The translations under genes and the position numbers were made by a program. Source: Eledone cirrhosa (Eukaryota). From it: a stretch of 64,000 bases of DNA. The DNA is taken from NCBI GenBank assembly GCA_964016885.1, contig OZ024742.1:143964001-144028000 (forward strand). The letters are read 5' to 3'. Below, one piece after another: positions 1 through 64,000 of this stretch. Position 1 is the first letter of the stretch. The number at the start of each line of letters is the position of its first letter. A model generated the notes under the pieces. The model was not told the DNA's origin and did not search any database. It saw only the letters and a list, made by a program, of their open reading frames with translations.

Positions 1-278
1 CTATCACCAAATGGGGGCTTGCACCAGTGACATCAACACGTCCGTTTTCAAATGGAGTTTGAAGTGGCACTAAAAAGTACCTGACTCACTTCAATATGTC
101 AACAAATTTGTTTTTGTTTCATCCTACTATATTACTGATAATCATTTCAGTGACCTCGAAGGAAATGAAATAGGACATTAAATCAACTAAAGTAAATTTC
201 AAATTCAAGAACTAAATGGAAACTTCAAACTTGCTGTGCAATAAATAATTATTCATTCTTATACATTACTATCTAGAT

Positions 279-2085
279 CAGAGATTCTCAAGCTAGGATA
301 CACAAGAGAAATTGGACAGGAAGGTGTATGAGTTTTGTAAAAACACTGGAATTTTTAAGTAATCATAGCCGATTAAATGTAACGTGTATTTTTTGTAAAC
401 ATGCAGTTGACAAGAACCATCACTGTACATTCTAAAGTAATTTTATTCATTTATTGTTATTTCCCTTTCTACCAAGTTGTTTTTTACACTAGAAGCCAAG
501 AAACCTCACACTCAAAGAAAAACTTATTTTTCTTATATTTTCGATAAGTGCTTTCGAACTTCTGTACATGAATTATTTGATTAAAAAATATAGTGAATAT
601 TGGAAGTCACATTTTTTATACATTTATATGAGTATAATGTCATCTGAACACACCTCAATCAGTATCATGTGCGTGCTTGTTGTATATTCTGCCAACTACT
701 AAAATATTAACTTTTTCACCTAGTAATTATGGTGCCCAGAGTGGAGAAAATAATCATACAATGAATTATACATCAAATTTGATTTCAACTGTATAAAAAA
801 AGGGAAAAAGATTTCTCAGAATGTGTTGTGTCATAAAGTTCTATCAAACGATTCAAAGAAACCAAACTTTCTTAAATGGCATTTCTCAATTGATCATTCT
901 GATCTAACTAACAAAGAATATTTGAACTAACCTATGTACCACATATACAATTGCTCTGAGAATTGCACCCCCAAAAAAAGAATTGTTTTGTCAATTCTAT
1001 GAAGTTTCCTTAGAGAAGGTTTGTCTTTTTTAAATGGAGTGTCAAATGTCAACTCCTGATATAAAGAACATGCACTATATGATACATAGGCATGCATTAG
1101 GTGCAAAAATGCTTCTACCAGCTGTCAAATCCATCCTTGATGATATTTTAAGAATAGTGAAGTTGGTCAAATCTAGTCCTCTGAACACAAAGAATTAAAT
1201 AGTGAGAAGGTAGCATTTTTGTTTCAGATAGAAGTGAGATGAAACTAGAGTTTAAATGTAAAAAAATTAACTAAAAGAATTCTTTTCCAAAAACCAAAAG
1301 GATAATGCAATTAAGTTTGCAGATAAATTTTAGGATAAAACAAAGAATCAAGTCCAAAGCTAGCTGAGCTATAAAGTATTTTCATATAATTCTATGCAAG
1401 CAACAAAGCAATTCGAGGCAACCTAGCTACTATTATAGACTTCATTGACAAATTAAAAATCATTTCTGATGAAACACCAGTTATAGAACAACAAACTGAA
1501 GGTAAGTTGTTACAATATATTTGAGAATATCAGTGAAAGTAGCCCAGAAGTATTGTTTCATGATGTAGGAAAGCAGATTTCTGTTTCCCTGATACTAGGG
1601 ATTAGGATTAGTAACTCACTCAACATCCATTAAAAATCAGCCCACCAGTTCCAGATAATCTGCAAAATGAATTTAAGAAATATATATATATCATAGAGCT
1701 TTTCGAAATTTCTTCCCTATAAACATTCTGTGCTTCAGAGGAAAGTCTTACTCATCTGTGTCTAAAATAAATGTGGAGAGCCTTTTGCTGTTCCCATCTA
1801 TGGTTGTGAACAAGGTTTATACTAAAAACAAATTTCTTACAAAAATGTCATTTAAGAATGATATACAAATGCATGTGTTTGAAACTGTGATTAGAATTGA
1901 GTTACTTGTTGGGAAGACCAATATTTACCTCTTTTATTTAAAATGTAACATTAATGTGAATGAAATTACTGACCAATAATGCATGTCTATAGTATATAAA
2001 CATTTTATACAATATTCTTTACAAAGGGAACACCATCAATAGTCAGGGTAAATGGCTAAGCTGGAAGAAAATGTTTGGGCAACTG
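279..2085 (+). mobile_element. Degenerate hAT (Charlie/FAM200-like) DNA transposon
   Basis: 8-bp direct repeat ATCTAGAT at 271-278 and 2086-2093 (fits the Charlie NTCTAGAN target). Degenerate CAG...CTG termini. Broken transposase motifs: zf-BED-like 'C..C.KVLSNDS.KP.FL..H' near 820-880 and 'H.MIHRHAL' near 1073-1100. Confidence 0.75.
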
Positions 2086-3010
2086 ATCTAGATTTTAAAG
2101 GAGTAGAAATTGGTAAGTAAAATAGACAATAGAGTGATGGAGATCTCTTTATATTTTGAGTTCAATGTCACCAGAGTCAACTTTGTCTTTCATCTTTTCA
2201 GTTGGTATGTAAATAAAATAAATGCTGTGTTCAATATAATGGACTATAACTTCCTCTCCCCCAATAAAAATGTGACCAGTGTCAATATCAGAAGAATAAA
2301 AAAAGACAAGAAAAAAGGGCAACATTGGAAATGGAGTTTATTGACAATTCTATTGAAATGTAGCATTAAAATAGCTCACACTTCTTTATTGTTTACAAAT
2401 GTGGCAATATTTTAGTAATTTTTTATTTTCATCATATGGAATTATCCTTCAATATAGATTTATTATAGATTATTCTTCAAAGTTTATATAATGTACAACA
2501 TAGTTGATCAAGGAATGTATCTCTACCATTATAATTCATAGCTATTATTTCTTTTATTTAAATATTTTTGTTGTATTTTACTATTTTTGTCTGGTTGTAT
2601 TTTTTACATTTATTTGCTCAAGATTTTTTCTTTCTAGGGAGGAGAAAGAGAAGAGAGGGAGGATGAAGAGAAGAAAGAAAAGAGTGAAAATAAAGAGAAT
2701 AGTGACAAAAATATGAAACAGAAACTAAAGCAAATAAAAACTGAATATTTACTCTGCTACAAACAGAAACAGTTTGGTCGAGATTGAATAAAAATTGATT
2801 AAAGGCAGGCACCCATGCAACTTACACACATATCTAAATGTTTCAAGTAAAGCTTCCAAATTATTGAAAAAAAAAAAAAATCAACCAACCCACTACATAT
2901 TGGTCCTTGTATTATTTGTTTGATAACATAAGTATACATGTATATATCATCCTCATCATACAACTGTTTTCCATGGTGACATGGGTTAGACAGGTCATTA
3001 CTGTCCAAGT

Positions 3011-3298
3011 CAGGCATAGGCAATCTTTTTCGAGAAGCGGGCCACATGAGATATGGCTCATCATCAGGCGGACCGCAAGCGCTAATTTACATTCGTGCCC
3101 ACATTAAAACAAAGGGTGGTAACTCAGATTATTTTGATTTGTTTCTTCAGAATTTGTACACATTTTCCTCAATCGTAAAAATGATAGAAAGATAAATTAC
3201 GACTGAAAAGTTGGGGTAGAAAAATCAGAAAGATTTCACTTAGGTGACTTAGGCGAGCCATTCAGAAAGCTTCGCGGGCCGCAGGTTGCCCATGACTG
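3011..3298. mobile_element. hAT-type MITE
   Basis: Termini CAGGCATAGGCAA / TTGCCCATGACTG with subterminal GCGGGCC motifs. The flanking 8-mers match only partly (gtccaagt / gaataagt). Confidence 0.6.
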
Positions 3299-3739
3299 GA
3301 ATAAGTCATTTTTTATTTGGAGTTACTGTCCTCTTAGACAGGTCATAAGACCATGTCACACCTTCCAATTTTGGCATGGTTTCTATGGCTGGATTCTTTT
3401 CTTTGCTCCAAGTATGACACCAGCATGATGTTTTTGTATCATGTTTTTGACAAGACCAAAGAATCCTCTCTACCTTATGTTGTCTCAGTTTGATCATCAA
3501 CCCATTTGCAGAGTGTAATGAGTTCAGTTTATTGTGGCACCAGTACTAAAAAGGTTTTATTGTCTAAAGCAAATGTTATTGAGAATGGGGTTTAAATGGA
3601 GGTGATGATCAAATGTTGAAAAAGAAGAGAGTTTGAGCTGAGTGTAAAATGGGAAATAGAGTGATAAGATGGTAGAGAAGTGTAAATGAAAGTGGTGAGT
3701 AGGAAGTTGAATAGGAAAGCTGCATGAGCAATGTGACAT

Positions 3740-4398
3740 GATCATCGTCATTTTTATGTCTATTTTACCCCACTTACATGGGTTGGATGGGTCCTTTTCA
3801 GCACAACATTTCTCCACTCACCATATTGCTTCATTATCTCTGTAAGTCTTGGGCGGTGGATTGGCAGTATCGGTAGAGGGTCGAACGCCATGCTTTCCAG
3901 CATAGTTATGTCCCTTTACGATCTGAGTTCAAATCCCGCCGAGGTTGACTTTGCCTTTCATCCTTACGGGGGGTCGATAAAATAAAGTACCAGTAATGCA
4001 CTGGGTAATTGCTGGCCTTGTGCCTAAAGTAGAAACAATTATCTCTGTAAGTCTTAGCAATTTAAGATCAGCACTCACCACCTCTGCCCAGGTCTTCGAT
4101 AGTTTGCCTCTACTACAGTTTCCTTCTACTGGGATTTCCTAGCGCTTCTTCACCCAGAAATCATCATCCATGCACGCCATATGTCCATATGAATGCAGCT
4201 TTCTCTCTTGCACACCATTTCTGATTCCTCTTAAACCTAACTTCTCCCTCAATTCATTCAAGCTTTGCCTTTCTCTCACATTTACATTGCACATCCAATG
4301 AAGCATGGTTGCTTCATTTCTTTCCAGCCTACGCATGTCCACTGCCAATGTTTCTGTCTTTTTGTATGCAGGGAGAAACCTTTTGTAGTCAACAGTGG
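3740..4398 (-). mobile_element. RTE LINE 3' fragment (interrupted by a SINE)
   Basis: ORF 4139-4348 'RRLERNEATMLHWMCN...LREKLG' matches the C-terminus of the 9346-11397 RTE ORF. A CAT-type tail lies near 3740. Confidence 0.8.
3851..4037 (+). mobile_element. tRNA-derived SINE (family B, conserved GCCTTTCATCC...GGGGTCGATAAAAT domain)
   Basis: A-box-like TGGCAGTATCGG and B-box GAGTTCAAATCC. Perfect 18-bp TSD ATTATCTCTGTAAGTCTT at 3833-3850 and 4038-4055. Confidence 0.85.
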
Positions 4399-4490
4399 GA
4401 GAAGAAGAAGAAGAAGAAGAAGAAGAAGAAGAAGAAGAAGAAGAAGAAGAAGAAGAAAAAGAAGAAGAAGAAGAAGAAGAAGAAGAAGAA
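4399..4490. repeat. (GAA)n microsatellite
   Basis: About 30 near-perfect GAA units. Confidence 0.97.
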
Positions 4491-4519
4491 AAAAGTGCTC
4501 ACCTTTTTTCAAATTTTTT

Positions 4520-5135
4520 ATTGACTGGCATTTTTTAACATTAAGAAAATTTTACAAGTCAAAATAATCGTTATCATTTGTGATTACTGTCTGCCATCGT
4601 TTAGGAAGGCATATGATTCTATCCCTGTAGAATTCTTCTTGCTTCAATGCAAAAAATTCCGTCAGCCACTTATTTAACTGATCTTCATTGGTGAAGGTCT
4701 TTGACTGCATTACATTACTCCTTGAGAGAAAAAGGTGATAGCCTGTAGGCTCAGGGTTGGGTGAATATAGGAGGTGGGGCAGAACCTCCCAACCTAGCTC
4801 CATCAGCTTCTCATGAATGAAACTTGATGTATGTGACTGAGCATCTCTGGCACTATGTTCAGATGTGGAGTGTGAGCGAAATGCATGCATTGTTAATGCG
4901 ACAACTCGATGCTGCTGCACTTAAGCTAGGTTTGAAGTCATAAAGTAAACAGCCACAAATAAACGATTTGGATAGATCCAGGTTACTTCTCCTTTCAGAA
5001 AATGAGAAATACACATAGTGCATATCAACGTGACTTCTTATATATGTGCATATGCACAACTTTCAGCATTGCCACAAAACTCTACCAAAATACCACCTTT
5101 TGAAAAGTGGCGGGAACTTTCTGTCCAATCCAATA
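4520..5135 (-). mobile_element. Degenerate mariner transposon
   Basis: ORF 4552-4920 'LGWEVLPHLLYSPNPEPTGYHLF...FYRDRIICLPKRWQTVI' is the mariner HPPYSPDLAPSDYHLF region. A TIR-like TATTGGATTGGACAGAAAGTTCC ends near 5135. Confidence 0.85.
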
Positions 5136-5771
5136 GGCTTGAAAGAATTTTTGATTTTCAACTGGAAAATTAGAACAATCTTCAAAAATGTCATTGCATA
5201 ATAATACCTAGATTTATTTAACCATGAGGGAAAATAAAAAACAATAGAAATAAAAAGAAAAGCACTTCGTAATTAACTTTGTTTGCTTGCTTCTTTGTCA
5301 TGCTTTTTAAATGTGCTGAGCAACTGACATAAAATTAGATATTAGATATTAGTTTCAACTGGAAAAAAAAAAAATCAATAAATTTGTTGCGAAAAAAATA
5401 AAACATTTTTTCTCTACAAGTTTTATGAAACTAGAAAGAAGAAAATGATTAATAATATAAAAACAATACGGAATCGTAGTTTAATGATTAAACACAAAGT
5501 GAGTTTTTTTTTTTCTTGTTTCCAGAGAATTGTGTAAAATAAATAAAAGAAAGAAAAATGACGCCTGAAAATTTCTTGTTGTCCTCTCAATTTAGCAACT
5601 ATAGAAGATATTTTCTTACTGCTTAATCAGGAAAGTAAAGGCAGTGTAAATGACACTTTAATTTTTTAGGGCCTCCAAAAACTGATGGCAAGAATGGAGG
5701 AAGTTATCCTCAAACCATGAGATTGTTGGTGACTCAAGTGATTCCCATGAGAGTGCTTGGTTATTCTAGTG

Positions 5772-5909
5772 CAAGGTTTCCCAAACTTTTTCAAACATGG
5801 AACCCTTTTTGGTTCAGAAACTTTTTGGGTCGTAATATAAATATACTCCTCTACCTTTTTTCACAGAACCCCAGACACTCATTCGTGGAACCCACTTTGG
5901 AAACCACTG
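5772..5909. mobile_element. hAT (MER5/Charlie-like) MITE
   Basis: TIRs CAAGGTTTCCCAAAC / TTTGGAAACCACTG. Perfect 8-bp TSD TTCTAGTG at 5764-5771 and 5910-5917. Confidence 0.85.
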
Positions 5910-6399
5910 TTCTAGTGCATTAGCCTCACTATTGCTCCCAGTAATGCTGTGAGTGTGTTGCCTCAAAATTTATTAGAGGGAGGTTCCAGCTCCCCTGTGG
6001 TTATATGTATATAAATAAGGTTGATGTTACTTTAAAGTCTAGTTTCAGATATTAAATATTACTCAGCACACATACATAACCAGAGTCTTCACTTGAATTC
6101 TAGCATCAGAGTGATGTCTGTTAAAGAACCCCAGAGTGCCAGATAGCAATGTTAAACTGGGCAACAGATTGAGATTACCACCAAAGTGCTCAGAAAACAA
6201 AGAGCTGGAACAAATACCAAATACCACAAGTCATTTTCTTCTATCCTCCATGAACTCTGCCAATCTACTGCCTTATAAAATATACATTAACTTTTATTTT
6301 GGTCTGGTTTATTATAATTATCACCATTGGTATTATTAGTATATGGAATTTAATTTCTATATATCGTATATGTAACCAGACCTCACAAATATTTATTGT

Positions 6400-6815
6400 C
6401 ATTGTTGTTGAGTTTAAATCCAGGTTAAGCCTGATCCATCAAATCTATGAGCAAAAACATTTCAGCCATGAACATGATATTATTTTAGGAGTATGTAGGA
6501 AGGTGTATATGAGGTGTTATTTTACTTTACTAAGATGGCCAGGAGGGGGTCTTAGGAGATTTGGCTGCTATTTTAAGCCAAGAAACAATGTAAGGTCTTT
6601 TGTGTTGGTTCAAATTATTGTTGTTTGGACCGAAGTCAAGCTTGATCAGACAGATAATAATTATAAGCAGTCCAGCTGTGATTATCTTGTCTTTTTATCA
6701 GTATCTAGTTTTACATTATGCAATATAATCTTTCCTAATTTAAGATAGGGGTGATTTGAGAGATATTTGGGCACTATTTTTAGTATGTTGAGCTAGAATT
6801 ACAGATTCCCTTATT
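6400..6815. repeat. Two tandem copies of an old unclassified interspersed repeat
   Basis: Two related ~200-bp units (...ccagg..agc.tgatc...gagatttggctgctattt...). Similar units recur at about 53070-53480. Confidence 0.45.
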
Positions 6816-7167
6816 GGCTCATATTGTAAGCAGATCTTGTATTGTAGGTTGAAATAAAAGACAGTAAGAAATATGCATCTCAATTTTTTCTGCTAGTCAA
6901 AATAACAAAAAAGGACAGGGAAGGGGTGGAGTACAAAACAGATGATAATTGGATAAGGCAAGTAAATGTATGACATATTGGTGAGTAGACATTTTATTAG
7001 TATTGTGTGACTAAAAACTGTTGCCACATATATATTAAATAAAAGTGCGTGTGTATGTATATATATATATATATCCATTTCCACCAAGTGTGAACCTAAT
7101 ATAACTGTAAAATTGCCTCCTGTGTTTTGTTTGTTTCATTTATTAACTATATATATATATGTGTGTG

Positions 7168-7203
<36 letters not shown>

Positions 7204-7265
7204 TTTTACATCTGCTTTTCCATGCTTTCATGGGTTGTAGTTACACATCTAACTAATACATATTT

Positions 7266-8470
7266 ATCATCATCATCATCATCATCAACGTTTAACGTCC
7301 GTGTTCCACGCTTGCATGGGTTTGGACGGGGGTTTTCCCACTTGAGGCAAGAGTGATTGTCTTGCTCGCATAGGACTGTCTGGCGGGTTTTCTACAGTTG
7401 GATGCCCTTCCTAACACCAACCACATTTACAGTGTGGGGCTGGGAGGTTTTTACCGTGTTACCTACACGGCCACATTACAGCGTGGACTGTGTGTTTTTT
7501 TGTCGTGACACCTACACGATCTCATTTGTTTCGGCCTGGATGTTGTGGCACCAACATAACTTTACATTGAAAGGGGCGGTGTAGATGGGGGGGGGGGTAT
7601 TTTGTTAGAGATGCCTACTGACTGTAGTAGGTTTTACTTTGTATTTAGGTAAGGCGGGTCTTCTCTATTACTGAGTACCGCCAAAGGTCTCGGTCCAGTG
7701 ACATTGTCTTGGAGAGGTGTAAGCGTGTGAGGTCGGAATTTATCAGCTCGTCCCAGGTTTTTCTGGGTCTGCCTACTCCGTGGCTACCGTCTATCTTTAT
7801 TGCCCTGCACTTTGTTATACAGCTGTCGTCTTTCATGCGCATCACGTGACCATACCAACGTAGCCTTCTCTCGAGTAAACAACATCTGATCCCTCTTATT
7901 TCTAATTTTTTCCTTAGTTCGTTTATGCTTTGCCGTTCACGTATATTACTATTACACATCCAGCGGAGCATGCAAGCTTCGTTCCTCTCTAGTCTGCATA
8001 TATCCTCTGCACACAATGCCCAGGTCTCACTGCCATGCAACATTGCTGTTCGTATGCAGGCATCATACAACCTGCCTTTCATTTTTAGGGAGAACCCTCT
8101 AGCGGCTAATAGTGGTATAAGCTCTGTGAACTTTTTCCATCCAGTTCTGACTCTAGCTACTGTACTTTCAGAGCACCCTCCCCCACTGCTGATTTTGTCA
8201 CCCAGGTAACGGAAGCTGTCCACTATTTCTATAGAACCCTCTGCGCAATTGAAAGAGCTAGTATTTTGTGGGCACTTGCTGCTACTTATTGCACCAGAGC
8301 ACCGGCCACATGTAAAATCTATGTTCTTAGTTAGCTTACCTGTGATCCCACTACATCTTTTATGCACCCATACTTTGCATTTGGGACATAAAATGGAGTT
8401 TCTACCTACGCCTTTCCTACACACTGAGCATGGCCATTTCCCGGAAGGGACCGCCGCCTTATTTTCTTTC
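7266..8470 (-). mobile_element. 5'-truncated RTE LINE
   Basis: Open ORF 7645-~8470 with a Cys-rich finger, 'FRYLG', 'LHGSETW', 'RRLRWYGHVMR' and 'GRPRKTW'. 3' UTR with (CAT)n tail at 7266-7290. Confidence 0.92.
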
Positions 8471-8628
8471 TTATGTATATATATATACATATATGTGTAT
8501 GCATTAGTTAGATGTGTAACTACAGTTACAGGCAAGCACCGTTCGAAGCAGTCAATGATGTTATAAGGTCCATCTCATGGGGGCCGTATTCCTCAGTTAA
8601 GGCAACTGTAGTTTGCAGAGTATAAATT

Positions 8629-11346
<2,718 letters not shown>

Positions 11347-11348
11347 CT

Positions 11349-11380
<32 letters not shown>

Positions 11381-11479
11381 TACATGCATGAATGCATGTA
11401 TGTATGTTTTCTCTCTGAATTCTGAGTATATTTTTGACTGGCTACTTTCCTGAAAGCAATGTTGTAAAGAAAAGAAAAT

Positions 11480-13860
11480 TTTCATTGTCCTTTGTACAAA
11501 TTGTTTCTCCTTTGAATCGTAAAAATATTTGACAGATTTTGAAGGTTCCAGCTATCACAGCCATTTGTAACTTATGAATTAAGGAGCTACGTTCTTTTTC
11601 CACAAATGCAAGTTCTGTCAGGCAGATTGGTATATATCCTGTAGCTCCAGGTGTATATCATGTAGCTCCAATAATAGGTATGAAATTTAACTTATATGTT
11701 GAGTACTGTAAACTCCTCGTCAAACGTCCATAGGTATTCTCCTTTTCTTACATTTTTCCTACCATATTGATATCAAATGGGCAGCTGACTTCTACAACAC
11801 AGCAGATTTTTAATGTGTGATCCCAAACAACAATATCAAGCTGGTTATATTTTAATTTGGTGGCAGTTTTAAAAAATGTTTTTAGGCTTCACCAGTAATA
11901 CTTTGAGCAGTCAGTATCAACACATTCCTCCCTATTTGCTTTTAATTTCATCTTCTGTAGTGCATTTCAGATTATTCTGGCTACCACACCATGCTTCTTG
12001 GAGAGGTAGTAATGAGAATAATTGAGAATAATGTGGATAACATCTTTGTTTTGTACAGTCTACTGAATACTTTCTTATTTTTTTTTGCAGTAGCTACTTG
12101 GTGGGGATTACGTGTTCTTAGATTTCATGGTGGTATCTCTCAAGGTAGGATGTTATGAACTTGTCAGAACTTTATGTTGGACTTTTAGTTTGGTTCATCC
12201 CCTCTAGGGTCTGACTTTTTCTTCTCAAAGAAAACTTCTTAATGAACTGGTCCATTTTAAAAACTTTATTTGAGCATTTAGTAGAGTCTTCCAATGTTCA
12301 TGGGAAAGAGGTTTCTGTCAGCTTTTATTTCATGTCTCTTCTTGATCAGTAGCTATCTGACCATTGTTATTTTCATGCTTTTAAACCTAGGCAAGATTTT
12401 TCTTCTGTTGAAGATGTTGCTTCAGTCTTACTACCTGAGTTTTGTATGATGTTAATATGTATTTTAGGCCCTATCCACCCTCCTTGCATGAGAAATATAG
12501 CCTATCTACATCACCATTGATGTTAAAGTTTCCAATAACTCTGAACAGTTTGTGAGTCCTTATATCTATCTTGCTCAGTTCTTGCATTGACCAGTTCAGC
12601 AGGCCCAGTGTTGGCGTTGGATGGGCATAGCAAAAGTATTATGAGCAAAGTGCTTGTTATATACTGAGAGTTCTGATGACCATATTCTCTTTACACTTCT
12701 AGGCTATTTATTCTTGTGCCTCCTTATTTATGGGTCCATCATATCTAACATTCTCATCCTCTTCAAGATACCTATAGTTGTCACCTGACTAGAGGTATTG
12801 TTAAGCTGTTCATTTTTAGATTTACAGAGGATGGCACAACCTTTCCACATTTTATCAAAAATGTGTATTAGGACTCACCCAGGTCGTCAACAAAGAAAAG
12901 ATGGGAGATACTCTATGAGCACTATGCTTTGTGAGCAGGTATGGTAGCGGATTTAAGAAGAGGACAGAGAGAAGCACTGACAAGCGATCACTCTGCAAAG
13001 TAACGTTTTGGTATTGTTTGGTATGAGACTCATATTGTTTCTTATCACCCCTAAGGAGAAAAGTGGTGTACCAAGTGTTGGTCAGGCTTTAGATAGCATC
13101 GACTAGTGGTAAAGACCTGATAATCCACCCATGTATTATACTATCAAAGACATTCTGGTAATCCAACCACACTATAGCCAATTTCCCATGATTCTTCAGT
13201 TTTCTTCTTTTGTTAATTAGTAGCTGCTCTATACAGCCCCACACTTCCTTCTTTCCCCCAGCTTACTCAAGTGTTATGATGTTGCTGCAATAGATTGAGA
13301 CACTCAGTGTATAATTTGTACATGATGTTCTGGCATTCTATTGGGTGGTAATTTATAACATGGTTGGTCTGGTTGTATTTTGAGATGAGGAGAATAACAA
13401 TTTCTAGTAAAGGCACAAGGCCAGTAATTTGGGGGAGGGGAAAGTCGATTAAATCAACTCCAGTATGGATGAAAGGCAAAGTTAAACTCAGCAGGATTTG
13501 AACTCAGACCGTAAAGAGCCGTAACTCTATGCTGCAAAGCATGGTGTCCGACTCTCTACCGATACTGCCAATCCACCACCTTAGATGAGGAGAATAATTA
13601 CAGTTGATAGCCATTGGGGTAGTTCTTTTGTGCCCTTGATACATTTTTAATACAACTATATAAGATCTCGCCAATAAAAAGTGAGATTCTTACACCACTA
13701 ACCTGATATGAAGTTAGGGCCTGGAGATTTCTTGTTTGACATTTTCTGCAGAGCTGTTACCTGTATGGCACTGCCTATTTCAATATTTGTTGAACAGTTC
13801 TTTTAGCCATACAGCTTGTTTGTTGGACTCATTGGTCGGTCGAAGGAGACTTATATGTTT
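11480..13860 (-). mobile_element. Degenerate R4/Dong-like (restriction-like endonuclease) LINE
   Basis: Minus-strand remnants: 'WLDYQNVFDSIIHGWI' (~13120-13170), 'VDRLYFSCKEGG*GL' (~12465-12510) and REL-type 'NQLDIVVWD....CCVVEVSCPFD' (~11775-11850). Confidence 0.75.
13398..13582 (-). mobile_element. Family B tRNA SINE inserted in the R4-like LINE
   Basis: Homologous to 3851-4037. 15-bp TSD AGATGAGGAGAATAA at 13383-13397 and 13583-13597. Confidence 0.85.
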
Positions 13861-14109
13861 ATCCATTATTCATTGATATTTGTATTTAATTTTCAAAATA
13901 GATGATTGAAAGTTTTAATAAAGTTTTGAAAGCATTAAATTTAAAGTTGTTCACAGCTTGGGTAATCTTTCCTTTCAGATTGTTAATCCTACAATTACAT
14001 TTAAACACAATTCACCACATAAATATATATATATATATTTATGTGGTGAATTGTTTTAAAATATGTGTAATGTTACAACACCGTGTGTATTTATATAAAA
14101 ATATTATAA

Positions 14110-14551
14110 ACAGGTTTCTCTCTGCATATGAAAGGCCAGTTATATGATGCCTGTCTGAGATGGGCAATGCTGCATGGTATTGAGACATGGGCAGCAACTG
14201 CTGAGGATATGTGTCGGCTGGAGAGAAATGAAGCAAGTATGCTCCATTGGATGTACAATGTCAATATGCATGAATGACCAAGCATAGATGAGTTGAGAGA
14301 GAAACTGTGTATAAGAGGCATAAGTTGTAGGGTGCAGGAGAGAAGACTGTGATGGTATGGACATGTGATGTGCATAGAGCAAGACCACGTAAAATATGGG
14401 TGAAGGTGGTGAAAGCTGACCTCAGACCGCTGAAGCTCACGGAGGAGATGATGAAGGACCGTAACAAGTGGAGAGATACTGTGCTGAATAGGGCCCATCC
14501 CACCCTTGCAAGCAGGGAAAAGTGGACGTAAAATGATGATGATGATGATGT
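14110..14551 (+). mobile_element. RTE LINE 3' fragment
   Basis: Degenerate 'LHGIETW...RLERNEASMLHWM' and 'RPRKIW' coding remnants, ending in a GACGTAAAATGATGATG tail. Confidence 0.85.
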
Positions 14552-15533
14552 AATGTTTAAACACCTATGCAGAAATATTTGTATGTAATCTTACAGCATT
14601 CTGTAACACAACCTTTTCATATGTTATGTTGTCTTCAAATATGCAGTAATTACATACATCTAAGTAACTAACTGATCTCAGTGGTTGCCATTTTATGCAT
14701 ATATATATTTAAATCATGCAAAACTATATTCTGGTATGAGAGCTAAAGAGGTCCGGTGATGTTTGTGTGATCTTGTCTCATTCATTTTCATTTTCTCCAT
14801 TTTCTTCCTTTCCTCCTCTCCTCCTATCACTTTTGCAGACCAACACACTTCTAGCAATTGATTCCTGTCCTTTAAGGAAAGATTTGACCCAGCGCCATCA
14901 TTGATGGCATTTTGCTGTTTTGGCAGGCATCCTTGCATTGAGTTTTTCTCATTATTCTATAAATTTTAATACACACACACCTTAACTTGATCTTCGAGAA
15001 AACTTTGTTTGTATATATACACACACAATGTAGTAAATAGAATATCCAAAGATGTGGAGAGGACTCAATTTTATGTGAAGAGTTATAATGTGTCTTTATA
15101 TGGTACAGGGCTTACAAATTAGAGTTACATATATTTCAAGGTTGGTTGAGTCTGAAGTTTTGTCAAGCAAACCTTTTGTAAACCATTAGGACTTCATAGA
15201 AGAAGAGGCGAGAAAAAGAGGTGAGATTTATGTGGAAAGCAGAAGAAAGTGAAGTCAATAAGCAGAGACTTTCATTTGGAGTTAACTCCGCTCTGTGGTG
15301 TTGGCAGATTTTAAAATGTGTGTTCAGTTGGGAAGCATTATTGATTGTCTATGTGTATGACTATCTGCTTAATCTTATATTATGTTGTTTGTGGGTGGTG
15401 TTTTCATTTTTAAAAATAAAGTAATATTTATTTGGGGTTAAGTGAATTCCACGATCATATTTTGCAAGTAATTTTTAATTTTCCCTCATGATTCAGAAAT
15501 GCTTGACATGATAAGATAGTTTTAGAAAACGAA

Positions 15534-15845
15534 ACTTACCAGAAAAAAAAATCTAAATAATCTGTTAGAATGTTTTAAGTTTGCATGTCTGACATATATG
15601 CGTAGCTTGTGAATAAAAAATTCAAGGGGTTTTGTTGGCCGTGGTGATCCATGCCAAACATCTTTGTAGTGTATCGTCTTATTGGCTAATTTCATCGTCT
15701 TATTGGCTAATCAACCAATGAGAGTAATTGTTGCTCAAAAGCATCCGCCACTTTGTTTGCACGTTTATTTATCGTTTCGCTTTCGAATCTTCCTCCTGTA
15801 TTTCGTCTTTTTTATCATCAAAATATTTTTATCGTTTTGGTAAGT
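15534..15845. promoter_or_regulatory. Candidate bidirectional promoter with three CCAAT boxes between two outward-facing splice donors
   Basis: ATTGG at 15681 and 15702, CCAAT at 15715. G|GTAAGT on + at 15840-15845 and on - at 15534-15539. Non-repetitive sequence with retained CpGs. Confidence 0.5.
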
Positions 15846-16118
15846 TATATTGTTAATTTATATATGATTTTTTGAATTTATATTTACTATTTTTTTTTCA
15901 GTTCGTTATAACATGCTTATAATATTGGTTGTATCATATTTACTTGTATATTTGTCCATATTATTGTTCATTTTATGTTAGATTATTTTATTATTGTTAT
16001 GTTAGATTATTTTTTTTATTATTATGTTAGACTATTTGTATGTAATATAGAAACAATTATTAATATATATCATGTTTAACTAGAGTTATTACAAGCGTTG
16101 CCTTAAAAAAAATATTAA

Positions 16119-16564
16119 ACTAGACCTGAAAAATGCGCAAGCTCAAAAGAGCCACAGAATGTTATAATAAACCTTCAAAAGTGTGGGACTAGATTTGTTG
16201 CTCAAAAATATTGTAATCATTATCTATCGTACACTCTGTGGCACCCTTTTATAAAAAAGAGACTCATAACGAACTCAAGACGACACGATAATTATTTAAG
16301 TTAATTTATAATATAGAATTCGGTTTAAGTGCATTTCGTATTAATCATTACTAAACATCTAATATGAGATATTGAACATTAGCTTAAATAATTATCGTGT
16401 CGTCTTGAGTTCGTTATGAGTGTCTTTTTTATAAAAGGATGCCACAGAGTGTACGATAGATAATGATTACAATATTTTTGAGCAACAAATCTAGTCCCAC
16501 ACTTTTGAAGGTTTATTATAACATTCTGTGGCGCTTTTGAGCTTGCGCATTTTTCAGGTCTAGT
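16119..16564. repeat. Near-perfect fold-back element (~187-bp arms)
   Basis: 16119-16305 is the reverse complement of 16378-16564 with only a handful of mismatches. Ends ACTAGACC...GGTCTAGT. Confidence 0.95.
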
Positions 16565-16668
16565 AAATATATTAGCAGAATATAAATTGAAGAAACTATT
16601 ATCATGTTTTTAAATATATCAAACATTAAAGTAATATATCAGTGTATTGTTTTCCCTTGTTAACCTGT

Positions 16669-16703
<35 letters not shown>

Positions 16704-16706
<3 letters not shown>

Positions 16707-17575
16707 GTGTGTCAGAAAAGTTCCAGGACTGATGTCACAAAAGATTTATTTCAAACTCAAACTTCACACTAAGAGTTTTCTCCTTCAAAGTAATCCCCTG
16801 GAGTCTAATGCACTTTTCCATCCTTTTCTGCCACGCTTGCATGCACTCATAGAAGGATTCTTCCGGGATCCTCCGCAGTTCCGTCGTCACGGCCTTTTTG
16901 ATGTCGTCCATGTCTTCAAAACGGGTCCCCTCCGGGTCGTACTCGAAGATCCATGACTCATCACCTGTGATGACTGTCCCTAGCAAGTCTGGTTCGGTTT
17001 CAAGACGCTCAAGGATGTCCTGGGACACTTGCATGCGTCGACCCTTCTGGTCATCGTTCAATAGTTTTGGGACCATCTTCGTGCAGATTTTCCGCATGTC
17101 CAAATCTTCGTTGAGAATCTTCCAGACGCTGTCCCGATTCATGCCCAGCTCATTTGCCATCAGTCGAACAGTCACCGACGATCGCTACGCACCATCTGCC
17201 TGACGCGCTCAACGTTGAACTCAGTCCTGGTTGTTGAGGGCCTTCCGCTCCTGGGGTCATATTCCACATCCTCGCGTCCTTCTTTAAACCTCTTGCACCA
17301 CTCAAAAACACGTGAGCGTGACATCGTCTCATCTCCACGCACTTGCTGCAGCAATCCCAGTGCTTCTGACGGAGTTTTCAAGTTTGTTCGTTGCTCTGTG
17401 CTCATTGCTTGACGACCTGAAAATTATGAAGAAAAAGTTTTATCGCTGCAGAGAGTTAAGATTACAGTTACATACTCCAGGGGGATTACTTTGAAGGAGA
17501 AAACTCTTAGTGTGAAGTTTGGGTTTGAAATAAATCTTTTGTGACATCAATCCTGGAACTTTCTGACACACCTCA
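16704..17575 (-). mobile_element. Internally deleted mariner transposon with ~100-bp inverted repeats
   Basis: ORFs 17172-17405 and 16735-17175 give 'RVFEWCKRFKEGREDVEYDPRSGRPST', 'KMVPKLL' and 'VITGDESWIFEYDPE'. Long TIRs, inserted in (TA)n. Confidence 0.95.
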
Positions 17576-17599
17576 TATATATATATATACAGAAATAGA

Positions 17600-18180
17600 A
17601 ATAGAAGCTTTGCCATACTATTTTGACGATATAATATAGTCTAATAATGTGGCCTACAAAACCACTGAAGGGAAAAAGATGGATATCTTTTTTCCACCCA
17701 CTGGGTTTATATGCTTCTATTTCAATGCTTCTATTTCAATTCCAAACTTCACTCACCATGTTCCAAATATACTTCCTGAATACCTTTAATTCATTGGCAC
17801 TCTACACAGGGTTTTCACACTGGACTCTTACCAGGATTCTACCTGAATTTCTATCTGGATTTTTTCTCAGATGACAGGACTATTTTTATTGTTTTACATT
17901 ATACCAATAGCCACAACTCTCCACTATTTTTCCTCTCACTCCACAACTTCTTTCCCATGTTCTCCACTTCACTCTTCTTCAATCTTGTCTTCTACACGTT
18001 TCTCTGTTATCCTTTTTACTCTTGTCGGATATTTTATTTTCTCTCCCAAACATCCTCTCTACTCTTTTTTTCTATCTTCTGATAAAGGACTACCATTCGA
18101 AAAGTTAAGACTCTTTCCCAACAAAATCAAGCATTAGAATATTTACTACATTCTATTATTGTTCTCCTGTCACCGATGAT
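17600..18180 (+). mobile_element. Possible Penelope-like 3' remnant with a degenerate hammerhead motif
   Basis: Pyrimidine-rich tract followed by TCTT-CTGATAA...CGAAA..TTA-AGA at ~18075-18110. No intact ORF. Confidence 0.35.
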
Positions 18181-18355
18181 ATATTCCTGATCACCTCACC
18201 TCTACCCATAGAGTAGTCAATGACCAACACCCTCTTTAGTGTTGGTCCTCCCAGTACAGGAATGTATGTGAGCAAGATGCAGGCCCCTGTCCCAGCTGAG
18301 AAGTCCCATGTGATGACCCATCCAACCCTTGCTAGCAGAGAAAATGGATGTTAAA

Positions 18356-18406
<51 letters not shown>

Positions 18407-18412
<6 letters not shown>

Positions 18413-19300
18413 TATGTACACGTGCATACATATATGTATACAGACGTACAGTAGTATGTATATATATATACATACATGCACACATATATATATATGTACG
18501 TATGGATTCACCGAACATTTATTATAATGCTCGGTGTGTTTGTAAACAAACATCCCGTATTAAGCCGTAGTGTCTAGCAACCGTCGTTGCTCGTTTGTTC
18601 AACACTGACAAAGGAACGCTGTACTAGCCTCAAGCTTATTAGCTATCGTCAGCAACGTATACCTTCCTGCCAGATTGTTGAACGTATATACTTACCTTAT
18701 GCATATTAACGGCTGAGTAGCCCAATTTGCATATCGAGTGGGTTAATCGGTCGGGTGCACCGAAAACGATAAACGGAAAAAATGAAACGAAATTTCATTT
18801 CCCACTCTTAGTACGTCTTAGTACGTCTGTATACATATATGTATGCACGTGTACATACTTATATTTAAGTAACAGCTGTACTAAGAGTGGGAAATGAAAT
18901 TTCGTTTCATTTTTTTCCGTTTATCGTTTTCGGTGCACCCGGCCGATTAACCCACTCGATATGCAAATTGGGCTACTCAGCCGTTAATATGCGTAAGGTA
19001 AGTATATACGTTCAACAATCTGGCAGGAAGGTATACGTTGCTGACGATAGCTAATAAGCTTGAGGCTAGTACAGCGTTCCTTTGTCAGTGTTGAACAAAC
19101 GAGCAACGATGGTTGCTAGACACTACGGCTTAATATGGGATGTTTGTTTACAAACACACCGAGCATTATAATAAATGTTCGGTGAATCCATACGTACATA
19201 TATATATGTGTGCATGTATATATATATATATATACATACTACTATACGTCTGTATACATATATACTAAGAGTGGGCAATGAAATTTCTTTTCATTTTCTC
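18407..19300. repeat. Complex long inverted repeat (~385-bp arms)
   Basis: 18431-18814 is the near-identical reverse complement of 18878-19263. Additional nested inverted and direct duplications are present. Confidence 0.95.
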
Positions 19301-19320
19301 CTTTTATATATATATATATA

Positions 19321-19522
19321 TCATCATCATCAGGTCGAGCTTGCTCGGCTTTCTATGACACGTTTCCTCCATTCATCTCTGTCTCTCATAGCGTTTACAA
19401 GTTCTTCCACAGTGCATCCAGTATCGTCTTCAAGTTGCTTGACGTATGTCTTCTTGGGACGACCAGCGTTTCTTGGCCCATGAGATGGACTCCATAACAA
19501 CACATCACCTGCTATTTCTTCC
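19321..19522 (-). mobile_element. 3' end of a second LINE family (RTE-like)
   Basis: Minus translation 'EEIAGDVLLWSPSHGPRNAGRPKKTYVKQLEDDTG...AMRDRDEWR' followed by a TGA-repeat tail. Confidence 0.8.
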
Positions 19523-19539
19523 TATATATGTATATCATT

Positions 19540-19926
19540 TCATCATCATTTCATTTTACGTCCGCTTTTTCCCTGCTTGCAAGGGTGGGACGGGAACTGA
19601 TTCTGGCTTGATTTCTACAGCTGGATGCCCTTCCTAACACCAATCTCATTTACAGTGAGTGGTGGGTGCTTTTTTGCCATGGCGCCTAGACGTCCACTTT
19701 ATAGTGTGGGCTGGGTGCTTTTTTGCCGTGGCACCTCCACGACCACTTTGCAGTGGAATGATAGGGACCCTAGTCCTATCATCTCATTTCTACAGCTGAG
19801 TAAACTGGAGCAATGTGAAATAAAGTGTCTTGCTCAAGGACACAACACATCACCCGGTCTGAGAATTGAACTCACAACCTTTTGATTATAAGGCCAATGC
19901 TCTAACCACTAAGCCACGTGCGTCCA
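19540..19926 (-). mobile_element. Family A SINE (tRNA head, CORE-like body, RTE-derived tail)
   Basis: Near-identical to the copies at 34598, 38255, 59430 and 59916. A box TGGCTTAGTGG and B box GAGTTCAATTC. Confidence 0.92.
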
Positions 19927-20181
<255 letters not shown>

Positions 20182-20371
20182 TTCGTTTCTGAATTTGTTT
20201 ACCAACATTCTTTATCTGAAAACGTGTGTTGAAATCGATACTGTTATACTTTGGGAGGGTCATGTTGCCAATAAGAAACACACGCACCAGTTGCTTTCAC
20301 TTCAATTTATTATAATAAGTTTATAAATTTCCGGTTGGTTGGTTCCACAACCAGATGATTGTTTATATATT

Positions 20372-20414
20372 GTCAAAGTTCTTTCGTCATACATTCTGTG
20401 ACCTCTTCAGTGAC
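20372..20414 (-). ncRNA. Hammerhead ribozyme-like motif (type I, minimal)
   Basis: Minus strand reads GUCA-CUGAAGA-G-GUCA(CAGAAUGUA)UGAC-GAAA-GAAC-UU-UGAC. Helices I and II pair. There is one extra G before helix II and helix III is very short. Confidence 0.55.
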
Positions 20415-20578
20415 TGGGGATTCTTTCCTTTGTTTTTGTGCCTCTCCTTTGTTCTGTCCTACGCCATCTTGTTTTTGTGTGTTGTGTGCTTAGTTTGCGC
20501 ATGTGTTACATCCGGGTGTCCGGGTGTTCGTGTGTGTATGTGTATATATACGAACACATACATATACATATATATACA

Positions 20579-20924
20579 CAGTATACCCCACATATTCGCA
20601 GTTTGGCATTTGTGGTCCCAGTTATTCATGGAATTTTCCTTAGAACTAATAATTATTCATGGAAATCACTGTGTATTCACGGAATCATAAATATCTCTTG
20701 TGATTTTTTAACGCCTTTTTTCGTGGCAATATATATTTTTTCACACTTTTTAATGCTAAATTATTGATTACAATATACCGTTTTTGTAGGCCTATATCTT
20801 ACGTTATATTTTGATGTTTATATGCATTTTTATAGACTACATCCAATATTCGCTGTTTTTCACTCTTCGTGGGTACTCTAGGAATATAAGCCCCGTGAAT
20901 ACTGGGGGGGGGGGGGGGCAACTG
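20579..20924. mobile_element. Tigger/pogo-type MITE
   Basis: Degenerate TIRs CAGTATACCCC.CATATTCGC / GTGAATACTGGG(G)nCAACTG. Confidence 0.5.
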
Positions 20925-21199
20925 CAAAGGTAAAACTATATATACAAAGTTCAAATGTATGTAGAGAATTATATATGATAGTATATAATTGCTACATCAT
21001 TTCAGAATTAGCTCAATGTGTTTATATATTATATTGGTCTGAAGAAAAGGTAGATTTTTCAGCGAGAAAGAGTTGGAAAGGCAAACATAAACACAGAGCA
21101 AATATAATCAAATATATATATGGAAAAATTAGCTTTTAAACCATTTTTAATTCCTTACATATGTTTCACTACCAAAGTAGATTTTGAATACTCATTTAC

Positions 21200-21800
21200 T
21201 GGCTAAGTCGTAAGCCTTGCTATTCTGGAGTTTCAGCTGTGCACTCACAGCTGTGATATAATTTCTTAATTTCTCAAATGTGTGGCTGCAAGTGGTCAGG
21301 GTGACTGTATAGCTAACTTGAAAGGTTGCAAGTGAGGGATAAAGTAGTGAAGATGGTTGTGTATTTAGGTAGCTAGCTTGAAAGAGAGGGAAAAGCCAAT
21401 GAGGAAGAGCATTAGTTCTGGGATCCAGGTTGTTTCAGTAGGATTCTAGTAAGATGTGGATATAATGGGTTAGGTTGTCAAAGATGGCAAATGGAGGCAT
21501 GATTAAAGAGAAATATTGATAGCATCTGCATGATATATCCATCTGCCTATCTTTTTGGTGCTCACAGTCCACAGTCTATTTTTATCATTGCTCAGGCACT
21601 CAGATGTCAAAATTCCCAGCAGGAATCGTTTTGTGGAGGATATAAAAATTTGTGTTCTTGTTCCCTGATTTTGGAAATAAATGATCATGATCAAATTGAT
21701 ATATGTTTTTGTGTGTATTTCTAGTATTTGTTTCTTTTTGTTCTGTTTAAATTGGAGACAGCTGAATAGAAGTGTGTAATCATTTTCACTTTCCAATGGT
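21200..21800 (-). mobile_element. Possible decayed Penelope-like RT fragment
   Basis: Frameshifted 'F....YFQNQGT' and 'W.Y.AD.I' resemble Penelope RT motifs. Weak evidence. Confidence 0.25.
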
Positions 21801-23205
21801 AAGCATGTCCAATAGTTTGAGTGTTCACTTTCAAAGAGTATTATTAGACAAAGTGAGACAAGTATAGGGTGATCTACAGAAAATAGATTACAAATAGTAA
21901 CAATGTGTGCATAATAGAATATTTCTTGATGATTTTAGGACAACAGTTATTGCCTACTGCAACAATTTTTGCTAAACTAAGGTTATCTTAAAAAAAACAA
22001 CTCTTTATTTAATATTCATATAAAAAGACAACAATTAACAAAAATAGCTTTGGAATTCTATGTTTAAAAATAGCTTTTTTTGTTTTTAGTTTGAATTTGT
22101 TTGGAAATTAAAGTAGTTTAAATTGATAAAGTGCTGCTATTTGAGCAAACTTTTTGGTTGTTAATCTTGTCAATAATTTCTTTTTTCAGTCAACAGATAC
22201 ACAAAATAGTTGAATAATTGCATTAAACATTCTTTATGGTATTTAACTTACTTGGATTCTAAGTTAATGTGTCAAATGAAATAAGATGTAAACTAGGGAA
22301 CTATGATGCTAAAATGTTCAACCAATGTTGTTTATTAATTAATATTTATTTATATTTTAGTAACAAAGCCAAAATTATTTGGGTCTAAGTTCTTATTCAA
22401 CAAAATATTTCCATTTGGCAACTTAAAAAAAAATGTAGCTCAATTGAATGTTAACCATTCTGAGATAGTAATAAAGCAACTATAAAAAAGAAGACAGTGA
22501 AAAGAGGCTTTATAGAGATAAGCAGTACCCAAAGCATAAAAAAAAAAAAAAATAAATAAATAAATAAAAATAGTAATAATATAGTAGCACAGATCATCAG
22601 TCTAAGCACTTTAGATGATTGATGCAAAAGATAAGAATTTTCTAGAGTAGTTGATAATTAATTCTTCCAAGATTCCGGCAAAGATTATAAATAGCATTGG
22701 CAACAATTAGAATATGATGACTTATTAATTTTATCAACTTCTTAGCTCAAGGTAGAACTCAGCAATCTATCCTCAGAAACGATATATATTAGACTCTGTA
22801 GTTTTGAATACTCGATGACATATAAGCAAATATCATCTTACCATAACAGTAGAGATTTCACTTTGCTTCATTGGGATTATCATATTAACACTACATCAAG
22901 TTCTAAAATGGTTATCTCCCTTCTTAATTAGATAGAACACTAACGAGTGTATATATATATATATACACTTGTTAGGGTATATATATACCCTTGCAAGCAG
23001 GGAAAAACGGACGTAAAATGATGATGATATATACATATACAGAAGTTAGTTGTGGAACTAACACTTCTACCAAACTCGTCCTATGAACTGAATGCTCTAC
23101 TACTACAGATATAACCTCCGTGTTGTACCACTATATGTGTGTGAGTCCCGGGTTCAATGACGAGTAAGCACAGTAAGGTACTCAATACATTAGTTGAGTG
23201 TAAAC

Positions 23206-23342
23206 ATCAAGTTTGATATAGAAATGGCTTCCACATCACTAGAACTGTTTAATTTGAAATAAATCACCGGGTGTTTTGCGATGATTTCTTTCAAATGAAA
23301 CAGCTCTAGTCCTATGGAAGCCGTTTCTATATTAAACTTGAT
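23206..23342. repeat. Hairpin with ~61-bp arms
   Basis: 23206-23266 is complementary to 23282-23342. Preceded by AAGGTACTCAATAC and followed by TA repeats. Confidence 0.85.
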
Positions 23343-24033
23343 ATATATATAAATTCAATGTTAGAGAAACAACACCAAATTCTTGAACAAATGAAAATTA
23401 TCGATTATATAATCAATAATAGAAAATGATAATATAACAAGATAATGATATGACCTCATATACACACATACACATACACACACATATATATATATATACA
23501 TATATATATGGCTAATTAACTATGTTAAGAGATCTGGAGCTACAGAAACATTAAACTGATGGATCAAGTTATGAAAGTAGCAGAAAGGGTCTTAGCATGA
23601 CTTATTAGGAAAAGAATCAGATTAGATAATATATAGATTGCAAGTGATGGCTGTAGTTTAACCAAAGTATTCTAATTAAACTTTTTTTTTATTTACTGGT
23701 TTCAGTCATTAGACTGTGGCCATGCTGGGTCACCACTTATTAACACCTGTATCTACAGGAAATAACATAAACACACACACACACACTCTCTCTCTCTATC
23801 TACACACACATGCATATATATATATATATATATATATAAAGTACTTGTTCAATTAACACTTAGAATTTAATATTCTATCATACTATTTCATTATAATACC
23901 ATTATATATATTTTAAAGGATTGTAAATAAAACGAGTAAATCAGACAAAGTTGGAATTCCTCTTATTAATATAATCTTCTATACACAATCATACACACCC
24001 GTGTATATTTACCTATCTATATCTATATATATA

Positions 24034-24066
<33 letters not shown>

Positions 24067-24071
<5 letters not shown>

Positions 24072-24220
24072 AACAAGTAAGACCCCGACGGCTGAGCTCA
24101 AGCCGTTTTGACGGCTAATTCTGTACTCTTACTTGTTCCTATTACCCACTCTACTACCCTAAGTATTGAGTACTTTGGTGCGTTATGGTCCACCTGGTTC
24201 CTTACCACATTTCCTTCGTT
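24067..24220 (-). mobile_element. Short hairpin-ended repeat (family H), copy 1
   Basis: Homologous to 31414-31556 and 58482-58575. 16-bp perfect IR at 24067-24082 and 24127-24142. Embedded in (TA)n. Confidence 0.85.
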
Positions 24221-24823
24221 ATATATATATATATATATGTGTATATATACGACATGACGGAACCCAGAGCCGCCACACGATTGCAAATTGAATTCCTTAA
24301 ACACACAGTTGTGCATGCCATTTTAAAGTGAAGGAAAAGATTAAGTTGATAGAAAAGTTCAAATTTATACCCAGAATCCATAACTGGATGGATAATTTTA
24401 AGTATGAACATTTGTTTTACATTTGCATGTATAGATATTTGTGTAAATAGATCCTTGATTTGAACATCCTGTTCTATAATATTTCAAACATTGGTCAAAA
24501 ATAGAATCTTTTGCACTGAAAAGAAAAGATTACTAAAGATTTAAAAATGAGAGATGTGTGTTCAGTGTTTGGAGGAGGAAATGGAATGCAAAGAGTGAGG
24601 TATATTTGAAGATGAGGTTTTAAATAAGAATAGAAAGTGAAGTAGTAAAGTAGACAACGATGTGTTTTTAGCAGGGTAGAAATAAGTAAATTCAAAGACT
24701 CAAAGAAATCTATATTTTGAAGTGGTGAAGATAGAAGGAGAAGGAGGTAGAAAGGAAGGAGAGAGAGAGACCAGGAGGAAGAAAAATTTTTCTTTAATGG
24801 TAAATTTTGTTTATGTCTGATAA

Positions 24824-25980
24824 TCATCATCATCATCATCATTTAACGTCCATTTTTCCACGCTAGCATGAGTTAGACAGGTTGCCCCATTATGAGACAA
24901 GTTACGTCTGATGACCATGTCTTGCTCATACAGAACTGGTTTGGCTTTGTTTCTATGGCTGGGTGCCCATCATAGCACCAACCACGTTTACAGTGTATGT
25001 TGAGTGCTTTTTGTCGTGATACCTACACAACTACTTTATAGTTTGGGCTGGGTGCTTTTTGTTGTGCTACCTGCATGACCATTTTACAATGTGGGCTGGG
25101 TGCCTTTTGTTGTGTCGCTTTACAGTGTGGGATGGGGATTTAGGTAGGGGATGTGTGTGGGGATTGGGGCGGTAGATCTAGGGGTGTGTGAGGGGGTGGA
25201 GTGTTAGGACAGAGGAGGTATACGAAGGGGAGAAATGTTGACAGAGGGGAATGTTAGGACGTGGAAGTGTATGGAAGGGAGAGGCAGAAGGTAGAGCACA
25301 CAAGATGTATGCTTCAACCCATGCACATGGGAAGGCAGATCTTCTGTATTACTATATCATGCCAGAGATCTCAGTCCTGTGTCAACACTGTTGAGAGGTG
25401 CAATTGTGCAAGGTCAGCTTTTATCACCTCATCCCAAGTCTTCCTACATCATATAGCTTCCATCAACCTAGAGCCCCCTGCACCTTTTTATACAGCTGTC
25501 ATCCTTCATATGCATCACATGTCCATACCAATGCATTTTCATCTCCTGCACACTGCAGCTGATCCTTCTTATATGCAGTTTAATGCTTTGCTGTTCATGT
25601 TTATTACTATTACACATCTATTGAAGCATGGAAGCTTCATTTCTTTTCAATCTTCGTAGGTTTACAGCACATAGTGCCCAGGTCTCACTGCCATGCAATA
25701 TTGCTGTTCATATACATACATCATACAATCTGCCCTTCATTTTGAAGGAACTACTACTGCTGCTAACCACTTTTGTGGTTATCAGCAGTAGTAGTTCCCT
25801 GAACTTTCTCTATCCCATTCTCATTCTAGTTACAGAACTTTCGGAGCATCCACCTCCACTGCTAATTTGGTCGCCCAGGTAATGGAAACTAGTTCTACTG
25901 AGCCTTCTGAGCATTTAAAGGAGTTAGTATCCTATGGACTGTTGCTACTTACTGCACCTGTGCAATGGCTACATATAAAT
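24824..25980 (-). mobile_element. Degenerate RTE LINE 3' portion
   Basis: CAT tail, UTR repeats, and decayed C-terminal coding sequence homologous to 7645-8470. Confidence 0.85.
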
Positions 25981-25984
25981 TAAC

Positions 25985-27190
25985 TCCTATTTTTGCATGA
26001 CACATATAAGTTGAGCCTTTTTTTTACCTAAAAATTACTCCAAAAGTAACAACTTGATTTATACACAAGTTAGTTATAAAGAAATGTTTTCATGAATGAT
26101 ATTACAATTCTAACAATTACAGTATTTGATTACCAGTTCTATTTTACATTTCCATCAGAGTTGTGTGCTAATGATATTAAAAGCTAGGAAACATATTCTG
26201 AGATACAAAAGATGTGCTGACAAGTGTTTTATTGATGACATTTTGATAGCATTAATTTCTATATCAGAACATAACCAATGAGTTTATTCTTAATAGAGCA
26301 AAATGAGAAGTTTTTATCTGAAAAATTGATTATCTGAGTATCATATCTCTGGACAATTAAGGTCAATTGTTTTTGTCAATCATAGCTAAAATAATGTTCA
26401 GAAAAATTATGGCAAAATTAAGTGTGGCTCTTGCATTAATTTTCACATTAAATACATTTTATTATAATCTGTCTTCTTAAAGGTTTACTGTCAGTACTAA
26501 TAACAAACCATCGTAGCACATGTTTGTGCTTTTGTGTTATATATAGTGACATCAATCTGGTGATGTAGTATAACAATTTCCATTTCTTTACAAAAAGAAT
26601 TATTCAAGAAACTACCTGATCAAACTAGAAGACATGCCTATGATGCCAACTCAAAGTTGTAGCATATACAATTTAGAACAAGAACAACAATAAAGCTGCT
26701 CATAAATTTAATGTAGCAGAGAAGCAAGTTAGAGATTAGAAAAAATCAGCTGCTCAAATACATAGCAGAGCAGTTAAGAACAAAGAAGTTTTGTGCGTGG
26801 ATTCACCACACATCATGAAGCAGATGAACAGGTATTGCATGATTAGATTTTAAAACACAAACAGAATAGCTTTGTTGAAATCCAATGTGTCTTCAAGTTC
26901 GCGATCAGATTACCTTCAGTGACTTGAACTTTAAAGCTTCTGTTGGATGATGCACGCACTTCATAAATTGTTTTGGATTGTCTCTATGAGTCCATACTAA
27001 AATCAGCTAGAGGACCATGCACTTGAGAACGCTGAAGAAGAAAAAGACGAAGAAGAGGCTGATTGTCATAGTGACCTCAAGATCGAGGAACAGGCCTGGC
27101 AATTGTGTGAATATTCTAATGAAGAAGATTTCCATAGTTTTGACAGATTTGAATGAACAGCTTAATGGTTTAACAGCAAAATCTTTGCAA
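25985..27190 (+). mobile_element. Decayed pogo-family (POGK/BrkDBD-like) DNA transposon
   Basis: 'YDAN.KL...KAAHKFNVAEKQVRD*' remnant near 26640-26745. Pogo-like subterminal motifs near 26000-26070. Confidence 0.5.
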
Positions 27191-27439
27191 AGATTATATA
27201 TATATATATATATATATCTGTGGCTAAGTGATGAGTCTTGTTACTCTGGAGTTTTATTCAGTAACAGAGACAGTATAAATAGGGAAAGACCTGGGGAGGG
27301 GGTTGAATGGGATTGGTATGTGGGGAGGGTGGTTTTGAGAGGATGTGGATAGTGATAGAGAGGATATGAGAATGTCTTTTACTTTTTCTTTATCTTTCTC
27401 TCTATACACACACACATATATACATCCTCTTCTAGGACA

Positions 27440-27710
27440 TAGGGGTATGTAAATACATAAGTGCAGTCAACAAGATGAGGGTTACCAAAGAGTGCAAGGA
27501 TAAATTTAGTTGTGGGTAGGAGTCCACTAAGGCTCAGTCCTCAGCCCCTTTCTGTTATTATAGTCATCCAGGCCATAACAGAAGAATCCCAAAACCAGTT
27601 GTCTGTCAGAGCTCTGATATGCTGTCAATCTAGCACTCATAGCTGAAAACGATTGTAGAACTAGAAAAATTCCAGACACGGAAGCCTAATATTGGAACAA
27701 TGTAATAGGA
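27440..27710 (+). mobile_element. Decayed RTE RT fragment
   Basis: 'VGVH*GSVLSPFL' and '*YAVNLAL' remnants of the RT core. Confidence 0.7.
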
Positions 27711-27849
27711 GCAAACCTTGTCTATAATCCAGCTTCATGAAAGCAATGAACTTTGTTTTGATCTTAAGAGTTCCTCTATGAAATATATTCACTTAGCAAG
27801 CATGGTTAGACATTGTATGGTTAATAGATATAAAAAAAAGTCTATCTTA

Positions 27850-28122
27850 AGCCATTTAAGGCTCATTAGACTGTGCTTATCCCGGTTTCATGGCGTGAAG
27901 CAACTGAGAGTAAAAGACTTCTCTGTGGACAGAATGCCAGTCCATCGCAGGGTTAAACCCCCCAGCTATTGCTGGTACTTATTTTTAGCTGAGTATACTA
28001 GAGCAATGTGAAATGAGCGTTTTGCTCAAGAACACAACACAACCCAGCCCAGCCCAGGAATTGAACCCACAACATTATGATCCTAATTCCAACACCCTTA
28101 CCATTAGGCCACACACCTTCAC
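27850..28122 (-). mobile_element. Older tRNA-headed SINE
   Basis: Minus-strand head TGGCCTAATGG...GGGTTCAATTCC and the CTTGAGCAA..C.CATTTCACATTGCTC core shared with family A. Confidence 0.75.
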
Positions 28123-28241
28123 TCAATAGATATAGGAAAGAAGAAAGAAATAATGAACTAATTATGTGTAAGGCAAAAATGTCTGAAGGGAGTGCTTTGC
28201 ATAATGTATATACATACAAATAGGGTCTTGCTATTTGTATA

Positions 28242-28439
28242 CAGGAGTCGTCTGAAAAGTTTATAGGCTGACTACAAAGGAATGAAACAGGCACTATGAA
28301 ATTTTGCAAGCATTAATTTCAACTCTTCTTATTAATAACTGCAGTGTTTCTTTCTAGGGACTGTGTAGAAAAATAAACCACATTTGGTAATTCCATGAGA
28401 GTAACTTAGTCAGCCTATGAACTTTTCAGCTGACTCTTG
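28242..28439. mobile_element. Mariner-derived MITE
   Basis: TA-flanked TIRs CAGGAGTCGTCTGAAAAGTT.ATAGGCTGAC / GTCAGCCTATGAACTTTTCAGCTGACTCTTG. Relatives at 33889-34086 and 48814-48988. Confidence 0.85.
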
Positions 28440-28679
28440 TATGATGAGTAGGTAAAATGTCCATCAACTAACACTAACCTCACAATTTCAACTAAAGTAG
28501 AAAAATAAGATTTTCCTTTTAAAGCCTTTCTTGATCAGAACATTTAAGCTAATCATTTCATGTTACACTTAGAAAAGAACCAGAGATTCTTAAGAATGTA
28601 TGAAATATTTTTTCCTTAGAAAACTAAATGGCAAGGAAACATGACAATATAAAGTACCAAAGGTATAGAGTGGTCGTTA

Positions 28680-29020
28680 TTAATTCTGTTGAAATTAGCT
28701 TTGCCTGTCATCTTTATGAGTGTCGATAGAATAAAGTGTCAGTAACACATTGGGGTTGATCTAATTGACTTTCTCCATCCTGAAATTGTTGGATTTGTGC
28801 CTAAGTCAAAAGCCATTATTATTAATACCAAAGGGTAGTTAATTGGCTGTATTAGTAGAGCATTGCAGCAGTGTTATGGCCCTTTATGTTCTGAGTTCAA
28901 ATCCTGCCGAGGTTAGCTTTGTCTTTCATCCTTACAGGGTATATAGAATAAATTACCAGTTGGGCTCTGTAATTGATTTGACTCTTGTTGGCCATGACCC
29001 TAAATCTGAAACCATTAGTA
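28680..29020 (+). mobile_element. Two decayed family B SINEs
   Basis: GAGTTCAAATCCTGCCGAGG...CTTTCATCC domain repeated. Confidence 0.7.
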
Positions 29021-29335
29021 TCAACTGCAATGAAGATGAATATATATATATAGTAGAGTCTCATACTTAGGTTAGTGAGAATGGATTAATTTCAATCAGT
29101 TAAAATTATTTATCCTGGTAATTTGAAGACAAACTCTTTCTTTAGGAATGTTCAAATCTAAAAACAGCAAGCATGGAAAATAGATCCTATGATATCAGCT
29201 CATTTAAATTTGGGTGGTGGTGGTGGGGTGGGGTGGGGTGGGAGTGAATTTATATAATGAATTAAGAGTGGACCCCGTCTCTATAGCCAATAGTGAAAAA
29301 TATTAACATGTTCAATCTTGTTAGATCTTCTAAGT

Positions 29336-29655
29336 CAGGGGTGTGCAACAGGCGACCCGCGGGACACAATCCGGCCTGCCAGACCAGTCAGAGTTTACGT
29401 GTGATAACCATTTTAAATTTTTACTTTATAGGCTTATTTAGAATTTTTTTCGTAACCGTAATACAATTTTCTGTTAGTTGACCTATACTAAAGGGCTTCA
29501 CTGATAGGGTTATGTGTGTTATAATTTCCCAGTTGCATGTTATGGAAAGAGGTTGTGGTGAATCTTTGGAATAGTGCTTAATAAATATTGATGGCCCTAA
29601 TAGTTGTTCCAATGTTCAAAAGTGGCCCGCCAATGGAATATGTTGCACACTCCTG
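29336..29655. mobile_element. hAT-type MITE
   Basis: TIRs CAGGGGTGTGCAACA / TGTTGCACACTCCTG. Perfect 8-bp TSD TTCTAAGT at 29328-29335 and 29656-29663. Confidence 0.9.
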
Positions 29656-30944
29656 TTCTAAGTGATGCATATTTTCTTTCAGTTGCCTCAATTTAGTAAG
29701 ATTGATATACATTAATTATTATAAATATATCATCATCATCATCATCATCGTTTAACATTCATTTTTCCTTGCTAGCATGGGCTAGACGAGTTGTCCAGTT
29801 GTGAGACAAGTCAGGTCAGAGGACCGTGTCTTGCTCACACAGAACTGTTTCTGGCTTGGTTTCTACAGCTGGATGCACTTCCTAATGCCAACACACATAC
29901 ATGTATAAATAAATATATATGTGTGTGTGTGTGAAAGGGGAATGTATTGGATATTAAGGTAAAGAGTAGTGTTTGAGGAACAATACTTAAAATATATTTT
30001 AAAATAAAGTTGTTTACTTTTGTTTGTTGTAAGAATCACTTTGAAGTAATTGCTTGAACACCATCCCTTCACCAAATAAAAGTTAATCCCTTGGTTTTAT
30101 GTCTTTTGCCATTTACTCACTTACTCTTATAGAAGAAAAAAAATACATATGTGACATAGAGGCTTAGAAAAATGATAAAAGGTTTTGCATCACAGAATTA
30201 CAGAATTAATGCCATACTTAATTTTTAGATGTGATATATTGGAACTGTGTTACGTAAATTTTTACTTCAAGCAGGTAAAATTTACCCTTAATTGAGAATA
30301 CCTGATCTAACATTTCAGTATATATTATGGAAAATTAGTTTAATTTCTAACCTGCTGTTTTGTATCTAAAGAATTGATAAATGGCCTTTCAGCAGATTAA
30401 TCTATCTCAGAGATTCCAATATTTCCAAACACAGTGACATGATATTTTAGTGCATTGCTGATAATCTCTACAAGTTTCATGAATTTAAGTAAAATCTGAT
30501 GATAAATCTGTGTACAACTAGACATGTAACTCATCACATGTGATATGATATTTGGTTTCTAATTTAGGTACAAGGTCAACATTTTGGGGGATGAGGAAAG
30601 TTGATTAAATAGACTGCAGTGTGTTACTGGTACTTTATTTTATCGAGTCCATAATGATGAAAGGGAAAGCTAGCCTTGGCGGGATTTATTCATTCGTTTA
30701 TTAAATTCGTTGACAAAACATAATTAATGTGTCAATGAAATATTTTTAACAAGTGTGTCACCAATGTGAGATGTCTGGGAGATCTTTCCATTTAGAATTC
30801 TGTTCAAAAATGAAATGGACCATACTGTAAAAATGTTCAAATCTGAACATTTTAGTAAATGAATTTTGATTGACTCACTGTTAATTATAACTACAAACAT
30901 AACGAGAACTATTAAAAAGACAATAGTTTGTTGATAGTATAATG

Positions 30945-31130
30945 TAATAATTGTTTCTAATCTTGGCACAAAGCCAGTAATTACTTTAGAGTATTACTGG
31001 TGCTTTATTTTATTGAACCCGTAAGGATGAAAAGCAAAGTTAACCTCGGCAGGATTTAAACTCAGAACGTAAAAGGCCATAACTCCATGCTGCAAAGCAT
31101 GGTGTCTGGTGCTCTACAGATACTGACTTC
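30945..31130 (-). mobile_element. Family B SINE
   Basis: Homologous to 13398-13582. Confidence 0.75.
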
Positions 31131-31413
31131 AATGTAATAATGAATGTTGCTAGCATCACAATAATAATGACATAGAAAATGATGGTGATGATGATGATTC
31201 TTAATTTTTAATAATAATGATAAAAAAGATGTTGGAAATGACAGTCATTCTTTTTTGCACCCTAAAAAATATAATTTTTTTTAGGAAATTGTAATTGAAT
31301 AAAATGATTCCAGCAAGTATGTTGTCTCAAATTATCTGCATACTGAGACATATCTTAGAGGCTTGTTTCAGTGTTTGGTTGTCTCTCTCTCTCTCTCTCC
31401 ATATATATATATA

Positions 31414-31551
31414 TAACAAAGGAATTGTGGTAAGGAACCAGATGGACCATAACGCACCAGAGTACTCAATACTTAGGGTAGTAGAGTGGGAAATAGGAAA
31501 AAGTATGACCCCTACGGCAGAGCTCAAGCCGTTTCGACAGGTATTTTTTTT

Positions 31552-31556
<5 letters not shown>
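31414..31556 (+). mobile_element. Family H hairpin-ended repeat, copy 2
   Basis: GTGGTAAGGAACCAGATGGACCATAACGCACC... body nearly identical to 24143-24220, flanked by (TA)n. Confidence 0.85.
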
Positions 31557-31615
<59 letters not shown>

Positions 31616-32559
31616 CACCACACACATTTATCATTATATCTTGTTAACTGATATTAAGAAGCAGCAAAAGTAAAAAGTGTAAAATCACAAAAGTATCTTT
31701 TGTTTCTGCCAAACAAGATATTGTACAAAAACTAAAACACAGCGGAATATGTAATACATTATTAATAGATTGCATAAATATACATAAAAACTATACTTAC
31801 AATAGAATGATGCTTAGTTTATTACAAAGCTAAATAAACACTTTGCAGTTTATACCGATAGATTATACATAAAAGTTACATACTGAAATACAAAGTCTGC
31901 TGCTATTTAAACACACACTCCTATACTTGTAACGTTTGATAAGTTATATCTGGCAAGAAGTAGAAGACATTAAATTCTGGTGACATTAATCTTTCATTAA
32001 ATTTGCAAAAGTTTCTGCTTAAGTATAGTACAAGATAGAGTCACTGTTCTATGAGAACAGCTCACTGTCTGCGAACCCCCAAAGGACAAGTGAAAACTGA
32101 ATGCAAATGTGTTTTCACACCTCCGATGAGGTATGTTCAAATAAATAAACCAGATGAATTCTTTAACATTTACAGCTCTACACAGAAATAGCAGCCTTCA
32201 ATTACAGGAAGATGTAATATCAGTCATAGTTAAAATGCATTTCGTCAATCCTTGAGAGTATCTTGGTCAGCCTATAAACTTTTTTAGTTTATAGGCTGAC
32301 TAATGCTTGTTGTCCCATCTTATTCTTGTAATTTCCTCCCTAGCTGGGCCAAGAACATGATGATCATCCAAGTATCATAATGGGGTAGCATAGGTGATAT
32401 GATAAAACCCACCTAGACTATTCTGTAAAGTAGCAGTGCTGGTGGCACAACAAAAAACACTCAGTTTACTCCTAAAAATATGCAAATGGGCCTTAGAGAA
32501 ACCACTGCAGATCCTCTTCCAAAGTTTCCTTGCAAATAGTAAACTCCTTGAGATATTGA

Positions 32560-32850
32560 AGGAAATCCTAATAAGTTCTATCCATAAAGGATAGGTTATA
32601 AAAATTACAAACCCATCTCTCTGAATTCACATATCAGCAAAGTCAAGGAAACAAGTTATTGGAAGGAAACTGATCGCATTTTTAGAGGAAAATAACTTAC
32701 TAAGTAGCACCATCATGGTTGTTGTCCAAGAGGGAGCTGCCTTGCACAGCCTTTACGGTATTATGATTGGGTACTGAAACACCTGCTAAATTGCTCAAAT
32801 GTGGATGTGTTAAATCTCGATTTTGCAAAGGACTTCAATAAGGTTGCATT
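32560..32850 (+). mobile_element. CR1-like LINE RT fragment
   Basis: 'HG..PRGSCLAQ...YDWVLK.L...NVDVLNLDFAKDFNKV' remnant. Confidence 0.7.
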
Positions 32851-33888
32851 TGGTAGAATGTGGGACCGTATGTGAGATGTGAACCCCTGTAGCCCTGCTT
32901 CAGTACTGACTCTGTCAGTGAAGACCCACCCAACCACTGCTAGTAAGGAAAGCAGACTTTATATGATGATGGTATGTATATATATAAAGTGGTCATATAG
33001 GTGTAATAACAAAAATCACCCAGCCCACACTGTAAAGTGGTCATGTAGGAGTCACAACAAAAAACTATCCAGCCCACACTGTAAATGTGGTTGGCATTAG
33101 GAAGGACATCCAACCATAGAAACCTAGCCAGAATCATTTCTATTTGAGCAAGACACAGTCACCTGACCCAACTTGCTTCTAATGGTACAACCCATCTAAC
33201 CCATGCTAGCGTAGAAAATGGACGTTAAATGTTGATGATGATGATGATATATACATTATACATACACATGCACAAATACTTTCATATTTGTATGAAAAAT
33301 TGGTTACATTACAGCTCCACCCGAATTAAACATTTCAATGAATTTCAACCTTAGCTGTCTGACGCCAAACCAACAACAGCTGCCACACCATAAAGGTTAT
33401 TAAGTTTGTCTTAGTGATTCTCTTATCATTCTTCCACTAGATTTAACTGAATATTTGAAATATTTCAAATATACTAATTGATAGCAAAAATGCAAGCAAG
33501 CATGAAACTTTATTAGGTTTGGCTACCATCATTAAGTCTATGAAACATGTGAAATGTTATTGTTGTTAACATCACAATTAAAATTCCAGATGCAAGATAC
33601 AATTCCACCACACACACATGCACACAAACATACACACACAGGCATATATATATATATATATATATACAACAGCCAGAAGGCTCTACATAAATACAGGTCT
33701 CACCACAAGTGATTGGAAAAGAAGCATTACTTAGCTACATGAGGAAAAAAACTATCTCTGCCAATTAACTCTTTCATGACCATGAGAGTAATGATGATGA
33801 TGTGCACCCCCTTCACCCCTGCCATATTCCTGATGCACCCTTCCTGTCCAGACTAAGCATATATGGAAACAGAACAAATTCTATTATA

Positions 33889-34086
33889 TGAGTGTTGGCT
33901 GAAAAGTTCCTAGGATGACTATGAAGTAGTGATGCTAGAGGTGTGAAATCTTGCATGCATTAATTTCAACTCTTCATAATAATAACTGCATTGTTTCTTT
34001 CCAGGGACTATGTCGAAAAATAAAATGCATTTGGTCATTCTATGAGAGTATCTTGGTCAGCCTATGAACTTTTCAGTTGACCCTTG
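33889..34086. mobile_element. Mariner-derived MITE
   Basis: Same family as 28242-28439, flanked by TA. Confidence 0.85.
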
Positions 34087-34597
34087 TATATTGCCATGTG
34101 CAACCCCTTGACATGTGAATTGTTCTCCCACTGTGGAATGCCTCCCACCAGTTAACAACCAGCCTAATGCTTGTTGTCCCATCTTACTCTTGTAATTTCC
34201 TCCCTAGCTGGGTCAAGAACATGATGATCATCCAAGTGTCATAATGTGGTAGAACAGGTGACATGATAAAACACACCTAGTCTATCCTGTAAAGTAGCAG
34301 TGCTGGTGCCACATCAAAAAGCACTCAGTTCACTCTGTAAAAACAATTGTCTTATTGCCATCACAAAATTTATCCAGTCCACTCTGTAACATGGTTGTGC
34401 AGGTGTCATGACAAAAAACAACCAATTCAGTCGGGAAAGTAGTAGTGTTGGAGCCATGAAAAATGCTCCCTGTTCACTTTGTAAAACGGTTAGGATTAGG
34501 AATGGCATCCAGCTTTAGAAAACCAAACCAAACATTATGCTTATAAGCAAGACACAATCACTTGACCTGTCTTGACATGATGGTGATAATGATAACT

Positions 34598-34942
34598 ATC
34601 ATCATCATCATCATCATCATTTTACGTCCACTTTTCCCTGCTTGCAAGGGTGGGACGGGAACTGATTCTGGCTTGATTTCTACAGCTGGATGCCCTTCCT
34701 AACACCAACCTCATCTACAGTGAGGGCTGGGTGCTTTTTTGCCGTGGCACCTCCACGACCACTTTGCAGTGGAATGATAGGGACCCCAGTCTCTATCATC
34801 TCATTTCTACAGTTGAGTAAACTGGAGCAATGTGAAATAAAGTGTCTTGCTCAAGGAAACAACACATCACCCGGTCTGTGAATTGAACTCACAACCTTTC
34901 GATTGCAAGGCCAATGCTCTAACCACTAAGCCATGTGCCTCC
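34598..34942 (-). mobile_element. Family A SINE
   Basis: Near-identical to 59430-59824, with one fewer internal repeat unit. Confidence 0.92.
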
Positions 34943-34959
34943 AACTATATGTGTATATA

Positions 34960-36580
34960 AAAGGGAAGTTTTAGAAAACATGTACAATATCTGAAAGTAG
35001 GAGGCTTGTCAATGTCCTGCAATGTGAGGATCAGAAGCATGACGTGTTCTGGCTGCAAAGAAGTGTATCAATGTGAATCAGAATGCTCTTAGGGAAAAGA
35101 GGATTTGGAATGATACTGATGCACTTAACCTCATTGATGCTCAGAAAAAAAGTGGTCTGGAAATCTTATTTTGAGAGGCTGATAAATGTGGAGAATGAGT
35201 TGAAGGAAGAGAGACTCTAGTAGACCCAACATAACGGACAACTGGCTATCAAAGTTGACAGTTTTAAAGTAAAAAAAGCAATGACGGATAAGAAAGACAG
35301 GGAAGCGTCTGATCCATCCGAGTAATTCTAAAATGATCTGGGGAACTATGACTCCCATAGGCAATCAGATAATACATATTGGTGTCATACTCAATGATTG
35401 GCAGAATGTTACAATCATTAAATGTTACAAGTGAATAAGTGAGACTCTAGAAAGGAGCAACTACAAAAGCATAAAACTGATGGATTAAGTTATGACGGGT
35501 ATAGAAAGAGTGCCACCATAACTTGTTAGGAAAAGAATCAAATTAGATGTGATGCAGTTTGGTTGTGCTAGGAAGGTGTACCTCTGCTGCTCTCTTCTTA
35601 GAGAGACAACTACAAAAGAAGTTCCTAACATAGTGCAGGTTACTATATCTATCTTTTATAGATCTGGAAAAGACCTTTAACAAAGAAACATGGTCTGTTA
35701 TCTTGTGGTCCCTAAGGAAACTTGGTGAAGATGAGTGGCCTGTGAGAACAGTGCAGGCCATGTACAAAGGTTCGGTCAGTAAAGTATGAGTGGGCAATGA
35801 GTTTAGTGAGGAATTTAAAGTGCATGTAGGTTTTCATCAAGACTCTGCCCTCAGCCACCTCTGGCTTATTGAAGTTCTACAGGCCGTAACAGAGGAGTTT
35901 ATGATCAACTGTTTTTGGGAACTTCTGTATAATGATGACCTGGTTGTTATACTTGAATCTGTAGAAAAGCTAGGAAAGACATTTATATTGTGGAAACTGA
36001 GGTTTCCACAATATAAATGAGGAAAAAAGGTTTCAGAAATACATTTAACAAAGACCAAAATTTTAGTAAGTGGAAAAAAAGACGACACACATTTCACCAG
36101 GGAAGTGGCTCTGCTCAATATGCAAATAAAAGGAATAGCTAGAAACTTTATACAATGCTCACAATGTAAAGTACAGGTACATAAGAGGTGTAGTAGGGTG
36201 GTAGCCAGACTAAGAGAAAAAGTAGGCTTTGTATGTGGCAGATGCACAGGAATAGTTGATAGTAAGAGCATCAATGAAATAAACTTTTCCCAATGTTAGG
36301 AATGTCCCATAGAAGTAGTTTTATTACTTATAAGCTTTCATTAACTAGTTAATCTAATTAGTAGTGGTGGAAATTGCTCTAAAAGCATAGCAGCTGGGAT
36401 AAGAACAGGGTTACTAAAGTTAAGGAAACTACTACATTTGTTGACAATAAAAATTTTCTCTCTACAAGTGAAAAGTAAATTGTATGATGACTGAACAATG
36501 CTGCATGGCAGTGAGACATGTGTAAGGATTCTAGAGGATATGTGAAGACTGGAGAGGAATGAAGTGAGCATCATTCATAT
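34960..36580 (+). mobile_element. Degenerate RTE LINE
   Basis: Frameshifted RT motifs (FIDLEKTF, VGFHQDSALS, LLYNDDL), the Cys finger and LHGSET. Confidence 0.88.
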
Positions 36581-36871
36581 TTATATAACAGTTAAGATAT
36601 TTTTTGTGATAAACTTAAATGCTACATTTATATAAAAACTAAATACGATAGAAACAAATGCGAGGTACCATCTGTGGAAATCTATCCTTTACACAGAATC
36701 ACTAAGCTAAGAGGATCAGACAGATTTTAACATTAAATTTAGCAAACATAAATATGTTACTGAATTAAACTGCAATATTGTTATTACTGTCATGACAACA
36801 AACAGAACGAAAGCAATCACTTAACTGCCAGCAAGAGATACTAATTTTTTCTTATATATATATATATATAT

Positions 36872-37172
36872 GGTGTAGCTTATTTGTTAGTGTTGGAGTT
36901 CAATTCCTGGACTGAGTGATGCATTGTGTTCTTGAGCAAGACCCGTTATCTTATGTTGCTCCAGTTCACTCAGCTGTAGAAATGGGTTGGGATGTCCCTG
37001 GTGCTAAGCTGTATCTGGTGCCTTTTCCTTTCCTTTAGACAACATGGAGAGGGGAAACTGGCATGCATGACTGCTGATCTTCCATAGAAACATCTTGCTT
37101 GGACTTGTGCCTCAGAAAGGAAGCTTTCTAGATGCAAATCCCATGGACATTCATGACCAAAGGGGGTCTTTA
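36872..37172 (+). mobile_element. tRNA/CORE-type SINE with a different 3' tail
   Basis: B box GAGTTCAATTCC and the shared CTTGAGCAAGAC...CTCAGCTGTAGAAATG core. The tail is also seen in reverse at 58270-58450. Confidence 0.75.
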
Positions 37173-37174
37173 TA

Positions 37175-37208
<34 letters not shown>

Positions 37209-38254
37209 GATTCTCAAGACATGTCAGAGAGTAACCATAGTTAAAAAGGTTACTCAATACATTTCATATGAATAAAACAATTCTAGTCCAGTCATTTATA
37301 TATATATATATGTAAAAGGTAAACAGAAATAACAACACAATCGGTATACATGCACCATCTTCACAATTTTATGCTGGCATGTATTGGAGAGTCATCGTGA
37401 TCCTGATCCATGACTAAATGGGTTGTAAAATAATCCAACCCTTACTATCAGGGGAAGCTGATGATGAACCATGTGTGGGCCAACAAGAAATATCAATTGT
37501 CATCTTAAGTGTTACAATTATTATAACATGAAATATTTTCAATTCACTATTTTTCAAGGACTATAGAATTGTTTTTAGTTTATAATTTCATAACAAACAA
37601 AATGTAATATAGCCTTAAATTCTATGATACTTTTATAAGAATGAGTAAAATGTTTTAAAATAAATGTTATGATCAAAAGGAGCTGCAAGTGAAAAGTTTG
37701 AAAAATATTGGTTTACAGTTTAATGGTTAGGGTAATTCTAAGCCTTTGATCTCTAATTTCAAGCAACACTAATGAGTTAGAATTGCCATGGATATATCAC
37801 TGTCAGCAAGGGAATACATACATAGATACATACATAAACATTACACAAACATATACACACATATATATATATAAATAGAAAGAGAGATAAGATAGATGAT
37901 CAGATTGCGTTATACACATACATGCACTTTTGAGAATATATATATATATAAGACTAGATATAGTTACCATGAAGAACAACAGAAGAGATTAGTTCTTTAC
38001 TGCCTTAATAGAAAACTTGTGAATGAAGGGAAAGAAAAAAATAAAGATAATGCATAACACAGACAAAAAGAGTGAGAGACCTGATGCAGAGAAATAAAGA
38101 TTTTGATGGGAATAACAACAAAAAAAGTTAATCCTTCACAATAGCAGGTGCAAAACTGGCAGCAACAGGATGAAATAGTCTGAGTAATTTATGATACTTA
38201 GTTATGAGTTTAGGTGGGTGTGCGTAATACATACATTGACATAAAACACATACT

Positions 38255-38649
38255 ATCATCATCATTTCATCATTTCATTTTATGTCCGCTTTTCCCTGCT
38301 TGCAAGGGTGGGACGGGAACTGATTCTGGATTGATTTCTACAGCTGGATGCCCTTCCTAACACCAACCTCATTTACAGTGAGTGCTGGGTGCTTTTTTTC
38401 CATGGTGCCTACACGTCCACTTTACAGTGTGGGCTGGGTGCTTTTTTGCCGTGGCACCTCCATGACCACTCTACAGTGGAATGATATGGACCCCACTCCC
38501 TATCATCTCATTTCTACAGCTGAGTAAACTGGAGCAATGTGAAATAAAGTGTCTTGCTCAAGGACACAACACACCACCCGGACTGAGAATTGAACTCACA
38601 ACCTTTCGATTGCAAGGCCAATGCTCTAACCACTAAGCCATGTGCCTCC
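38255..38649 (-). mobile_element. Family A SINE
   Basis: Near-identical to the other family A copies. Confidence 0.92.
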
Positions 38650-38671
38650 ATTACATGTGTGTGTGTGTATG

Positions 38672-38707
<36 letters not shown>

Positions 38708-38708
38708 A

Positions 38709-38747
<39 letters not shown>

Positions 38748-38758
38748 TATATATATAT

Positions 38759-38904
<146 letters not shown>

Positions 38905-39085
38905 TACAAATGGATAGATATGTAAGTATATTTGAATATACATTTAAATTTTCCCATTTGTGATCATAGTTAATTAAGATATATAATAATTTTTGCATCA
39001 AGCAGCCAAAGTATATGTATATATGCACTAATAATATGCAAATTAGTCTATTTTAGGATACTACTATAAGTGATAGGTTATTTAA

Positions 39086-39285
39086 CCCTTTAGCATTATT
39101 TACATTATTCTATATATACTATTGTATTTTCATGGTAAAGGCTTTATCTTACATAGTATCGAATCTATGAGATTTTGATGTTACTTATTTTGAGAACAAT
39201 ATCTTAACATCAGTCTGAGTGGCCAGTTTGAACAGAAGAAGTGAGAGAATTCTAGCTGGATATGGCCGGTTTAAATGCTAAAGGG
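39086..39285. mobile_element. piggyBac-type (TTAA) MITE
   Basis: TTAA-CCCTTTAGCATT...AATGCTAAAGGG-TTAA. Relatives at 43367-43571 and 51594-51808. Confidence 0.88.
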
Positions 39286-39332
39286 TTAAGCCCCTCAGTT
39301 ATGTATTTCCTTGTCGTTTTTATGATATACAT

Positions 39333-39377
39333 ATCTTCTGATGAGGACACAACTAGGTCTGAAAATCGATTAAAGAT
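39333..39377 (+). ncRNA. Type I minimal hammerhead ribozyme (Penelope-like)
   Basis: AUCUU-CUGAUGA-GGAC(ACAACUAG)GUCU-GAAA-AUCGAU-UA-AAGAU: intact core, 5-bp helix I, 4-bp helix II and palindromic helix III (AAUCGAUU). Confidence 0.72.
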
Positions 39378-39559
39378 GTTTATCATTTCTTCTATTTACA
39401 TGGAAATATGTATATTTGGCATGTTTACATGTCTATATACTAAAAATGTGTAAATTTATATACACATTTAGACAGTCTTAGTTACCTCTATTCTGTATAC
39501 ATACAAGATTTAGCCCAAAAGTAAGAGTACTGATGTTTTATTTAAATGTATATTAGATG

Positions 39560-39965
39560 TATATGAAATTACAAGTTATCTTCTTCAAAACATGACCCTT
39601 GGAAAGTCACTCAGTGCTTCCAACATATTTTCCATTGGTTGTAGCAGTACCGGAAGTCATTATCTGTTAGTGTCCTTAGCTCATTGGTTATATATTTTTG
39701 TGTTTTCCCCAGTCCCAAATTGATCTGGGCTGTAGGGAGGTTGTGGAAGAGTGGGAATGTTTTTCTTCATCAGAAATTCTCTAATTGAAAGTGCTATGTG
39801 GGCAGGTGAGTTATGGTCCTTTAGGACTCACTGGACCTGTTTTCAAGGTCGTTCCAAGACATCTTTGTTGAAGGTGCGATTGACAAGGTTATAACCATCA
39901 TGCTTATAACATCAACAAGATCCTGCGTTACCATGTCATACATAGAAAAATCAGTACCCTTACTT
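39560..39965 (-). mobile_element. Decayed mariner fragment
   Basis: Minus-strand 'PYSPD' (~39720-39740) and C-terminal 'WK.CWKH*VTFQGSCFEED'. Confidence 0.6.
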
Positions 39966-41032
39966 TTGGGACAAACCTCGTATCATCATCATCATTGTTT
40001 AGCATCCACTTTGCATGCTAGCATGTATTATATATATACAAACCATATATTATATATATCATCATCGTTTAACGTCTATCTTCCACGCTAGCATGGGTTT
40101 AGACGGGAATTGTCCCACTTGGGGCAAGATTGATTGTCTTGCTCAAGTAGGACTGTCTGGCAGGTTTTCTACAGCTGGATGCCCTTCCTAACACTAACCA
40201 CGTTTACAATATATATCATCATCATCATCGTTTAACGCCCATATTCCACGCTTATAAAACATAACTGCAAATGACCTATCATAAATGCAAACAAAGTGAT
40301 TCTAACACTACACAATCCACAAACTAAAATAAATAGTGATAGCATACCTAAAGCTACCATACTAGCCATAAAGTAAAAAGCTGGTCATTTTTCTCGGAAC
40401 AATACACCAAAAACTCCCATGTATAACAATGATCAAACTTATACTAATTACTGGTACAGGGATGATGGATGTCAAGGGGTTACAGCTGTCATATTACATG
40501 GTCTTTATATATCTGCAGTGACAAAATCTTGCTAAATAAAGAAAGGGTCAGAAGGAGTCTTCAGTTGTGTCCAAAGACAGGACAACTTCTCTTGTGCTGA
40601 TCCCACAATATAAGGTACACTTTGTAGCATAAAGCAATGATATATAATTGAGATAAAACTCCTCTTTCAGCCTATCTGAGTACCACCAATTAAGTTATGA
40701 CTTGGTTGGCAATGACATGACCAACTCTTGTTCACAAGAAAAGTGAATATTAAATAATGATATATATATATTTAATACATGTGTAAGGAAAATGGCACAG
40801 CATTTATATAATACCATGAATGCAATTTTGATGGCATGTATAGCATATATAAAGAAAAACACTCTAAAAATAAATATTTGCATATATCTGAAATACATAT
40901 ACATTGTATATTATACAGTAAGTAATACTTCGCTTTATGTCAATTTTGCTCTTTGGCTTACGTCCAATTGGCCTTCATGAGTAAATTTCAGGTCACTCAA
41001 CAATATCACCTACTCTCAGGTCCCAAATAATA

Positions 41033-41385
41033 AGGAAGGAGGTACATTTGCTTAAATTCTTATAAGCATGGTGGTGGTGGTGGTGGGGAAAATCAGTAAT
41101 TGTATAGTGTACATTCGTAAATATGGGATTTCTTGTAATGTTTTTTTTTTGTCATATATGTTTTTTTAATGTAAAATATAATTATTATTAGATTCTCCAG
41201 CTGCTGTGTCAATATGAACCACTTACAATAAAATTTAATTGGAGATTAGCAAAATTTAATAAATTTAATAATGGATGGGGGGGGGGGGGATGCTGGAATA
41301 AAAGAGGGTGATTGGAAAAAACTGAAAAATTAATAAGTGGTGGTGGTGGGGTTGGGGGGGGGGGGGGGTATTCAAGACCTGAGAG
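41033..41385. mobile_element. TA-flanked MITE nested in the Tigger element
   Basis: TA-CTCTCAGGTC...GACCTGAGAG-TA. Confidence 0.7.
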
Positions 41386-43366
41386 TACTTCATAATAAAA
41401 GGACGTGAATTCAATGAATTTTTCCTTAAAAATATATTTAAAACGAACACAATACATAAAAAATAAAGGAAGCTAAAAACAATTTAAAATACAATAAAAA
41501 ATGTATATACAGCACAATAAAATATATACATATGTAGTTCTGCTGTTTTGCCAAGTGGTGGCATCGTTGCTCATTCTCATTCAAAACAAAATAATGCCAT
41601 GTGCATTTTTGCCTGTGCTTCATTTGTGTTCTTGGTCTGTTTTTCACTGTTATTTTTATGATTCCATTATTGTCTGTGTTAGCCATGAGTCCTAAGAAGG
41701 ATACTGCTAGTGATTTCAAGTGTAATTAAGTTACAATGGAAGATAAGTTATAATAAAAGTATGTAAAAGTGTTTGTGATAGTGTGTGCCTTAGGGTTGCC
41801 ACGATCAAGTGTTTCAACCATAATTTATGTTAGGGAATGTATTTTTGCATATGTCACTGGAAAATTGCCGTCTTTGAAGACTGCTGTCATCAGTGTGAAG
41901 AGGGGCCAGATTTTCCACAAAGTAGAGCCTCCTTTTGCTGTGGATCAATCACCAGACCAATGAAAGTATATCACTGAGCAAGTTGCTGATACAGAAGAAG
42001 GCAAAAACTTTGTTCCAAAATCTGAAAAAAGCACTTGGAGGAGAACAACACAACCTTCATTGCAAACTGAATGGTTTGCCTGCTTTAAATGTCGTTTCAG
42101 TTTGCACAATGTCAAGATTCAAAGTGAAGCCACAGCTGCTGACACTGTAGCCACTGAGGAATTTTCAGCCACACTACAGAAGATCACTGAGCAGAAATCT
42201 CAACATTCGTTAAAAAGTACTTTTTGGGAAAGAGAATGCCTGACAGATTCTTTATCTTGAAGGAGAAGAAGACCATTCCAGGCTATAAAGTTAGAAAGGA
42301 GCAGCTAACACTAATGTTTAAGGGTAATTGCACTGGTGACTTCAGGCTCAAGCTGCTCAAGCAAACTCTAAAGCATTTAAGAAGGTGTCTCTTTCCATCA
42401 TTTGGATGAATAACATCAGGGCTTGGGTAACCGTTGCAATTTTTGAAGAATAGTTTATCTATCATTTCATCCTGGCTGCCAAGAGAAGAATCCCATTTAA
42501 AGTGCTGCTGATTTTGAACAATACACCTGACTATCCCACTAACCTCAATGATTTTGAGCTTAACGTGAAGGTGATGTACATACCACCCAATACTACATTG
42601 CTCATTTAACCTATGGAACAAGTGTGATAGTACTTTTTAAGTTCTATCTATGCCATTCCCCCCATTAAGCTGTTGATACAACATTTGAGGAGGAAGGCAT
42701 TATTATCTGCCAGTTTGGGAAGAGCTACATATTTTGAGGTTATGCAGTTGGCAATGAGTTGGGTGTGGAAGTGTTTGTGCCACCAACCAGTTTGTTAATG
42801 ATTTCAAGGGTTTGAAGCACCACTCAAGTGTCCCCTCAGAGGAGGAAGATTTCGACAATTTCATTGACACAGACAAGCAGCCTTTATGTAATGAAGACTT
42901 GGTGATGGGGGAACATTCCACAAGGAGGAAGAGTTTCCAGAACACAAGCATGGAAATTCACCACAACCAAAATACAGAAAGTTTTTTATTATCTTCCTCA
43001 GTTTCTTGCAATATTTGAGGCACAAGACCCAAATACTGAGTGTTTCACCAAAATAATGAATGGCACTAATGACCTATTCCTCTCATATAGAAACATCTTA
43101 AATTAAAGTAAGAAGCACACAATTTGGGGGACTTTGGATCAGTTCCTAGTTAAAGCTGGGAAATGCAAAACCTTTGAACCTTCAACAGAAAAGTCAACTC
43201 TTACTGTACAGAAGAAATGCCAGGTTTAAGATAAAAACATAATTTTGTTAATTATTCTTTACAAATTAAGACTAAAATATTCTTTGAATTCTTCAATGCT
43301 TTAAAAAGAGTTAAATTCTTCTGCATATTGTTTATGCTAATTGTAGGTGTTTGTCATCATAGTTAA

Positions 43367-43571
43367 CCATTTAGCATTTACATTACTCTATATTTACTAT
43401 TGTATTTTCATGTTAAAGACTTTATCTCACATAATATCGAATCTTTGAGATTTTGATATTTATTTTGAGAACAATACCTTAACATCAGTATGAGTGGCTA
43501 GTTACAGTCAGTTTGAACAGAAAGAGGTAAGAGAATTCTGGCTGGATATGGCCTGTTTAAATGCTAAAGGG
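43367..43571. mobile_element. piggyBac-type MITE nested in the Tigger element
   Basis: Homologous to 39086-39285. Confidence 0.85.
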
Positions 43572-44247
43572 TTATGGCATTTTAAGAGCAGATCACATTT
43601 ATTATTTTATAAAAAATATGACTAAAATATGTTTTCAGTGTTCTTTAAGCAATAGTTATATTCTTTTGCAAGATATTTACCCTAGTTTTACAGTGTTTGT
43701 CCTCATTTTATAGCATTATGCTCAGTTTACGTTACGGCTTTTAGACCAATTAATGACGTAAAGTGAGGTATAACTGTATAATGGTTGAACATGGAAAAAG
43801 ACAAACAGACAATACAGTTTGATATACAAACATTTACAGACACAAACCCACATACACAGGTTTAATTATTAGATATGAGCTCTGTATTACAATCTGAACT
43901 TTTAAAAATGGGCAAGGACATTAGGCCACTAATTTTTTGGGGTGGGTGGTGCTAGTAAAGTTTAGTCTAGTTTGCCTGATTAAATTCAGAACTAAAACTC
44001 TCAACTATTTTTTTCTCATCTAAACTCTTAATATTATGTGATTATTTAGTAGAAAATGAAAATATCTAAAATCAGATTTAATTCAAAGGTGTGTAGTATC
44101 TTTAGTAGTGGAGAGATCATTATAACAATCTTCAGAATTAAAGTCTTGACTATTTAATATGATGCAGCCATAGTGGTGTTTTGTAATTTTCAAGGATATC
44201 TTGCTATTGTGATTTCATGTATAACAAGAATTAAACCAAAGTTACAA

Positions 44248-44314
<67 letters not shown>

Positions 44315-44324
44315 AGAAGATTCC

Positions 44325-44635
44325 CAGAAATTAAATTTCTTGATGACCAGAAAAAAAATTATCTACTCAAAATAATCATTTTCATTTTGCAGAAATAAAG
44401 ATTCTTGATTTTCCAAAAATAAGAATTCTTGGTTACCAGAACTGACATTCTTTAATTATTGATAATAAGAAACCTTGATTACCAGAAATAATTATTCTTG
44501 ATTACCAGAAATATTCTCAGTTATCAGAAATAATTATTCTTGCTTACCATAAATTAGAGTTCTCAATTATAACCAATTATTATTCTTGGTTACCAGAAGT
44601 ATTTGTGATTATCAGAAATAAGAATTCTTATCTGA
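44325..44635. repeat. ~22-bp minisatellite (ATTCTTGATTACCAGAAATAA.)
   Basis: More than ten degenerate head-to-tail units. Confidence 0.85.
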
Positions 44636-44990
44636 AAACTTTTTTCTTTCATTGTTCTTTTCTTCACTAATTTTTGTCATTTTTTTCTTTTAAAATTGTA
44701 AAATCATTGTTATATATTTACAAACACACACGAACACACATATATATATATTGTTCTTTCTTCTTCTTTCCAGCTGTTATATTATATATCATGCATATAG
44801 CGACTTCCAAAATACCAATGCTGTGACACAATGCATTCATGAAAACACATGGTAATGATATAATAAATGAATAAAAAAACCAGGAAATTTATACTTAAAC
44901 AAATATATTTACTAGAGTGATGTCATACATTATCGTTATTATTATTATTATCATTATTTATATATGTGTGTATATATATATATATTTATA

Positions 44991-45029
<39 letters not shown>

Positions 45030-45674
45030 TGTAAAAGTTGTACTTCATTTTTAACTGCATAAGACCAGATAGATAGATAGATTGATAGAGAAAGATGTAG
45101 ATAGATATACAGAGAGAAATAGCAATACAGATAGAGAGAGAGAAAGTGAGAGAGAATGAGAGATTAACAAAATTCTCACTGTTGTTTCATGTCGCAAAAT
45201 ATCTAAAAATGTTTTTTTTTCTCATGTTTTTTTGTGTTTTTTTTTTGCATATATTCTTTTCCAGTATATTTGTTGTTGTTTTTTGCATATATTCTTTTCC
45301 ATTATATTTGTTTTTTTATTGTGAAAAAAAAAAAAATCTTTTAATGAAGTTTCCAATTTATTTTTCTTTCTCATTGCAAATTACATGTATGATTAATAAT
45401 TAGAAAAATAGCAATCAACAGAGCGCGATTGTTTTTGAAGAACTGCTGTTTTAAAAAAGCCTGGTCTAGTATATGATTTTACTAAGTTATAGAATAGCAG
45501 ACATGAAGGATTTACCAATCAGCAGTTAGCACCGGTATTGAAAGCTAACCAATACATTTCAGATCTCACATAGAACTTAAACTAACTCAATATCACTTTT
45601 GTACATAATGTATGAAAAAATATGAAAAACAAACAATAAAAAAATGTTCTAAAATTCCTTAAAAATGAAAAACA

Positions 45675-45763
45675 TATATATACATAATCATATATATGCA
45701 CATATATATAAATATATATATACACACACACACACATTATCTGTATATCTATATTTACATACA

Positions 45764-45817
<54 letters not shown>

Positions 45818-46345
45818 TATATGTACATATATATATATATATGTATACACACACATATGTATGTATATATATTTACATGCATGCTTGTTAATATGAATAT
45901 AAATATAGATTTCATTTAATGAATAATGTATGTATAAATACATATATATATATGCAGCTTCAATGCATTTATATATTTGTGCATACATGTATACATAAAT
46001 ATGCTTTATGTATATGTGTATAATATACATATATATGTATGTATATATATTACATATAAAATATCTATATGTATATACATTTAATATATCTCTCTCTATA
46101 TCTCTCTCTCTACATATAATATATATATGTTTAATATACATATATATCTATCTGTATCTCTATCAATCTATCTATGTCTGTGTATACACACATACACATA
46201 TATATATAGAGATTATATATATATATATACACATGCATATATATATATATATATGCACATATATATATATATATATATATAAACATGCATATATATACAT
46301 ATATATGCATATATATATATATACACACATATATATACATATATA

Positions 46346-46386
<41 letters not shown>

Positions 46387-46423
46387 ACACATATATATGC
46401 ATACATATATATACATATATATA

Positions 46424-46467
<44 letters not shown>

Positions 46468-46520
46468 TACATATGTATATATATACATATATATATATGC
46501 ACACACACATATATATATGC

Positions 46521-46612
<92 letters not shown>
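45675..46612. repeat. Compound (TA)/(CA) microsatellite field
   Basis: About 900 bp of alternating purine-pyrimidine repeats. Confidence 0.95.
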
Positions 46613-46616
<4 letters not shown>

Positions 46617-47489
46617 AACATAATCATAGTTCAAAACAAATATGGTCAATTATTAAATTATTTTTTCCTTTGTTTTGTTATTGTCTTGTTGTGATATAGT
46701 TGACAGTTTTTTTTTAATCATTTTTCTTTTTTTAAATTCATATTTTTTTTTCCAATTTACTATATATAACATTACTTCCATGTCGCAGTGCACTTATATT
46801 GGGACTGTGATTCCCTGATGTGTGTCCTGATGTGTCCTGATGTGTCCTTATTGTCATTGCTTTACGAAAAGGGAACAAAGAACACACACAAACACTCACA
46901 CTCACACTCACACACATACATGCATACATACATCATTCATACATACATGCTCACACCTACTTACAAAAAACACTCATACATAAAAATGCACAGAAATGCA
47001 TACATACATCATATAAACATACATACATACATACATACGTACAAACATACGTGCACATATATCAAGGTACGTTAATGTCAAAGAGAAGATAAATGAAGGA
47101 GCAAATAAGCAATGTTGTGAACAATGAAGGTGAATAGCCAGCCACAAGTTCTATTAATTAAAACATGTCAGTAGGAAATATATTAGCCTGAGACAATGTC
47201 TTTGTTTTGTTTTCTTTTTTTTCCATTTGTTTTTTTTTAATGTTGCTTTATTTGTTTATATTTATTCATTGTCTCAATGCCTTCATTGTCACCACACATT
47301 CTCAAAAAAAAACCAAAAAAAAAAACCAAAAAAAAACCAAAAAAAATCATAATTCCTTTCAAAATTCGATGAGAATAATAGTTTTTATAATAATAGTAAT
47401 AATAGTAGTAGCAGTAGTAGTAGTAATAATAATTGATAATTATAATAATAATGATATTAATAATAATAATAATAATTATAATGATTTCT

Positions 47490-48110
47490 TATTTAGGCAC
47501 AAGGCCAGCAATTTGGTAGGAGGGGAAAAGTCAATTAGATCGACCCCCAGTACTGGTACTTTATTTTATCGACCCCGTAAGGATGAAAGGTAAAGTTGAC
47601 CCCGATGGGATTTGAACTCAGAATATAAAGGGTTGCAACAAATACTTGAAGGCATTTTGCCCAATACTCTAACAATTCTGCCAATACACTGCCTTAAATT
47701 TCTAAGAATGGGTATATATTGACACCAGTATATGTGACTGGTTATTTTATTGACCCTGGAAAGATGAAAGGCAAAGTTAACTTCGGTGGGATTTCAGCTC
47801 AGAATGTAAAGAGCTGTAACTAAATACCTAAAGGTATTTTGTCCATGACACTAACAATTCTGCCAATCCATCACCCTTAATAATAATACTAATAATAATG
47901 ATTTCAAATTTAGGCAGAAGGCCAGCAATTTGTGGGGAGAGTAGGTCGATTAAATTGACTCCAGTATTTGATGGACCATTATTTTATAGACCACATCTCC
48001 TGTAAAAATGAAAGGCAAAGTTGACCTTGGCGAAATTTGAATGTAAAGGGATGTACCAGAAGGTATTTTGTCCAAGTCACTAACAATTCTGCCAATCCAT
48101 CACCTTTAAT
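47490..48110 (-). mobile_element. Three tandem family B SINE copies, probably in the glypican 3' UTR
   Basis: Three ~200-bp units containing GATGAAAGG.AAAGTT.AC...ATTTGAACTCAG...AACAATTCTGCCAAT, starting ~450 bp past the stop codon. Confidence 0.8.
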
Positions 48111-48281
48111 AACAATATTAATAATAATAATACTACTAATAATAATAATGACAGAAGATGACCATAATTTTCTGCTATTGCTGTTACTGAAAAAATTATT
48201 GTATTCGTCATGTATATATTTTAATATTTCAGAATTGTTGTAGAAGTAGTTATGATGATAACATTTCAAGTAGTAGTAGTA

Positions 48282-48334
<53 letters not shown>

Positions 48335-48557
48335 TAGTTTGTGGTAAAAAAATGCCATCTCGGATTTTGTTTGACGGTGGCCAACTAAATAAAAAAAAAA
48401 ATGTTTAAACATTTTTGTTTGTTTTTGTAGTTGCTGAAAATAATAGTTATTGGATTAGTTGTTGTTGTTATGTGATCATGATGTCAGTTAATTGCCTCAG
48501 AGAGAGAGATAGAGAAAGAGAGAGAGTGTGTGAGAGTGAGAGAGCAATGTCCAAAGT

Positions 48558-48751
48558 TCAGCTGAAGAGATAACTAGCTCCACTGCCATAAGCAACAGCA
48601 AGCATCATGATTGCCAGAGCATGTACCAAACTGTATCTGGTGGCTTTATAGAGACTTCTACCGGAAGAGTTGCCACCCGATTTTGATGGGTAACTGTTTG
48701 TGCTAGGCGAGTTGTCTATGGTGAAATCAGGGGGTGAAGTCTCCACATATT
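48558..48751 (-). CDS. Glypican terminal coding exon (GPI-anchor-signal-like C-terminus)
   Basis: Acceptor tttctttattgcAG, phase 1 matching the upstream exon. Encodes (K)YVETSPP...SGGNSSG...LVHALAIMMLAVAYGSGASYLFS*. Confidence 0.82.
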
Positions 48752-50819
48752 CTGCAATAAAGAAACAAATTAAATAAATAACAATGGCAGATAATAAAAT
48801 ATTTATTATATTACAAGAGTCAACTGAAAGGTTCATAGGATGACTATGAAGAAGTTATGCTAGAGCTGTGAAATCTTGCATGCACTAATTTTAACGCTTC
48901 TTATTAATAACTTCATTGTTTCTTTCTAGGGACTATGTTGTAAATTAAATCTCATTTGGTCATTCCATGAGAGTATGTTGGTCAGCCTTCCCTTCCCCTT
49001 CTATTATGACCCTAGAGCCCTTTCTTTGCTGTTTTCATAACCACAAAAGACACTTGAATTTTTTACAATTCTGAATTCTTAATTTGTTTACTAGTAAAAA
49101 TGCTTGAATCATAATTATTCACTAGAAAATTTCACTATAAAATATATAGGAAAAAAGCAAGATGCTGATTTAATTTAATTCCATTTCCCTTCTCTTCTAA
49201 AGAACTTAGGAAATGAGCAATATCACAGTTCCATAGATACTTCCTTTATTATAACAATTCTGAAGCAAAAAGCTTCAGAATTGTTATAAATTGTTATAGA
49301 TTTATTTTATGAGGACCACTAAACTGGTAGGTGAAAGAGGAGAAGTCATTTTGAAACATAAGACCTTGCTAAGATGAACTCTGATAAATGTACCCAAAAC
49401 CAGAAGGTAATGTTAAAACTATACAACCCACTAACTCAGAACGTAATGAGTCTGAATACATACAATTCCACCAATCCACCATCTTTGACTGGTACTATAT
49501 TTATCATCCCAGGTAGGCCAGGCTTCTGCTTGCTACTGGTACCATGTAACCCAGTACAACCTGCTTCAAGGTCAAGTGGTCAGCAACTAAACCAGCTCCA
49601 CCACCAGACTCAGGTCAAGTGAGGAGGGTAAGTGGAACCCCAGCAGCACAAAAAAAAAGAACTTTTAAAATAGTGGATGAACTCCTCAGAGTCAATGGCC
49701 ATCCACCCCAACTATAGGTTAAATAACCTCACCATCCCACAATTGGCAAACCATGGTGAGTAGGGCTACACTCCAGACATAACCAAAATCAAACAGAAAA
49801 CAGTGGAGGTCAACCAGGAAGGAGTTCCTCCAACAAAAATGAGAAGGTCCTGGACTGGATTGAATTGGATGAAAAACAAAATTTGCTTTGTATTTAGATG
49901 CTCAGTATTTGGATGTTTTCCATGCTGGTTCAAGATTCTACTTTAAGTGCTTGAGACCTTTCTTGACCCAATGGAAAATGTTACACCTATTATTGCAAGT
50001 TTTAAAGGTTTCATAGCTAAGAAGTAATTCAGAATCTCATCACTCTGTAATTTCTCTTGCTGTTGTTCATTTACACCTGTATAAGATGAACTGTAACTGC
50101 ATAGATTACACCAATCTTGCAAGTCTTGTGAAGGCCAAGAACACAGTTTCTCTCGCTGAGCTAAAAATAAGACCCCAATAAATACAGTCTATAAGTCATT
50201 TATTTAAATTTTATTATAAAATCTTTAAGTGAATCTATATATTCTTAATTGCATTGATACATATTGATTCCCTCTGCTATAAATGCAAGATAGATATTTT
50301 ATGTAAAAAATATCAAAACAGCAACAAATATCTTCACTCCCTAGTAGTATACACAGATTTTAACAGAGTGATAACAATATTTGAAGAAATGATAATGATG
50401 ATGAAGAAGATGACAATGATAAAGAAAATAGGCAAAGAAAGAAAAAAAGTTGATGATCAATATAATTATAGCCAAGAGGTTAATAGTAATGATGATGATG
50501 AGGAGGAGGAGAGGGAGGTGAATTATGAAGGTGGTAGTAGTGGATTTGTAATTAGAGATATTGATCATAATGAAACTGAGGAAAAAAATTAGATGATTAT
50601 GATGACCAATGATGAGGATGACAAAAATAATGAGAGGGAGAGAAGGATAATTATGATGATGATCATCTCATGGTGATGATGAGGAAGTTATGGAGAAAGA
50701 GATGACTGATAAGATGAATATTTTGATAACAAAGAATTTTATTAATGATGTTGTAGTTGGCAACAATGATAATAATGATGATAATTGTAGAGAGGATAAT
50801 GCTGCTGATGATAATAGAC

Positions 50820-52150
50820 ATGAGGTATAAAATAAAGTTGAAAGGTTTGGATGTAGTGATGGAAGAAGTGAAACAGCAAATTAAGGCAAAATCTAATCAG
50901 GTTAGGCACTATACAAATAGTTAAAAACAATATGAACAGAAAAGACTGTTCTCTGAAAATCAGAAAATGTTCTTTAGAAGACTGTTAGGGGGAAATGGTG
51001 CAGAAGTTGCACCTAATGCTGAAGAATCCACACAATTTTAGCTAAATATATGGGGGATTGCACAAGAGCATAATAAAGATGTGAGATGGATAAATGAAGT
51101 TGAGAATAAGTTATCTAATGAACCAAAACAGAGATAGGAAAGAATTTCAAAGGACGACATTTAAGAACAAGTTAGAAAAATGCCAAACTGGAAATCTCCT
51201 GGACCGGATGGGATCCAAGGATTTTGGTTGAAAAGATTTAAGTGTTCATTCAAGCCTAGGGAAGCATCTAAATAATTGTGTAGTACAAAGAGAAGCTCCA
51301 TGGTGGATGGCTAAAGGAAAAACAACTTTGATGATGAAGGATAAAAGGAAAGGCCTGTTAGTTGGAAATTACCGGCCGATTGCTTGCTTGAATTTGTTTT
51401 GGAAGCCGTTGACTGGCATCTTTGTTGCAAAAGTGTATGATCACTTGCTTCAGAATGAGATGCTACCTGTTGAGCAGAAAGGCTGTAGGAAAAATTCCCA
51501 GGGAACAAAGGACCATCTTGCTGTTGACAAGGCAATCATGAATTACTGCAAAAGATGTCTAAATAATTTATGCATGGCTTGGATAGAGTTTAATCCTTTA
51601 ACATTTATATTACTCTATATTTACTATTGTATTTTTATAGTAAACACTTTATCTCATATAATTATCCCACATAATATCGAATCTATGAGATTTTGATATT
51701 ATTTATTTTGAGAACAATACCTCATAATAAGTATGAGCAGTCGGTTATGGCCAGTTTGAACAGAAAGAGGTGAGAGAATTCTGGCTGGATACAGCTGGTT
51801 TAAATGCTGGGACAATCCAAACAGAGTTCTTGGAAATATAAGATCACATGTAACTTTGGTGGAGAAAGGTAGTGAAAGGCGTTTTTTGGTTGATGTAGCA
51901 AACCATTACATCAATAGTAAAGAAAATGAGAAATTCATAAAGTATGTAGACTTGAGAATAGATGTCGAGAGAAGGTGGAATATGAAAGCAGGAGTGGTAC
52001 CAATTGAGGTTGGAGTAGTTGGGTCAGTGACAGAAAACTTCCAGAGAAACCTTGATGAAATTGAAATCAGTCGCAGCATTACACCATTACAAAAGACAAC
52101 ACTTTTGGGAACAGCAAATATCCTGTAGAAAACACTATCTATCTGAGGTT
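50820..52150 (+). mobile_element. Degenerate R4/Dong-like LINE in a glypican intron, disrupted by a TTAA MITE
   Basis: '[16 protein letters not shown]', 'YRPIACLNLFWK', 'EQKGCRKNSQGTKDHL' and 'AWI', then the REL C-terminus 'LVDVA...KYVDL...VVPIEVG...LLGTANIL'. Confidence 0.85.
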
Positions 52151-52736
52151 ACATAACTTGATAGGGAGTCAATTAAATTATCCAGTGCTAATATAGGCAC
52201 AAGGCCAGAAATTTTTGGGAGAAGGGTTAATCAATTAAGTCAATAGTAGTACTTGTATGGAATGTTATCTTATCAATACTGGGAGGATGAAGTTGAGTTC
52301 AGCAGGATTTGAATTTAGTGCAGAGAGCTAAAACAAATTTATAAAACAATTTGTTCAATGCTTTAATGAGGATGATAATAATGATGAAATTAAAGAAAGA
52401 TAATAATGATGAGAATGAAACTGATGATTGTAAAGAGAAGAGTAATGATGATGATCATCATTATCATCATTTTTTTCTTCATGTTTCTATTCTGGCATGG
52501 GTTGGATTTGATGTTTTGAGAAAATGTTTTACAGCTGAATGCTCCTTCTGATATCAATCCTTTTAGTTGCTTCTTACGACATCCAAGGATATGGTGTATC
52601 TTTTCTAAAAACCAGGATAATTGTAAAGGGGATAATAATAATGATCATAAAAATTATGATTGAGATTATGATGATAACAATGACCCAAAAGTAGATGAGC
52701 AATAGAAAGAATGAGGATAAAGATAAAGAAACTTAC

Positions 52737-52884
52737 TAATTTGGGGGTTGACACCACTGCCACTTCCAGAACCAGCAAAGAAATCTTCATCATCACGAAA
52801 CGTGTTCATGCTACCACCACCGCTGTGATAGTTATAAATGTCATTTTGCATCTGGTCATCTTCAGCAGTTCGACTAATTAGATT
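52737..52884 (-). CDS. Glypican penultimate coding exon (heparan sulfate attachment region)
   Basis: AG / GTAAGT boundaries, 148 nt (phase 0 to 1). Encodes NLISRTAEDD...RDDEDFFAGSGSGSGVNPQI, with an acidic cluster followed by Ser-Gly repeats. Confidence 0.85.
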
Positions 52885-53799
52885 CTACAATTGAAAACAA
52901 ACCCAAAATAGTAATAATAAGCAAACAATGATTGAGAGCAAAATATGCAAAACTAACAGCAGCACTTAACATTTCCTGAAGGTATCAGAAAGTGTCTCAA
53001 TTTATTATCTTCGTTTTGAAAAGATGCATTCCTATACAAAATTCATTTTTATATTGAGAAATGTTGTTTTTATTTAATCCCTTCCATCAGGTCAACTTTA
53101 ATTAGGCGGACCTATAATTAAAGGTATTCCAATTATGACTGTTCTGTCTTAAGTTTAAACTCAGTATATCTAACCAATGTGCCCTTAATTTTGGCTGCTT
53201 TCTTTAAGATCAAAGGTGTGATATGAGAGGGATTTGGTTGATATTTGTAACAGGTTCAGTGACCATCTAGAGACTCCCATGTTATTCTGATATTTATGTT
53301 TTTAGCTCTTGATCAGCCATGCTTGAGCAGATCTTAGGCAATCTAGTCATGAATCGTCTTATTATTTGGATAGTAAATGTTTAGTAAATATTTAGGACCA
53401 TATTTTCCACCAAGTCTTCAAATTTTATAAGAGTAAAGTGCAATACAAGTGAAATTTTGCTGTTATTTCTAGTAAATATACAGCCCACAAAACTTCTACA
53501 AGTATCTGATGATAGTGGTGTTAATTATGTAACTCCTATTAGGGTCTTTGGGGGCAAATAACTGAAAGTTCAGCTTTTCAAATGAGTGGTTCAATGGAGC
53601 AATATGCAGGTAAGGCCAGGCTTTCCATTAAACTAAGTTGGCTCCATTTCATCCTGGTGTGGGGAAATGAGAAGCAGCCCCAGCAACAGATTTTCATACC
53701 ACTCTGTCCCTAGCAGTTTTGTGTATTTCATTCTCTTTGAGTTGGATATGATTGCAGCAACCAGCAATATGATTCACATAGCTTCGTTTCTTTTCGTCT

Positions 53800-54400
53800 C
53801 TGTCGTAGGATGACATTACTGATGAATTGAATATTCTTTAATTCTTCTAATAAAATGTCCAATGAATTGTATACAATGCTTGTATACATATTGATTAGTG
53901 ACATGGTTTGTTCTGTTGATGTTATGTATGATTCTAAAGCACTGGGTTTGAAAGGTGTTAATTTTCTTCTCTAGCATCTTTGAGAGTTTATATGACTCAG
54001 TTGCATAAAGAACAGACAGGACTGATATTTAAAAAAAATGTGATTTTTCATGGGATGCTGACACTCGACATTCAGGTATTTTTCAGTTTCCAAAAGGCTG
54101 TCCAAGTTTTTTTTTAAATCTTTCATGCTATTGTTGATAAAAGGCCCTAGATACTGAAAATCAATGATCTCAAGTGCTGTTCCATCTAGGATTATATTAG
54201 CATGATCGATAGTTTTCACCATGGCTTTTGTTGTGTCTATCTTAACAAACAGACCTACTTTTTTAGCTGTTAGAGGTCAGTGCATCAAGTTGTTTTTGAC
54301 TGCTTTCAAATTCATTCTTAAACAGGACAATATCATTTGCATATTCAAGGTCACCGACTCTTAGATCTGATTTCATTCCAATCAATTAGATCAACTTAAG
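53800..54400 (-). mobile_element. Decayed LINE (RTE-like) fragment
   Basis: 'EYANDIVL' and 'LEIIDFQYLG' RT remnants on the minus strand. Confidence 0.6.
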
Positions 54401-55254
54401 TAATGGGAGAATAAAGTGTCTTGACCAAAAGCAAAAAAATATCAGCAACAGTTTTTAGTGCAATATCTTATTCATTTGTTTACCTTATCTATGCTCTCAT
54501 GATTAATAAATACAATAAAAAAAATCAAAAAAAAATCAATTACAAACACGTCTCATCATTGAACACCATCATTATATGCCTGTTTTCCATGTTATCATGG
54601 CTTGGGTGGGCTGTCATATTCTGAGACTAAACAGGTCAGATGACCACATCTTGGTCATGTGTTCCATGTTGGTGTGCTTTCTACAGTTGAATGCACTTCC
54701 TATCACCAGCCACTTTACAGCATGTATTGGATGCATTTTATCATGACATCAGCACTACTCTTTTACAGAATGTACTGGGTGCATATTATTGTGACCAATG
54801 CTACCACTTTACAGTGTTGACAGGATGAATTTTATTGTGACACCAGCATTACTGCTTCACAGTTATTGTGACATACATACACATTTATACATATAGACAC
54901 ACATATGCACATACACACACACATTTATACATATAGTCACATACATATGTGTATGTGTATTTGAAAATCTGTCTTTATTTTTTAAAGAGCTGCTACAATA
55001 CATACAAACTATAAAATAGTTGAATACATAGGGTAAATTACCATAGGAGATGACAAGAATGTGAACAGAGACACCTGCAGAAATTAATCCATTCATCTGC
55101 CATAATGGACAATTGCAATAGCCATTATATCAAAGCAGCCTCTTAATTATTTTATCGATCTATTTTTTGTTACTGCTTTGTTTTATGAGTCATAAACAAA
55201 AACATAACCGTAAACATAGACAAGGGCACACATATATAGATATGTATATATGAT

Positions 55255-55405
55255 AGGCTTCTGCAGTTTCTGCCTACTAAATTCCACTCACAAGGGATTG
55301 GTCAACCTGGGGCTATAGTAGAAGACACTTGTCCAAGATTCCACACAACAGTATTGAAACCAGAACCACATAGCTGAAAAGTAAACTCCTTAACCACATG
55401 GCCAT
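55255..55405 (-). mobile_element. Old SINE fragment
   Basis: CORE-like CTTGGACAAGTGTCTTCTACTATAGCCCC segment and a tRNA-like head on the minus strand. Confidence 0.6.
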
Positions 55406-55537
55406 GTACAGAAAAAGATTAAAACCTTGGTCCAATATATAGATACTGAGGAATAGACTATCTTATGCCATCATATTTGGCCATTTTGATTCTTCTTGGA
55501 ATAAATGGAATTATTATATAATTTAAAGAAATCTTAC

Positions 55538-55643
55538 CTGCTGAATGTGTAATAACTTATCTTTCAGAGACATAATGTTTCTGTCATTGACAAAGCTAAC
55601 ACGGATGTTAGGACTGTGATATTTAGAAGTTATCTGCTGATAT
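55538..55643 (-). CDS. Glypican (GPC3/GPC5/Dally-type) internal exon
   Basis: ttttcAG / GTAAGA boundaries, 106 nt (phase 2 to 0). Encodes (R)YQQITSKY...MSLKDKLLHIQQ, resembling the GPC3/5 DKLKHINQ segment, and joins in frame to 52884. Confidence 0.8.
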
Positions 55644-58481
55644 CTGAAAATAAAATATAAAGGACATTTTATAAAGATGTGTGATTGGAATAATATTGAA
55701 TGCAAAATAGTGTAACAAGAACAGCAATAAAAATAGTGTGTGCATGTTGAAAGTAATAAACAGAATGATAAAATATAGATGAGTGACTCTATATCATGGG
55801 TATATGTGTTTGTGAGTATGTTTGGACAAAAGAAAGATAATGACAGAGCGTGTGTGTTTCTGTCTGTAGACAGAAGATGCATAAGAGTAGTGTATGTGTT
55901 GTACGTAATAAATATAACAAGGTGATGATGATTACAATGATTTGGATTGACATTATCTCAGACACAAGCAACATAACTGAAATGAAAATGGCAGACTTAA
56001 CCTACCTAAATAGAAAAAAAACCAAAAGAAAACCTATCAAACTTGTAAATACATCGATTATGATAAAAGATGTAGAAAGCATTTCAAACAGAGAATGACA
56101 ATTTTCCACAAAAATGCTTCAATCAGTCAAGAAAGGTATAAATAATATGGTTTTGCAAGAAATACCAACTACCTGCTGTTCAATCAATCAATCAACCTAA
56201 GACTGTCCAAAAGGGTAACTAATAAAATACTTTCAGAGCCATCATTCTTGGATACGAACTTAACAAGATGAAGAAATTACTCTGTAATTCCAGTGTCTTC
56301 ATTTACCATCATTAAGACAGTCTTGTTTTTCAAGTAGAATTGAAAGGAATCAAGGAAACGCCATTCTGCACAAATTGACACCTATTCTAGTATTTGTAGT
56401 ATCTGAGAATATATGTAAAAATTTCAATATGATATTATTTAAGAGATAAAGTGAAGAAAAATATAGTCACGATTCACAGCTAAACAGAAAAAGTTTTAAC
56501 ATTATCTTCTTTGTTACCAAAATGGCTAAGTTTTAATGTCTATTTGAAGTAGTCTTGAAATTTATTTTTGATACCATTTTTTAATGTCATTTTCCTATTG
56601 TCATGTTTAGGTTAATGAATTTAAAAAATTTCTTACACCACCACCATCATCATCATTATCATTATCTTGTGTCTATTTTCCATGCTTACATGAGTTATGT
56701 GGTTTGTTACATTTTGTGTCTAGACAGGCAGGTCAGATGTCTGTGTTTCACTCAAATGTTTCATTTCAGGATGGTTTCTACAGCTAGGTGACCTTCAAAA
56801 TGCCAACCACTTCATGATGTGTATCAGGTTTGTTTTCTCGTTGCATCACCACTACCATCTGACAAGATGAGTTGGATTTTTTTTTCATGGCACGATTACT
56901 ACTACTTTACACTGTGAGCTGGGTACTTTGTTTTGTGGCACCATCACTACCACCCGAGAGGTTGATCTGGGTGATTTTTTCATGGCAGCAGCACTACTAC
57001 TTTAAAGTGTGGGCTGTTACATATACGTTTTTAGTGGCTTAGTTAGATAGAGGAGGGAAGGATAGAACCCAATACTTTTCAGGCTTCACAAGATGGGTGC
57101 AAGAAAGTGAGAAAGTTATCTTCCAGTAGAATACCTGGGACAAATACTTGGCACTGAGTAGATTCTGCTAGAGATTCCCAAGAAACCAAGTGTTGGTGTT
57201 AATCCAAGTGATGGATTAGATCTATCACCCATAAACATATACAAATATACAAGTAAAATATAATTTTTCTCTTACAATTTTTCATTTTCTGGGAAAACGT
57301 TTTTTCCTTCAAAATACTGTTGTAATTTACATAATTATGCTAAATAAATTAGTTTTCTAATCAGTAAAATTATCCAATGTCTGTTGCAGTGCCTAGGGTA
57401 TACAATATTCATAATCTTTCTATCAGAAACTAAAAAGAACAAATTTCAGAAAAAAATTACATTGTTTATGACCTCCTGCTAAAATAAAATATACCTCTAT
57501 GCAAACCTTTAGCTATTTAGATGGAAAGCTGTAGCTTAATACATACATACAATACACACTGTACATACAGTACACACCATACATACATACAATACCTACC
57601 ATACATACATACATGCATATATACATGATGATGGCTGCCCCCTCGTTATCGAGTATGGCCATTGCACGGTATAACATTATTAATAATTATCAATTAATGC
57701 TATTGTGCAATGCCTGTGCATGAAGATTTTATTTTAAAGTGAGGAAAGACTGTGCACTGAGCCAATCCCACTCTGAGCAACAGTAGCTATAACCCGAAAA
57801 GAAGAAAATATCAACATCATCGGGAACTACTGAGCCGCAGGTTTTATGTCGGAGTTATCCCAGTTTCCTGGAATCCTAGAAGAATACCCTGCTAGGGGTC
57901 CTTCAATCCCTGTGGTTTAACCGTGCGATTGGGTATCCAGCCTGATTATTTCTATGTCCCCATGTTTATACATACATATGTATACATACATATACACATG
58001 TATATATATTTTTACACATTTTTGGATAGCCATTGACTCTTATGAGTTCTTCCGCCCTTTGTCATACATACATGCATACATGCATACATGCATACATCAA
58101 TCAATCAACCAGCCAGTGTTATTTCAGCCAAACTCAGAATGCAAGAGGCAGAAAGATGTAACAATTTTGCTAACCCACTGCCCTGAGTTGGTACTTTACC
58201 TTTCAACCTTTTGGGGTTGATTAATAAAGTTAACTTCTTAACTACATAGTCCTGACTGTACCCTATAAAAAAGACCCCCTTCAGTCATGAATGACCATGG
58301 GATTTGGACCTAGAAAGTTCCCCCTTGAGGCACACATCTGGGCAAGATTGTTTGTGGAAGACCAGCAGTCATCCATGCATACAAGTCACACCTCTCCATG
58401 CCACCGATGTTGTTCAAGGAAAATGCAAAGGGTGATACAATTTGGCACCCCTATTCTATATATATGGTGTATATATATTTA

Positions 58482-58575
58482 GGGTGTGGTAAAAAACCAG
58501 GTAGACCATAACCCACCAGAGTACTCGATACTTGGGGTAGTAGAGCTGGAGCTCAGCCATCGGGGTCCTGAATCT
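58482..58575 (+). mobile_element. Family H repeat, deleted copy 3
   Basis: GTGGTAAAAAACCAGGTAGACCATAAC...GAGCTCAGCCATCGGGGTC followed by (TA)n. Confidence 0.75.
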
Positions 58576-58678
<103 letters not shown>

Positions 58679-59429
58679 CTTAAATTTCTCTATTCTTTTA
58701 CACTTCTCATTCTCAACACATTCTTATCTTTAATTAATGCCAATAATATCTCTCTTGAATCACACTCTCCTGTCTTTAGAGAAAATAAAGGAAGAACACT
58801 CATTGAACAATGTAGCCATAAATATACAAAAAACAAAAAAACAAACAAACAAAAGGAATGGTCACTACTGTGATGCTTTTGATCATATTTGTAACACAAA
58901 ACTAAGTCTAAGCAACAGATATTTTTGTTTCAGAATGAAAGATGGTAATGGTGATAATAATGATAATTATAGTGAATTTATGGAACGAAGCAAGTGACTA
59001 AGTATAAGGAGGGGGTGAAGAGAGAAATAGAGATCTTAAGCAAGAACCACCTGCCAACTTCTATGGAATTTTGCTATATTTCTCAGCTGTTTATCCAGTG
59101 AACAATATCACTCTCACAAGCAAAATACAAGATTCAAAGTAAAATCACTAACTGGTATTAAATATAGGCTTAATTCAGGTTTACTCTACCTTACTTTTAA
59201 AAGACACTGGATTAAACAGTGACAGATAGATAGATGATTCTATGAGCGATTTTCTAATTGCATCCATATATATAAAAAGATGCATGAATATATATTTATG
59301 TAAGAGAACACATATTCAATGCAGGAAAAAATAAACAAAAATAAATTTATACATGCATCAAGAACTAAATATGATAGATAAGTAGTTGAAGAAAAATACA
59401 CACAGACATGTATATATATATATATATAT

Positions 59430-59824
59430 GGAGGCACATGGCTTAGTGGTTAGAGCATTGGCCTTGCAATCGAAAGGTTGTGAGTTCAATTCTCAGACCG
59501 GGTGATGTGTTGTTTCCTTGAGCAAGACACTTTATTTCACATTGCTCCAGTTTACTCAGCTGTAGAAATGAGATGATAGGGACTGGGGTCCCTATCATTC
59601 CACTGTAAAGTGGTCGTGGAGGTGCCACGGCAAAAAAGCACCCAGCACTCACTGTAAAGTGGTCGTGGAGGTGCCACGACAAAAAAGCACCCAGCACTCA
59701 CTGTAAATGAGGTTGGTGTTAGGAAGGGCATCCAGCTGTAGAAATCAAGCCAGAATCAGTTCCCGTCCCACCCTTGCAAGCAGGGAAAAGTGGACATAAA
59801 ATGATGATGATGATGATGATGATG
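59430..59824 (+). mobile_element. Family A SINE (full length)
   Basis: GGAGGCACATGGCTTAGTGG head, B box, CORE-like segment, ~50-bp tandem units, RTE tail and (ATG)n end. Confidence 0.93.
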
Positions 59825-59915
59825 ATATATATATATATGTTGATATTTATATATCTTCATGTTTTACACATAACTAAATGCACAGAAATATATAACAATT
59901 ATATATATATATATA

Positions 59916-60260
59916 TCATCATCATCACCATTTTACGTCCACCTTTCCCTGCTTGCAAGGGTGGGACGGGAACTGATTCTGGCTTGATTTCTACAGCTGG
60001 ATGCCCTTCCTAACACCAACCTCATTTACAGTGAGGGCTGAGTGCTTTTTTTCCGTGATGCCTACACGTGCACTTTACAGTGGAATGATAGGGACCTCAG
60101 TCCTCAGTCCCTATCATCTCATTTCTACGGCTGAGTAAACTGGAGCAATGTGAAATAAAGTGCCTTGCTCAAGGAAACAATACATCACCCGGTCTGAGAA
60201 TTGAACTCACAACCTTTCGATTGTAAGCCCAATGCTCTAACCACTAAGCCATGTGCCTCC
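59916..60260 (-). mobile_element. Family A SINE, inverted relative to its neighbour
   Basis: Reverse complement of 59430-59824. Confidence 0.93.
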
Positions 60261-60396
60261 ATATATTTATATATATAATTTAAAGCTAGTATTGATGTTG
60301 TATATGTCTTACAGTATAGTGTATTCAACTGTAGAAAAACTGCCTAAAGAAATTTTGACAAACTATAGAAAACCATGTGTGTATGTATATATCTAT

Positions 60397-60835
60397 CTAA
60401 GGCGGGTAAAATTCCCGAGATCCATGGACGAGTTCTCTCCAGCGGTCTCTGTCCCTCATTATCGCTGCCATGTCCTGCGTCTCCAACAGACCAGTGTCTG
60501 TCCTTAGGGCATCAACATACGTTAACCTTGGTCTTCCTCTTCTAGTGAGATCGGTGTGGAAGTCGGACCTTCGTAGAGACCTGAAAATCCGCCTCTTCAT
60601 TGCTGTAGTGGAGTCTGTGCTGCTGTATGGGTCTGAGACTTGGACACTGACCAAGAAACTCCCTCAGATGGTGGATGGATGCTACACGAGAATGCTGAGG
60701 ATGGCTCTGAACATTAATCAGTATACACTGAGGATGAAAAAACTCAGAGCTGTATGGGAGCATCCGAAGAGTCAGCTCAAAAGTGACACAGAGGAGACTG
60801 AGGTTAGCTGGACATGCTCACCGACATCCAGAGTA
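60397..60835. mobile_element. LINE insertion with 5' inversion
   Basis: Minus strand 60397-~60545 encodes the C-terminus 'RGRPRLTYVD...RDRDRWR'. Plus strand ~60548-60835 encodes the upstream 'VWKS...KIRLF...LLYGSETW...GHAHRHPE'. Confidence 0.85.
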
Positions 60836-60844
60836 TGTATATAT

Positions 60845-61238
60845 ATATATATATATGCCTTTTCATATGCAGGTGCTGATGCATACATCTAGTATGCGTC
60901 ACCTTCTCTCCCATACACCTGTTATGTTGTAAACACCCCACCCATAGATCTATCTCCCCCACCCAAGTCCCCAATCCATGCTATAAAATGGTCATTTTGG
61001 TACCACAACAATAAGCACCCAGTTCACACAGTAAAGTGGTTATGTAGGTTTCACGATAAAAAGCGCCTAGTCCACACAGTAAATGTGGTTGGCATTAGGA
61101 AGGGCATCCAGCCATAGAAACCAAGCCAAAATCAGTTCTGTGTAAGCAAAACATGGTCCTCCCACCTGGCTTGTCTCACAATGGGACAGCTTGTCTAACC
61201 CATGCTAGCGTGGAAAATGGATGTTAAATGATGATGAT
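60845..61238 (+). mobile_element. RTE 3' UTR fragment
   Basis: GGTTGGCATTAGGAAGGGCATCCAGC...GATGTTAAATGATGATG. Similar tails at about 29730, 32990, 40060, 54570, 56640 and 61960. Confidence 0.8.
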
Positions 61239-61356
61239 ATAAATATATATTATATTTTGTATGTAATATTATTTATTTATGTTCATACACAGAACAAAAA
61301 GTGTTACGTAAGGTTTGAAGGTCCAATTATGACCATCTCCCCATATTATGTGTGTG

Positions 61357-61446
<90 letters not shown>

Positions 61447-62309
61447 GTGAGAGAGAGAGGTGTATATGAAAACATAAACTTATGGGTAGCCACGCTGCTA
61501 AAGAAAAACATATTTTTATAACAAAAAATGTTTATTTTCCCTCTATTTTCCACTGCCAGTACATTTTGAGAATGTCATACAGTGCTGTTTCAAGATTTGT
61601 TAATCTTTCATCAGCGACATTCACTCAAACCATACTAGCATGACTACAGTCTATATACAATTTTGCTTGATGACCACTTGCTGGGGATGTTCCTTTGCAT
61701 ATAGCAAATAGAAAACATCAGCTGAAAATGGTAATTTACATGTAGAGTGAGATTGGCTGGTTATATCTAATTGGTGGTAACATTAAGTCAGTGTTTTAGC
61801 ACAACAGAGGTGTATATAAAAACATTTATAAGCATATGTAATACGCTTATATATAATAAACATATGGGTAGCCTCGCTGTCAAAGAATAACATTTTATCA
61901 TATTGAAAAAATGTTATTTTCGTCTATTTTTCTCTGTAAATATAGCAGAATTACCAGAACATCATTGTTTAACATCCATTTTCCACACTAGCATGGGTTA
62001 AATGAGTTGTCCTGTTGTGAAACAATTCCTATCAGGTGACCAAGTCTTGTTCATACCAAACTGCTTTTGGCTTGGTTTCTATGGCTGGATGCCCTACCTA
62101 ACACCTACCACATTTATAGCAGGCACTGGGTGTTTTTTTTTTTTATTTTTTTTATTGAGGCACCAAAATGACCAACTGACAGGTTGGACTGGGTTGGTAT
62201 TTATAAATAGAAGCATGTGTAAACACATACATACACATACACAGAAGCACCATCTAGCATAACCATAAATATGTCTATTTTACTGACCAGCAAACTGGTG
62301 ATATGTAGA

Positions 62310-62459
62310 TAGACAGAGAGAGATAGATACAAATAACAAGCAAACAAAGTATGAGAGAGAGAGAGAGAGAGAGAGAGATAGATACAAATAACAAGCAAAC
62401 AAAGTATGAGAGAGAGAGAGAGAGAGAGAGAGATAGATACAAATAACAAGCAAACAAAG

Positions 62460-62503
<44 letters not shown>
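62310..62503. repeat. Tandem repeat of a ~33-bp unit interleaved with (GA)n
   Basis: Three copies of GATAGATACAAATAACAAGCAAACAAAGTAT, each followed by a (GA)n tract. Confidence 0.9.
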
Positions 62504-62507
<4 letters not shown>

Positions 62508-62545
62508 TGAAAGAGAAATAGTCATAAACAGCTATGTATGTGTGG

Positions 62546-62577
<32 letters not shown>

Positions 62578-63119
62578 TGACGCAGACACATACATATTCA
62601 GGGAAACGGGTAAGTATCAGGTGCAGGAAATTAAGATATCTGTAAGAGGTGTGGTCAAAAAAAGTTAATGGGTGATGACATTGTAGATAAAAGTACACAA
62701 AGTGATTATAAATTACTTGTATTTGTATTAGAAAGAACAAAAAACAAAAACAAAAACAGTAATGGATAATACATACAACAACATCAGCAACACACACAAT
62801 GGGTGTAATAAGTAACATGAATCTAAATGGAATGTATATTCTGATAGAAAAGAAATAGGAAATATTTCCTTCAGAAAAAAAAAAAAAAAGGAGGGACATT
62901 CATTCATATTTACATTTGTGTGTTTGTGTATAGAGAGACACATGAAAAATAGCAAATTAATAAATGGTCGTATTATATGCCTATATACATACTTCCTAAG
63001 TGTGAATCTAATAAGACTGTCTTTTTGTATCTCTGTCTTTGTCTTGTCTATTGATAAACTATACACACATACATTATATGTGTGTATGTGAGTATGTGTG
63101 TGTGTATATGTATGTATAA

Positions 63120-63752
63120 ACTAAATGTAGATGAGTGGCTTGTGAAGACAGTACATGTCATGTTTAGAGGAGCAGTCAGCAAGGTTAGATTTAACAATGA
63201 CTATATTGAAGAAATGTAGCATGCAGATAGGAGTTCATCAGGGCTCCATTCTTAGCACTCTCATATTTATTACTGTTCTACAGAAGAGTTTAAGACCATG
63301 GGAACTTCTGCACGCAGATGATCTAACCCCCGTAGCTGAATCTAGAATTAGAGAAGAAATTCAAAACCTGGAAGCATGTCCTAGAATCAACCTGACACAG
63401 ACTAAAGTCCTAGCATGTATAAAAGAAAACAAGGCCCAGATACCCTCAGGGAAGTAGCCTTACTCAGTGTGAAGGGAAAGGGGTAGGTAGAAATTCCATC
63501 CTATATCCCAAATGCAAACTATGGGTACACAAGAGATGTAGTAGGATCTCAGGCAGGCTAGCAAAGAATGTAGGTTTTATATGTGATCAATGCACTGGTG
63601 CAGTAAGAAACAAGAGCTCACAGGATACTAGCTTCTTTAAATGCCCAGACAGCTCTGTAGAAATAGTAGTAGTTTCTGTTACCTAGGTGACCAAATTAGT
63701 AGTAAAGGTATTGTAGCCAGAGTGAGAATGGGATAGAAAAAGTTCAGGGAGC
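63120..63752 (+). mobile_element. Degenerate RTE RT fragment
   Basis: 'IGVHQGSILS', 'PWELLHADDL' and 'QIPSGK', plus Cys-finger remnants. Confidence 0.88.
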
Positions 63753-64000
63753 TACAAAAGCAGACATTAAAACAACGATAATGATGATGAATTTAGTGAC
63801 TTTGCCTCCCAAATTCTACTGGCCAGTCATATATTTGACTGGTATTTTCTAAGCATACAATTCTGATCTCACAGCTTCCAGTCAGCAAAAGCCATGTAAG
63901 ATGGAATAGATATTAGAAAAACAACTATAACAGAACACGTGATAATAAAACTGGAATATATAACTCTGAAAGGAGCAACTTAATAATATCACAATAGAGA

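What the first reader, a model, noticed from the sequence alone, without database searches (positions are those of the whole stretch)
24067..31556. Short repeat family whose terminal hairpin loop exists in flip and flop orientations
Seen: three copies (24067-24220 minus, 31414-31556 plus, 58482-58575 plus) share a ~75-bp body, followed in copies 1 and 2 by a 16-bp inverted repeat enclosing a GC-rich loop. In element orientation the loop reads ...CGGCTTGAGCTCAGCCGTCGGGGTC in copy 1 (copy 3 keeps the GAGCTCAGCC.TCGGGGTC part), but the reverse complement GACCCC.ACGGC.GAGCTCAAGCCG in copy 2. All copies adjoin (TA)n. Established: flip/flop termini arise from hairpin transfer in parvoviruses and hairpin-ended replicons, and also from recombination between inverted repeats. 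Inference: this non-coding element may be mobilised through a hairpin-primed intermediate.
Basis: partly seen in the sequence, partly recalled or inferred. Interest (0 to 1): 0.75.

Follow-up and report, generated by a model that had tools for sequence, protein, structure and literature searches.

The report
Head-to-head Penelope retroelement end stubs
The three repeats are short back-to-back end pieces of a very abundant Penelope-type jumping gene, and the apparent flip and flop come from one or the other half being the longer one, likely because each half is copied separately from the two sides of the cut DNA, so this is a new family of a known kind.

Summary
The three copies and the reverse-complement 'loops' are real, but no loop is inverted. 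Each copy is two 5'-truncated 3' ends of one element joined head to head in (TA)n. Copy 1 has arms of 15 and 60 nt, copy 2 of 53 and 9 nt; many other copies keep both arms near 60 nt.

Longer copies lead to a 3.57-kb unit. It encodes a telomerase-like RT with a C-terminal GIY-YIG domain and Hydra-clade motifs, and carries a type I hammerhead motif with a U3-A8 core. The '75-bp body' is the Penelope 'tail' (about 78 nt; 28,415 exact hits of a 29-mer).

New counts: the tail is on exactly one arm in 55 of 60 copies; the tail arm is longer 22 times, shorter 22, equal 11; two recurrent junctions occur in both orientations (17:10, 19:9); 54 of 98 arms end 53-64 nt in.

The likely mechanism is two cDNAs started at two RNA sites from the two target ends. 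Inverted pseudo-LTRs (pLTRs) with a one-sided tail are published, and this scan already noted such stubs elsewhere in this genome.

The parts
24014..24069 (.). (TA)n target microsatellite on the tail-less side of copy 1
24068..24127 (-).
   Evidence: matches 3513-3573 of the L084 unit at 92%; boundaries
24127..24219 (+).
   Evidence: matches 3558-3649 of the L084 unit at 97%
24220..24238 (.). (TA)n on the tail side of copy 1
31416..31546 (-).
   Evidence: matches 3520-3647 of the L084 unit at 87%
31547..31555 (+). Copy 2, tail-less arm reduced to about 9 nt, joined through a T run
   Evidence: 10-bp perfect inverted repeat
31554..31612 (.). (TA)n on the tail-less side of copy 2
58480..58545 (-). 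Copy 3, tail-bearing piece truncated inside the tail (no pLTR arm left); more diverged
   Evidence: 89% over 61 nt to copies 1 and 2 and to the L084 unit
58545..58582 (+). Copy 3, tail-less arm of about 37 nt, followed by (TA)n 58580-58675
   Evidence: 91% over 23 nt to copy 1

Best explanation
The three repeats are minimal insertions of a Hydra-clade Penelope-like retrotransposon: two truncated 3' ends joined head to head inside a (TA)n tract, one carrying a 78-nt tail, likely made as two separate cDNAs primed from the two ends of the cut target. Shown: the parent unit is 3.57 kb and runs pLTR end, tail, 5' leader, one RT + GIY-YIG ORF, a 1.18-kb 3' UTR, pLTR end. The body is the 78 nt that follow the pLTR in tandem copies. 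Outer ends are fixed at two sites about 78 nt apart, and inner ends vary. From the literature (in vitro, a Poseidon element): the PLE protein cuts and extends both strands and starts reverse transcription at two internal RNA sites, the tail being the stretch between them. Inferred here: one RT starts at each site (each site has a T-A-T that could pair with the (TA)n end and is followed by a predicted bulged hairpin). The two cDNAs grow towards each other, stop or are trimmed independently, and are joined, often through 1-4 nt of microhomology. Whichever arm ends up longer leaves an unpaired stretch, which reads as flip or flop relative to the tail. The pile-up of inner ends 53-64 nt in is most simply run-off at the RNA 5' end inside the upstream pLTR; this step is untested (about 35%). 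Odds: identity as Hydra-clade PLE ends about 0.95; two-cDNA mechanism about 0.6.
For: Arms continue into shared longer sequence and ORF fragments in opposite orientations. A partial tandem with an open frame of 787 aa lies in L084. The model (pLDDT 88) matches telomerase RT best (Foldseek 3du5 E 6e-8; VIA Z 17.5, rmsd 2.7, 260 aligned). The C-terminal domain matches GIY-YIG nucleases in the top four rows (I-TevI Z 8.7, rmsd 2.4, 88 aligned). Hydra motifs are present (against the text). (TA)n lies outside the tail in 94 of 98 copies and after the other arm in 58 of 65. There are 15,482 head-to-head junctions with both arms at least 50 nt and a middle of at most 21 nt, control 29. Tail arm longer 22, shorter 22, equal 11 of 55. 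The tail is one-sided in 55 of 60 copies chosen by junction only, two-sided in 0 (p 1e-11 against 50%). The two arms share the subfamily signature in 29 of 41 parsable copies, shuffled mean 7.0, maximum 16. In 4 of 8 long head-to-head loci read with both ends in view, the tail is on the shorter arm (by eye L062, L087, L089, L090). Literature.
Against: No RNA, biochemical or empty-site evidence for this family. Pfam finds no family for the protein, PDB sequence searches find nothing, and Foldseek gives no E <= 0.001 hit for the nuclease domain. Rfam does not recognise the hammerhead. The recurrent junctions are skewed 36:19 (p 0.03), not 1:1. An extra G expected from copying a cap is not clearly enriched (8 against 5 of the other non-templated base among 100 rows, counted by eye). 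For any single copy, truncation at insertion cannot be told from later deletion. The main sample is the first 98 of 100 listed places on one contig, anchored on an exact tail word.
Confidence: 0.8

Rival explanations
1. Same element, but the second arm is made by snap-back self-priming: one strand folds on itself at the junction and copies itself (self-priming was proposed for Penelope by Arkhipova et al. 2013, PMC3846280). Nicking the hairpin on either side could then give either tip orientation.
For: Tips with short self-complementary overlaps recur: 2,047 and 973 exact copies. The arms of a copy are subfamily-matched. A 10-nt snap-back-like inversion sits at the 5' end of L084. Tip orientation is skewed 36:19.
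Against: A fold-back copy cannot hold sequence its template lacks, yet the tail is on the shorter arm in 4 of 8 long loci and in 22 of 44 unequal short ones. Simple cDNA fold-back predicts one fixed tip orientation, and the predicted one is the rarer (19 of 55). Many junctions carry inserted bases rather than overlaps.
Confidence: 0.12
2. The insertions were longer palindromes, and later deletions inside the unstable palindrome removed the centre unevenly, giving the short unequal arms (copies 1-3 included).
For: Overlaps of 1-4 nt at 30 of 71 parsed junction rows (some rows are mis-parsed). The junction of copy 2 falls in a T run. Some arms have internal deletions. Instability of long palindromes is recalled knowledge.
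Against: It does not explain why inner ends pile up in a 12-nt window (54 of 98) while arms that pass it run on: exact matches fall from 26,181 at the reference point to 10,126 four bases further and 5,777 nine bases further, and 12 of 30 sampled arms continue past 33 further bases (by eye). Long near-perfect palindromes persist (L061).
Confidence: 0.1
3. A short non-autonomous master element (MITE- or SINE-like palindrome of about 200 bp) is amplifying as a unit.
For: Two junction sequences recur 2,047 and 973 times.
Against: Each recurrent junction occurs in several subfamilies and with the tail on either side. Most junctions differ from copy to copy. Short copies share their subfamily letters with long ORF-bearing copies.
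Confidence: 0.04
4. One reading: a non-coding element with a terminal hairpin whose loop is flipped by hairpin transfer, as in parvoviruses or hairpin-ended replicons.
For: Both orientations exist at comparable frequency and across subfamilies.
Against: There is no fixed loop, and both orientations sit together in full palindromes. The 16-bp stem is only 10 bp in copy 2. The parent encodes RT + GIY-YIG. The hairpin tip lies in the middle of the insertion, not at a replicon end.
Confidence: 0.02

Closest known systems
Hydra clade of C-terminal EN+ Penelope-like elements (Craig et al. 2021, PMC8557442), including Hydra-1_Obim
   Same: Single RT + C-terminal GIY-YIG ORF; DKT, RWK-like, CxCX5C, CxxC and CxH motifs; (TA)n target; hammerhead near the 3' end; tandem and inverted 5'-truncated copies.
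   Different: The unit is 3.57 kb against 'generally <3 kb'. The core is U3-A8 with long stems II and III, whereas the 28 listed Hydra rows all begin with canonical CUGA and have short stem III. The protein resembles Hydra-1_Obim but is clearly a different family by eye (not aligned). Copy number is in the tens of thousands.
Inverted pLTR + one-sided tail insertions of EN+ Penelope elements (Arkhipova et al. 2013, PMC3846280; Fig. 2 legend of PMC8557442)
   Same: Head-to-head inverted 5'-truncated copies, palindromic junction, tail on one side only.
   Different: The tail is about 78 nt instead of 30-40. Most insertions here are minimal (about 200 bp). That paper reads the palindromes as self-priming, while the counts here favour two cDNAs.
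Poseidon PAc of Anolis carolinensis (Frangieh et al. 2024, PMC11167929)
   Same: Two internal start sites downstream of the hammerhead cut site that delimit the tail; AT-rich target; both strands cut and extended in vitro.
   Different: In PAc the start sites lie inside the ORF and 30-40 nt apart. Here they lie in the 5' leader, 78 nt apart, with the ATG 232 nt from the reference point. Different clade.
U3-A8 hammerheads of Schistosoma Cercyon PLEs (Cervera and de la Pena 2014, PMC4209133; core covariation also in Perreault et al. 2011, PMC3088659)
   Same: Same core covariation in a PLE pLTR.
   Different: Those are described as minimal hammerheads. Here stem III is 5 bp with a 9-nt loop and loop II is about 30 nt.
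Parvoviral flip/flop termini (recalled, not read here)
   Same: An asymmetric hairpin tip found in two reverse-complement orientations.
   Different: Here the tip is a variable internal junction of a retro-insertion. There is no Rep/HUH protein and no replicon end.

Membership tests
EN+ Penelope-like elements | Telomerase-like RT in a single ORF | tested here: met
   719-aa product P0001 (read from the second codon; the ATG precedes it); YRDD motif invariant in 40 of 40 aligned relatives; best structural matches are telomerase RTs
EN+ Penelope-like elements | GIY-YIG endonuclease fused to RT | tested here: met
   Top four VIA rows are GIY-YIG nucleases, I-TevI Z 8.7, rmsd 2.4, 88 aligned; Y, Y-x-G, R, E, N invariant in alignment A2; Foldseek only weak
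EN+ Penelope-like elements | Partial tandem (pLTR) and inverted 5'-truncated copies | tested here: met
   Tandem in L084, L085, L094, L065, L069; inverted in L061, L062, L086-L092 except L088
EN+ Penelope-like elements | Tail of 30-40 bp on one end only | tested here: met
   One-sided in 55 of 60, sharp end; its length is about 78 nt, not 30-40
Hydra clade | C-terminal EN, RWK motif, DKG changed to DKT, CxCX5C linker, CxxC and CxH around E and N | tested here: met
   P0001 has RWR, DKT, CNC-x5-C, CNLC, E, N, CEH; relatives conserve them in 36-40 of 40 (K of RWK in 25) (definition)
Hydra clade | Insertion into (TA)n | tested here: met
   94 of 98 and 58 of 65
Hydra clade | Groups with named Hydra families on an RT tree | not tested
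   Named sequences were seen only in the paper's supplement and compared by eye; no tree
Hydra clade | Canonical hammerhead in the pLTR | tested here: inconclusive
   Three-helix fold in the MFE of L083 (z only -0.8). Of 59 full copies: U3-A8 in 49, C3-A8 in 6, position 7 free (C21 G20 A13 T5), GAAAC in 50, GUC in 49. The core is the variant form and Rfam gives no hit
Hammerhead ribozyme | Self-cleavage | not testable with these tools
   Needs in vitro transcription; the window copies hold only the 3' half and would be inert
Hairpin-transfer replicons (parvovirus-like, HUH) | One defined terminal hairpin in two reverse-complement forms | tested here: not met
   Junction position varies and both forms sit in one copy
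Hairpin-transfer replicons (parvovirus-like, HUH) | Rep/HUH endonuclease encoded by the parent | tested here: inconclusive
   The parent ORF is accounted for by RT and GIY-YIG; a helper in trans was not searched for
Naiad clade | N-terminal GIY-YIG | tested here: not met
   The nuclease domain is at residues 568-712, after the RT

The most novel reading that the evidence does not exclude
Tens of thousands of minimal inserts record the insertion reaction. A dimer uses the two start sites of one RNA in a coordinated way, one per target end (tail on exactly one arm in 55 of 60). Both cDNAs then run off the transcript's 5' end about 60-64 nt inside the upstream pLTR, within loop II of the hammerhead. 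The element would thus start its RNA inside its own ribozyme and mostly insert 'strong-stop' pairs.
Probability: 0.3. Interest if true: 0.6.

Novelty: new member of a known kind. Interest (0 to 1): 0.3.

Why it matters
As an object it is ordinary: a published insertion layout of a published clade, already noted several times by this scan in this genome. Its use is as a large natural data set on an open question, namely how Penelope-like elements make inverted ends and a one-sided tail. The near-obligate single tail, the symmetric arm lengths and the narrow window of inner ends are quantitative predictions for an in vitro or de novo insertion assay. Practical point: such stubs can be mis-annotated as MITEs or hairpin-ended elements, and the U3-A8 hammerhead and the ORF are missed by Rfam and Pfam here.

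Tried and rejected
1. Inversion of a fixed loop: rejected.
2. A cap-derived extra G marking the RNA start: G precedes the reference point in 5,050 of 26,181 arms. Much of this is explained by the opposite arm, and where the arms are separable it is 8 against 5 of 100 rows (by eye). Not supported.
3. An apparent 7:0 orientation bias of one junction fell to 17:10 in a sample chosen by junction.
4. A second peak of arm ends at the hammerhead cut site: 6 of 98 left arms end at 15-22 nt. Too few and confounded by G/C runs; not claimed.
5. Initiator- and TATA-like words near the peak are recalled motifs in AT-rich sequence that is also constrained by stem II; not counted.
6. Expression: no RNA holder listed; no evidence either way.
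7. Short-read contigs of four runs (one study, possibly the source sample) hold the family and some opposite-strand joints; not independent support.
8. Pfam, PDB sequence and Rfam gave nothing useful.
9. Paper searches: flip + flop + hairpin + Penelope found 0 papers. Searches listed no paper whose title or abstract start describes twin priming of Penelope inverted ends. Only open-access text is searched, so this does not show absence from print.
10. Samples L001-L060 are biased by their queries and were not used for frequencies.
Full report
1. Observation. BLAST inside the window gives 92% over 93 nt between copies 1 and 2 and 89% over 61 nt to copy 3. The GC-rich stretch of copy 1 matches copy 2 on the opposite strand (84%, 50 nt). 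The perfect inverted repeat is 16 bp in copy 1 but 10 bp in copy 2; copy 3 has none. The window lies in a 3.0-Gb genome. That it is probably an octopod is my inference from recalled repeat landscapes and from the closest named family, and was not tested.

2. The loop is not a loop. Thirty best genome matches to copy 1 show left arms of many lengths. Thirty best matches to copy 2 mostly continue into a second, inverted copy of the same 60 nt, forming a near-perfect palindrome. Both sets are biased by their query. For frequencies I took 98 of the first 100 listed places of a 29-nt body word (28,415 hits, control 0). Left-arm lengths were: under 15 nt 11, 15-22 nt 6, 23-52 nt 13, 53-64 nt 54, 65-69 nt 5, 70 nt or more 9. 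The five at 65-69 are over-extensions across the junction by eye, and a few short calls are arms with internal deletions. A right arm was found close by in 65 of 98, 43 of them 53-64 nt. Genome-wide, 15,482 head-to-head junctions have both arms at least 50 nt and a middle of at most 21 nt (control 29). Copy 1 is 15 + 60 nt, copy 2 is 53 + 9 nt, and copy 3 is a piece truncated inside the tail plus about 37 nt. The flip and flop are the same element segment seen once on the right arm and once on the left.

3. The parent. Two copies ran on into shared sequence. L062 holds 1.0 kb inverted against 1.8 kb with RT-thumb and nuclease fragments. A protein search gave 36,832 first-look candidates, 150 scored, with open frames up to 787 aa. 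L084 is a partial tandem: pLTR end, the body, leader, ATG, ORF, 1,180 nt of 3' UTR up to the reference point, pLTR end, body, (TA)n. The unit is 3,574 nt. The body is thus the reverse complement of the 78 nt that follow the pLTR. Pfam and PDB sequence searches are blank. There are 1,457 relatives at E <= 0.001 among 7,998 scored, the best at 52% and most listed near 40%. The AlphaFold model (pLDDT 88) is closest to telomerase RT. The C-terminal domain folded alone (pLDDT 90) has GIY-YIG nucleases in the top four rows; Foldseek is weak for it. The motifs given for the Hydra clade in Craig et al. 2021 (PMC8557442; I read the abstract, passages, section 11 and parts of the supplement) are present. 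Hydra-1_Obim is related but distinct by eye; no tree was made.

4. Hammerhead. In read-through copies the pLTR end folds as a type I three-helix junction (folding z-score not significant). In 59 full copies, a set enriched for loci picked by the RT search, the core has U3-A8 in 49 and C3-A8 in 6, position 7 varies freely, and GAAAC and the GUC site are kept in 50 and 49. U3-A8 is a known natural covariation (PMC3088659, passages) and was reported in Schistosoma PLEs (PMC4209133, passages). Rfam misses it. Activity is untested. The window copies have only the 3' half.

5. Flip/flop test. In 55 parsed junctions with the tail on the left, the tail arm is longer in 22, shorter in 22, equal in 11 (71 rows in all, some mis-parsed). 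Two junction sequences recur 2,047 and 973 times. In the first 30 loci of each, the tail lies left:right 17:10 and 19:9, with 3 and 2 undetected, across several subfamily signatures; pooled 36:19, p 0.03. The tail is on exactly one arm in 55 of these 60 and on both in none; by eye three of the other five also have one tail. Independent choice of start site would give at most 50%. Both arms share the 9-nt signature in 29 of 41 parsable copies (19 not parsed) against 7.0 shuffled. In eight long head-to-head loci with both ends in view, the tail is on the shorter arm in four and on the longer in four (read by eye).

6. Mechanism. Published: head-to-head inverted pLTRs, palindromic junctions and a one-sided tail, read as self-priming (PMC3846280, passages). 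Also published: a Poseidon protein that cuts and extends both strands, is predicted to be a dimer, and starts at two internal sites that delimit the tail (PMC11167929, parts 1-2 of 4 of the text). Inferred here: each end of a break in (TA)n primes one cDNA, one from each site, and the cDNAs meet and are joined. Following a lead from earlier scan notes I checked the two sites. Each has a T-A-T followed 7-9 nt later by a predicted bulged hairpin. In 66 tails picked by arm motifs, variation within the first hairpin is highest at two loop positions. The second hairpin is seen in the nine loci that read on into the leader (one of them with an internal deletion further on). This is suggestive only. 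Inner ends pile up in a narrow window: exact matches fall 26,181, 10,126, 5,777 over nine bases (part of the fall is mutation and subfamily variation), and 12 of 30 sampled arms run well beyond. Run-off at an RNA 5' end would explain this, but the cap-G check was not supportive and no RNA run was listed. Snap-back priming is seen once on a 10-nt scale and later deletion cannot be excluded for single copies. Neither accounts for tails on shorter arms together with the narrow window.

7. Other papers. PMC13282606 (passages) lists recently active Penelope-like families in Octopus vulgaris; no passage with 'palindrom' or 'Hydra' was found. For bioRxiv 10.64898/2026.07.22.740005 I saw the abstract and outline only; its supplements are closed and could list related pLTRs. 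Repbase and Dfam were not available, so this family may already be deposited.

8. Verdict. New member of a known kind. The hairpin-transfer reading is not needed. This scan has noted similar stubs in this and other genomes; none matched this sequence. Interest 0.3, resting on the counts that make the PLE insertion mechanism testable.

Noticed in passing
window 18403-19307: Another nested inverted-repeat family: 353-nt arms, 97% complementary, 128 nt apart. Related pieces occur in L141, L151, L154, L187, L207, L235. Not identified.
   Followed up: partly
window 7379-7533, 9169-9318, 19567-19926, 34632-34959, 38275-38651, 59413-60261: An abundant dispersed repeat with an internal 48-49-nt tandem unit, probably a SINE or LINE end (guess).
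   Followed up: no
window 9349-11481 (-), 7648-8574 (-), 51232-51693 (+), 60410-60889 (+): Open frames that look like LINE (RTE-type) reverse transcriptase remnants by eye; not searched.
   Followed up: no
window 16738-17184 (-): Mariner-like transposase remnant by eye; not searched.
   Followed up: no
L084:6345-6360: The upstream pLTR of the full-length tandem starts with a 10-nt inverted copy of the stem II 5' strand, resembling a snap-back product.
   Followed up: partly
L084:7068-8498 (+), L091:705-1616 (-), L088:7715-9001 (+), L094:7570-9000 (-): ORFs of other Penelope-like families near this one, two with low-complexity inserts before the linker; clades judged by eye only.
   Followed up: no
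L102, L157, L093 pLTRs: Six of 59 hammerhead copies have C3 with A8, breaking the 3-8 pair, apparently a subfamily trait.
   Followed up: partly
L109, L155 junctions: Homopolymer runs of about 14-17 A or T inserted between the two arms.
   Followed up: no
L106, L156: Rare copies with a tail on both arms.
   Followed up: no
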